Source: Lingula anatina
Taxonomy: Eukaryota > Animalia > Brachiopoda
DNA: 64,000 nt
Direction: 5' to 3'
Assembly: GCA_051362555.1 (NCBI GenBank)
Contig: CM120647.1
Coordinates: 7,192,001 to 7,256,000, forward strand
Shown here: in pieces, positions 1 through 64,000 of the stretch
Numbering within the stretch: position 1 is the first letter of the stretch
Layout of the letters: every line of letters starts with the position of its first letter
Position numbers and translations under genes: made by a program
The notes under the pieces: generated by a model
Database searches by the model: none
Told to the model about the DNA's origin: nothing
Seen by the model: only the letters and a program-made list of their open reading frames with translations

Positions 1-214
1 GCGATGTTTTTGGTCGAATATAATGAAAAGCAATGTAAAATTTTGATTAAATGTGATTTTGCAGTTAAACGGCAAATAACACTTTTTAATTCAAATGTAT
101 GTTTTTGGAATGTTCTTATGATTCTCATCAAAACTAATAATGATTTATGTAAGTAGCCCTGGGACACAGGTTTAACGTGATTTTTGAGATATAAATTACA
201 CTGAAAAATTTCAG

Positions 215-3200
215 ACAAATTAAACTGTGCCGGTACAGAAAGTCGACTGGATGCCTGCACTCATGGATGGATAGGATACCCAAGTTCATCGTCCTGCTCG
301 AAAAACTCGGCCGTGGACGCTGGAGTTGCCTGTGAAGCGCGTGAGCATAAGAGCGCATTCAGAACAGCGGACTAACAGATCTGCAGATTAAATATGGCCG
401 GCCTACTTGAATGCTTGTTGCCTTATCCTGGCAGGGTATCTATTTAGCGTCTAATCGGGAATTAAGCGGCATATTTGATCCGCATATCTGTTGGTCCTGG
501 GATGCCCTTGGAGCCCTGAACGGGTTTCAGGATTTTGCTTAAGGCCCTAGCTGCCACACTATAGCGTATAACTATAAGGCTCTGTCACACTATAGCGTTC
601 AGAGGTCCGCACGAGTAAATCGTGTCCAACAGTACTGTAAATTGTGTTATTCCCACATTGTTCAACGTAAGAAATCGGCCATTATCCAGCATATCGAAAA
701 TAACGTAGAAGCAGTGCACAGATAGCGTATTGATAGTTTTTAACACCATATATCTTGTGTTTGCATGACGTATATCAACGTAACTGTAGCGTATATCAAG
801 CAGCGGATGAGTACCGTATACCAGCGTTTATTTGGTTTATATATCAGTCATTCTTTGCTAGTGGTGCACTGCGGGGAAACCATAACAGGAATGTAATTTA
901 AATTTAGATAGCCGACCAAATTCTCATGACATCGTTGTGTATGTTTCAATAACAAATCAAAGAAGCTGCATGAGCAAGGAGGATGTTGTTATAAAAGCAA
1001 AAAAAGAGAAAAAGCAGAAAATATATCGAAATTACCCTCAAAATGGCGTCCTTTTTTGTGGAATTTCGACCCTACCTCTATTTAGGAACAGTTTGTTTAG
1101 GGTTTGAATGAATTATTGAAGCAGGGAATACACCTACTGCAAGAAGATATAATAAACAGAATGTGCAAATGGTTATTTCAATAAAAATTTATTTGAAGTC
1201 ACTGAAAAATGATCACAAAATTAGCTTAACTTACGATACATGCGGTGTCCCACCCCGATGAAAATTTCATCTAATCCTATCTTTCCGTATTAAAACTGTT
1301 CAATCGTCCAAAGTAGTATGTCGGTTAGTTTGTGTCACGAAATCCATGATAATATCAGTTTTCTTAAGAATTTCACATTTATTGCTCAGCAAGGTCGATT
1401 TTTCTTCACCGCGTACCAATGTAACGTTCGCAACGCTGAAACTTCAGAGATCGATTCTTATCAGACGACTTTAAAATGCCGCGTGAAAATTATACATCGA
1501 TAGCGATCTTCTTCCATACTCACTAACTGATGACGTCTTACACACGAATGGCTTCTTTTGCACACTAAAAAAAACAGCTCAAACTGGCGGGTGGCCCATT
1601 CTGATAACATGTCACGCAATGACGCTGTCGAGATAGGATGCAGGGCACAGGTGTAATTCCCTCGATTTAACCGTCACAGGATTGTTTATTGGGATCTTCT
1701 TTGTATGAAGGTGAGAAATAATGAGTTTCGTTTCATTTTTCTTCAATTGTTTCAACATATTTGTGTACCGATTGATTTTTACCATTCTATAAGTAGGGTG
1801 ACTTCGTCTGAACTTTCGTTTTGCGTCTGTGTCACATGGGGGACTAAAGGTCGGGGTCTGCCATATAGATAAACGTCCCAATAAAATATTCGCCCCGATA
1901 GATACGTCTCTATACATACACGTCTCAATAGATTTACGTCTCGTTAAATTTACGTTCCGATAGATCCACCAACAGATTCCTATAAACCCACGTATCTTTA
2001 GATCCAGGTACCGCTAGATCCATCTATCTGACATCGTAATCGGCTAAATGGGCCATATCAACTTGCGTTGTGAAATTTAGAACACATTTTATGTTCTTTT
2101 TTGTTTTGTTTTGTTTAGAACACATTTACATGTAAATTCAGAACACTTTTTACGTGTTCGAATGTTGCATTTTGAGAACGCTTTAAACAGTGTTCTGACG
2201 CTAGAACAGTAATTAAGCGTTGTGAAATATAGAACACACTTTTGTTCTTTTTATGATCTTTCACTGAGTATTGTGTGAAAACGATCTAGTAGAATAATAT
2301 ATTGCTGACTGCGTACTGCCGTTTTAAAGAAGTGCATTTTATGTACTGAGTAGTATACCAACCATTTCGAGCAATAGTGTACCTGTAATGGATCTATCGG
2401 TATTTGGATCTAAAAATACGTGGATCTATAGGTGTGCGGATTTAAATGACGTGGGTTTATGAGGACGTCATATCTATAGGAACGCAAATATATAGGACAG
2501 CAGAAAAAATTCGGATCTATCGGTATTTAAATCTAAAAAGACGTTTTTTCCGTTTTTCCTTTATGTATCTATCGGCAACGGGAGTATAGGGACGTGTAAT
2601 ATTTTGGGACTAAATTTTATCTGTACGTACCCTAAAGGTCATATTGAACATGATGACGCGGTGATACCGTATTAATGTTCTCTTGTTCTCGAAAACTGAA
2701 TCATCGAAATTGAATTACTTTTTTTAGTTTTTTCTTAAATTAAGCTGCTACGCTGTATTCCGTGCGTTTAAAAATTAACCGTCTGTAAAAACAGCAATAA
2801 TGGATTACTAGCAACACTTACGTTACGCAATGAAGCACCGAAAATGGGTGAAGAAAATGTGTCTCAGTAATGCGTGTTTGCCACTCATAATGCACTGTAC
2901 TTTCTTTGAATAAGCAATAAACTATTTGTGATCTTAGGTTATCCATTGTTCGTTATCAGAGTTAACAGATTCTTTGTGTGATTTTTTTTTCAGAATCCCA
3001 AGAGTGAATGCCTTAGTGAGCACAGAACAGATATCACCATTGGTCCACATATGTCAGGAAGAATGTTATAATTATGAACTTTGTGTTACACTGAACTTCA
3101 TTTTGTTAAATTTTGCATTTAACTGAACTTTATTGTGTTAAAATAATAAAAAAAATAATAATAATTCAGATAAAAAACTACAATCTGGAACATTCTTTAG

Positions 3201-6200
3201 ATCAACTTTGTTCAGTGTGTGTCCCATGTGACAGAGTTACAGTAAATAAAATATGTGCATTATTCCTCTGTGTTTGTCAATTCCATTTTAAAAGCATGTG
3301 AAAGTGGTGTGCCCCTCATGATTGAAGTGTGTATGGATAATAGCAAAAATATTGTTATTATTTACATGATTATGAAAATTTTTTGTACCCGCGTCAATAA
3401 CGTTACCATTACCCACATATTCACCATTTTTATTAATTATGAAATGTGGATTAAATTCTTCAAACCCAGTTTTGAAGCATTGAGACAACACCCCCTTATG
3501 ATTTAAACTAAAACTGAAAACATTCCATTAGACTTTCATTAGTTTGTGCAAAATATATTACCCAGGGTTACGCGTCTTGGATTTGGTGGGTATAGCTGTT
3601 CAACTCTCCTGTGTGCCCTAAAAAGGGCAGCTGCTGTTTCCCTTTTTATGAAATGATAAACTGTGATGGTGTAGCTATCACATCGCAAAATTACAGCTTC
3701 CCAGAGAAAGTTTGAAATTTTTGGTCAAATTCAACATTTTGTAACCACTAGCAAAGAATGACAGATATACAGGGTGGTCCAAAAGATGCTTCAACTACTA
3801 ACCTGTGCTCTCAAAATTATAGCGTAAACGAGGAAAAAAATGACGCTTAACAAAACACCCACGTCTGTAAGACAGGTCTATTAAAATGATGTTTGGTTTC
3901 TCTGTTTGTGAAAATTGTTAATTTTCAAAAATTGAAACATCTTTTGGAACACCCTACATAAGCGTTTGTTGTGCGCATATGAATGCCTGAGTTCCGTGTA
4001 CTCTGTATAAATTATTAATTTGAGCGTATGGGTAGCATGTTTCTGTTTTGATGATTATTATTAACTACACTAAATCAGATCCAGCTGGTTTAGAAAATAT
4101 GTACCCCCATCCTCTTTATCTGGAACAGTTGAAAAGCACGCAAAGTAAAAGATAATTAGCACAATCCTAAATCGATGTCTACATATATGTGGAATTCAAA
4201 AAGATTTTTGTTGAATTCCCTTCTGTGTAAGATAGGCATTGCCATCAAGTCTTTTACATTTATAGCTGACGATGGTCAACTTCGTCTGGTGGACGGTAAC
4301 GGCTACAACAGCGGCCGTGTGGAGATCAAGTTTGCCGGTATATGGAGGCGCATCTGTGACAATGGATGGGGAAGCAACGACGCAGCAGTTGTCTGCCGAC
4401 AGTTGGGTTATAGCGGATATGTTAGAGCAGAGAGAGGTTAGGCCGAAGATCGCCCTTTTCTGTTTAATCCAATGTTTTCTACCAATTCTGATTCGTTTTA
4501 ATAACTCACTTAACAAATAGCCAAAATCCAGTTAAAGTTCACCCTTCGGATATGTCCTAATGTCATTTCGACATCAGGTTGATTCATTTGAGGGATTTTA
4601 TCTGTTTAAATTCACAAAGGTTGTGATATTTTCATGTTGGTTTTCAAGCACTTTGCCTACATGTACGTTATTTTATGACAAGCAAGAACTTAACGAGGTT
4701 GCTACGTCAAGGTAGTTGAGTATGAGCGTATGGGTTGTAACCCCATTTGATAGATTGAGTTAGAGGTGAGATGTGAATGAAGAGGACATCGGCCAACACT
4801 TCAAACATTGTGCCTCACAAGAAGGAACACACTCTTGGCTTCTTTTGAAAATTTTAGTGTCTTATAGTCTCAACAATTTGTTGTTTTGGCATTTCAGGTT
4901 GGAACCCCAAGGGGAGTGGGTCTTATTGGCTGCAAAATGTTGGCTGTCTGGGAACAGAGAGCAACCTTACAGACTGCACTAACGATGGAATTGCGGTAAC
5001 CACGGGTTATGCGTGTCGTCGAGATAGATATGATGACGCTGGGGTCTATTGCCAGGGATACTTACGTGAGTATACACGTATGTCTTTTTGTTGGTCGACA
5101 GGTCCGTTTTTTATCTGCTTCTCATCTCTTTTTGGGATTCGTCTGTCTGTATAACAGCTTGTCTGTGCACCATTATCTCCTGTTGGGCTATCAGGACGTG
5201 GAAATGGTGGGTGGGTTAGGTCGATAATCCGGGCATTTTGTCTTTTTTGAACAATGTGCACATCTAGTAACAACATATATTGTTTTTTTTCGTCCCATTT
5301 AGGCCATTGAAATTTAACAGAGGTGCTGAGCTTACTAATTCCCCGACTGAGTGAACCATTTGATGGTCAATTAAATTGAGATCAATGCAGTTTATCATAC
5401 GATTCCATTTTATTTTAATATTGTGTGAGATGCGTTTAATGCCATTATGACGTATTTCAAAACGGTTTGAAAACTTAAAATCAAGATTTAAACAATTGAT
5501 ATTTTTCCTCTATCTTCTCACCAGCGGGTGTTACTCCAACAAGTACAACCACCACAACACCACACACAGGGGCCACAAGAACCACTGTTGCAGTAAGTCG
5601 TATCTATTGCTTTCATTTTTTTTTTTCGTTCATTTTCACTCAGAATAAATTTACTTTGTTGTTTGTAAATTTGCATTCGTGTTTTCAACGACGTCAACGT
5701 TGTCTGTAAACGAGTGAAGCATCGGTAATGTGTACCCTGGGCGCCTTCTCTTAAATCAAAAAATGTATTAGTAGCAGCGCCGAACATACATACACATAGG
5801 ATTTATATGCAATTCGATAAATAGATTATATTGCCAATAACTTTTAAACGAACTGAATTTTTGTCAGCATAGACAGAATGTCGTCTGTTTACATGCCCAT
5901 GTCATCAGAGGGTAGAAAGGTGATTGGCTGGTGAGATATATATTTTACATCACAATCTACTGAATAAATAACTTTTAGTGTACACTTAACTATATGGTTT
6001 TTTAGTTTCAGAGCGGACCTAGATGTTATTCTTGCTCAGACACCTCCTCGTGTGGCAAATCGCAAACTTATAACACCTACCTTACGTGTTCTTATGGATA
6101 CGTGTGCCACGTGAGTCTCTTTCTCCCATTTGTACGTGCACACACACGAGTACAGCGCAAGCACCCACACTCACGCACGCGATTTAACACGCATGTACAC

Positions 6201-7124
6201 ACAAGAGTAAGGACACACTTGCAAAAACACACACTAGACCAGATTTAAACACAAATCATTTTGGCGCCAACCATAACGGCATGTGACTGATATGGACAAG
6301 TTTTATAACACCTTTGTTTAACCTGTAGCAGTCGGTATCCTCATAGTGCATTGATTAAAAACTATAGTCCAATACCTATCGTTTCATTGCCTTAAAGAAT
6401 CATAGGGCCATACATTTTTCACTTTGCACGAAGATAAACAGTGAAGGAATGCCCAAAATGAATTCGGAAAACGGAATATGCGCCAACATATTGATACAGT
6501 AATCGCAATTGTATTATGTCGAAATATCAAAACAAATGGACTTGCCGTTCGACCCTTTAAACCAATTAAATTAACGGAAAGGGGTCACGTGACCTTCCCA
6601 ACAGGTCTCGCAATGTAAACAAACCAGCATGGTTTAATAATGAAGGTTCAGAGAAAGGAGACGTGGAATCTTGGACCACTTCATAACTTTCTTGTTGTTT
6701 ACATGTAGTACGTACGGTTGCTTAGAGACAATGTAGATAACATCACACGTATTCTTTGTTAAACGTTTAGAATTGCAGCTAAATAATGGATGAAATTTGG
6801 AGGTAGAGAAGTCGCTGCTGTTCGGTCGATTTGCGCAGAGTTAGAACTTCGACAACTTGGAGCCCACGATGTCACCGACTTTTCACTCTACAGGATGATA
6901 ATGAACAAGCGACAAGCGTCATCTCAGGCAGCAAAGAAGTATGAGAAAGTTGAGAAACAAGGCAGTCCTGCTGAAGAAGGTAAGTCAATTAACTTATTGC
7001 AATATGTTTTTAAGTGAGCCCCGATCGTGTGATGTGTACATTGTGCTTGGCTGATGTTACATGTACATGTAAAAATAGTAAATAAAGGATGAATGATAAA
7101 GACGATGATAAAATAGTCAAACGG

Positions 7125-7168
<44 letters not shown>

Positions 7169-7500
7169 CGTTAAATTTGTAAATACTTTACGGTTTAATA
7201 TTTGAAAAAAAGAGTTCTGTATAACATATATGATTTAGGCCTGATAAGCTGGGCAGCTTGAAAATGATTTACATGCCATGTTAATCAGCTTAGTTAGCCA
7301 CCCCATTCCATTGAGAGATCTCTTATATAAAGATGTATAGGCTAACCACAACTTAATTGACAATGCATTTCAGGGAATATTTCTTATGGGACAGAATGAG
7401 TAGGCTATCTCTTTACAAAAAAACATCTGCAGTGTGATGAAAATAATTAGGACTTTTAGGATTTTCCCTTGTAAGTTTTTTATAAGATGCTATTACACGT

Positions 7501-7597
<97 letters not shown>

Positions 7598-9269
7598 AAT
7601 ACATAAATTGTATAATAACGAAATTCGTAAATAGTATCAATTAGGGCCAAAAGTGATTTGGATGACTGGATGCAGTCCAGTTAAGAAATAAGAAGGGTTC
7701 CTTTCTATTCAAAGCTTTTTAATATAAACCTGGGCAGTAAAATGGTAGTTGGCTCCCTTTAACAAATAAGCTTTGTAAGCTTGATGATTTGTCTTTGTTG
7801 CAACAAGTATTACATTGGGTTTCCATGCCAAGATCAATCCATCTTGATCAGTCTATCTTGCTATCAACCTAACCAGCTTTAATGTCTGTCACGCCTACTG
7901 AATCAGCTATGGTAAAGATAAATACCCCCTGACAGCTTTTCTAAGCGTGAAAGACATTTACGTCGGTTAAGTTGATAGCAATTCAGTGAGACTCCCCAGG
8001 GAGATAGATAGATCCTAATATCTGTGAGAATGGTCCCTTAGTCAGCGAGTCTCATTTGCTTACAGTTTGTTATAGCTTCTCCCCTCATAGTAAGAACATA
8101 ATAAGACACTCTTATGTTGAATCCTATACCTACCCTATTATATGGCCTTTCTTAAAATCATGAGGATATATGTAATTAGCTGTTCATATCACTCAGTGTC
8201 AACGATGTGATATACTCACTTGCTGTATGTTTGTAACTTAGTGGTCTGCCCTGTATTTGCTGAATCATTTGTGTAACCAGGTGTATCTATGAGTATCTAT
8301 TTTGAAATAAGTATTCTCTGCTATTTATTTGTACAAATGTTAGCTACATTTTGAGCATTTTACAATTTTATATATCCTTTTAATACCCACTTGGATGAAG
8401 TTGTTTCTATAGTAGTCTGTATATGTCATGTTAATATACTTGTACAAGGGATGAAAAATTACAATTTCATTTTGCTTCTTTTACAGATCGATCAACCAGT
8501 AGTGTGTCCATACCCTAAGAGGTTGAGATCAGTGTCAGGGCTTGGCATATCAAAACTGACAATGCTTCTAACCATGTGCCATGCAGTGCTTTTTTTATGA
8601 AAGGAAAGAGAAAGGCTTTTGATATATACATGTATTATGGCAACGTGCCTTTATAGAGGCTGTCTCCAGTCTTGGGGCAGCCTTCGAAGTTGCAGAAATA
8701 ATATCAAGAGTGCACGGAATGATTTTTCTGTTACCCCTATAGCCCAAAGGAAGTAGTGGTGTCAAAAAGGTCAGGTAAAGTATGTTGCTTGTCAACCACC
8801 AGTGATCAGAGCATGCTTCCTACCCGAGATGCTCTGATTTTGCATATTTAAGGATAAAATTATCAAACAAAAATCCACAGACCTGCTACTGAGCAGTGCA
8901 TTGAAGCACCACATCCCAATGGAGATGGTGGCAAATCAAAAACAATGATATTGAAATTAAGTGAATGACACATGACCCAGCCCCTGAAAGTATTTTGCTA
9001 TGTGTAGAACTTGCCATGCACTGATGTTTGTGGTTTGAAAAATTGCACAAACAAAACTGAAAGGGAGCCGGTTGCTAGTGGATCAGAAGATGGAAATGAC
9101 ACTGAATCTTATTCTTATTTGTAAATGATATTCATAAGTAACACAGAAAGTTATATTTTCACAGGTGTAATAATGAAGTTGGAAAAAATGTATTGTATTT
9201 GTATGTATTGTATACATATGGGTTTATTATCACGATTATTTAAATGCTATTATTTGCTGAAGGGCACAA

Positions 9270-9342
<73 letters not shown>

Positions 9343-11106
9343 ATGGAAAAGAGGGTGTTTGACACATTAGCTTATATATTGTTAGGTAGTAACCTAGCAA
9401 GTTTTAGGTCTTAACATTAAAAAACATTGAGGCCTTGCTGAGTGTTGGCTGAATTTTCTTTTAACGTGCTGTTGTTACTGGACAATGGTGCAATTAATTA
9501 CAATAAACATACCTCTTTGGAATTATACTTCTGCTATTAAAGATATATTTGAATATAAAAACTTTTATGATTCTACAATGTTGTGCAAGGACTTGCATAT
9601 TTTAGAAATAATTTTACTGCGTGCAGCTTTATAAACAGTTAGACAACCTCTAAAATGCATAGCTTGCAAACCCCTATGCATGGATTTACAGTATATTATA
9701 TACATCTACTGAGTATATGAAATGTGGATTCAACTAATATTCATAGTGATAGTGATTTTATGTACTGTACTTTGACACATCTGAAAATTTAACTGCATTT
9801 AATCTAACAACACAGATATTGCACGATCACAATATAGTGTAGTAGCGTGACCTTGTGCGATTGAACTAAAAGTGGTACGGTACACACGGGCTGTACAGCA
9901 TATATTTTTTTCGTGAATTCATGTCATCATTTAGCAAAGTACATAAATACACATATTTCTCCAACAGCTTTAACTTTTCTTTCAATATTGACATCCATTT
10001 TAAAGAGCTAGACCTTTTTTATTGAAACTATGCGTGGGAATCCTCTATAAAATCGGCAAGCTTCGCGTGGAAATTCATTTTTTCAGATGTGGGTCAAGCG
10101 ATCACGTGACCCCCTTTCCGCTGCTTTGATTGGTTTAAAGCGTCAAATGGCAGGGTTATTCATTTTAATATTTCGACATTATACAATCGCGATTATCTAT
10201 ATGTTGGCGCATCATTCGTTTTCCGAATTTATTGTGGGCATTCCTTAACTGTTTATCTACGTGCACAGTGAGATACAATACAATACAATACAATAAATTT
10301 TATTTCGTAGCGGATATTTATCTGGCCCTATGATTCTTTTAAGAAAATAGCTTTTCTAGACGCCTTTACCCCTAACAGGCGGGCGCCTAATTCAGATAAA
10401 ATACCTTCTGCACAGATTTAGTCCACTAAAGGCTATGCACCTCTTCAGGTTTATTCTATTCTTGACGTCGAATTAATGTTTTATGAAAAGACTGTTATTG
10501 CCGTTTTATAAATATATTTCTTCTTCTTACTTTTTTTCTTCTTCTTCGCACAATATTTGTTAAAATTTGTCCAGCCCTTTAGCCGCAAGGGCAAGTCTTA
10601 TGCCTCATAGCCGAATAGCATTGCAGTCCAAATTTGACAATGGCCAGTGAATGTACCAATTTACACTTTCTTATTTCACCAGCATCAAGTTTAATGAAAG
10701 AAAGCTGTGTTCATACCTAAGACAGCATTTATTTTAATGAATGTTTTATGTTTTCCAATAATAATGTTTCGTTGTTATGATATGGGTAAACATATTTTTG
10801 CAGACAACGGCCTCGGCGTATCGCAGTTACGCTCTCGGTTTTGGTTCTTCCACCATTGCATACAGCTACAGTCGCGGGTGTAGAGCCCGGTCATTTTGTA
10901 CCAGCCAAGAATTCCAGGGAAGTACCTGCACGGGAACTGGGACCAGTAGAGTCTGCAGGCAGTGCTGCGCTAGTGACTACTGTAACAGCGATACACTGGA
11001 TACGTCCCAAACCAGCAGAAAGACCACCAATAGAGGATCCAGTTCCCAAAGTGATTGGTCTAACGTCTTCTACGCGATTTTGTTCTTTATCTTTGCTTGG
11101 AATTAA
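215..11106 (+). CDS. SRCR/Ly6-uPAR GPI-anchored protein, paralogue A (3' part only; 5' exons lie left of the window)
   Basis: AG/GT-bounded, phase-compatible exons: 215-340 ([18 protein letters not shown]...DAGVACEA, second half of SRCR4), 4266-4436 (DGQLRLVDG...[19 protein letters not shown]...VCRQLGY), 4898-5065 ([17 protein letters not shown]...DAGVYCQG), 5525-5592 (Thr-rich), 6012-6110 ([11 protein letters not shown]...TCSYGYVCH), 10804-11106 (RGC...CCASDYCN...[14 protein letters not shown]). Each exon is homologous to one in copy B. AATAAA at 11142-11147. Confidence 0.9.
1853..2631. mobile_element. Non-autonomous foldback/Mutator-like element
   Basis: Flanked by the 9-bp direct repeat CTAAAGGTC (1844-1852, 2632-2640). 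GG...CC termini and degenerate inverted arms rich in ATAGAT/ATCTAT motifs. Confidence 0.6.
3770..3956. mobile_element. Tc1/mariner-like MITE
   Basis: TA-CAGGGTGGTCCAAAAGATG at the left and CATCTTTTGGAACACCCTA at the right form terminal inverted repeats. Confidence 0.6.
6396..10338 (+). mobile_element. ~3.9-kb long-TIR DNA transposon with decayed Academ-like (XPG-like nuclease + Cys-rich) coding remnants
   Basis: ~200-bp imperfect TIRs (6396-6594 vs 10099-10338) flanked by TTAA; absent from the matching intron of copy B. Remnant peptides [12 protein letters not shown] (8585-8620), [11 protein letters not shown] (8816-8848), PAPESIL and [14 protein letters not shown] (9011-9052), with stops and frameshifts. 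Confidence 0.7.
7507..7593. repeat. Compound (AT)n(AG)n microsatellite
   Basis: Read directly. Other (AT)n tracts at ~9272-9338, 12127-12185 and 36498-36568. Confidence 0.95.
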
Positions 11107-12124
11107 AGGCATTCACTGCACGCTTTAGACCCTAATGTAATAATAAACCTTTAATTCCCTAGCAGTTTTAAAACTTATACGAAAGTATTATGGTAAACGA
11201 TATTCCAGAGCCATTCACAAAAATGCTTTAAAAACGTTTTTTGGAGCCCAAAGTGTCCAATTTTTTAAAATGATGATCGGCTTTATGGAAAATATATAGA
11301 TCAGATTGTTCTTCATTGGTTTAAAATAGGGTTTACTTTTTATATAAAGGAATAGTTCCTGAATTTTTTATTTATTTATTTATTTACTTATTTATTTATT
11401 TACTTATTTATTTATTTGTGTGTTTGTTCGATGTATAGAGAATGTTTAAAAATGGGATGATAAGAGGTAAATGCAACCCCTTTTTAATTGTATAATTGCT
11501 TACTTTTAAATCAACGATCCATGCCTTCTTGTAAGTAAAATATTGTTTCAGACACCACTAATAAGCAATGTTCTATGGTTAGATCATAAAAAAGTAGTGG
11601 AAGAAATCCTAACTAACAGTCATCTGTATGTTTGCACGTCACAGTCTATTCATTTGTTTATTTATCTGTTAATTTTATCGGTCATATTGGGCAGTGTACG
11701 TCCTCATGAACAATGGCTTTGCTATTGGCGAAATATTTCCATATGGCCAGCACTCTGTCTGTTTACACTCATCCTGTACGCAGTAATTGTGTTATATGCC
11801 AGGTAGGCCTACTGATATACTAATAATAATGATGGCAATGATAACAATAATAATTACAATCTGTGTTGACGACCTGAGCGCCGCCATTGGATGTACGTGA
11901 TGCTTAAGTGAAATTTGACTGCTTGAAGGGCACCATGTACACTGTAGTATAAGTAGTAGAAGTGTAAGGTATGAAAAGTATTGTATTTTATGCACACAGC
12001 AGTACATCACGTATTGTTTTGCCTTCAAGAGAATAATAACCTACAAAAGAGTTATAATATTTTATCACACTTATTCTTTAATTGTATAAAATGAGGTGTA
12101 TGAGTGATTCCATTAATCAATTTG

Positions 12125-12191
<67 letters not shown>

Positions 12192-12335
12192 TTTAGTTTA
12201 AAATGCTTACTGCAATTGAATAATATATACTTGTTCTATAATTATGGAATGTGAGCCTATATATAATCTAGAAAAGTAGGGAAATGGGACTAAATGTAGG
12301 GCTGATTGTAACGGTAATATCCATTGCGAATCCTA

Positions 12336-12618
12336 CCCACACGAAAATTCAGTAGTATCGAAGTAGCAAAGAAGCATTAACGCAGTAGTGGTGTGGAGCA
12401 TATTTGCAGTAGATATGCAGTATAACCTACTGCAATTCCACTCCAAAAAGTACACAGGCTAATACCGAGAGGAGCATTAATGCAGAAGATTAGCAGAATG
12501 ATAGAAGCATGTTTCAAATATACTAATTAGCTCCCAAATCGGAGCAGATTTGAAGCATGTTTGCAGTATGATTGCAGTAGTCTACGGTGCTGGAGTATCT
12601 ACTGTGTTTTCGTGCGGG
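12336..12618 (+). mobile_element. CCC...GGG-ended MITE (family also at 23900-24183)
   Basis: TIR CCCACACGAAAA / TTTTCGTGCGGG. Absent at the matching site in copy B (~43100). Confidence 0.85.
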
Positions 12619-14694
12619 TAGTGTAATTTGCACCAAATCTAAAAGGCAGACAAAGGAAAATAATGTCTTAATATACAGTAGATGTGTCTTGTATTAATTT
12701 TATTGAACATAATCATTGTGAGTATAATATTACTGGAATGGTATGTGTAAGCATCTTTTAGGTCATAACCTTGAATAAAATCGCTTAGGCCAAATTATAG
12801 ATGAATGAAAATAGTCGTCTCGAAAATAGTCATATATTTCAACATTTCGAATTACCAGTTACGTCGCACTTAATACCGGTAACTGCAATCAAAATAATCA
12901 TTTTCATAACGATATTTTAAAAACTCCATCTTCTTCGATTTCACAGCGTCGTGTATTCATGTGTTCCTTTGTCATGCTAAGTTAGTTTTTGCCTCTTTCT
13001 ATGCTCAATCATAGAAGAGAAATTAAAGTTTGCTAGTGTCGTCCCCTTTTATGTGGCTCCTACGTAACTATGCCCAACTGGTACAATGTGCTTTATAGTA
13101 CATGGGTTCATTTCCCTCTTTATCTAAGCTTACAGCCTACTAGATTTAGACAGCTGATTTCGTTAAGCCGATTTTACAGTATAGGGCTAAGAGCCTTTTA
13201 AGAATGACAGCCCCACAGTACAGGTAGTATAAACGTATTTGACATACCCACATTAACACTGTCACCATACGCGGAATGTATATATCGGTCTCAATATCAG
13301 TGTAATAACAATTTGCTCAAGATGTGAAGTTAAACAACGGTTAAGACGTCCTTTTTGTAAATTGCACACCAGTAGGCTATAGGTCTTTGTAGGACGGGGT
13401 TTCTTTCCCAAAAAGCTACTACAAACTAGTGAAATAGATTCCTGTCCACTACTAGATATAACATTTTGTTAATTGGGGATGGGGTGGGGTGGTGAAATAG
13501 CCACTTCCTTGACTTACTTAAAGTACCTAAACGGTGGACCAGGGCATTTCTACTATAAAAAAATGGGTAGAGGGGCGCATAATCGCAAAAATTTGGACCT
13601 TTTCACTTTTCCCCCCATTTCTTTTTCTAAGGGAGCATATCAATATATCATAAAATCTTAAGGGGGGTCACGTGACCCACTGCACATCCCATCTTTGGTG
13701 TCGCCATTGCTGCCACGCCCAAGATACGACCGACCCAAGCTCAACTGAAGCCGTAATCCACCCACACAACTCTATAACATGACCATACCGTAATTTATCC
13801 GTTTAAATCAGACTGCTACTTATGCGCAATATTTCCTATACTTAAGAACCAGTGCACTAAAAGTCCATTGTGATCAAGTCACGAAGTTCTTGGCCAGTTT
13901 CTAGTTCACCTTGTGCAAGCGGTACCTACTTTGTGTACAATACGCATCGTCGTGTGGGCGTGGGACGAACTTTTCATTTAAGGCGATTTTTACAAGTGCT
14001 GCTTTGAGTAAAGGGTATTTTATATCAATACAAATGTTCTATTGTCGAAGAGCGTTTGATGATGCCCTTAACACAAAATTGTGGCTTTACAGAACAAATA
14101 AAAGTAATGTACATTGCCATCGAGGTCCGAGTGCGTAAGGACGATCGAGACTGACAAAAAGTGATTCTCCTTTTAAATCAAAATTCTGGATTGCTAAAAT
14201 ATATATTTGCATTGCATTGAAGGCATAACTCCGTGTCGCACGACTGAGTACAGAAACTATCGAAACTACACCATAAAAACGACTTTAAGTTGCAACCTTG
14301 ATTACCTGTAATTTGCGACTGAGATCCTGTAACCGAGACGAACTCATCGCAATAATAACACCGATCTTCAGACTCCAAGGATGGTTGGACCTGGGGCGCA
14401 TGTAACAAAGAATTAAAGAAAACATTATTCGCCAGTGAAATAACTGCTATTTACAGCACAAGTCGTGACATACAAGGGTGTAATTTTTTCGAGGAGCAGC
14501 CTCGATATTGGTTATGCTCGTTGACGTGGTGCTCATGACTACTTATTTAAAATTCGCGTCTTGAAATCGTGGCGCGACCTCGATAAAACACGTTACCGTC
14601 TTAACTATTCCTTATATAAATTCAGATAACAGCTTGTTCTTTGGTGGTTTAGATTAGTATATACCTTTTTTATAAGGAAGCGGTTGCTGAATAT

Positions 14695-14729
<35 letters not shown>

Positions 14730-14758
14730 TAATTTCTCTCTGTTATCTGATTCACCTG

Positions 14759-15150
14759 GGCCCGCTTTCATCAAGGCTGGACAGCGCTATCGTATGGATA
14801 ATAATGGCATCTATGCTCTGGATAGAGCTATCCAGAGGATAGCGCGTTTCATCAACAGTGGATAACGTTATCCAGGGGATAAATCAGCTTATCTAGAGGA
14901 TAAAGTTGTCCGCTCGAAATAGGTTGGATAAATCTGCTATCATGCTGTTAAATCATCAAAAATGGCGAACCTGCTTGCTTTGGGAGTAAGTCCTATGAGA
15001 TTTCACAATGATTAGAAAGAGAATTTTAGAAGATGTGTGTTTGCTCTTGATGATTTAAGTGATACTGAATCAATAGATTACATAAAAGACTTGATCAAAG
15101 TTGACACGGCGCCTGCTACGAACAGGACCCATGCAATCTCCGTGACAGAT
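14759..15150 (+). mobile_element. 5' fragment of a PIF/Harbinger element with degenerate transposase N-terminus
   Basis: CTG-GGCCCGCTTTCATCAAG terminus and GGATA subterminal repeats, then ATG at 14962 leading to ...LDDLSDTE...APATNRTHAIS, resembling the HARBI1-type N-terminal motif. An in-frame stop is present. Confidence 0.6.
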
Positions 15151-15567
15151 TTATTATCTTTTATTTTACTAAAACATACTTTTTAAATCGACAAAAAAAA
15201 AGTCTACGCTGCTATTGACAGAATCTGTCAAACGTGCCAAGTCAGCCATTTTGTTAGAAAGTATGTCACTACCTTGCCCTGGATATGTTTTTGACACTGA
15301 CGTTAAAATATCCTGTAGATATTTTTCCCATTATTTTAATGAATGTACCATCTTGAAATATACTAAGAATATTGTTTATTATGGGCAATTCATTTTCCAA
15401 ATATGATATAGATCACTTTTTTGTTAGCAACTATCACGGCTTTTATAATGTTTATAGCAACCAACTGCATTGTGGGAATGTATTTTTCCAAATATGGTAA
15501 AATCGAATAAAAGCACCACATTTGGCATTTAGCTACTACCCTAGGTTCTAGATTTCAGTTTTGTCAG

Positions 15568-18175
15568 CTTGATCTTGATTTCATATATAAACCATATCAG
15601 CAAAACTGACACTAGAAACTAGAGACAGATTGGGGGCGTGTTCGGCTAAATTTTGCCTGTGCACGAGGCTATACCCTGTGTGTCAGGGCACAGTAAAGTT
15701 AGATTAATAACTATTCACACCTTGTGATGGGATCGCTTTACTGGCCCTGAGGAACAGCGACAATGTTCAATTTCCGTCAATCAGAACCTACAGTAGAGGG
15801 CCACGGCTCTAATTTGATTTAAAATGTCAAAAGGTTACTACTGCCCTGAGTGTCAGGGTAGTTGACCCTATCTTTCCTCCCTCTGACTTAGTATATCCAC
15901 CTTTGCGCCATGGGGAATAATCCCGCGCAACGCAGATTAAAACTTGTGACGCAGAGTAAGATTTATCCGGCTGATGTGAAGATGTGGCGATTGAACACAT
16001 TTGTGTTTTTTCTGTTGGTCATTTCATGGATTCCCGGGGGTATTCAAGGACAAAGTAAGTAGATATTATTAAGCTAAAATAAGACTAAAATTTACATCGA
16101 AAATGTTAATCCTGAAAGAAAATGTGTGGATTTTTTTCAATATTAAGTATGTATAAATAAGTTGGAAAGAATCGTCAGGGTGATTTTTGGCGAAAAACGT
16201 ACATAGTAACAATATTTATTTGAAACTGTACTAAAATGGTTAATTCTAAGAAAAGAATTAGACATTTAAACATTTTCTAAAATACATTTTAAATACATTT
16301 ATAAGACATTTTCAAGAACTGCATTGTTTTCGAACGTTTGGATATATCTATTAAAACCGTGGAATTATTTAAAATATAAGGGTATAAATTTCCTTGAGGC
16401 CATTTTCAACAGGCGTCGAGCGGTATAGGACCTACACAAACAATGTCAGGCTTTATTACAAATAGGCCTAAATGTAATGAGAAGACACTTCTTAAAAGTT
16501 TTACAAGATTTAAAAGTTGATTAGCCTGTTAGCAGATTTGGGATACGGCATTTACATCGCCTAGAGTTATATTTGTTATGTATGTCTTGATGCTTGCACT
16601 CAGCAAAAAGCACTTCTCCACTTCTTGTTACATTTTTTAACTGACATATAAAATTCATAAACCTCGATGAAAATAAATAGTGTGCAAAGTGAACCATGAA
16701 TATATTCTAGTTCATTTGTTTACACAATATATGTAAAGTACGCACATATTATGTAATGTTTACATATTATTATATTTTTCTTGTGTGGGCAATTTTGGAG
16801 CATAATTACCCAGGCGATCTTTCCCATGTTCCTACTCAGTTATGATGCTGTTTATCCCTCTGAATACCCCTTTTGGAATAACCCAACCTTCTGGCAATTT
16901 GTCGGGTCAAGAATCCCTCCTATGCCTGCCGCTTGGTAAAAAAAGTGTACCTCTCTCATTTAGGGGCAGCATGTTAAAGGTAAATGGCGTTTTAGGATTT
17001 ATGTTTACGTTAGGTAGGTCAATGTTGGACTACTCACATCCTCAAATTTTAAGATGATTGGCTGTGTAGTTGGTATGTAATAGTTAAAGTAAACTATGGC
17101 TACCCTTGCAACATTGACCATAATTACGTCATGGATGATATTTTGGAAGGAGACTGTGCTCTGTGTATGTCAATAAATTGAAATATTGTCAGCAGCATAG
17201 GTACTTTTTTATTTATTCCTTTTTTTATATTGAGACATTCGTTATACAAGGTTACATGTAGTCCACAGCTAAGTTATTTTGATTTAAAAAGTATTAGAAT
17301 CACGAATTTTTGCCTTTTTTTTTTTTTTTTGTTACTCCATCAGCCGATGATGATCATTTCAGTAAAGGCCAACGACGCAACTTGTCTGAAAATTTGTCTC
17401 ACGCGGCGTCAGATAAGGTTCACTTGAAAATCAAATCTTATCACCGTAATTTAACTTTAGACTCTTTATTTTTCATACGCACTTCTCACATTTATTGTTT
17501 TGCAAACATGATAAGGTAAGGGATTATTATTTTTAATGGGTAAAACTAACTATGTTATCGTCGTTATGACGGGACGAGACTGACTTTAAACTGTGTCGCG
17601 TAAACAAGTTCAGGGTCAGATTAACTACATTCCATAAAATCGTGTTTAACAGCAGTAAAGGAAATGCGTCTAATAAGTGAGCACAACATTTTCAGTTAAT
17701 GTCAAACAATAAATGTAATTGTATCTGGCTATAATAAATATTTTCCGTGCATAAAAAATTAAGTTCCCATCGAAGTTTTGCAAGTGTGACTTGGCGGACA
17801 CTAGGTATTTTTAAATATCCACAAAATAGACACTAACAGTTCTGTTGCACGTAGACCACAGAGTTGGTCTTTTGATTCCACCAACTGGTGATGATCATGT
17901 CAGTAACACAGCCAAGAAGTGACTTGTCTGATTAATAAGTGCATGAACATTGATAGTGGAATAGGTGTTATACCAATCATATAAGGACAGCCTCTCACTC
18001 CTAATTAGGCGATGGCCACGCCCACCAGTGTTTATGTCTTGTTGAGAAGGGCTAGCAGCTTCCTACTGCTGTGGGCAATCACACATTGTTTTTTAATTTG
18101 CGGCTTTGTTGACTCCTTGCTGGGAAGGGGTAACGGCCTCCTACTGCTGTGAGTAATCACACATTGTCTTCTATG
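15568..18175 (+). repeat. Local duplication of promoter, exon 1 and start of intron 1; upstream copy
   Basis: Colinear with 20856-24322. Both start GATCTTGATTTCAYATATAA; long identical stretches such as 16410-16600 vs 21747-21940. Confidence 0.92.
15982..16054 (+). CDS. Duplicate signal-peptide first exon ([24 protein letters not shown]); alternative or orphan exon 1 of the SRCR-LU gene
   Basis: Near-identical to 21297-21369 ([24 protein letters not shown]). ATG intact, 73 nt, phase-1 GTAAGT donor compatible with the acceptor at 29486. Confidence 0.75.
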
Positions 18176-19257
18176 GGGTCAGCATATTTCTACCAAATTC
18201 TTAGTATTGTTGCACACATAGCAGGTATTAGCACTGAAGTCACTAACCCCAAAAGAAATCATTGGATATAATTATAATATGATTTTATATGTTTTTGGCC
18301 ATTTTCTGGCTCGATTTTCAGCTTCGATTAATAAAGCCACTTCATGAGCAAATATGTCCAAATTACTGCTATTTTGAAATAAATTGATAATTAAACTAGT
18401 TAAACCAGCCATTTGGCACTGAGAATATGTTACTTAGTTTCAGTTTAATCTTCAAACTGACGAACCACGCCCATTTTTATTACCCCCCTCCAAACTCACC
18501 TTTCTACCAAGCAATTTTCACGCATTAATATCTCTCTTTTTGCCGGATTGACATCCGTAAAATTGCGTAGGGATCCTTAGAATATGTTAGTCTTATCACA
18601 GAAATTGACAGTGACAGTTGTTTTGTGTCTTTAGTGAACTAGTGAATTTTCAGAAATACATTCCAATAATCTTCCTTGCAAGGTCAGCTAACACTATGAT
18701 GAATAAGTAGCTGTAAATGTGATAGAGTGAAGTTAACAAATATGACAGTTCTCGGTACCCTGTTATAGATGGACAGGTTGAGGTGACTGTGACTGACAAG
18801 AAAACAACCATATACATATATAAACCTTCGAAATCCAAACTTGAAGGCCAGACATATATACCCTACACATATTTAGCCATCAAATATGTCCTACTGCTAA
18901 ACACATCCAGGCTATAAGGGTGTACCGTGCTTAGGTGCAAAACATGCTTAGAAGCTAAATGCGTTGAAAAAATCAGACAAAGCAGGCACTTGGATGTTTT
19001 TACAGTGTACGTTATAATTGTGTACCTGTGTTTTGTACCAAAAATTAATAAAAACATTCAGGTCATTTTAATGTCTTTTCATGCAAGGATGTTGTCTAAC
19101 AACTAGAGTTGATACAATGTTGTTATCTGACCGTGATACAATGTTGTTATCTGACGTTGATCCAACTTTCAAATCCAACGTTTATCCAACATCTTATCAA
19201 CGTTATGGTTCAAAGTTGTTTCAACTTTAAAGCATCATAATTTGCCCGCTGGGTTTG

Positions 19258-19259
<2 letters not shown>

Positions 19260-19310
<51 letters not shown>
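19260..19310. repeat. Poly(A) tract
   Basis: About 50 consecutive A. Confidence 0.95.
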
Positions 19311-19312
<2 letters not shown>

Positions 19313-20392
19313 GCCCAAGTCAGGATACAAGTACCATTTGAGATAATACCTTCCAATAACCAAATCTAATCAAATAGTCATTGTCAGGTTTTCAAACAGC
19401 TTTGATAAGGACAAGTATATCCAATTGTTATAAATACAAGATGGCTACCATCAATTCTGTCCCATATTACAGTTGCCAAAATTATTCAAAATAATCAAGA
19501 GGCCCATTTTAGCAGGGATTTTATTTTTAGATCTACAATACAGGATTGCTCACACAATGTACTTTTCAAACAGAGCCCAACAACTTCTGAATAATTTAAA
19601 ATTATTATTGACAAGTAATTCACCCCCACCCCATTTAATGAGTTATTACTGTGCATACCTAATATCTCACCAGCATTCTGTATATCTTATTTTAGTGAGC
19701 AATAAAGATTTTAAAAACTACACAGGAATTCTTTAAAGGTAAAAGGAAAAAAACTGTTTCATTTTATTATTTTTCTCAGGTGCAACCCCAATTAAATCCA
19801 CTTGGAGTGATTTATGTTACAATTTCTTCAATTGTTCTTTTGCCTTTCAAGTGATTCATAGGCTTTGTAAATACATGATATCTTGATATCTATTTTCTTT
19901 TTCTATAGAGGAAATTAAAAGAGAGTCAGCAACATACATCTACATGTGGAGTGTTTCATTATTGTAATATCAATTGGACAATAAAATAACAAAGCAGTTA
20001 CTTTTCTCAAGAGTGAAAGCGAGTTATAAATCTCCAACGTTTCAATCATATAATTAACACTTTCACTACTGCGTCTACCCGAAGATGGCAGGACAATCAC
20101 GACAGGCTATCAAAAGAAAATGTGTTTAATATTTTTTTAAACTTATGACTTAGCTGAACTGTTTGGATACGCGCTTATCGAATCAACCCAATATTGCACT
20201 GAAACAATTTACAGTACAAGCTCACCATAACCTATAGGATGAGACGAGACTGAAAATCAAAACAGACAAGATCAGATTTTCAAAAACAAAGAAAATGATG
20301 TAATAAAATGTTTAATACACAAGAAAAAATTAATAAGACCGAAGAAAAAGAAAATAAAAAAGCATTGGTAGCCATAGTTACCCGTCCCCTCA

Positions 20393-20559
20393 AAAACAAA
20401 CAGACAAACAAACAAAAAGGCAGACAAACAAACAAACAGACAGACAAACAAACAAAAACAGACAGACAAACAAACAAGCACACAGGCAAACAAACAAACA
20501 ATCCACAAGTCAATCCACACGCCGATGGTAACCCTCAGCCTGATTCCTTACTACTCAGG

Positions 20560-20600
<41 letters not shown>
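20393..20600. repeat. (CAAA/CAGA)n microsatellite followed by a poly(C) tract
   Basis: Read directly. Poly(C) at 20563-20600. Confidence 0.95.
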
Positions 20601-20601
<1 letters not shown>

Positions 20602-21296
20602 TAGCTAGTTCCTCAGACATCGGACAATAGAGAGGCGTATGTGTAATCTCCTTCTTTTATAACTCCTTGGTGTGGCCAAACATCAACATGGTGTATATTG
20701 GCAGCCACTGGCTTTCTTATTTGGGATCATAACTTTTACAGATATGGGGCACAATATACCATATTTTAGATAAGGAAAAAATATAATTTTAAATATTCTT
20801 AAAAAATAATATACAGCATAAGAAATTATCAAGGTAAGCCATATAAGCGGGGTGGCTCGATCTTGATTTCACATATAACCTATATCAGCAAAACTGACAC
20901 TAGAAACTAGCGGCAGATTGGGGGCGTGTTCGGCTAAATTTTGCCTGTGGCACTTCCATATTTGGACGTTACAAGTCCCGTACGAGGGCTATACCCTGTG
21001 TGTCAGGGCACAGTAAAGTTAGATTAATAACTATTCACACCTTGTGATGGGATCGCTTTACTGGCACTAAGGAACAGCGACAATATTCGATCAATCAGAA
21101 CCTAGGGTAAAGGGTTACGGCTCTAATTTGATTTATAATGTCAGAAGGTAATTACTGCCCTGAGTGTCAGGGTAGTTGACCTCTATCTTGTCACCCTCTG
21201 ACTTACTATATCCACCTTTGCGCCATGGGGAATAATCCCGCGCAACGCAGATTAAAACTTGTGACGCAGAGTAAGATTTATCCGGCTGATGTGAAG

Positions 21297-24200
21297 ATGT
21301 GGCGATTGAACACATTTGTGTTTTTTCTGTTGGTCACTTCATGGATTCCCAGGGGTATTCAAGGACAAAGTAAGTAGATATTATCAAGCTAAAATAAGAC
21401 TAAAACTGCATCGAAAATGTTAATCCTAAAAGAAATGTATGGATTATTTTTCAATATTAAGTATGTATAAATAAGTTGTAAGGAATCGTCACGGTGATTT
21501 ACATGTATGGCAAAAATCGTAGCTCTTTATAATATACTTCATAACAATATTTATTTGAAACTGTACTAAAATGGTTAATTCTAAGAAAAGTATAAGGCAT
21601 TCAAACGTTTTCTAAAATACATTTTAAAATACATTTATAAGACATTTTCAAAACCTGCATTGTTTTCGGATTTTTGGTTGTATCTGGTTAAACCATGGAA
21701 TTACTTAAAGTATAAGGGTATAAATTCTCTTGAGGCCATTTTCAATAGGCGTCGAGCGGTATAGGACCTACACAAACAATGTCAGGCTTTATTACAAATA
21801 GGCCTAAATGTAATGAGAAGACACTTCTTAAAAGTTTTACAAGATTTAAAAGTTGATTAGCCTGTTAGCAGATTTGGGATACGGCATTTACATCGCCTAG
21901 AGTTATATTTGTTATGTATGTCTTGATGCTTGCACTCAGCATGAAGCACTTCTCGTGTAAGTCCAATTCTGGTTACTTTTTCTAACTGTCATATAGGCCT
22001 AAAATTCATAAACTTGGATGAAAATAAATAGTGTGCAAAGTGAACCATGAATATCTTCTAGTTCATTTGGTCAGTACAATGAATGTGAAGTACGCGTATG
22101 ACAAAAGCTTCGGTGTTTTAATTATTTATTTTTATATTTTAAAAATTTACATATAATTATATTTTTTCTTGTGTGGGCAATTTTGGAGCATAATTACCCA
22201 GGCAATCTTGCCCATGTACCTACTCGAATATGATGCTGCTTATCCCTCTGAATACCCTTTATAGAATAATCCCTCCTATGCCTGCCGCTTGGTAAAAAAG
22301 GGCACTCCTCTCTTCAAAGAGCAGCATGTTAAAGGTAAATAGAGTTTCAATATGTTTACGTTAGATAGGTCAGTGTTGAACTACTAACGTCCTCAATATA
22401 TATAAGATAATTGGCTGTGTAGTTGGTATGTAATAGTTAAAGTAAACTACGGGTACCCTTGTAACAATGTCCGTAATTACGTCACGGATGGTATTTTGGA
22501 AGGGGCTGTTCTCTGTGTATGTCAATAAATTGAAATACTTGTCAGAACCATAGGTACTTATTTAGTTTTTCTGTATATTGATATAGGGACAATCGGTATG
22601 CAAGGTAACATGTGGTCCATATTTCAGTTTTGGACTCGGCCGATGATGATCACTTCAGTAAAGGTCAACGACGCAACTTGTCTCATGCGGCGTCAGATAA
22701 GGTTCACTTGAAAATCAAATCTTATCACCGTAATTTAACTTTAGACCCTTTTTTTCATACGCACTTCTCAAAGTTATTGTTTTGCAAACATGGTAAGGTA
22801 AGGAATTATTTTTTATGGGTAAAACTAACTAAGTTATCGTCGTTATGAATCTGGGACGGGACTGACTTTAAACGCGTAAACAAATTCAGGGTCAGATTAA
22901 GTACATTCCATAAAATCGGGTATAAGAGCAGTAAAGGGAATGCTTCTTATAAGTGAGTACAACAATTTCAGTTAATGTCAATCAATAAATGTGATTGCAT
23001 CTGGCTATAATATATATTTTCCGCGCATAAAAAATCAAAGACATAATAACTTTATTTTGGCCAAAAATTGGATTTTCCTGGAGTAAACGGCAATTTCCCC
23101 GTACTTACCAATGGTCAGCGACCCCATTCCTGCATCCATAGTTAGTCCAGGTTTTTTCCTAAACGTTTGGTATTTTTGTTAAAATGTCTTAAGAGATTTT
23201 AACTGACGGAGCCCACTCTGACATTGCATAGTCACGCGATATCGAGCGATAGTTTTTGGTGACCTACTTAAAACCGCGGGAAAAGCAGACAACAGCAACA
23301 CTACATAACAATAATATAAAATTCATAAGATATATTCGTCTTATTGCTCAAAATGCATCTATATCTACAATGTGTGCTATTCTGGGCTTTTCGTTATCCA
23401 ACGCACTGTACAAAAACTCGCAACTTACGTCTGCGTATTACATCAGGCTTTTCGCGCCAGAAGTTATTTTGGTCTCGAATGAACGCGAGAATCCGCGTGA
23501 CATCCCAAACGTCATTGGCAACGGATGCCTTGACGAACGGGAAGAAAGGCATCGAAAGCCCTATTGACAAGCACAGATTTTAGTTTTACTACAATAATGG
23601 CCGTGTTAGTGGTATAATGCAATAGGATATATTTCCATGCGTTGTTTACAATGTATTTCTTGCGGAATTTTGAAACTCAGAGGAAGAATTATTATTGCTT
23701 TAAGTTTCCATCGAAGTTTTCCAAGTGTGACTTGGCGGACACTAGGTATTTTTAAATATCCACAAAATAGACACTAACAGTTCTGTTGCACGGAGACCAC
23801 GGAGTTGGTCTTTTGATTCCACCAACAGGTGTTATACCAATCAAATAAGGACAACCTCTCGCCCCTAATTAGGCGATGGTCACGCCCACCAGTGTTTATC
23901 CCACACGAAAATGCAGTAGTATCGAAGTAGCAAAGAAGCATTATCGCAGTCGTGGTGTGGAGCATATTTGCAGTAGAAATGCAATATAGCCTACTGCAAT
24001 TCTACTTCAAAAATTACATAGGGTTGTACAGAGGAGGAGCATTAATGCAGTAGATTAGCAGCATGATAGAAGCATGTTTCAAATATGCTAATTAGCTCCC
24101 AATGCGAAGCAGATTTGAGGCATATTTGCAGTATGATTGCAGTAGTCTACTGCGCTGGAGCATCTACTGCGTTTTCGTGCGGGTATGTCTTGCTGGGAAG

Positions 24201-25823
24201 CGCTAGCGGCCTCCTACTGCCGTGGGTAATAACACATTGTCTTCTAATTTGCTGCTTTGTTGACTCTTTGTTTGGAAGGGGTAACGGCCTCCTACTGGGG
24301 TGAGTAATCACACATTTTCTTCTAACTTGCGGATACGCGTCGGTTGCATTGTATTAATAAAATAATGCCTTTTCATAAGGAAGGGGGCGGATGGTTATCT
24401 TCCTAGAATTAAACTAGCTATCGATCTTGCGCGTACCCTTAGTTTTGTTACTTCATAGATACAATGTACATATTAAGCCTCGGTCACAAACGGCCGTACA
24501 GGCTCTTATGGGCTGTTTGCGTCCAAATTTTGGGCAGAATCTTACTTCCCACGCAAGTCCTTCTTACGAAATTTCCAGTTCGCAGACAGCCCGTAATCAC
24601 GTTCGGAGGATGTTGGACATGCCCAAAAAATTTTACGAATAGCCTGCTAACAGCGAGGCCGCAACATGCTCCCCTCGCACGGAGTTAGCAAGAGAGACGC
24701 GCGTTGTGCAAGATGCAAGTCGCAAGCAATAAAGGAGCGAGTGCCCTTTGCGTGTGGAGTAAGGCGCACGCCCTCACAACTAACGAACAAAGTCGAGAGC
24801 ACACCGGGAATGCGTCGCACCTGCGTCACCCCCGCGCCTGTTTTATAAATTAGATAAAGCAAGATCAAATATGTTTTACGTTTCATGTTGGATCAATGTC
24901 ATTCAGCTGCATATTTACTGGGGAGCATTTCCTTTGATTCACGGATACTCAACATTGCCGCTGTTCCTCAGATTCACTGTAAAGCTATCCCATGAAAATG
25001 TATGAATAGTTAGCTTTACAATGTCCTGACACTCATGGCAGAATATGCCTAACCTTAAGCAAACAAAATGTAAATATCTTTAAATCAAAAAAGGATGGAT
25101 GACAAGCCAAGAAAATAACCTGTGTCTGGATAACCCAAAAACTATGCCCTCTCCTTGAGTACAGAATTTCCAACAGAATAATGTTGTATAATAAAATATT
25201 CAGGGAACAAATGAAACTGAGCTGCAAAGTGATATACTCGTTTCGAGGCGAATTTATTTAAGTCAAATCCATCTTCAAAAGCCGATTTAGCCTAATTTAC
25301 TTCTTTGTAACAGACTAGTGCACCCTGTTTTCAGAAAGTACTATTTAACCATGATTTAGGGTAGTGATTGCAGTCATCTTTTTCAACACTGTACGTGTTC
25401 ACAAAAGCCTGTAAATATTACAGAGAGAAAGTAAAAACTACTCCAGAGAGAGAGAGAAAGAGAGAGAGATTGAAGGAGCACAAAACCAAAATAAAAAAAA
25501 AAATAATACTGGGCAGATAAATATCTCCCACATGTTTACATGTAACATTTTGATGAGTGTACTGGTAAATAGGCCATTTTTCAACTTTTGCTTCTAGATA
25601 GATACACATGTATTTTTATTCTATAGTCATTTTTCTTATTTTTTTATAATACCAGCAAATCAAAGAATCAAAATGTATTTGAGGAGATATTGCAAACACG
25701 TTTACATGCAGATCGCTAGTGAGTCTGTTTGCCCTTAAAGCTATCTCATATTCAAGTAAATTGAACTCTCCTTTAAGCTTGCCGTGAGCAAAAAAAGAAT
25801 AATGAATAAATTGATGAAAAACA

Positions 25824-25862
<39 letters not shown>

Positions 25863-28800
25863 TATTTGGAAAGCTACATTAATTTGGACCGAAATTAGAT
25901 ATCTTTTTTGTTTTGAAACTGGTTTTGTAAGTAAACGACTGCAGATCTGACACATTCAAGAGGATCCTGTCCTCACAGCCTAAACAGTGTGCTCGATGTG
26001 GAAAAAAATCAACTGCACATGCAATTTTATTTTTTGTTCTAGTAAATCATTTCATTTAAAAGAAAATATATTCTAGGGCAAATCGACGTTTGGAAACAGT
26101 ATGAAGTGTTGTCTTTTCTTAATTGTCTTGTTAACGGAGTTGTTTAGACACCCCAGTGAGAGTCTAATTTCTTTGGATGTCTAGACAACATGCATCACTT
26201 CTTTTGTTTGTGTTTTCGTAGCAATTACCCTTAGGTGTCATGAAAACTAAAAAAAGAAAACATGGAGCATCTTTAGCGTCCGTATTTTAAACGAGCAGAT
26301 GAAGCAACCAGAAGAATGATCGTGTGTGTAAATATGCATAATGAGGTGATAACACGCATGCATGAGGCGCGATATTAGTGTTTGAAATAATTTCTTCCAG
26401 AAGAATTATGATCGATTTTCATCGATTATCTTTCAATATCATTTAGTATTGTGGACAATTTTTTTCCATGCGGAGAGCACTGTTAAGTATAAAATAGAAG
26501 TTGACATTATAGTCAGTGGGGGCGATTGTTAAGGAGGGGGGGTTGTTAAGACCCACTTGGATATCAGATGGTTCTGTATGTTCTGGAGCCGTGTTTTGTA
26601 CTGTAATGAATACATTTTTATAAAACCCACTTTATCTTTAATCCGTAATTCAAAGCTAGGTACATTAAAAAGTGATTAATTTAATCCCAGCATCCCCGAG
26701 GAGAGACGGTCTTCCTTTTTTTATATAATATTGTTCTTCAGAACAAATACATTTCCGAAAAGACTAGTGTTATTCTTTTGTTCGTTTTCCGGTACAATTT
26801 ATTTGTATTAACTGAGACTGCGTGTAATAAGCTTGTTTATTATATCGATATTTGCTATAAAAGCACTGTTGTTTTCTTTGTTATTATTATAATTTGGCCA
26901 TCCTTTCTTTTTACGTACAAGTTGCGCTGATGCTACCAGTAAAGTGCTACGGCAATTAAAGAAAAACATTGGTTTTGTTGTTACTTTTCCTTGATGAAAA
27001 TGTAAGTTGCTGGATTTCCTGCTAAGTTTCTTTCCTCTTTCTTAATTTATTCATTTTCTGTTATGTCTATATGCGTAAAATTTACAACAGTTCTTTTTTA
27101 AACATATAACAGCGTATTGTTGATCATGTTAAAACAAATAATTAACACTGGTTGAATGTGCAGGTAGCTCGTGATACTAAAGACTAGTGAACAAAGACTA
27201 GTGAATAGTTCGCAACTACTACTTAAAAGGGGCGTTCTAATCGATTCGACTGGGGGATTAGGCTAATCACCATAGTTTGCTTACAATTTTCTAGCTACCC
27301 CGTAATTATAACACTCGTCTATTGTATTCAAACAATAATTTTAGCGTGTAATCTTTAAAGGGCAAACTGACTAAATGTACACATGATTATTACCGATACG
27401 GTACTACTGCCAGGCAGCCACATTGCACATAGTCAAATTAAGTTTGTTCCCCACTTCTCAGTGTTTTCCTCTCCCTTATTACTCTCTTAATATATATCTG
27501 TTTGGTAATAAGCATGTTTCAGGAAGATCCGCCGTAAACAATGGATTTCTACTACTGCCGATGGATCTCCTATCTAAGTGTTTTCTACATCGTTATTATT
27601 CATATTGACAAATTCATTTGATTGCGTTCTGTCACCATATTCTCTTGCTAATAATGGATGGAACTAAACTTAGGCTTTTATGAATGGCTAAAATATTACA
27701 TAACATGTAAAACAACCAAAAATAATGACATTCGCAAGAGGACGTAACGAAGTTTTTTCACTTTTTGAAAATTTGTCGACACCACGAAAGTAGCCTCAAG
27801 CTTTATTTATTTTATTTGAAATATACCTTCAGGGCATTTTCCGAGATGTTAGACACCATACTAGCTCCTTGACAAGTTGCAGGTTTTCTACTTTAGTAAA
27901 AACGGATTTAGATCAATTGGAAAAAGTGAGATGGTGTAACGAGTGACCGAAATTTAAAATGTAGTCAGTAGATTGATGTTCCACTAGAACAAAAAATCCT
28001 TCTGCATGCTTACTTTTGATTTAATACAAGTTAAATAGACCTTAATATTGAGAAAAAATTCCAGTCAACACGCAACGTTAGGTCCCATGTGTGGCCCATA
28101 TGGACTGTGATGTTGGTCCTGGATGGATTTGTCAATAAGCTCATTGTGTTTCCCATGTGAGCAAGCCGATGTGGCCTAAAATATGGCCCTACTGGGCAAA
28201 TAGATGTTTTTTAAGGACCACAAATGGTCAACCTTTAATTCAACTAATCTAAAGTCCAATCTAGTCCAATTAGACCTATATGCATTATCAATAACAAAAA
28301 CAGAATTTTAAAGTTGAAAAGAAAAAATAAACAATTTACTTTAAACTGACAAAAATCTTTCTTTTTTTTTTTTTTTTTTTTTTGCAGTAAAGAGAAAAAC
28401 GCTTCCACATGTCATGTGGACAAAGAATACATTCTAATTTCTAAAGATGAAGAGAAACTACTGCACTATTAAACTTTCATGAAAATACAAATACTGCACT
28501 GTATAACTTAAAAGAGAAAGATAACTAAATTTTCTCAATAGGGTAGTTTCAATAAAACGCATGATGTCAAATTGCGCATAATTGCGTATTCAGAGACGAA
28601 AATTTGTTTTAAAGATATAATTTTCTTATAACGCCCCAATTTACTTTAACTGTACACCCATGATGCTTATTCACCTTGTTTATGGTGTAATAAAACTTAC
28701 TTTATACTACCTGATATTACATATCATCATGTTATCAGAAACGAAAACCCATTCAAATAGTACTAGACTTTTCCTTTACCCCCACTGTTACCCAAAGGGC

Positions 28801-31800
28801 GTACTTTTAATATGGTTCCTCATACCTTGCTACACTATGCAGCCTTACCCTTTATAATTTCAAATTATGTAAGCAGAGACGAAACCGTGTTTGAAATAAG
28901 AACTACAGTTATCTCCTTGCCCTCCTTACGAAAAGATACCCACAGTGTTTGAATATATTCTATAAGATAAATCAGACTCATATATTTTTCCGTTTAACAT
29001 GTATGTAAAGGGGCCTACGTTTATTGCCGACAAACAAACAAAACAGTCTCCCATAATAGCATCGCAAAATCTTTATTACCTACTTGGCTGTATCATATCA
29101 GAAATATAACATTAGAGAAAACAGCAAAACACATTGGGGAACAGTTCCCTGTTTAAGACAAGGTTCAGGATTTTACGTTAACTTTTTAACTAAATGCTTT
29201 CGTTTTGATATGTAACCGCCGTAACTATACGGTTCCAGCTTTGTTTTAATTTTCGAGTTACTGTCAAAAGTTAGATGTTATGTTCAACGGAGTTTTCGTT
29301 CACTGATATCTTTGCTTCATTTTTTTCCCTTTGTTTATGTCGTCATATACATGTATATGTATGTACCTGTACAATCATCAGCTTTTCTTTATTTCAATCC
29401 AGTGAAATAAGCCAAGAGGATTTACCTAGCGTTGGTAAATTGAATAATATCATAATATTGCACGTTGTCCTATTTTATTTTTAAGTCGATGGAGACATTC
29501 GCCTTCAGGATGGGGACACGCAATATCAAGGTCGTGTTGAGATCTACCGTAACGGTGTGTGGCGGAGAGTGTGTGAGGAGGGTTGGGATTTTAACGACGC
29601 CAAAGTTGCGTGCAGACAGCTAGGCTACGGGCATCCCCACACTGGTAAGTATCATATTCTGTTTTAGACGGCTTCAGTTCTTATCATATCACCCAGATAC
29701 ATGTTAATGCTTAGGAAAAAAATGTTGAGAAAATTCTGCTCTATTCCTTTGGATAGCTTGGAAACATACGTTTGCTTAAAACGAGACCAGAGATATGACT
29801 ACAATTCCAACTGCCTAGTACAAAGCATAAGACATCAGTGCTGGCTGTTCCCCAAAACTAAAATCTGGATAGTTTGCACTCGACACAGTTACCCGAGATA
29901 CTTATTGTGATCAAGTTCTTAATTGCACATCATTGTTTACGGGTCTCTTGAACAAGATATTTATTATATATCGCCCATCAGCTAATTAATGTATTATTGC
30001 TCACCAGAAGAAATCCAAACATATATTCTCCAAATGTATTGTAGATCGACGTTAGAACACGGAATAAGAGAAAACAAAATTGAACTGGTTGAATAAAACA
30101 TGAAGTATTTATTTAGCTTCTTGTTTACAACATAGTCGTACACGCACCATTTTTTCTGTATTTCAGTCAACGCCAGGAGGCACATTACACTGATTTCTAT
30201 ATAGCTAAAGTCAACTTTGAGTTACTGCGCAATATTTATAGGCCGATGCATCTATTGGGCTTTAAAGGCCCCGTCACACTCTTATACGGAATCAGCAGGA
30301 ATCAAGTACATCTAGAATGAGCATTTTCTAAATCTGTACTACATTCGGGAAGAAATTTCAAATTGACCTACATGTAAAATTTTGTAAGAATGCTGTTGGA
30401 ATACTCCGAATGCGCTTGGATTCGCCTGGAATTCGTGAACACTCCGGCTGTATTAGCTCTCATATGGGATCCGAATGTAGTTCGAAAACTAGTAAGATCG
30501 AAAATGCTGTCAGAAAGCAGGCAGGATATTTAGAGTACACTTCGAATGTCGTACGAGTGTATTTCGATTCCTGGTTGAAGTAGGATTTAGGGAGCCATCG
30601 AGATGCATGCAGTTGTATTCCGGCTAATTCTAGCAAAATTTGAAGTTTCTTGCCATTTCGGTTTTCCCTCGAACGCGATCAGAATGTTTCGAATGCTGTA
30701 AAAATGCCGTATTAATATTTAGAATGCAATCATAGCACAGTTAAAATACACTAAGAATGCCATTAGATATTTTCTCCACTTGGAATGCACCTCAAAAGTT
30801 TTGAGCATGAGCAAAAATTCGGGCCGGCCACAAGAATGGGTAAAAATGCACTCTAAAATTTTACAGTGCTCTTCGAAAATACAGGAGCGTACAAAGAATG
30901 ATATTTCCGACGGCATTCTTGCTCATGCCACCTCTAGTTTAACGGGTCCTTAATACTTTAGTCACACTGGAGGCGGAATGAGCTAGAATGTAGTCGGTAT
31001 GAAACTTTTTTTTTTTTTTGTATATTCCTAGGTATTCGCGTTGCGTTCTAAAAATTCAGAGTGAACTATGTAGGCTCATTATTGTGTCCGGTCGGAATTT
31101 TTTTGGTCATGCTCAAAACTTTCGAAGTGCATTCCAAGCGGAGAATTTTTGAATTTCATTCTAAGTGTATCCGAATTGAACTCTGAGTGCATTCTTAATA
31201 TTATTAAGGTCTTTTAACAGAAATGAACAGCATTTCAACAGAAATGGCAAGACACTTCAAATCCTGCTAGGATGTTGTGCATGTGCACTAGTACGGCATT
31301 TAAAGTGAATTTTAAATATTCTGACTGCTTTCTGACAGCATTTTCGATATTCCAAGTATTCCAACTACATTCGAGATGCATTTGAGAGCTAATACATCCG
31401 AATTGTGCACGAATCATTCCAGGTGGATTCAAGCGCATTCTGAGTATTCCAATGGTATTTTGAAAATTCTTCATTCCGGGTCATTCTGCTTGATTACTGC
31501 TGAATCCGAATAAGTGTGACTGGGGCTTTAGAGAGAAACTGGGTTTTACGTCCTATTTTCTGACCCTTCAGTGTTTAGCAACTATAACCCCCGAGGCATA
31601 GGATCCTTTTGGTTGTCAGACATCAATTGCGCCGGAACTGAGATGCGCTTGTCCAGCTGTTCTTCCCGAGGGTGGGGCAACATCAACTCTGACTGTTTCT
31701 CCGAACACTACGACGATGCTGGAGTCATCTGCAAAGCACGTACGTAAATGCCGATGTGAAAGGACAAAAAAGACAAAATTTTGAGAAAATCTTTTTAGAA

Positions 31801-33480
31801 ATTATTTCAAAGTAAGATTTTTTTCTGGGAATCACGGCAATTTCCCTATGGTTAATGAACTATTTACACGTTCGAAGTTAAAAAAGATTAATATAAGCCA
31901 TCCGTGAAGATCGCGTGTTCCTTTGGGATGCACAGATTTCAGAATAATTGTGATAAAACTGTGATTTTGGTGGTAACATACAACTTATTGTATCTCCATG
32001 AGCTGTTTACAATGTATTTTGTGAATTGTGACGAGTTTTTTCCCCCCTTTTAACAATCGATCTATTCCAAAGCGGCGAACTTCCTTTATTTTCTGAGTGA
32101 GATACAATACATCTCCTCCTTTACCTTGTAGCTGGCGATGGTGCCGTTCGCCTGGTGAACACAACTAGCCCCTACGAAGGCCGTGTTGAGGTGTACTATG
32201 CCGGGGAGTGGGGGCGTGTGTGTGGCCGGGGCTGGGGCATTAACGATGGCAATGTAGTTTGCAGGCAACTTGGATTGGCTGGGGCACATACGTCTTTTAC
32301 GACTTGGAGTCCGAGAGGCACCGGTAAGTTATATACCTGTAGAGTATATATTATGTGCAACCTTGCTGCTACCAGTTGGCAAGTGATCGCTGCAGTCATG
32401 CAACCGATTTTCAATTACCAATTGGTTGCTGACAGGTTATTTATCACTCGGCAAACGGTGTGCGACTGGTAACCTATAGCTTGAAGATGGTATGTAAGAG
32501 GTTACAGTCACCTAACTGCAACCTTGATGCAACCGGTTTGCGCCTAGTTGTCGGTCAAAATATGCCAAAGCATCTTAATTAGCCCGCAGACTGATCGGAA
32601 GCGACCGCCAGATTCTGTGGTTGCCAAAAGGTTGCAAGCGCAGTGTGACCCAGGGCTCCGTATCTCGAAAGGTTCGCTGTGTTGCGCACGCGCGTTAGTG
32701 TCTCGATTCCATAACCGATTCTATTTCGAGATACGGAGCCATGGAATCGAGACACTTGCTTACGTGCGCAACATAGCGAACCTTTCGAGATACGGAGCCC
32801 AGGCTTAACGTGGCTCCTTGCGACTCGCAAAGCAGACTTTCCATTGAAACCTTCCTTGTACCTCTACGAACTCTACAACCTCCGCTGCACCCAAAATTAG
32901 TAGGGGAAGTACGGTTCTCAAATTTGTCCGGTTGTGACCGAGGCTTTAATGAGTTATGGTGACGTTTGGCTACGCAGTTGTAAGAGGTCTTATGTTTATT
33001 ATACCTATACTTGAATTCACATTCAGATATGCTGATGTTATATTTTTCTTAATAAACGATTTTTAAATATGGTGCATGCAATGTTAATGTGCACACTTTT
33101 CCTCATTTTTGTAGCTTTACATAAATATGTCTTTACTATATGTGTTAAATAGTACATGCATTAATTTTTTTTTTTTTCTTTATTTATGTAATAGTCCCTT
33201 TACACGATGCATTATCATTAAATGCTTCTAAACTAAATTTCATGTGCCAGACCTGTAGGTTTAATATGATACTGGGGTATACTTACATCTATGACATCCA
33301 CAATTTAATTATACATTACATATGCCATGCAAACATACTGGCGGCACAACATACACATTTTGCTGTCAGTGCAAATGAGCATGACCTTTGCATCGACGGT
33401 TGTGCTCATTTAGCAAAATGTGAATAAGTTATTGAATCAATTATATTTTATGGAAGGCGGAAATGTATATTTTTCAGGTT

Positions 33481-33519
<39 letters not shown>

Positions 33520-34800
33520 TTTTAGTTCATATGATATACTATCAATTCAAACTAGATAAGAAGACAGCATATATAGTGTTGCAACAACTATATATATTAA
33601 CAAATAACGTTTATAGTTTATCTACATTCCCATCAATTTTGTGTTGCTTTGAAAACGTTTTTCTTTTTCTAACTCAGGTAAATACTGGATTTATAATGTA
33701 AACTGTGGAGGAACAGAGTCCAATATAACCCAGTGTACCCATGCTGGCGTTGGCGTCATTTATTCGGACTACTGTCGTCAAAATAACTACAACGACGCCG
33801 GGGTAATATGCCATGGAGGTGAGACTCACAAACACACACGCACACAGAGATTTATACGCACATATTTAGATATATCCAATCATAAAGGTGGCAATTCAAG
33901 CTTCCCCCACTCGCCATTATTACGACAGATCGCTTTTATCCAGCTGGTACGTCTGAACCCGTTTTCGATCTGCATACTGCATGTATATGTTTTGAAGCAT
34001 TATCCCTTTATCCTTCTTACCTGTGTATCAGATGTAAGGTAGTCGTTATCATTATAGAACACGTTTTTTAAATGTTATGGTGCCCTATGCTTCATGGAAT
34101 TATTTTATATTAAAGATATGATCTGCTCTTTCCTGATTATTTATATTGGATACGAGAGGTGTTTTTAAAACCAACCCTGTACAATTCCAAAGCTATCGAT
34201 GTCATGAATATGGGAAGGAAAAATGAAAACATATGCATGCACTTTGTAAGTTTCTCAAACTTGCATGTTTGTTTTTACCTAAAACGTTTAATGCACACAT
34301 AGTGTTCAGAAAGTCGGTTGACACGGCACATAAGGTAACGAAAGTCGTTCAAACATGGTATGATCACGTCATGCACAATGATGCAGTTTAAAGAGTAAAT
34401 ATTCGATTCGAAAGTTTGATTTGAGCGGGGTTTTATTAATGCTTTCAGACGGTGATGGTGCCTTGCGTCTTATTAACACATCAAATGCGTACGAAGGTCG
34501 CTTGGAGATCTTCTATTCCGGGAGATGGGGAAGGGTTTGTGACTACGGCTGGGACCAGACTAGTGCTGACGTGGCGTGTAAACAGCTTGGATTCTCCGGA
34601 GCCCACACACGATTATTTAATACGTCACCTAGGGGGACAAGTGAGTGTACAAATAAAATACTTTAACTGAAAAGTTTAATCGTGGATATTTCGATATCTT
34701 CCTTTAATAGTTAAAGACCGTGAATAAATATTTCGCTCTGAACACTTCTAACAAATATAGAATACTTACAAATACATGTACTAAAAATTTATTATAGGTA

Positions 34801-34846
<46 letters not shown>

Positions 34847-36502
34847 AATTTTAATTAGAAACTATTTTGATTATAGTACCTATTACATGAAATAGACGAA
34901 ATTAATGTCGGGTTGCAGATATTTTACAAGATTAGACTTTCTTTGATTACTGACAATCGTGTAATAACCGGATGTTGTTTTTAGTTAATATGCTGTTTTT
35001 CAGACTTAAGCCAAGGCAAAATGTATTTTAAAACTATTCTTTTCAAACATCAGGTGAATTCTGGATACAAAATTTGAATTGTCAGGGTTCTGAGTCGACC
35101 CTGGCTGATTGCCACCATGACGGCGTTGGAAAAATAAGCTCAACTTATTGCCCCAAGTCTTCGTCAGAGGACGCCGGCGTTCTGTGTAAAGGACGTGAGT
35201 ATATATTGGTTTTAATTTTCACCTTCATATATCACACTGTCTCTGTGAGGGAGACAGAATCTTTGCATGTAAAAGTACCAAAAAGGGCTGACAGGAATGG
35301 TAGTCCGATAAGAACAGTAGTACGTCCCTTATTACCTTTTAGAGTTGACATTTGTCACATATTCGTCTCACCCAACCTCCAATTCTCCGAATAACCTAAC
35401 TTGCATTAATATATGAGACCCCTGGCGCCCATTCCAGGGACTAAAATTTTTGTTACACGGCTATGCTTCGTGCAGTGCTGTTCTTACTCATTGTTTCTGT
35501 TTATTTGCTCTGTATTCCCAATAGCCAACGACGGGGAAATCAGACTGATCGGTCCCTCCCAATATTTCGGTCGAGTTGAGATATTCTACGCAGGAGGCTG
35601 GGGGAGAGTGTGTAAATACGGTTGGTCTCTGAATGACGCCAAAGTGGCTTGTAGACAGCTTGGCTTTAGCGGGACACTGCAGTACTTCACAGGATGGACA
35701 CCAAGAGGGACTTCGAGGGTGGTTCTAGGTACTGTTCGTCCGTATGTATGTGTGTGCATTTCAATCGGCCAACCTGCCTATGTGACTCTGTGTATTACTG
35801 ACCGTGTACCCTTTTTGGTTTCTTGTCTGTTTGAGCGTCTCTTCACCTGTCTCTCTGTGTTTATGTCTGTTGGTATGTCTGTACCCTCTACCAGGGCGAG
35901 TGATATATTTTTTACAGATATTCACAGATATGTCTCTAGCTAAATAGATGGTAATTTAGGGCTGAACTCACCCTGTTGAGGAATCTCAAGGCTGATTACA
36001 TGGCTGATAATTGTTTGCATAACTGCTCAGGCACTGCCACTTAGCAGGTCCAGTCTAAGTCTGCGTGACAGCAATCAAGACAGTTAATTACTCTGACTTC
36101 AATCACTTGCTCTTCTGTGACAGATAAAAAAAGCCTTAGACTGCTTGCTTAACAAGCGGTTATCACATCGTTGTGAAGCTCAGCTCATGCAGAGCAAGTG
36201 CAAAGCCTTTGGCGCGCGCACAGAGATTTGTTTCCACATGGGATTCCTCACCAGGGTGAGTTCAGCCCTAAATGACCATCTATCTAGCTAGATACATATC
36301 TGTGAATATCTGTAAAAAAAATCTATCACTCACCCTGGTAGTGGGTAGTATGTCTTTCTGTCTGTCTGTCTGTCTGTCTGTCTCTCCTGCTGATTATGAG
36401 TTCGCTTCACTGTTTTTATTCTGGAGATTTTTTTATTAAAACAAACGCTCAATACTTTATTGTGGTCAGGGGCGTTATTCTCCAAGGTTTATTACTTATA
36501 TA

Positions 36503-36572
<70 letters not shown>

Positions 36573-39500
36573 TATTTTTGTATCAGAGTTGCAGACGTGT
36601 CTGGAATACAATCTCTGGCCATGTTGTTTAGTGAGAAACGTTGAATATACATGGTATTATGATATTGTAAAAAATGGCATGTTATAAATTTGTCGTGTGT
36701 TTTGTGAAATTGAATACATTCGAAAACCAAAAAAAAAGTCGGAAGAACTTTATTTTGAACAATTATAAAATATCCACATGAGCTACGGTGATAGGGTGAA
36801 CCACATTGTTGGACAATGCACCCACCATTCCTTAATTTTTTTTTTTTTTTCAAGGAAAGGAATTATATGATGATTTCAGCGACATTCATGAATGCGAGGT
36901 TAAATTTCATTTAACCAGTCATGCAAATTTTGTGAGAAACTATGAAAAATTCCATTCGCATGTGTTTTGAAAATTAAATTTGACCCCACATTTATAAATC
37001 TCAAAGTAATTCCCATTTTATTTCTTTCATTGCAAAGAGTTAAAAAAAATCGAACACGTTGCTAGTGCATTAGCCATTCATATTGGTATTTATTTAAAAT
37101 CGCAATTTTCATCAATTTTTAGGTCGATTGTATAATCTAAAACAATGTAACATTTTGATGAGATGCTTATTTGCAATTAATTGACAAATAAAACTTTTTA
37201 ATTCAATTTTATTATTATTATTATTATTTATCATTATTAATATTTTTAATGTTCTTATGATTCTTATGATTCTTATTGTGCTTTTTTTTAAGGAAGTAGC
37301 CCTAGGATACAAGTACAGCGTGATTGTTAAGATATCAAATACAATTGAAAATTTTCAGACCAGTTAAACTGTGCCGGTACAGAAAGCAGAATTGATGCCT
37401 GCACTCATGGATGGATAGGCTACCCCATTTCAACATACTGCCGGGAAAATTCGGACGCAGACGCTGGAGTTGCCTGTGAAGCGCGTGAGTATAAGAGCTT
37501 ATTCAGAACAGCTGGTTTGCAAAGCTGCAGTTGAAATATGGCCGGGAATCTATCCAGTGTCTAATCGGGAAACAAGCGGCAAGCTTTTTAGTGGGTCGAC
37601 ATATTTGACCCGCAGGTCTGTTATTCCGCTGTTCTGAGTGCACTGTAAGCCTTGCACGAAATTCAGGATTTTGCTAGGAGTTCTGTCACACTACTGAGTC
37701 CAGAGGTCCGCCTAAGTAACGTATGTCAAACCAATTATTCCCACAATTTTCAACGTAAGAAATCGGTCTTATCCAGCATATCAAAAAGAACGTATAAGCA
37801 GCGTACAGAGAGCATATTGATATGTTTACACAATAAATCTTGCGCTTGCATGTCATATATGTCAAAATAAATGTTGCGAATATCAATGTTCTAGGACGCG
37901 GATTAGTACTGTACATCAGAGTTAAATTGGCATATATACAGCGTGGTCCAAAAAGATGTTTCCATTTTTGTTTAAGTGCCATTTTCTATTGATTATTATT
38001 TATTCTAGTAATTAAGGCCACCGGCTCATATTACAATTTTATAATTTATATTAAGATAATCACATGTATCAACAAATGTACCATGACAAAAAACAAAATT
38101 ATTATACAAGTGTAACAAACCTCTCATGACTGCTAGTAATACAAAATAATAACATGGTGCAATGGTAAAACAGAAACATAAGCCAACAATTAATATGTAA
38201 TGAGACAAACAATAGGACATCATACACAGAAATACATATGTCTAGGTAAGTAGCTTTAACTATTTTGAAATGCACTCTTGTTTTCATGTTTTAATCTCTC
38301 AAACCAAGTTTCTCTTATTGTCCGCATGAACTAGAGGAGCAGCTACTCTGCGGATAAGTGTTGCATCAACTGTAGACATGATTTCTATAAAAAATTTGTC
38401 TGACATTTTTTCTACTCTGTATGTTTGGTAACCACTCTTCTCTCAAACCATTATAAAAACGAGCACTCTAGAAGGAAGTGGTTTTCTGTTTCAACCTCAT
38501 CCACATCACAACTAATACACGCTTGCATATTTGGGTTTAATTCAAGGTGTCTTTCCTTTTCAATCGTGAGTGATTGATTTTGAACATCGCAACTTAGCAA
38601 GAGCTTTTCTATGATGAGTCTTATTGACCACTTTTATGCTATTACGTGTATTGTGTTTGTAGATATCTTCAGGCGCAAATGTTCTTTAAAAAGCAAAAAA
38701 TACAAAAAATCATTGGATATATATATATATTTTTTTTCTTTTAGAAATCTGTTTTATTTTTGTTTAATCACATTCAACTGCAGATTCACAGCAGAGCAGT
38801 TATTTTTAATTGACGGAAATTGTATGCTGTCGCTGTTCCTCAGGGCTAGTAAAAGCTATCCCATCACAAGATTTTTAACAATGTAGCTTTCACTGTGCCC
38901 TGACACTTAGGGTATGTAACCCAGGTTTTAGAGCAATTTCTCCAAATCTATACGTATGTTCCTTAAGAATGTGTAATACCTTTGAGGCTACTTGATTGCA
39001 ATTCATATCTTACACAAAAGCTTAATTATCAAAACCTTTTTTGAATTGAAACACATGTAGACATCGAAATACAATTAATTAATTGAAACACATGTAGACC
39101 GATGTTCGATGTAGACATCGAAATACAATTAATTAATTGTATTTCGATGTCTACATGTGTTTCAATTCAAAAAAGGTTTTGATAATTAAGCTTTTGTGTA
39201 AGATATAAATTGCAATCAAGTCTGACACTTTTACATTTCTAGCTGACGATGGCCAGCTTCGTCTGATGGACGGTAACGGCTACAACAGCGGTCGTGTGGA
39301 GATCAAGTTTGCTGGAGTATGGAGGCGTATCTGTGACAATGGATGGGGAAGCAACGACGCTGCAGTTGTCTGCCGACAGTTGGGGTATAACGGATATGTT
39401 AGAGCCGCGACAAGTAAGGCAGGAGATAACCCTTTTCTCTTTAATTCGATGTTTTCTACCAAGTCTGTTTTGTTTTAATAACCCACTTAACAAAAAAACA

Positions 39501-42467
39501 AAAATCCAGTTAAATTTCACCTACGGATATATAAGAAGGTCATTTCGACATCAGGTTGATCCATTTGTGGGCTTTTATCTGTTTAAATTCATAAAGGTAG
39601 GTGCATTTGCAGGACCAATAAACAAATAAAACATGCATTTGAGATATTTTTATGTTGGTTTTCAAGTACTTTGCCTACATGTACGTTATTTTATGACAAA
39701 CGAGAACTTTACCAGGCTGAGACGTCAAGGTAGATGAGTATGAGCGTATGGAGATAACCCCAATTGATTGAGTTAAAAGTGAGATGTGAATAAAGAAGAC
39801 ATTGTACCTCACAAGAAGGAACACATTATTGGTTTCTTTTGAAAATTATAGCTTTTTAGTCTCAACATTTCTTGTTTTGACATTTCAGGTTGGAACCCCA
39901 AAGGGAGTGGGGGGTTTTGGCTGCAAAATGTTGGTTGTCTGGGAACAGAGAGCAACCTTACAGACTGCACTCACGATGGAATTGCGGTAACCACGAGTTA
40001 TATGTGTCGTCGAGATGGGTATGATGACGCTGGCGTCTATTGCCAGGGATACTTACGTGAGTATACACGTATGTCTTTTTGTTGGTCGACCAGGCTGTTT
40101 CCATCTGCCTCTCATCTGTTTTTGGAATTCGTCTGTCTATACAACAGCATGTCTGTGGACCAATATCTCCTTTCAGGAAATTCTTGAGAGAGATGCGTTT
40201 AATCTCATTATGGCATATTTCAAAACGGTTTGAACAGTTGAATATGGAAATTTAATAATTGATATTTGTCGTCTATCTTCTCACCAGCGGGTGTTACTCC
40301 AACAAGTACAACCACCACCACACCGCACACAGGGGCCACAAAAACCACCGTTGCAGTAAGTCGTATTTATTGCTTTCATTTTTTTCGTTCATTTTCCCTC
40401 AGAATATATTTAATTTGCTGTCTGTTAACTTGCATATATATGTATGTATATATTAAGGTTTAATATGCAATTAGAATATTCGAATATTATTCTAGTACTA
40501 GTTTGAATAAATTTATTATATTGGCAGTTACTTTTAAACGAACTGAAATTTTGCCAACAAAGACAGGATGCCGTCTGTTTACATTCACATATCACCAGAG
40601 GGTAGAAATGTGATTGACTGGTAAGATATAGATTTTATATCTCAGTCTACTGAATAAATTAACTTTTAGTGAACACGTAACCAAATTATATTTAGTTTCA
40701 GAGAGGACCTAGATGTTACACTTGCTCAGGTACCTCCTCGTGTGGCAAATCACAAAGCCCGTTTTTCAACACCTACATCACATGTTCTTATGGATACGTG
40801 TGCCACGTGAGTCTCTTTCTCCCATTTGCAAGCGCACACACACGAGTGCAGCGCAAGCACACGGTCACTCACTCTCACACACGCGATTTAACACTCATGT
40901 ACACACAAAAGCAATACCCCCGTCACACTAGAGGCGGAATGAGCAAGAATGTCGTCGGAAAGCAATGCTTTGTGCGTTTCTGGATATTCAAAGAGCATTC
41001 TAAAAATTTCAAGTGCAATCCAGATATATTTTTCCATTCTTGTGGGCGGCCAGAATGTTTTGCTCATGTTAAAATCTTTCAAAGTACATTTCATGTGGAA
41101 AATTATCGAAAGGCATTTGAATAGTATTCTAACTGCACTATGACTGTATTCTAAATATCTTCACGGCATTCCGATAGCATTCGAAACATTCTGATCACAT
41201 TCGAAGGAGAATTGAAATGGCAAGACACTTCAAACCCTGCTAGAATGAGCCAGAATGCAACTCGAATGCATCTCGATCCTATTTCAGCCAGCAATCGAAC
41301 TACACTCGTACGGTCTTCGAAGTGTATTCTAAATATCCTGACTACATTCTGACAGCATTATTGATATTCCTAGCTTTCCAACTACATTCGAGCTGCATGT
41401 AAGAGAGAATACAGCCGAAATGACCACGAATCATTCCAGGCGGATTCAAGCGCATTCTGAGTATTCCAACCGCATTCTTACAAGGTCAATTGAAATTTCT
41501 TCCAGATTGTAGTACGAATTTTTTAACTTAGTCATTCCGACTGGTTTTGCTTGATTCCTGCTGATTCCGAATAAGTGTGACGGGGGCTGAAGCAAACACT
41601 TGCGATAACGCACACTAGCGCAGATTTGAACATAAAACATTTTTGCGCCAACCATAACGACGTGTGTCTGAAATGAACAAGTTTATAATTTTAACCTGTA
41701 GCAGTCGGGTTCAGCAGCAGTATCCTCATAATGCATTAACTACAAATTAAGATAAAATACTTTCTGCACAGATTTAGTCTACTAAAGGCTATACACCTCT
41801 TCAGGTTTGTTCTCTTCTTGACGTCAAAGTAATATTTTATGCAAACATTGTTATCGCCGTTTTAAAATTATATTTCTTCTTCTTTCTTTTTCTTCTTCTT
41901 CTCACAATATTTGTCAAATATTTAGTCGCAGGGACAAGCATTATGTCTAATAGTCGAATAGCATGGCAGTCTAAATTTAACAATGGCCAGTGAATGCACC
42001 AATTTAAATTTTCTTATTTCACCAGCTTCAAGTTTAATACTATTTGGATGAGACCTAGAGGAAGCTCTGTTAATACATTGGACATCATTGATTGTAATGA
42101 TTATTTTATGTTATTCTAATAATAATGTTTTGTTGTTATCATATGGATAAACATATTTTTGCAGACCACGGCCTCGGCGTATCGCAGTTACGCTGTCGGT
42201 TTAGGTTATTCCACTATTGCCTACAGCTACAGTCGTGGGTGCAGAGTCCGATCATTTTGTACCAGCCGAGAGTTCCAGGGCAATACCTGCACAGGAACTG
42301 GGACCAGTAGGGTCTGCAGGAAGTGCTGTGCTAGTGATTACTGTAACAGCGGTACACTGGATACGTCCCAAACCAGCAAAACCCCCACCAATAGAGGATC
42401 CAGTTCCCAAAGTGATTGGTCTAACGTGTTCTACGTGCTTTTGTTCTTTATCTTTGCTTGGAATTAA
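21297..42467 (+). CDS. SRCR/Ly6-uPAR GPI-anchored protein, paralogue B (signal peptide, 5 group-A SRCR, Thr-rich linker, LU domain, GPI signal; 736 aa)
   Basis: Exons 21297-21369, 29486-29644, 31572-31739, 32132-32323, 33678-33818, 34449-34640, 35054-35194, 35525-35728, 37359-37484, 39243-39413, 39889-40056, 40288-40355, 40702-40806, 42165-42467. All introns are GT-AG and the phases join into a 2211-nt open frame. Each SRCR has 6 Cys split over two exons, with GR[VL]E[IV], C[RK]QLG and DAGVxC motifs. The LU domain ends in CCxxDxCN and is followed by a hydrophobic terminal tail with no cytoplasmic part. AATAAA at 42503-42508. Confidence 0.9.
23039..23699. mobile_element. Non-autonomous Kolobok-like element (TTAA target, AG...CT ends)
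   Basis: Inserted at the TTAA seen empty at 17759-17762. Related sequence at ~31760-32052. Confidence 0.65.
23900..24183 (+). mobile_element. CCC...GGG-ended MITE with TAT target-site duplication
   Basis: Same family as 12336-12618. The empty site AGTGTTTATGTCTTG at ~18027-18041 shows a 3-bp TAT duplication. Confidence 0.88.
30266..30950 (-). mobile_element. PIF/Harbinger-like MITE, copy 1
   Basis: TAA on both flanks and an AGGCCCCGTCACACT terminus. Reverse-complement homologue of 40915-41588. Confidence 0.8.
30954..31528 (+). mobile_element. PIF/Harbinger-like MITE, copy 2 (head-to-head with copy 1)
   Basis: GTCACACTGGAGGCGGAATGAGC start and CCGAATAAGTGTGACTGGGGC end. Same family as 40915-41588. 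Confidence 0.8.
32654..32799. mobile_element. Short palindromic Harbinger-like MITE nested in an older element
   Basis: GGCTCCGTATCTCGAAAGGTTCGCT / AGCGAACCTTTCGAGATACGGAGCC arms with CAG on both flanks. The host element ends GTTGTGACCGAGGCTT at ~32946, which matches the terminus at ~24476. Confidence 0.8.
35884..36345. mobile_element. MITE with ~105-bp terminal inverted repeats (CCC...GGG, TA flanks)
   Basis: 35884-35988 is a near reverse complement of 36240-36345. Confidence 0.85.
38990..39221. repeat. Near-perfect ~95-bp inverted duplication (foldback) upstream of an SRCR5 acceptor
   Basis: 38990-39085 is the reverse complement of 39126-39221 with one visible mismatch. The spacer consists of partial copies of the arm. 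Confidence 0.9.
40915..41588 (+). mobile_element. PIF/Harbinger-like MITE, copy 3
   Basis: CCCCCGTCACACT / AGTGTGACGGGGG TIRs. Absent from the matching site in copy A (~6210). Confidence 0.85.
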
Positions 42468-45400
42468 AGGCATTCACCGCACGCTTTAGAACCTAATGTA
42501 ATAATAAACATTTAATTATCTAGCAGTTTTAAAACTTACACGAAATTATTATGGTAAACTATATTCCAGAGCCATTCACAAAAACATGTTTTAAAAGCGT
42601 TTTTGGAGCCCAAAGTATCCAATTTTTTAAATGATGTTAGAATTTATGGTAAATATATAGATCAGATTGTTCTTGGTTTATTGGTTCATTGGTTTAAAAT
42701 AGGGTTTACTTTTTTATATAAAGGCATAGTTGCTGAATTTTTTCTTTATTTTTTCTTTATTTTACTTATGTGTTTGTTTATTTGTGTTTGTTCGATGTAT
42801 AGAGAATGTTTAGATGTAATTGATTTGCCTTCAAGAGAATTATAGCCTACAATAGAATTAAAATATTTTATCAAATTTATTCTTTAATCGCATAAAATGA
42901 GAAGTATGAGTGATTCCATATAATGATTTGAAAAAAAAACTTAAATATTAGTTGAAAATGCTTACTGCTATTAGATAATATATAACTGCTATATAATTAA
43001 TTGTATAATTTGTACCCAATCTACAATAGCAGGGAAATGGGACTGTTTTACTGTATCGGTGATCGATTGTAATACCCGGTAGTAAAATTCATTGCAAATC
43101 TTAGATAGTGTAATTTGCACCAAATCTAAAAGTCAGACAAACGGAAATATGTCTTTATATACTGTAGCCGTGCCTTGCATTAGTTGTATTGAATATTATC
43201 ATTGTGAGTATAATATTACGTGCATTGTATACGCAAGCATCATTTAACCTTGTATCAAATCGCTTGAGCCAAATTATAGATGAATAAAAAATAAATTTGT
43301 CTCGAAAATAGTCATATATTTCAACATAAAGAATTGCCAGTTCTGTCGCACTTCATGCTGGTAACTACAACCATAATAATTATTTCCATCACGGCATTTT
43401 AAAAACTCCATCGATTTCACAGCTTAATTTATTCATTATGCGCCCTTGTCATGCTAAGTTAGGTTTTTGCCGCTTTCTATACACAAACACAGAAGAAAAA
43501 TTAAAACCTGCTAGTGTCGCCCCCTTTTATGTGACACCTACATAACTATGCCCACATGATACAATGTGCTTTATAGTAGGCCTACATGGGTTCATTTCAC
43601 TCGTTAGCTAAACTTAAAGCCTGCTAGATTTAGACGGCTGATTTCGTCAAGCCGATTTTACAGTAGTGGGCTCAGAGCCTTTAAGAATGACTGCCCCACA
43701 GTACAGGTATTGTAAAAGTATTTGACGTACCCACGTTAACTACCGTCACCATGCATACGCGGTTTGTGTATATCGGTCTTAATACCAGTGTAATAACAGT
43801 TTGCTCAAGGTGTGCAGTTAAACAACGGTTAAGACTTCCTTTTGTGAAGTGCACACCGGTAAGCTTTAGGCCTTTGTAGAACGGGATTTCTAACCCCAAA
43901 GCTACTACAAACTAGTGAAATAGACCCCTGCCCACTCTAGGATCTTACATTTTGTTAATTGTGGTGGGGGTGGGGGAATGATAAATTAACCTTTTGCTAA
44001 AAGTGCTTAAACAGTAGACCTGGACAACTCTACTGTAATGATTTTGGGTACAGGGAGGCAAAATCGCAATGATTTGAACCTTTTCACTTTTTCTCAATTT
44101 CTTTCCTGAGGGAAGCTATCACTGAACCTAAAGGGGGGTCACGTGACGCACTGCACATCCCATCTTCGGTGTCGCCATTGCTGCCACGGCTAAGATACGA
44201 CCGACCCAGGCTCAACTGAAGCCGTAATCCACACACGTAACTCCATAACATGCCCATACGGTAAAGTATCCGTTAATTTGAGACGGCTATTTATGCGCAA
44301 TGTTTTGTGTATTTAAGAACCGGTATATGGAACGTCCATTGTGATCAAGTCACGATCTTCTTGGCCAGTTTCTAGTTCACCTTGCTTGTGGTACCTATAC
44401 TTTGTGTACAATATACATCGTCGTGTGGGCGTGAGACGAACTTTTCATGGCCTGGCCGTCCTTTAAGGCACTTTTAACAAGTGCTGTTTTGAGTAAAGAG
44501 TATTTTATATCAACATAAAGTTCTGTTGTCGGAGGATATTTGATGATGCCCTTAGCACAAAAACTGTGGCTTTACAGAACAAATAAGAGTTATATTGCTA
44601 TTGGGGTCTGAGTGCGTATACGGACGATCGAGACCGACAAAAGGTGGTTCTCCTTTTAAATCAAAAGTCTTCTTTGCTAATAATATTTTACATTCCAGTG
44701 AATGCATAACCCCGTGCGACACGACTGAGTACAGAAACTATGGACAACACGCCATAAAATGACTCTAAGCTACAACCTTATTTACCTGTAATTTGCGACT
44801 AAGGTCTTTTAACCAAGACGAATTCAGCGCAATAGCAACACCGATGTTGAGTGTCCTGTCCTGCTATGAAAGGACACAGTAACAAAAGAATAAGGAACTC
44901 TTTCTTTGCCACTGAAATTAGTGCTATTTAGAGCACGAGTCGTGACATAGAAGGGGGTAATTTTTTTCTAGGCGCAGCCTCGATATTGTATAACACATAA
45001 CAATATTGTTTATGCTCTGTGACGTAGTGCTCGGGACTACTCATCTAAAATTCGGAAATTGTCTGGAAATCGTGGCCCAACCTCGAAAAATAATTGGGTA
45101 CTTCTTCGCGTGCTGCATGCACATGCAGGTACAGTAGACGACTCGTGTTATACCTGGTACTTTTAATGTCATTATACAATATGCCTGTTTTCCTTGGGGA
45201 CTTAAATTTTAAAGCGTTTTTAATTAATTGCAGTGGACGAGTATTTATAACTCGGTTATCCCACGGTGACCAAAAGTACCTGGGTCCTATAGCACCTAAG
45301 GCGTGTGTCCGTGTTTGGTTACGACTGCCGTGTATTGAAGCGCCTGGCATCCGTGCGACAGGATTTTTTTTTTCTCTTTGTGCGAGTGGTAACACCAAGA

Positions 45401-46125
45401 CAAAATTTTCACCGCTGAGGAAATCGATGTATAACATCCGCTTTGAGAGATACCATGATTTAAATTTGTGTAAATTGTATGCAATGCGGTGTTCTTAGAC
45501 GGCATTTTAAAAAATAAAATCTAAAATTGTTTACAGCTTTGAAGTACGTGGTTATTTGTAAACAAAGATATGTGGAAATAGAGATAGGACAACCTTTTTG
45601 ACCAAGAGGGTACCTAGATTACAATGGTGTTATGTTCCCGCTGATAACTGAAACCAATTAGCTTTCCTAAACTGTTGTTCTCAAACTTCCAGAATAATGT
45701 CAGTATATCAGTTGTCACATGGTGCATGCGGTTTGCCTGACACCCAGTTAAGATTTGCAGTTAAGATTTATTTTGTACCTGCTTAAATGTAGCTTTGTTT
45801 AGGGCCTTGTGGAAAATTATTTATTCATTCATTTATTTATTTTTTATCTATTTATTTATTTATTTTATTCTGTTGGATTTCTGATGTTTTGAGGGTGTGG
45901 GTGTTGATGATAAATTCCCCCCATATTAGTTTGGACTGTTTTGTAGACCCCCTGCGGGTCTGTTCAATATTAAAAGGTCACTTGGATATATTTATGAAAA
46001 GTCTGGATGAAATACATAGATCAGTAGTACCCTAACAGCATGACATCTTTTACATGAATAACAAATTGCAATATATAACGGTTTTGTCTAAGAGAGAGAG
46101 AGTGCAATATATAACGATGTTTTGT

Positions 46126-46171
<46 letters not shown>

Positions 46172-46200
46172 AAAGATAAATTATTATTTATAATTACGCA

Positions 46201-46247
<47 letters not shown>

Positions 46248-46645
46248 GGAAACGTACCATGTATATGAAAAAGTAACTTATATTTCAGTGGCAATAACTT
46301 TTACTTAAATAAGCTGTTAATAAATTCTGGTGGAAATAACAGTTTTGTTGTCATTCAGATAAATGCAGCATACACGTATTTCGCGGTACTCTCAAATATG
46401 ATAACAGAAATACCAGTCTCTTTACACAATATTTGGTTTTTCCGTATCTGTCATTTCTAAAAGTAAACGGACCGCTACAGTATCTTGAATATTATGCATC
46501 ATAATTATCACAGTTTTACACTCTTGTTGAGAAAATTTGGTAAATAAACACGAAGTTAAAGTTACTTTCAATGCATGACGGTAGGATCACCTGGTCAAAC
46601 TGTCTGACGTCACATTCAAAATATCTCGCCGTTTCTCGCGAGATC

Positions 46646-47827
46646 TTATGGTCGTACTTCTCCCAAGGCCCCTTCAGTGTATCCTCTGTGGATTAACTTC
46701 TCAAAGGCTCGGTCGTAATCACGGATCCATCGCCCGTTGTTTTGTGCATAGTCCAGCACAATCTCGGCCGTCCCGGCCAGCCCACAGTCATCAACGTTCG
46801 CGGAGCAGGCTGTAACGCGGCCCACGGCGTCGGGCTGGATATTGCGGTACAGGCACATGTCCGCGTTCAACATAAAGAACGGAGGAGGCGGTGCTTGGCG
46901 CTTCTGACGACCCACAAGTCTGTCGAGGATTTCACGGAGAAGAGCAGTCTGGCTGCCTGACCCGTCATTGAGTTCGAGACCACGTGGGCGCCCACCCCGT
47001 CCTCGCCCGGGCCCTCCATTTAGTCGGCCTCCAGGGGGAGGTGGTTGCTGGGGAGCCGGTTGTGGCGGGGCTGGGGCCGGCAGTTGAGGATTCCACTGCC
47101 AGTGCCCAGTGCCGTCGGCACCGGGTGGATCTACATTCAACTGGGCCCAAGCCTGGTCTCTCAGGGCGATGTAGTACTCATTGTCAAACACGTCTCGGTT
47201 AGGCACCCACCTCCCTCTGAAGCCTGAGTTCAGGGGGGCGGCGGCGCCAACCGTGTGAGCACCGAGTAGGGCGACGATGTCACGTGGTGTCATGTTGAAG
47301 TCCGTCTCAAAGAAACCCAGGGTGGCCTGGAGTCCGGCATGACCGCTAGGGAAGGTATGGACCTCGGTCGTTGTCGGTGATGTTGGGCAGTCCGTCCTTC
47401 CCCAGAGAAACCTCGGCCGCGACACAGGGCAACGCGGACAGTTTGGGTGATTCAGAGAGCCCACTTCGCCTCCGACGATACCGGCCAACGCCCAGAAATC
47501 AGCACGAGAGATGACACCGGCCAGGTTTTCGGAGGCGTAGACACCCTCGAGGGACTCGATGACATTTCTGAGGCCGTTGTTCTCGGGGTTAGCAAGGTTT
47601 ATGCACCCGTCGCATCTCTCCCCAACACAGTCGTGAAACGACAGGCGGATAGTGGACGCTATCAGAGGCTGGATGGTTTGGCCATTGGTGTCCTGGATTG
47701 TAGTGTCCCTGATCAAGGTGGTCAGAATTCCTCTCACTCGATTAAAAGCAGCTTCAGTTAAGGGTGGGAGATCCCGCTGCCCGTGGACGACGCACAAAGT
47801 CAGCGAGAAGACTAGCAGGCGAAGCAT
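46646..47827 (-). CDS. Secreted heme peroxidase, peroxidase-catalase (plant/fungal/bacterial-type, APX-like) superfamily; intronless, 393 aa
   Basis: First ATG at 47827 in AAAACCATG context (the track's 47866 start is GTG). Signal peptide MLRLLVFSLTLCVVHG. Distal motif IRLSFHDCVGERCDGC, ISRADFWALAG helix, GRTDC, proximal ALLGAHTVG, GRW...FDNEYY, and MLNADMCL with the proximal Asp. Confidence 0.93.
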   Translation of the reverse strand: MLRLLVFSLTLCVVHGQRDLPPLTEAAFNRVRGILTTLIRDTTIQDTNGQTIQPLIASTIRLSFHDCVGERCDGCINLANPENNGLRNVIESLEGVYASENLAGVISRADFWALAGIVGGEVGSLNHPNCPRCPVSRPRFLWGRTDCPTSPTTTEVHTFPSGHAGLQATLGFFETDFNMTPRDIVALLGAHTVGAAAPLNSGFRGRWVPNRDVFDNEYYIALRDQAWAQLNVDPPGADGTGHWQWNPQLPAPAPPQPAPQQPPPPGGRLNGGPGRGRGGRPRGLELNDGSGSQTALLREILDRLVGRQKRQAPPPPFFMLNADMCLYRNIQPDAVGRVTACSANVDDCGLAGTAEIVLDYAQNNGRWIRDYDRAFEKLIHRGYTEGALGEVRP

Positions 47828-48261
47828 GGTTTTTGATACCGTCTTCACTTGGTCAGTTCTCGACACAGACTACCCAATGCCTCTGTCCGAGACAACATTT
47901 ATTTGCGCTGCCATGTGTACGTAAGTGGTCTCATACTAATATGCTATTGTGAACGAGTCACGATTTCTCTGCCGTGTTTGTGATGCGATTTGCTTGTGAT
48001 TAAGGGGTGAGAAAAGGGCGGGGTCACACTTTAGCCAGCGATATGAATCTATTCGATGAACGACACCCGTTCACTCTCAGATGCGAAAGATCTGTGCCTA
48101 TTGTATATTGGCTCTTTCGCAGCAATATACTGTTTCTGCTTTTCTCAGTAAAATGTTCAAAATGTATCAATGATTTGAAAAACGATCAAGTAGAAAGTCT
48201 GGACCCCCTTTACCAACCTCATTCGGTTCAACGGGAACGATTCTTCCTGGGGCAGGGACGT

Positions 48262-48373
48262 TCGAGGGTGACGATGACATTTCTGAGGCCATTGTTCTCT
48301 TGAGGTTACCGCACCCGTCGTGTCTCTCACCTACACAGTCATGAAACAACAGGCGGATAGTTGACGCTGTCAG
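48262..48373 (-). pseudogene. Frameshifted partial duplicate of the peroxidase distal-heme region
   Basis: Reads LTASTIRLLFHDCVGERHDGCGNL, then a small deletion shifts into ENNGLRNVI. Directly alignable by eye with ~47545-47665. No signal peptide or C-terminal part present. Confidence 0.85.
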
Positions 48374-48647
48374 ATGTTTTTCTTTCACCAATAATCACCA
48401 CTTTTTTTGTGAAAAATAGATTGTAGAGAGAAAATGTACGGATTGCGCCTGCGGGCTACGCATGTCTCCGCACCTAATATGGGCTATTTAGAGAAAAAAT
48501 TGAAGAAAAAAAAACATTTTTTAAAAGGCACTGTTATGATAAAGAGAACGTTTCTTAAATCTAGCCGCATCTGTGTCATAACACAAAACCCAGCTTTACA
48601 CTCACTAACATGTAACTTATAAAGTGTCCCGTGTAGATTTCACCCCT

Positions 48648-48658
48648 GGGAATTTTCC
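48648..48658. promoter_or_regulatory. Candidate NF-kB/Rel site upstream of the peroxidase
   Basis: GGGAATTTTCC about 820 bp upstream of the ATG; a GC box GGGGCGGGG lies at ~48016. Motif match only. Confidence 0.25.
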
Positions 48659-49005
48659 ATGCATCTAAATCCCCTAATGCCGATTTAAGGTATGCGCGCA
48701 TAAAGGGCCCTCGCACCGTATGTCGCTGTAATTATATTTATTTAAGGTAACATATGACGAGGCTTTATCCAGCGTTATAAACGGGTGGTCAACCGGCCGT
48801 GCTTTGGTTGGTGCAATTAGGAACGCGTGAATGATAACAAACAAGTCCCTGGGCAGTATCGAGAACTTCGCTCATGATGCAGGAGTCAACATGGGGCGGG
48901 TCCTTCTCTAATATATAATAAAGGACCTTTGTATGTAACTGTATTTATATTTATTTAATTAGCTAACATATGGCTGTGTTCTATTCAGCATTATGTACGG
49001 GAGGT

Positions 49006-49924
49006 AAAGCGCTATTGGATATCATTATGACCATGCTTGTATAGCCTGTTCACATGTCGTGATTGTGTGAGAAACTACGTAAACGCATCTTTTATTCAGT
49101 TTGCTGATGATGCTACTTTAGTAGACCTTATAAGCGATAACGAGACCATGTACGGACGTAATATTGAATCAGTGGTAGAGTGATGTAACGGTAATAACCT
49201 TATGCTAAATGTTGGGAAAAACGTAGAGGAATTTGGAAAGAATAAGAATGATAAGAAGCCTGTTTACATCAGAAACACTGTAGTTACTCAAGTGGACCAT
49301 ATATACTCCTTGTGGTCGATCTTTATATCAACTTGACATCATGGCGTAAGCACAGAAACAAACAGCTGTAGTAAGGGAGGCAACAGGTTTACTTTTTCTA
49401 AGAAAACTGAACAATTTTACTGGAAACCGATTGGTTTTATCTTATTTTCATATCGAAATTATTTTAGCCTCTGTTATAACAGTATGGAATAGGCGATTCC
49501 CTGAGGAGGTGATTAACAAATTAGATGGGCTTATTGAGACGTGCAGAATAATCATGGGGTTAGATCTCTTCTCTCTTAGAAGTGTTTGTATGAAAAGGGT
49601 GCTTCAAAAACCCAAAAGGGTTATTAATGATAACACTCACCTTCCTAACGAACTTTTTTTTTAAATTTCTCCCAAGCAAATGTAAACTTTAAACTTTTAG
49701 AGGAAGCAAACGTTTTTTTAAAAGCGATTATCTATTTTAATAGTAATACGTAATGATATTAACAATAGCTCTTAACATTTTTCCTTATACCTGCCGGTAT
49801 TATTTAACCTAATTTATTAATTTAATTTTTCTTTAACCCGAGAAGGCAAAACGATATCCGTTTCATGGGAATTGTATAAGGGATATGGAAAGGTTGAATA
49901 AATATTATTATTATTGTTATTATA
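49006..49924 (+). mobile_element. 5'-truncated, decayed LINE (Rex1/CR1-group reverse transcriptase)
   Basis: IQFADDATLVDLISDNETMY...E*CNGNNLMLNVGK from ~49095 and YFLRKL at ~49390. (TTA)n-like 3' tail; GAGGT at both junctions. Confidence 0.8.
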
Positions 49925-51000
49925 GAGGTGGTCAATCGGCCATGCTGTGATTACTGTATTTAGGAACTCGTGAATGACAACATACTGGACCCTGGGCAGT
50001 ATTAAAGCATCACCTTTTATATGAGTACACGTGCAGGGTACATAGGGTATACAGGTTAAAATATGTCAACAGTTGTAGCCAAGGAATCTCTTTTTCCCAT
50101 TGTCGCTGACAGTGAATATGTACACTGTTTCATCAACTGGAAATACGGACTGTATGATCACAGCTCGTAAACAAAACGTGCCAGTTCATTAGATATATAG
50201 ATATACTAGTACTTAACTTTATAGTGATGACCACACCGCATTTAGCGATGACGTGGAAATGTCACAAATATCTTGGGTAGTTAAAACATTAATGGGCGGT
50301 TACAGGAGTAATTAAGCTATGTGTTACTGTCCCTCACCACTGTCGCATGACAATTTCGGTCTCTTGACCCATTTCACATCGAGTGCATTTTGGGAGACTG
50401 ACAACTTGAAGGTCTGGCCATTACGAAGAGAATTACCTAACAGAAGCTTGCCCTTGTGCTCGACACGACAAATACTAATTAGTAAAATCCCTAAAGCAAA
50501 ATCACTTGCTCTGGTTAATATGACAGCAAATACATGTATATAATTATAAGCAAATAGACACTTTAATTTGCTTCAGTTGGAGACAGCGGTCAGGCTACAA
50601 TAAGACTGCACCAGTATATTACATGTACCCGGCATGGCACCACAGAAACAGCACTTAAAGGAAAAAATTGACAGTTCTATTTAAATATGTTTATTTTCAA
50701 AAGTCTTGTAGACGCTATTGCTTAAAGCACCCCAAGTTTTACCCCTTTTATAGTTTTTTACCCCCCCCCCTTCTCTTTAGTTTAGAATGGCGTCGCTATG
50801 GCAATATCACTTTGCTGATCATTATTCTGAATTTTGCGTATACAAAAATTATCTAATTTCTCCTCGCTCACTAGTCCCTTAAAATCGGTGAGACTGGGGA
50901 AAAGGGTTGGACTGCCCAGGGAATAACAATTTTTGCATTTTCAAGGTATGTCGCTCTGCATGCGTTAAAATACACAATGTAGTCTCCATGACAAACAGTA

Positions 51001-51229
51001 AGGGTGTATTCCCAGGGATTTAGATCGACACAGAGATTATGATTTAGATCGACCTAACTCCCTGGGGGTCCACGCTACATTGCAGTCAGCCGAGCGCGCA
51101 CCATAGTTACTCACCGCCTTACAGCTTTCAGTATAGGCGGGACAGACGCTTAAGCCGGCTAATCTGACAGAAATCAAGTGAGACTCCCCACAGGGATAGA
51201 TCGATCTAAAATCTATGGAAATGGGGTCT
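51001..51229. mobile_element. Small Harbinger-like MITE (related fragment at ~7985-8040)
   Basis: Inverted GATTTAGATCGA / TCGATCTAAAATC ends. Shares the AGTGAGACTCCCC..GGGA.ATAGAT..ATC segment with 7985-8020. Confidence 0.5.
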
Positions 51230-51980
51230 AAGTATAGGTGGGTATAACAACGACGTTAGAATAGTACCATAATGTATTCACAGATATACAGGTCGGCAAA
51301 ACGCAAATTAATTAATATAAAAACAGGAGAATATTGGATCCAAGGACATAAAGTCACAGTGTACACCGCGAAGACACAACAAAGAATGCCTCAGAGGAGG
51401 CCTGAAGCGAATTGCAATTGTGGTTCCGTTCATCACAGCGAGTTGGTATAGAGAAAATGCATTCTGGGTACTTGGAGCACGGTCTCTGAATGGGAAAACT
51501 GGCATCCGCACACTATATTGACGGTTCGGTTTCCAAGCCTTGTGTTTTTAGTATGTAATTTATATAATAAAACAATGAGGTAGTGCTCGGCGACACATGC
51601 TTCTCTATACGCTATTGTTCATCCATACAATAAATAAACGCTGTTATATAAGCGATATGTTCGAAAAAATATACAGTTACATGTTTGTCAATATGTTGCC
51701 TTCACTTGGGGATCTTTACCGAGCAGGAGAGCTGCTGGTTTGACACGGGACTGTAGAAGGACGGTCAACTATACGTGGATCATGTGCAGAGTTACGGTAC
51801 CACATGTTATTACTATCCACCCTAGACATACATGTATTTAATCCACATGCACCGGTGCTAAAATATTGCCCTCAAAGGCGTTATTCGTTTACATTGGAGA
51901 TCTTATCTGAATAAAAAAAAAATATATATGGCCAATCAGATGTTTGATAAGAGCAAAAAATAAAAAAAATGCTTCTGATT

Positions 51981-52135
51981 TCAAAACATGTGCTCCATAT
52001 TCGTGTTAGAGATCTCTTGACATTTACACATCAGGTCGTAATTGATGCGTTCAGTGACTACGGAGTCCTTCTTGTAGTCCGGATGTGACGTCACAAAGTC
52101 TCGAATCCATCTGGCGGTGGTGGGCGTTTCTCCTG

Positions 52136-52176
<41 letters not shown>

Positions 52177-53183
52177 TGCTATTTACGACCACGTTCGTCA
52201 TTTGCCGCAGGACTGTGTATGCTATATTAACATTATAACTAAAAAACAAGAAATCTGAACAATGGAGCCACTGTCGTGTTAAAAATAAAATATAAATATA
52301 TCAACGTATACACAAGCCCTCCAAACATTCCGGAATAGCGTTGACGACACGAGTGAAACCCTCATAACAAACAGTTTACCACTTTGCAAAGACATAATAC
52401 ATATACATACATATTTCTGTTCATTATGTTTTCTATTATGATAATAATATCATCATATTACTCTTGAGAAAAGATTTATTCTTACCTGACGCTCTTTTCC
52501 CAATGAAGGCCAGGTATCGCGCTGCAGTCGCTCTAGTTTCAATATGAATCTTGTCGTGATCGTCTAAGTATCTGTTAACCAATGGGATTAATCCCGGGAA
52601 AACTTTGGACTTAAAAATGTAAATAATTACCTGACGCTCTTTTCCCAATGAAGGCCAGGTATCGCGCTGCAGTCGCTCTAGTTTCAATATGAATCTTGTC
52701 GTGATCGTCTAAGTATCTGTTAACCAATGGGATTAATCCCGGGAAAACTTTGGACTTAAAAATGTAAATAAATAAGCACTTAAATTCAATATATGGATAA
52801 TATACAAATATGTCAATCACTGACAGAAAATATTATGGAATTATGGTTTCTGCCCCCCCCCCCCCCTAAAAAAAATCCATAAAAAGAGGCTGGTATGTCA
52901 ATACCTCCATATGAAGTGTTTCTATACTGGTGTTTCTTCATGGAAAATCTTTTATTATTCTGCTTCCTTGCGTATGCATTAAACGGGAAGCAATGTATGC
53001 TTTTTAGTTGGTGTGAAGGTGTTTTATTGAGTGGTAATTATTTTACCTTTCCATTGAAAATTTCATCAGCTGTCATCAGAGAAAACATGTTATGATTCAA
53101 TTCATAGCCGTTGGTTTGGTGTATTCCGTTTGGGATTTTCAATGGCTCTGAAATAAGGATACTAAGCTGAACCAATAAAAGTA

Positions 53184-53228
<45 letters not shown>

Positions 53229-54209
53229 TTCTGCAAAAATTCAGTCAGAGAATAAACATGTATACCACATATGTGATAATTATTTGATCAAGTTAACAGA
53301 GGTGAGATAACAGTCACCTTTATTCGTAAATATATCGTCTCTAAAGTAAAACTTGCTCGATCTCACTGCGTCTCTTTTTGAAGCTCTTCCCATGTTTTCA
53401 TCGACCTAAAGAGATAAAGTGTTTATTCATATCTGTATATAATATATCATCTTAACAGGTTATTTTACCTTTCTCAATCAATTATTATCATAAAGATAAT
53501 TTCATTATTTTGGGAAAAATAAGTAATGATTATAAATAAGTCTATCACATTGTATATGAAACTTATGGAGTCCACGTAGAAGATGTTTTTTCAATTTTAT
53601 TATTATTATTATTATCATTATTATTATTATTATTATTATTATTACCTTTGAGATGGGTATAGCAAGGTTGATATTATACTTCAGAAGGGCACGAGTCAAA
53701 AAAACCACAAATACAGCAAATGCTGCGTTTTCAAAATCTGTCAGTTGTACCTGTAGAATACAAAATTGTCATTCATATTAGTAGATAAGTGAATAAAATA
53801 AATTATAAATAAGAAGACAAATACGGTGGATATTACTACGGCTGTGTTCCTTTTGTGAATTTGTAACAATGCCTTAGATGTAGTTTTTTCAGTTTATTAC
53901 AGTATAGGTACATTTTCAGCCTTTCTCCAGACGGGCATACATGCAATTTCAATATTCAAAGTAATCAAATGCAAACAGTGTCAACAACAAAACTCGAATT
54001 CAGCTGTTGCTCTCTTTAGAGTAAGCTATTAAAAATCAACTGAAGTTTCTATCAATGATTTCAAACATGATTCTGATATCTTATATTCTGCATTTTTAAT
54101 TGCACGCAGTGAGTATGAATTGAATTGCACAAATCAGTTTCATACACACACGCACGCAGGCATATATATGCAAGCTCACACAGACTCTCTCTCTCTCTCT
54201 CTTTCTCTT

Positions 54210-54284
<75 letters not shown>

Positions 54285-54653
54285 CAAAGAGAGAAAGAGA
54301 GAGAGAGTCTTTTTGTCGTACGTCCAATGGTCTGAACTCCAAACACCAGCCGGCTGACGTCGATGGAATCTTTAACCGAACAGACGGGTAATTATTTGCT
54401 TGTACGATCTGAAAGTAAAACTTTGTAATAGTGTATTGAGAAAATAATGCAGTTATGTTAAAGGATAGTTAAAAAGACATCAGCTTCTAGCAGTTGATGA
54501 TGTCACCAATGACAATGTACGTGCGAAAAAATGTTTTTTATCCAAAAATCAAAATTGATTGAAGAAGATGCGTCATTTTGTATTAGACTTTGTGTATTTG
54601 CATATGCTGTATATATTACTATTTTTTTTATTTTATTTTATTTTATGTTATTT

Positions 54654-54684
<31 letters not shown>

Positions 54685-57600
54685 TTCATTTTTTTTTGTG
54701 TAAAACTACTAAAATAGTTATTGTTGGTATAACCGTATAAAGACTTAGAGAGTCGAATCGTTTGTCTCCACATTGCTGCACGTGGCGGTCAGATAATCCC
54801 AAAGGATCTCGCGAGAACAGGTTCGTGACGTAACGAGACATGGCGTCATCCACCCCTGGTGAAATTAGAAAGAGTGCACATGAAAATAAAAGCATGCATT
54901 TAAACAAATTGAACAAAGCCATTAAGTATTGAGTTAAATAAAACACCAGTGTATATTTATGTCCATAAATTTTGCAGTCGAATTAAAACAAACCGTTCAG
55001 CAAATAAATAAATGAATAAATAAATAGCGAGCCTCATTGTAATTATTACGAGTGTATGATCCGTAACAAAGACAATGGATTCGTAATGGTAATGGAAATG
55101 CATTCTCGTTTCTTCATTATAAAATACAGATATTCTACTAAGTGGATTCAAGCCATGTATTGCACGCCTAAATAGATTTAATTATATACATCACCGTGTT
55201 TCAGAAGTGTCCCAAAGATCTCGTCATCCATGAACATCGGGCCGTCGTTATAGCAGGAGTTACAAGGTTGTGCATAGCAACTCACGGAGTCGATACGAGA
55301 TTTTGTCGTCCTGTTGGTGCCAGTTCTTCTATTCTGTAAATATCAACTTTCCAAATATGCAAGAAGAAGGCAGCAATACTGTAGAACAACACAAAGATAT
55401 GTATTTGACGCCAAGGAAGCCACGTGCAGTGCAAAATTACTTTTAACAGTTTAAATTAGAGGAATTTAAATATGGTTGTCCAATATAACATTTCAAGCAG
55501 AATCCTAAGAATCTTGGGGTGCTCAGTTTTCATAAAGACGCACAATAACGCAAACACCTTTTAAAGAAATGTGTAATAATTATACTCGCTATAATTACCT
55601 GCCACAAATGCTCTTGCGTTTTCTCATCGGTGTATTGAACAAAAATTGGCCAGCGGCAATCAACGTCTGACAAGTAGCCTCTGTGAATGGGCGTTGCTGC
55701 ACTAAGCGCCATCTATGGAACAATTCATAACATTTCAATCAACAATGCTTGAGATGGCATCCTCTGGGCAAACAAGTATATATGCAGTATTCTTAATCAA
55801 GCATTTTTGCTATGCAAATTTTGATGACATCATTTTGTTATGTTAAACTATGGCCCATATCTTGTCAAAGTGAACCATCCCAAGGGGTCAGTTTCCATTG
55901 GCCTATTGGGACACGTAGTCATCTACGTTATGAATATACCGTACATCCAGTTCAGGTATACAGTTTTTTCATAAAGTTGATGATCATCGACAATTAATCA
56001 AAACAAATATATCGAAAGTGAAAAATAATTTTCACAATCTTACAAGCACTGGGCAAAGAGCTGTCAGCTGATCATGTACAGCCCTGGCTTCATCTAAGTC
56101 ACGTGCTTGCAGGGTCAGTTGCAATGAACAACTAGCGCCAAAGAAACTGATCCCATTGTCTATATAGATTGTATCCTTCTGTGCCTCTTCCTGCGCTTTG
56201 CCTTTGTCGCCGAACTTTGAGAGGTCTTCTTCAAATGGATCCAAAGTGTGAACGTCTTTAAATACTGCAGAGAAACACAATGTAACTGTTAACTTATGTA
56301 TATTATATAGTATCTATATTTATAATATTTACATTGACATTACATTGTAATCAGTATTGGAAAAGACGCCTGGAGAAGAGCGTTGGAGGCTAAAACTAAG
56401 AGACTCTGGAAGAATTGAATTCAACTTTTGAGATCCCAGGACAGGTATGCATGGTAAGATAGTAAATATAATTAGGTGATCTATGCTCAAATGCAACTGT
56501 AGGAGTCAACGATATACATATAACCAATAAACATAAAATAGACACAGAAATTAGTGTGTTTACGCACTCGGTATATGGTCCGTGTGACGCCCTCTTCTGT
56601 TTAGCCTGTTGTTAAATGCCATTGCACTGTAAATATAAAGCATATATACTTACTGTTGTAGTCTAGTTTATGACACGCTGAGTATATCAGATAAAAAACT
56701 TAGTCCATGTACAGTATGTAGCATATTATTTTCGAGTATTCTGGTACACATGCAAAATATAAAAGCGTTTAATTGTCTTGATAAACCTTAACCATATAGT
56801 CAACACAAATTTTAGTTGATATGTTACATGATATGTTTAAATGTAAACATAGCTTTATCTGATACATTAATGCACACGAGTATACAGTGCAATGTCAGTT
56901 ATTAGATTTGAATTCAAACGATTTTTTCCAATGGTTAACGAAAACTTGCAGAAAATTGCTTATGAACAATTGCGAATTTATCTTTCCATGAATTATAAAA
57001 AAACGAAACAGCCGATAAAGTGTTTCGTTTTCTATGTCGATCTTACTTATATCTTCCCCCTGTAATTGCCGCATCTGGGAAAAACAGAGATTGTGTTATA
57101 CCGGAAGTGGGAGTTGGCGCATGCAAAGGCCAGGTGAAACCTCGACATCCGGTTCTGTGAGAAAAAGAACATGATGTTGAGTTCATTTATAATACATGTA
57201 AAATCATATTCTATTGAATGAGTATAGACTATAATAAAGTCCACGCAGTAACGAGTTAAAATATATTTATTGTTGGTTATTCTGGCATTTACAAATGAAC
57301 GAGAACAGTATGAAATAACAGTACCTCGGAAATGTTCCAATAGAAATAACAGAGCTGCTTTCCGAGTTGAATGCCTGTTGAATCAATTGCCTCCTAGAGA
57401 AATATGAAAAAGGACAAGGAAAAAATACAGTAAAATACAGTAACAAATTTACTTAGACTGACTGACTGACAGACAGGTAGATGGAAAGTGAAACCGGGGC
57501 CTAGACCCATATTTATCTACGTACCGTTGGGCCATGCTTCTTTCTACTGATTTGATGGACTCTACGTCTCCTGCATATGGCTTGAAAGGCACTGACTCTA

Positions 57601-58744
57601 CCATATAGCTTGAGTATTCCCGCTGCCAAGCGTCTTGCCATTGACTGAAAAAACAAATAATAATAATAATAATACATTTCTTGAACCCCCCCTGCTCGTG
57701 CGTCTCAGGGCTGTTAACATTTACATATTAAACTAAAACTACTAAACTAAATTAAAAACTAACATTAAAGCATTAAGAACTAGATGATAAAATTTAGCCA
57801 AAATATTATTTAAATAGAGAGGTTTTAATTTTTAACAGTGATAAAAGTCATCAAAATACACATTTGGTCTGTTAATAAAATTGGACCATAATATTGGTTC
57901 AGCAAGCTCAAAAGCCCTGTGACCAAATGTTTCAAGAGTCTTTTTGGTATAGTTTCGCTTCACTTGTAAATGCACTTGTAAATAAACTTGCAGTCGAATT
58001 TCACATTATTTACATTTTAATTCTAATGCAGCGTTTATAACTGTAAATCTAACATTCTGACGATGCAGCAGATTACGTAAAAAGTTAAGACTGAGGATAG
58101 AGCCATCTGAATAGACCGATTGAAATCTCTGGGAGAGAGGAGCAACACATACTGTCGGTTAGACTAACCATACGAAAGATATGAGAATTAGATATAAATT
58201 TTATACTTATTAATTGTTCGTGAAATACTGTTATGTTCCGTCTATCACATTGATACAAAGAACTTACGTATACTGTTCTTATTTTGACAATGTAAATGAT
58301 ACATGTGTTTAAAAAGGGGAGGGGGTCCTCTACATGCATTAATTGGCTGAATCTTGAGATGTAAGACGGAACCGTCAAGGGTTCTCAGTCTATTGACAGA
58401 AAATTATTTAAATTTACAATAAATGAAAGCCACACAGAATTTGCCGAAGAGCTCAATGTTACCCCAAGAGCATCATTTGGCAACCGTATGGAATAGGCCT
58501 CTGTAAAGCGTTCGTGCGTCTTAGAAAATAACATTGCAAGATTTCACCCTGGGGCCTATGAGAGGGTTGATTCCACAAAAAAAAAAGAAAGAGTTTGAGT
58601 GAGGATAAATTATAAAAAAAGACCATGATAGCGTGCTTGCCTTTTTCCCCCCGATTTCTTCAACGTGGCCACCAACTCAACAGCTTTAATGGCAACTTTT
58701 ACAGTTTTCTTCTCGTGGTCAAAATGCAATAGGATATATTCGGT
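51981..58744 (-). CDS. GCLC: Glutamate-cysteine ligase catalytic subunit-like protein, divergent paralogue (exon 1 not located; 570 aa in window)
   Basis: Exons in transcription order: 58641-58744, 57525-57644, 57325-57393, 57047-57154, 56568-56626, 56044-56264, 55599-55712, 55195-55333, 54734-54855, 54322-54408, 53646-53750, 53318-53405, 53047-53147, 52631-52754 (or the identical 52486-52609), 51981-52132. Total 1713 nt, frame open to TGA. Recognisable GCLC motifs: EYILLHFDHE, SLFFPDAAI, MALSAATPIHRGYLSDVDCRW, LFSRDPL, EFRPLDVQLTDFENAAF, FPGLIPLV, TTARWIRDFVTSHPDYKKDSVV. The donor at 54734 (GTTATA) is the least certain boundary. The symbol denotes family; one-to-one orthology is doubtful. 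Confidence 0.88.
52482..52771. repeat. Exact 145-bp tandem duplication containing a whole GCLC-like exon
   Basis: 52482-52626 and 52627-52771 read identically. Confidence 0.95.
54185..54307. repeat. Compound (CT)n(CA)n(GA)n microsatellite in a GCLC-like intron
   Basis: Read directly. The (CT)n and (GA)n arms are mutually complementary. Confidence 0.9.
57655..57950 (-). mobile_element. 3' end of an L2/CR1-like LINE in a GCLC-like intron
   Basis: The minus strand reads FGHRAFELAEPILW and later KTSLFK, followed by a (TAT)n tail. Confidence 0.55.
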
Positions 58745-59597
58745 CTGAAAAGAAAAAAAATTAGTAAAAACTCGCTGAGTATCTATAGACTTGGAAGTGG
58801 CTTAACGCGTTTCTGAATTATTCCTTTGGATAACAAGGCCCATAGCTTTTGTCTAAAAAGACAGGAAATAAATTTGGCCTGAAAAGACACCGCCGATTAA
58901 TATTTTCACAAAGAGATATTTGAAGGGAATTGGCTGTAAAATCATTGCGACAAAATACTACCAAATCCCACCTTATGGTTTCAAATAGCATAACTTAAAG
59001 AAATTCCAAAGAACATCGTTTCATATTTCTCGTAAAATAAATGACATCTGGACAGATAATTGCCGCTTTCTTTTTGTGCTGTATATAACCCTAAAGTTAC
59101 AAAATGATTCATTTATTTATAGGAAAGTATTTTGCACTATTACAAATGTAATATAATATTATATTTGTAATATTTTATTACAAATATAATATTGAGCACT
59201 TTGTCAAATACGGCACGGTTTTAGAATCACCTTTTTTCTCCTAAGAATATTTCAATGGATTTCATAACAGTATGGAGCTGGAATATTCAGACCAACAAAT
59301 GAATCAAAATTGTTCAGACAGGGTGTTAATACATCAGTTTTTTTTATACAGACGATAACAGGACTGGTAATCTGATGTGCATGATTGCTTTTTAATCATT
59401 TTCCTTTTGTCACAGTTATAGTGTTGAACGATAAACGGAGACCATAATCCCAATAGTACTATACCCCGTCTTTTTATAATAGTTGTGTACCCTGCCTGCT
59501 TATAACACCCGGTCTGGGAGCTGTTTCAAATATAAACCGTGAATCATCTCTTGGTCAAGATTAATTCTTAGCAACCGATCCAATGACAGCATGCATC

Positions 59598-59741
59598 GAC
59601 ATGAAACGATAATAATATTTCTCATTGTGATTAAATAGGCGCAATATAATAAGAATAACTTCTGCTGTTGACATGAAATGATAATAATGTTTATCATTGT
59701 GATTAAATAGGCGCAATATAATAAGAATAACTTCTGCTGTT
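59598..59741. repeat. 72-bp tandem duplication
   Basis: GACATGAAA...GATTAAATAGGCGCAATATAATAAGAATAACTTCTGCTGTT occurs twice. Confidence 0.9.
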
Positions 59742-60278
59742 GAACGCTTGTTATCTCTTTAAGACCCATATTTGGGCTAAAGCTGGTTAGTTCTCGCCAT
59801 TCACCGTTGTACACGTCACACGCACCACACACTAGCAAGGTGCCCGACACGTGTGACATACTCTCGTGCTTTGCACTGTACTCCTGCACAAATATCAGCT
59901 TTACCTTGCTTACCCCAGGTGCATTTAGTTCTTCTCGGAAATTACAAGTGGAGATAGTATATTAACGGTATTAATGTTGCAGACCCTACACTGGCTAGGT
60001 CAGCAGAGGCTACAGGTATTTATGATATGTTATCTTGTATGCTCAAAATAAATTGTTCTACATGTTCGCGGTCAGCACGTACAAAGAGGGGGGTCTTTGA
60101 AAAACTTTACCTTTTGACATCAAAATCCACGTCTATTCATAGCTTAACAAAAATTTAATAATCATATGTATGAAAAGTAATAAATAAACGACAACCGATG
60201 AGGGGTTCGTACACTCAACTGTGATGCTCGCAAGGTTCCCTCCTTTTGCCTGGGCACATAATGTTTGTTCACGAGTTG

Positions 60279-60760
60279 CACAATTTATGGCCAGTTTCTT
60301 TCTTTTTTTTTTCATCTCTTTCTTTCAGAAAACCACTAATTAATCCCTTTAAATGTACATGGATTTATACGTGGAAACCCATGTATTTTCACTAACAATA
60401 TTTTTACATATTGTGTACACTGGTCTTACTTTCCCTACCGGCTACTTTAATTTTCATAACAACATCGAACCCGGTAACCTACAAGGAATATTTCACATTG
60501 ACTGTACTATTCTACACTGTAGCTTATAGCACGGAACCATCATTTTATTTGAATGATTGTTGTTTGATTGTTAGAAAGAATCGTCATTCTCTCTCCACTT
60601 ACCAATTAAATATTAAATGTAATACGGGTAATCATTCAATAATAAAAATGTTGCATCTCCTGAGAAATAAAAAGTACTTCATATATACATGTAGTTTCCC
60701 GTCTTCAGAATGTTTATCTGAAATACAATCAAGGGGGATATTTTTACACAATTTATGGCC

Positions 60761-60791
<31 letters not shown>

Positions 60792-62263
60792 CATCTCTTT
60801 CTTTCAGAAAGCCACTAATTAATCCCTTTAAATGTACATGGATTTATACATGGAAACCCATGTATTTTCACTAACAATATTTTTACATATTGTGTACACT
60901 GGTCTTACTTTCCCTACCGGCTACAATTATTTTCATAACAACATCGAACCCGGTGACCTACAAGGAATATTTCACATTGAGTGTACTATTCTACACTGTA
61001 GCTTATAGCATGGAACTATCATTTTATTTGAATGATTGTTGTTTGATTGTTAGAAAAAAAGCGCCTTTCTCTCTCCACTTACCAATTAAATATAATTTTG
61101 ATAAGAGGGACTGTTTTGTTAAAAAGAGAACAAATACATTTCGAAAAATGCATTCCCAACATTGAATTTGAAAAATGTTCATGTTTTACTATATACCGGG
61201 AGAATAAAGTGCACCTAATATTAAATAGTGATAATAGGAAAATCCACTATAATTATTTTTTTCCATTGCCATGGATAATTATTCCATGACTTGGTATACA
61301 CGATGTTCAGAAAGCCACTAATTAATCCCTTTAAATGTACATGGAAACCCATGTATTCTCACTAACAATATTTTTACATATTGTGTACACTGGTCTTACT
61401 TTCCCTACCGGCTAAAATTATTTTCATAACAACATCGAACCCGGTGACCTACAAGGTATATTTCACATTGACTGTACTATTCTACACTGTAGCTTATAGC
61501 ATGGAACCATCATTTTATTTGAATGATTGTTGTTTGATTGTTAGAAAGAAGCGTCATTCTCTCTCCACTTACCAATTAAATATTAAATGTAATACGGGTA
61601 ATCATTCAATAATAAAAATGTTGAATCTCCTGAGAAATAAAAAGTACTTCATATATAGTTTCCCGTCTTCAGAATATTTATCTGAAATACAATCAAGGGG
61701 GATATTTTACCATCTTAGTTGACACAGTTTATGGCCAGTTTTTTTTTTTTTTTTTTCATCTCTTTCTTTCAGAAAGCCACTAATTAATCCTTTTAAGCGT
61801 ACATGGATTTATACATGGAAACCCATGTATTTTCACTAACAATATTTTTACATATTGCGTACACTGGTCTTACTTTCCCTACCGGCTGCAATTATTTTCA
61901 TAACAACATCGAACCCGGTGACCTACAAGGTATATTTCACATTGACTGTACTATTCTACATTGTAGCTTATAGCATGGAACCATCATTTTATTTGATGAT
62001 CGTTGTTTGATTGTAAGAAAAAAGCGCCTTTCTCTCTCCACTTACCAATTAAAGATAATTTTGGTAAGAGGGACAGTTTTGTTAAAAGAAAACAAATACA
62101 TTTGAAAATGCATTTCCATCATTGGGTTTGAAATGTTCATGTTTTACTATATATGGAGAGAATAAAGCGCACCCATTATTAAACAGTGATAATAGGCATC
62201 TGTACTATATTTATTTATTTTTCATTGTCATGGAATATTATTCCATGACTTGATGTATACGAT
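60279..62263. repeat. Tandem array of four ~480-bp units arranged as an (AB)2 higher-order repeat of ~970 bp
   Basis: The core TTG[TC]GTACACTGGTCTTACTTTCCCTACCGG recurs at 60411, 60890, 61381 and 61855. Units 1 and 3 share one tail; units 2 and 4 share another. Confidence 0.92.
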
Positions 62264-62637
62264 GTAGTGGATACATGTATTGAATTAAAACCTCATTAAA
62301 TACTCCTAGACATACACTATGGTAAGAACACATCATTTGAAGGAAACATCTGGTAATATTATCTGTTTCCCACTAAGACTTTTGAAAGAAACACTTGAGC
62401 TATCAATATTCGGTCAAATATTTTAGTTTATTTCTACTGAGTATATTTTTGTTTTTGTTCTTCTTTCCTTCTTCTCAGACTGTTAAAAAGATTAAACGTA
62501 ACAGGAGTACGACTAAGCAATTTATGGACTATTAAGCCCATGGTAATGTTCGGCTCCGGCGATGTAACATGTGTTGAAAGAGGCGCTAACATTTTGGCAC
62601 CGGGCATTGCAGGTCATAATGACATCGGTTTGCCTCC

Positions 62638-62671
<34 letters not shown>

Positions 62672-63758
62672 GAAGGAAGGATATATATGGCCTGGCCTAA
62701 AGTAGTTACCCGGCTGTGACCTTAGAAGATGGTCTCTATTTGATGTTCCTGGAATGTGCAATTAAACTCTCAGATAGGCACTTGAGTAAACAACCCGTTA
62801 TTGCGGAAGTAGTCGAAATCCCCAACGTGTTCGCGCCTGTTTCAATGCTTATCTGTTCATTTATTATAGTGACTTGTGGTTTTGGTCTGTCCATTTCGCC
62901 TGTTTTATGGTTGTGCCTTATCAATTCTTTCATCGTAGTTTCTGTCCAGATATTTCTTCACCTAACCCCGTCGGGCATTAAAAACAAACCATACTTTTTC
63001 ATGTAACTTTTACCTGTTGCCGTATCCCTTTAAATCCAAAAACTTTAATATATTTTTTAAACTTATACAGCTTTTATTGCTTTTAATACGACAACACTTT
63101 GGCAGAGCATTTTATTCAAAATATCGTATATTTTATACATTTTATTGGGTACCTTTATCTTTTTTTATTTCTTTACATAAACTTTTGTTAAATATCTCTA
63201 ATTACATTTCTTACTTTAGCCTAAAGTCGTTAGTTCTATATTACATGTAAGATTTTTTCTAAGAAATCAGTTTTAAGGTCGAGAGTGTAGAGAAATCTCT
63301 GTTGCTTGCTGCCGATTTTTTAAAATCTTATTTGTAGATAACACTGAGTAAAAATCAATTGTGCATTCATTAAGTGTTCAACCAAAGAGTGAAAATAAGG
63401 GAAATATCTAATTCCTATAATGTGTGCAATGTATCTGAACACATTTAAAATCATTTTAACAAATTAATTGACAAAAGCATAGATGAATGTAAAAAATAAT
63501 TTCAGAGTGCATGAAAGGCAAAATGTTCAACGATTTTTCCTGCCCGTACGCGTGTATTGACTGTCTTCGTTTTTTTACCAAAACTCACGGAGAGCAAAAA
63601 GAGCAACATATCTAAACTTTAAAAAATAACTTTTCTTCCCTCATGGCAATGTCCACATTGATAAGTGTTTTTTAAAGTGCGAAAGTCTGGTCACAGAACG
63701 CCACATCTTTTTGTTTACTTCTATTTGTTCACTTCAAACTTATATATAAACGGTGCTT

Positions 63759-63798
<40 letters not shown>

Positions 63799-64000
63799 GT
63801 AGACTCAGCAAATATGCACGCGTATAATAACAATTATTTTTTTTTGTCATTCATGAATTGTAGATGTTATAAATATAACACAGCAAATTGAATATAATAT
63901 ATATATATATAAAATGCAGATGAGTGAGTGAGTGAGACGCCTGAGTGTATGTCACTTGCAGATTGCCGCCAAGTGTTAAAAGCAATGGCGGGTCCTGATT

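What the first reader, a model, noticed from the sequence alone, without database searches (positions are those of the whole stretch)
51981..58744. Intact GCL-family ligase with conserved catalytic core but rewritten substrate pockets: candidate new carboxylate-amine ligase
Seen: 15 exons keep an open frame, so this is not an obviously dead gene. Residues matching the metal ligands and catalytic positions of eukaryotic GCL are retained (TEY, REY, MVES, LQ, DCRW, VRLK, EFRP). Motifs that I recall as nearly invariant from yeast to human are changed: IYMDAMGFGMGxCCLQ becomes IYIDNGISFFGASCSLQ (1-aa insertion; the Cys before LQ is now Ser); KSRYDS becomes KSRIDS; WxVISxxVDDRT becomes WPIFVQYTDEKT; NIQSTNWQTMRFKPPP becomes IVQANNYPSVRLKIPS; GWRVEFR becomes GWCLEFR. 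Known, recalled from the yeast Gsh1 structure and needing alignment to confirm: the KSRY Tyr (Tyr362) and the Cys264/Cys266 segment contact glutamate, while the MGFGMG methionines and the NWQ Trp line the cysteine site. Inference: this is a paralogue that still makes an acyl-phosphate and an amide bond but with different acid and/or amine substrates, i.e. an animal metabolite ligase derived from glutathione synthesis.
Basis: partly seen in the sequence, partly recalled or inferred. Interest (0 to 1): 0.8.

Follow-up and report, generated by a model that had tools for sequence, protein, structure and literature searches.

The report
Lamp-shell glutathione enzyme with rebuilt pockets
This lamp-shell (Lingula) gene is an intact, spliced, strongly diverged copy of the first enzyme of glutathione synthesis that keeps the ATP- and metal-binding residues but has replaced residues that line the substrate pockets, so it likely joins glutamate to an amine other than cysteine, making a product that is still unknown.

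Summary
Observation confirmed. Fifteen minus-strand exons (58744-51981) give a 570-codon open frame matching Lingula anatina RefSeq XP_013418129 at 563 of 570 residues. Exon 1 lies outside the window but is spliced on in RNA reads. The gene is spliced in 3 of 7 runs laid and essentially silent in 4. The predicted fold is that of yeast Gsh1 (Z 42.5, rmsd 2.3). All nine metal/ATP/catalytic residues tested are kept, while a third of family-invariant columns changed, including Tyr362, Trp445, Met258, Met262, Cys266 and Arg468 (yeast numbers). Lingula has a second full-length remodelled copy (65% identical, same core) and a third that looks degenerate; they form one clade on a very long stem. No canonical Lingula GCLC turned up in two capped searches, and the genome could not be searched. 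Similar pocket-remodelled GCLC copies recur in mussel, horseshoe crab, mite and other eukaryotes (18 of 108 fully scored cluster representatives). Best reading: a gamma-glutamyl ligase with a non-cysteine acceptor (about 50%); no activity was tested. Rivals: altered but real GCL, other donor or reverse chemistry, decaying pseudoenzyme. New variant of a known kind.

The parts
58641..58744 (-). Exon 2 (first in window); carries the Glu52 equivalent (E54); GC donor inferred
   Evidence: reads join its 5' end to an exon 1 that matches P0001 (loose end at 58746)
57525..57644 (-). Exon 3; Glu96 and Glu103 metal ligands kept
   Evidence: joint 57392-57524
57325..57393 (-). Exon 4
   Evidence: joints
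57047..57154 (-). Exon 5; Arg196 equivalent kept, Phe197 now Tyr, His-Pro before it deleted
56568..56626 (-). Exon 6
   Evidence: joints
56044..56264 (-). Exon 7; remodelled Met258-Cys266 loop with one extra residue; Gln268 and Gln272 kept
55599..55712 (-). Exon 8; Arg313-Trp314 kept, following helix changed
55195..55333 (-). Exon 9; Tyr362 (glutamate alpha-carboxylate contact) replaced by Ile331
54734..54855 (-). Exon 10; ends on a weak donor that adds three residues, confirmed by reads
   Evidence: joint 54408-54734; P0001
54322..54408 (-). Exon 11; Trp445 to Tyr, Arg468 to Cys; Arg449, Lys451, Glu470 and Arg472 kept
53646..53750 (-). Exon 12
53318..53405 (-). Exon 13
53047..53147 (-). Exon 14
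   Evidence: joint 52754-53047
52482..52771 (-). Exon 15 in an exact two-copy 145-base tandem repeat (52754-52631 and 52609-52486); only one copy can be used in frame
   Evidence: reads fit both copies alike
51981..52132 (-). Exon 16, last coding exon with stop codon; 3' UTR reads run on below 51981

Best explanation
It is an intact, spliced member of a Lingula clade of GCLC-derived genes that likely still acts as an ATP-dependent gamma-glutamyl ligase but likely uses an acceptor other than cysteine. Shown: gene structure, splicing, sample-restricted expression, residue conservation pattern, paralogues. Predicted: Gsh1 fold. Inferred mechanism: three Mg ions held by E52, E54, E96, E103, Q254 and E428 plus R415, K417 and R430 let ATP phosphorylate an acid to an acyl-phosphate; E96 positions an incoming amine that attacks it to give an amide, ADP and phosphate. 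The donor is most likely still glutamate (E54, R299 and R430 kept), held more loosely since Tyr362 is lost. The acceptor site is rebuilt (Trp445 to Tyr and its loop, Met258/Met262 loop, Phe197 to Tyr, Ile317 to Phe); the Arg196 equivalent is kept, which by my recollection of the yeast structure favours an amino-acid-like acceptor over a plain amine.
For: Open frame over 15 exons and spliced, strand-specific reads in X1-X3. Model pLDDT 90.8, pTM 0.93; best match yeast Gsh1 3ig5, Z 42.5, rmsd 2.3 over 586 residues. P0001 keeps only 122 of 186 family-invariant columns (66%) but 9 of 9 core residues, and 14 of 14 if D49, Q272, R196, R313 and R361 are added; 0.66^9 = 0.024, 0.66^14 = 0.003 (sites chosen by me from the yeast structure). 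P0001 and P0002 are 80% identical at family-invariant columns and 49% at variable ones, which points to purifying selection since they split. Contacts listed for yeast Gsh1 in Table 3 of PMC5613772: Tyr362 to glutamate and Trp445 to cysteine are both changed here; Glu50, 52, 96, 103, 470, Arg472, Asp49 and Lys451 are all kept. Stem branch 1.28 against 0.10-0.48 for canonical end branches. Near-zero depth in X4, X5, X6, X7, while the neighbouring peroxidase gene is covered in X6 and X7, is unlike a housekeeping glutathione enzyme.
Against: No assay. No canonical Lingula GCLC was found, so these copies might carry glutathione synthesis themselves. Cys266 and Cys264 differ in an active Leishmania enzyme too. 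7 of 10 coding differences between the window and RNA reads are non-synonymous (neutral expectation not rejected, p 0.46; control gene 7 of 16 listed, Fisher p 0.25), and the window differs from the RefSeq allele at 7 of 570 residues. Arg468, kept in 143 of 147 cluster representatives, is Cys here, which could weaken ATP use. The roles of Met258, Met262, Phe197, Arg196 and Arg313 are recalled: the two primary yeast structure papers were not held. X6 and X7 reads differ from the window at many sites of the neighbouring gene, so their silence may reflect population rather than tissue.
Confidence: 0.5

Rival explanations
1. It is still a glutamate-cysteine ligase, with altered kinetics or lost glutathione feedback; the remodelled Lingula copies together may even be the animal's only GCL.
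For: Same fold and core; E96, R184 and R299 kept; no canonical Lingula GCLC among the best 120 hits, although insects and vertebrates at about 62% identity made the list; Cys266 is dispensable in Leishmania; RefSeq names it GCLC (automatic).
Against: Tyr362, Trp445, Met258 and Met262 are 99-100% conserved in 189 canonical sequences and all changed; expression absent from 4 of 7 runs; both lists were cut at 120, so a partial or unnamed canonical model could be hidden.
Confidence: 0.2
2. It activates an acid other than glutamate, or runs related chemistry backwards (amide hydrolysis or exchange through an acyl-phosphate, as the same fold does in Dop).
For: Tyr362 lost in all three Lingula copies (Ile, Met, Asn) and the 256-266 loop differs between them; the fold family includes YbdK, PafA and Dop.
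Against: E54, R299 and R430, equivalents of glutamate contacts, are kept; nothing positive points to another acid.
Confidence: 0.12
3. It is a pseudoenzyme or a gene in early decay under relaxed selection, in a birth-and-death cluster.
For: High protein-changing polymorphism; Arg468 lost; the third copy (P0209/P0288) is annotated without several whole exons, among them the one that carries Arg449-Arg472; low read depth.
Against: Core residues kept in two copies that are 35% diverged, both full length; open frame and correct splicing; a confident model.
Confidence: 0.12
4. It is a gamma-glutamyl-monoamine synthetase of the kind measured in Aplysia nervous tissue (gamma-glutamylhistamine synthetase), used to inactivate biogenic amines.
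For: Gamma-glutamyl conjugation is described as the main monoamine route in gastropods (PMC6454038 passage); the enzyme name appears in a cited title; a snail and a mussel also have remodelled GCLC copies (P0114, P0140). That no gene is assigned to this activity is my recollection.
Against: No link to Lingula or to nervous tissue; the Arg196 equivalent (recalled as binding the acceptor's carboxylate) is kept; tissue of the runs is not known.
Confidence: 0.06

Closest known systems
Eukaryotic (group 2) glutamate-cysteine ligase catalytic subunit, GCLC / yeast Gsh1 (EC 6.3.2.2, Pfam PF03074, PDB 3IG5)
   Same: Whole-length homology (40-45% to animal GCLCs), fold (Z 42.5), all Mg, ATP and catalytic residues tested but Arg468, and most intron positions (human exon layout recalled, not fetched).
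   Different: Tyr362, Trp445 loop, Met258-Cys266 loop (one residue longer), Phe197 and Arg468 changed; shorter C-terminus; restricted expression; multi-copy clade on a very long branch.
Lingula anatina XP_013418129.1 (P0001), XP_013382742.1 (P0002), XP_013418128.1 / XP_013382741.1 (P0209 / P0288)
   Same: P0001 is this gene or an allele (563 of 570 residues); the others share the core and 33 of 58 jointly changed invariant columns with the same new residue (P0002).
   Different: Databases label them plain GCL; pocket loop and the Tyr362 position differ between copies; the third copy lacks several exons as annotated.
Pocket-remodelled GCLC-like copies in other animals: Mytilus XP_076117635 (P0140), Tachypleus XP_076326354 (P0145), Oppiella CAG2178612 (P0146), Bulinus (P0114)
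   Same: Core intact, methionine loop changed, long branches.
   Different: Different replacement residues; most keep Trp445 and Arg468. Only the Mytilus copy and unnamed P0156 group with the Lingula clade (96/91), and all three are long branches.
YbdK / GCS2 carboxylate-amine ligases, PafA and Dop
   Same: Same catalytic fold (Z 13-29); precedent (recalled) for the fold being reused with other amines or in reverse.
   Different: Bacterial, 8-15% identity, not the source of this gene.

Membership tests
GCS family PF03074 (group 2 GCL homologues) | Profile match above the curated cut-off | tested here: met
   395.8 bits against cut-off 25, whole profile
GCS family PF03074 (group 2 GCL homologues) | Gsh1 fold | tested here: met
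   Predicted model against 3ig5: TM 0.85; Z 42.5, rmsd 2.3, 586 aligned
Canonical GCLC (EC 6.3.2.2) | Mg ligands Glu50, 52, 96, 103, Gln268, Glu470 and catalytic Arg449, Lys451, Arg472 | tested here: met
   9 of 9 kept
Canonical GCLC (EC 6.3.2.2) | Glutamate contact Tyr362 | tested here: not met
   Ile331; Tyr in 99% of 189 canonical sequences; contact listed in PMC5613772 Table 3
Canonical GCLC (EC 6.3.2.2) | Cysteine contact Trp445 and Met258/Met262 pocket | tested here: not met
   Tyr411; loop rewritten. Trp445 role; methionine roles recalled
Canonical GCLC (EC 6.3.2.2) | Arg468 near ATP | tested here: not met
   Cys426; Arg in 100% of canonical set and 143 of 147 representatives
Canonical GCLC (EC 6.3.2.2) | Forms gamma-Glu-Cys; rescues gsh1; binds GCLM | not testable with these tools
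   needs assay
Canonical GCLC (EC 6.3.2.2) | Is the animal's single housekeeping copy | tested here: inconclusive
   At least three remodelled copies exist and this one is silent in 4 of 7 runs, but no canonical Lingula copy was found
Pseudogene | Broken frame, lost splicing or no transcript | tested here: not met
   Open frame, spliced reads, exon 1 joined
Pseudogene | dN/dS near 1 | tested here: inconclusive
   Polymorphism 7 non-synonymous to 3 synonymous; between-copy protein conservation is structured; no DNA of the paralogues was held
gamma-Glutamylhistamine / monoamine synthetase (Aplysia activity) | ATP-dependent glutamylation of monoamines, neural expression | not testable with these tools
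   no sequence standard found; tissue of runs not given

The most novel reading that the evidence does not exclude
The Lingula genes and the mussel copy are an old, unrecognised lophotrochozoan subfamily of small-molecule ligases born from GCLC, part of a repeated recruitment of GCLC duplicates across invertebrates to make non-glutathione gamma-glutamyl metabolites; one of them may be the missing gene for the gamma-glutamyl-amine synthetase activity of molluscs, and Lingula may have no ordinary GCLC at all.
Probability: 0.2. Interest if true: 0.85.

Novelty: new variant of a known kind. Interest (0 to 1): 0.52.

Why it matters
Animal GCLC is treated as a single-copy, single-purpose enzyme. A constrained, expressed clade with the chemistry kept and the pockets rebuilt points to uncharacterised animal amide-bond metabolites and shows that the database label 'glutamate-cysteine ligase' is unsafe for such copies. 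It is cheap to test (soluble single-chain enzyme, ADP-release screen). The recurrence in several invertebrate groups makes a family-wide substrate screen more valuable than this one gene, and lowers the surprise of this single case.

Tried and rejected
Whole-genome search: no genome held. Exon 1 in the window: none by tblastn. Canonical Lingula GCLC: not named among the best 120 of 1245 hits or 120 of 3925 hits; unnamed Logan sequences could not be assigned, and none stood out as the parent (best 0.38 against mean 0.28, sd 0.04 at 150 variable columns). No RNA holder was listed by index; raw-read runs of the same species label were laid instead. A suspected broken donor at exon 10 was rejected: reads use a donor nine bases further on. 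Horizontal transfer or retrocopy was rejected: best hits are animal GCLCs and the gene has 15 introns. FastTree placed the clade among unrelated long branches, taken as long-branch attraction; the careful tree (32 of about 380 proteins held) groups it with Mytilus P0140 and P0156, also long branches; no AU test was run. Shared derived residues with non-Lingula sequences were at most 14 of 59 and did not single out the mussel copy (9 of 58), which weakens the old-subfamily reading. ESM Atlas gave only generic GCS clusters. Literature: searches for Lingula with GCL, GCL paralogues in invertebrates, fungal GCL homologues in biosynthesis, mollusc GCLC expansion and yeast residue names returned 0 papers; the one supplement of the Lingula genome paper has no mention. 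The library lacks most subscription papers, so this is weak evidence of novelty. No complex prediction was run: no partner sequence was at hand.
Full report
Gene structure. Reading the minus strand gave GCL-like stretches from 58744 to 51981. With splice sites fixed by frame and reads, 15 exons give 1713 bases, 570 codons and no internal stop. One donor is GC; one exon lies in an exact 145-base tandem duplication. The largest exon found a single protein, P0001 = XP_013418129.1 of the brachiopod Lingula anatina, 622 residues; the window differs from it at 7 of 570 residues. Its first 52 residues (exon 1, with Asp49 and Glu50 equivalents) are not in the window. No whole genome is held.

Expression. 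Seven of nine listed RNA runs were laid. X1, X2 and X3 (one study; about 6 in 100 of each run read) gave 118, 110 and 128 reads, nearly all with the first mate on +, i.e. RNA from the minus strand, with depth confined to exons. Nine of 14 introns show as listed joints; loose ends show the last intron and, in 15, 9 and 20 reads, a join to a sequence that translates as the end of P0001's exon 1. Joints were not listed for the GC-AG intron and for three introns near simple repeats. X4, X5, X6 and X7 gave next to no depth, although X6 and X7 cover the neighbouring peroxidase gene. Tissues are not given, and X6 and X7 differ from the window at many sites, so 'restricted' may mean tissue, stage or population.

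Fold and residues. The AlphaFold2 model (93-row alignment) has pLDDT 90.8 and pTM 0.93 and matches yeast Gsh1 best (TM 0.85; Z 42.5, rmsd 2.3, 586 residues). Yeast numbering was read from the alignment. The primary yeast papers were not held; contacts come from Table 3 of PMC5613772 (passages and parts 3 and 4 of 7 read). Against 189 canonical sequences (hits without P0114 and the Lingula ones), P0001 keeps 122 of 186 covered invariant columns, yet keeps Asp49, Glu50, Glu52, Glu96, Glu103, Arg196, Gln268, Gln272, Arg313, Arg361, Arg449, Lys451, Glu470 and Arg472. Changed are Tyr362 (Ile), Trp445 (Tyr) with the residues around it, Met258 and Met262 (loop rewritten, register uncertain because of a one-residue insertion), Cys266 (Ser), Phe197 (Tyr), Ile317 (Phe) and Arg468 (Cys). 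Tyr362 contacts glutamate and Trp445 cysteine in the yeast enzyme. Cys264 is only 50% conserved and Cys266 is Ala in the active L. donovani enzyme, so these two carry little weight. The roles of the methionines, Phe197, Arg196 and Arg313 are recalled.

Paralogues and selection. Lingula has a second full-length copy, P0002 (XP_013382742, 65% identical), and a third, P0209/P0288, whose accessions neighbour P0001 and P0002 on their scaffolds and which lacks whole exons as annotated. P0001 and P0002 share the intact core, share the same new residue at 33 of 58 jointly changed invariant columns, and are 80% identical at invariant against 49% at variable columns: most remodelling happened on the common stem and was then held. 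The pocket loop and the Tyr362 position differ among the three. Against this, 7 of 10 coding differences to RNA alleles change the residue; that fits neutrality (p 0.46) and does not differ from a partial control (7 of 16 listed, p 0.25). Present-day constraint is therefore not shown.

Phylogeny. In the careful tree of 32 proteins the Lingula copies form a clade (100/100) on a stem of 1.28 changes per column, against 0.10-0.48 for canonical end branches; they join unnamed P0156 and Mytilus P0140 at 96/91, but all are long branches, FastTree placed them elsewhere, and shared derived residues do not single out the mussel copy. An old subfamily is possible, not shown. No named canonical Lingula GCLC appeared in either capped list; this is the main open point.

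How common is the pattern. Of 149 representatives at 50% identity, 108 could be scored at all 14 sites; 18 keep all nine core residues and have changed at least 3 of 5 pocket residues; only one (P0256) besides the two Lingula proteins has changed all five. Named examples are Mytilus, Tachypleus and Oppiella. Earlier unreviewed notes of this scan report the same in an arthropod and in octopus; they are leads only, though P0153 grouping with Octopus GCLC fits them. So the Lingula gene is at the extreme of a recurrent phenomenon.

Mechanism and verdict. Most likely (0.5) it forms gamma-glutamyl phosphate and transfers the glutamyl group to a non-cysteine, probably amino-acid-like acceptor in particular tissues or stages. 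Rivals: altered true GCL (0.2), other acid or reverse chemistry (0.12), pseudoenzyme or early decay (0.12), monoamine glutamylation as described for gastropods (0.06; passage in PMC6454038; cited title in PMC4472778). It belongs to the GCS family but fails the pocket features of canonical GCLC. I found no paper on it (PMC4595640 seen as listing and supplement search, PMC9857879 as passages, neither relevant), within a library that lacks most subscription journals. New variant of a known kind; interest 0.52.

Noticed in passing
window 46646-47869 (-): Intronless 407-codon open frame, locally GC-rich (0.49), with a Pfam PF00141 haem peroxidase domain of the non-animal (cytochrome c / ascorbate peroxidase) superfamily and a likely signal peptide; transcribed in X1, X6, X7. 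Possible old horizontal acquisition; not tested.
   Followed up: partly
window 52482-52771: Exact two-copy 145-base tandem repeat that holds a whole coding exon with both splice sites; real duplication or assembly artefact.
   Followed up: partly
window 58640 (-): GC-AG intron needed to keep the frame after the first in-window exon; no read joint listed.
   Followed up: partly
window 51010-51232: Short element with inverted ends and very deep, diverse RNA coverage on both strands in all four runs; looks like a high-copy MITE-type repeat.
   Followed up: no
window about 4160-11130 and 32100-42490 (+): Two similar blocks of exons with SRCR domains followed by a cysteine-rich, probably GPI-anchored tail: tandem SRCR-protein genes.
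   Followed up: no
window 60299-62222: Four copies of a 479-base tandem unit in the long first intron of the GCL-like gene.
   Followed up: no
P0209 / P0288 (RefSeq XP_013418128, XP_013382741): Third Lingula copy, 97% alike on two scaffolds, each with an accession next to a full-length remodelled copy; annotated without several whole exons, so possibly a pseudogene in a tandem cluster.
   Followed up: partly
P0153 (unnamed representative): Pocket-remodelled GCLC-like protein that groups with Octopus canonical GCLC at 100/99: an independent, lineage-specific recruitment.
   Followed up: partly
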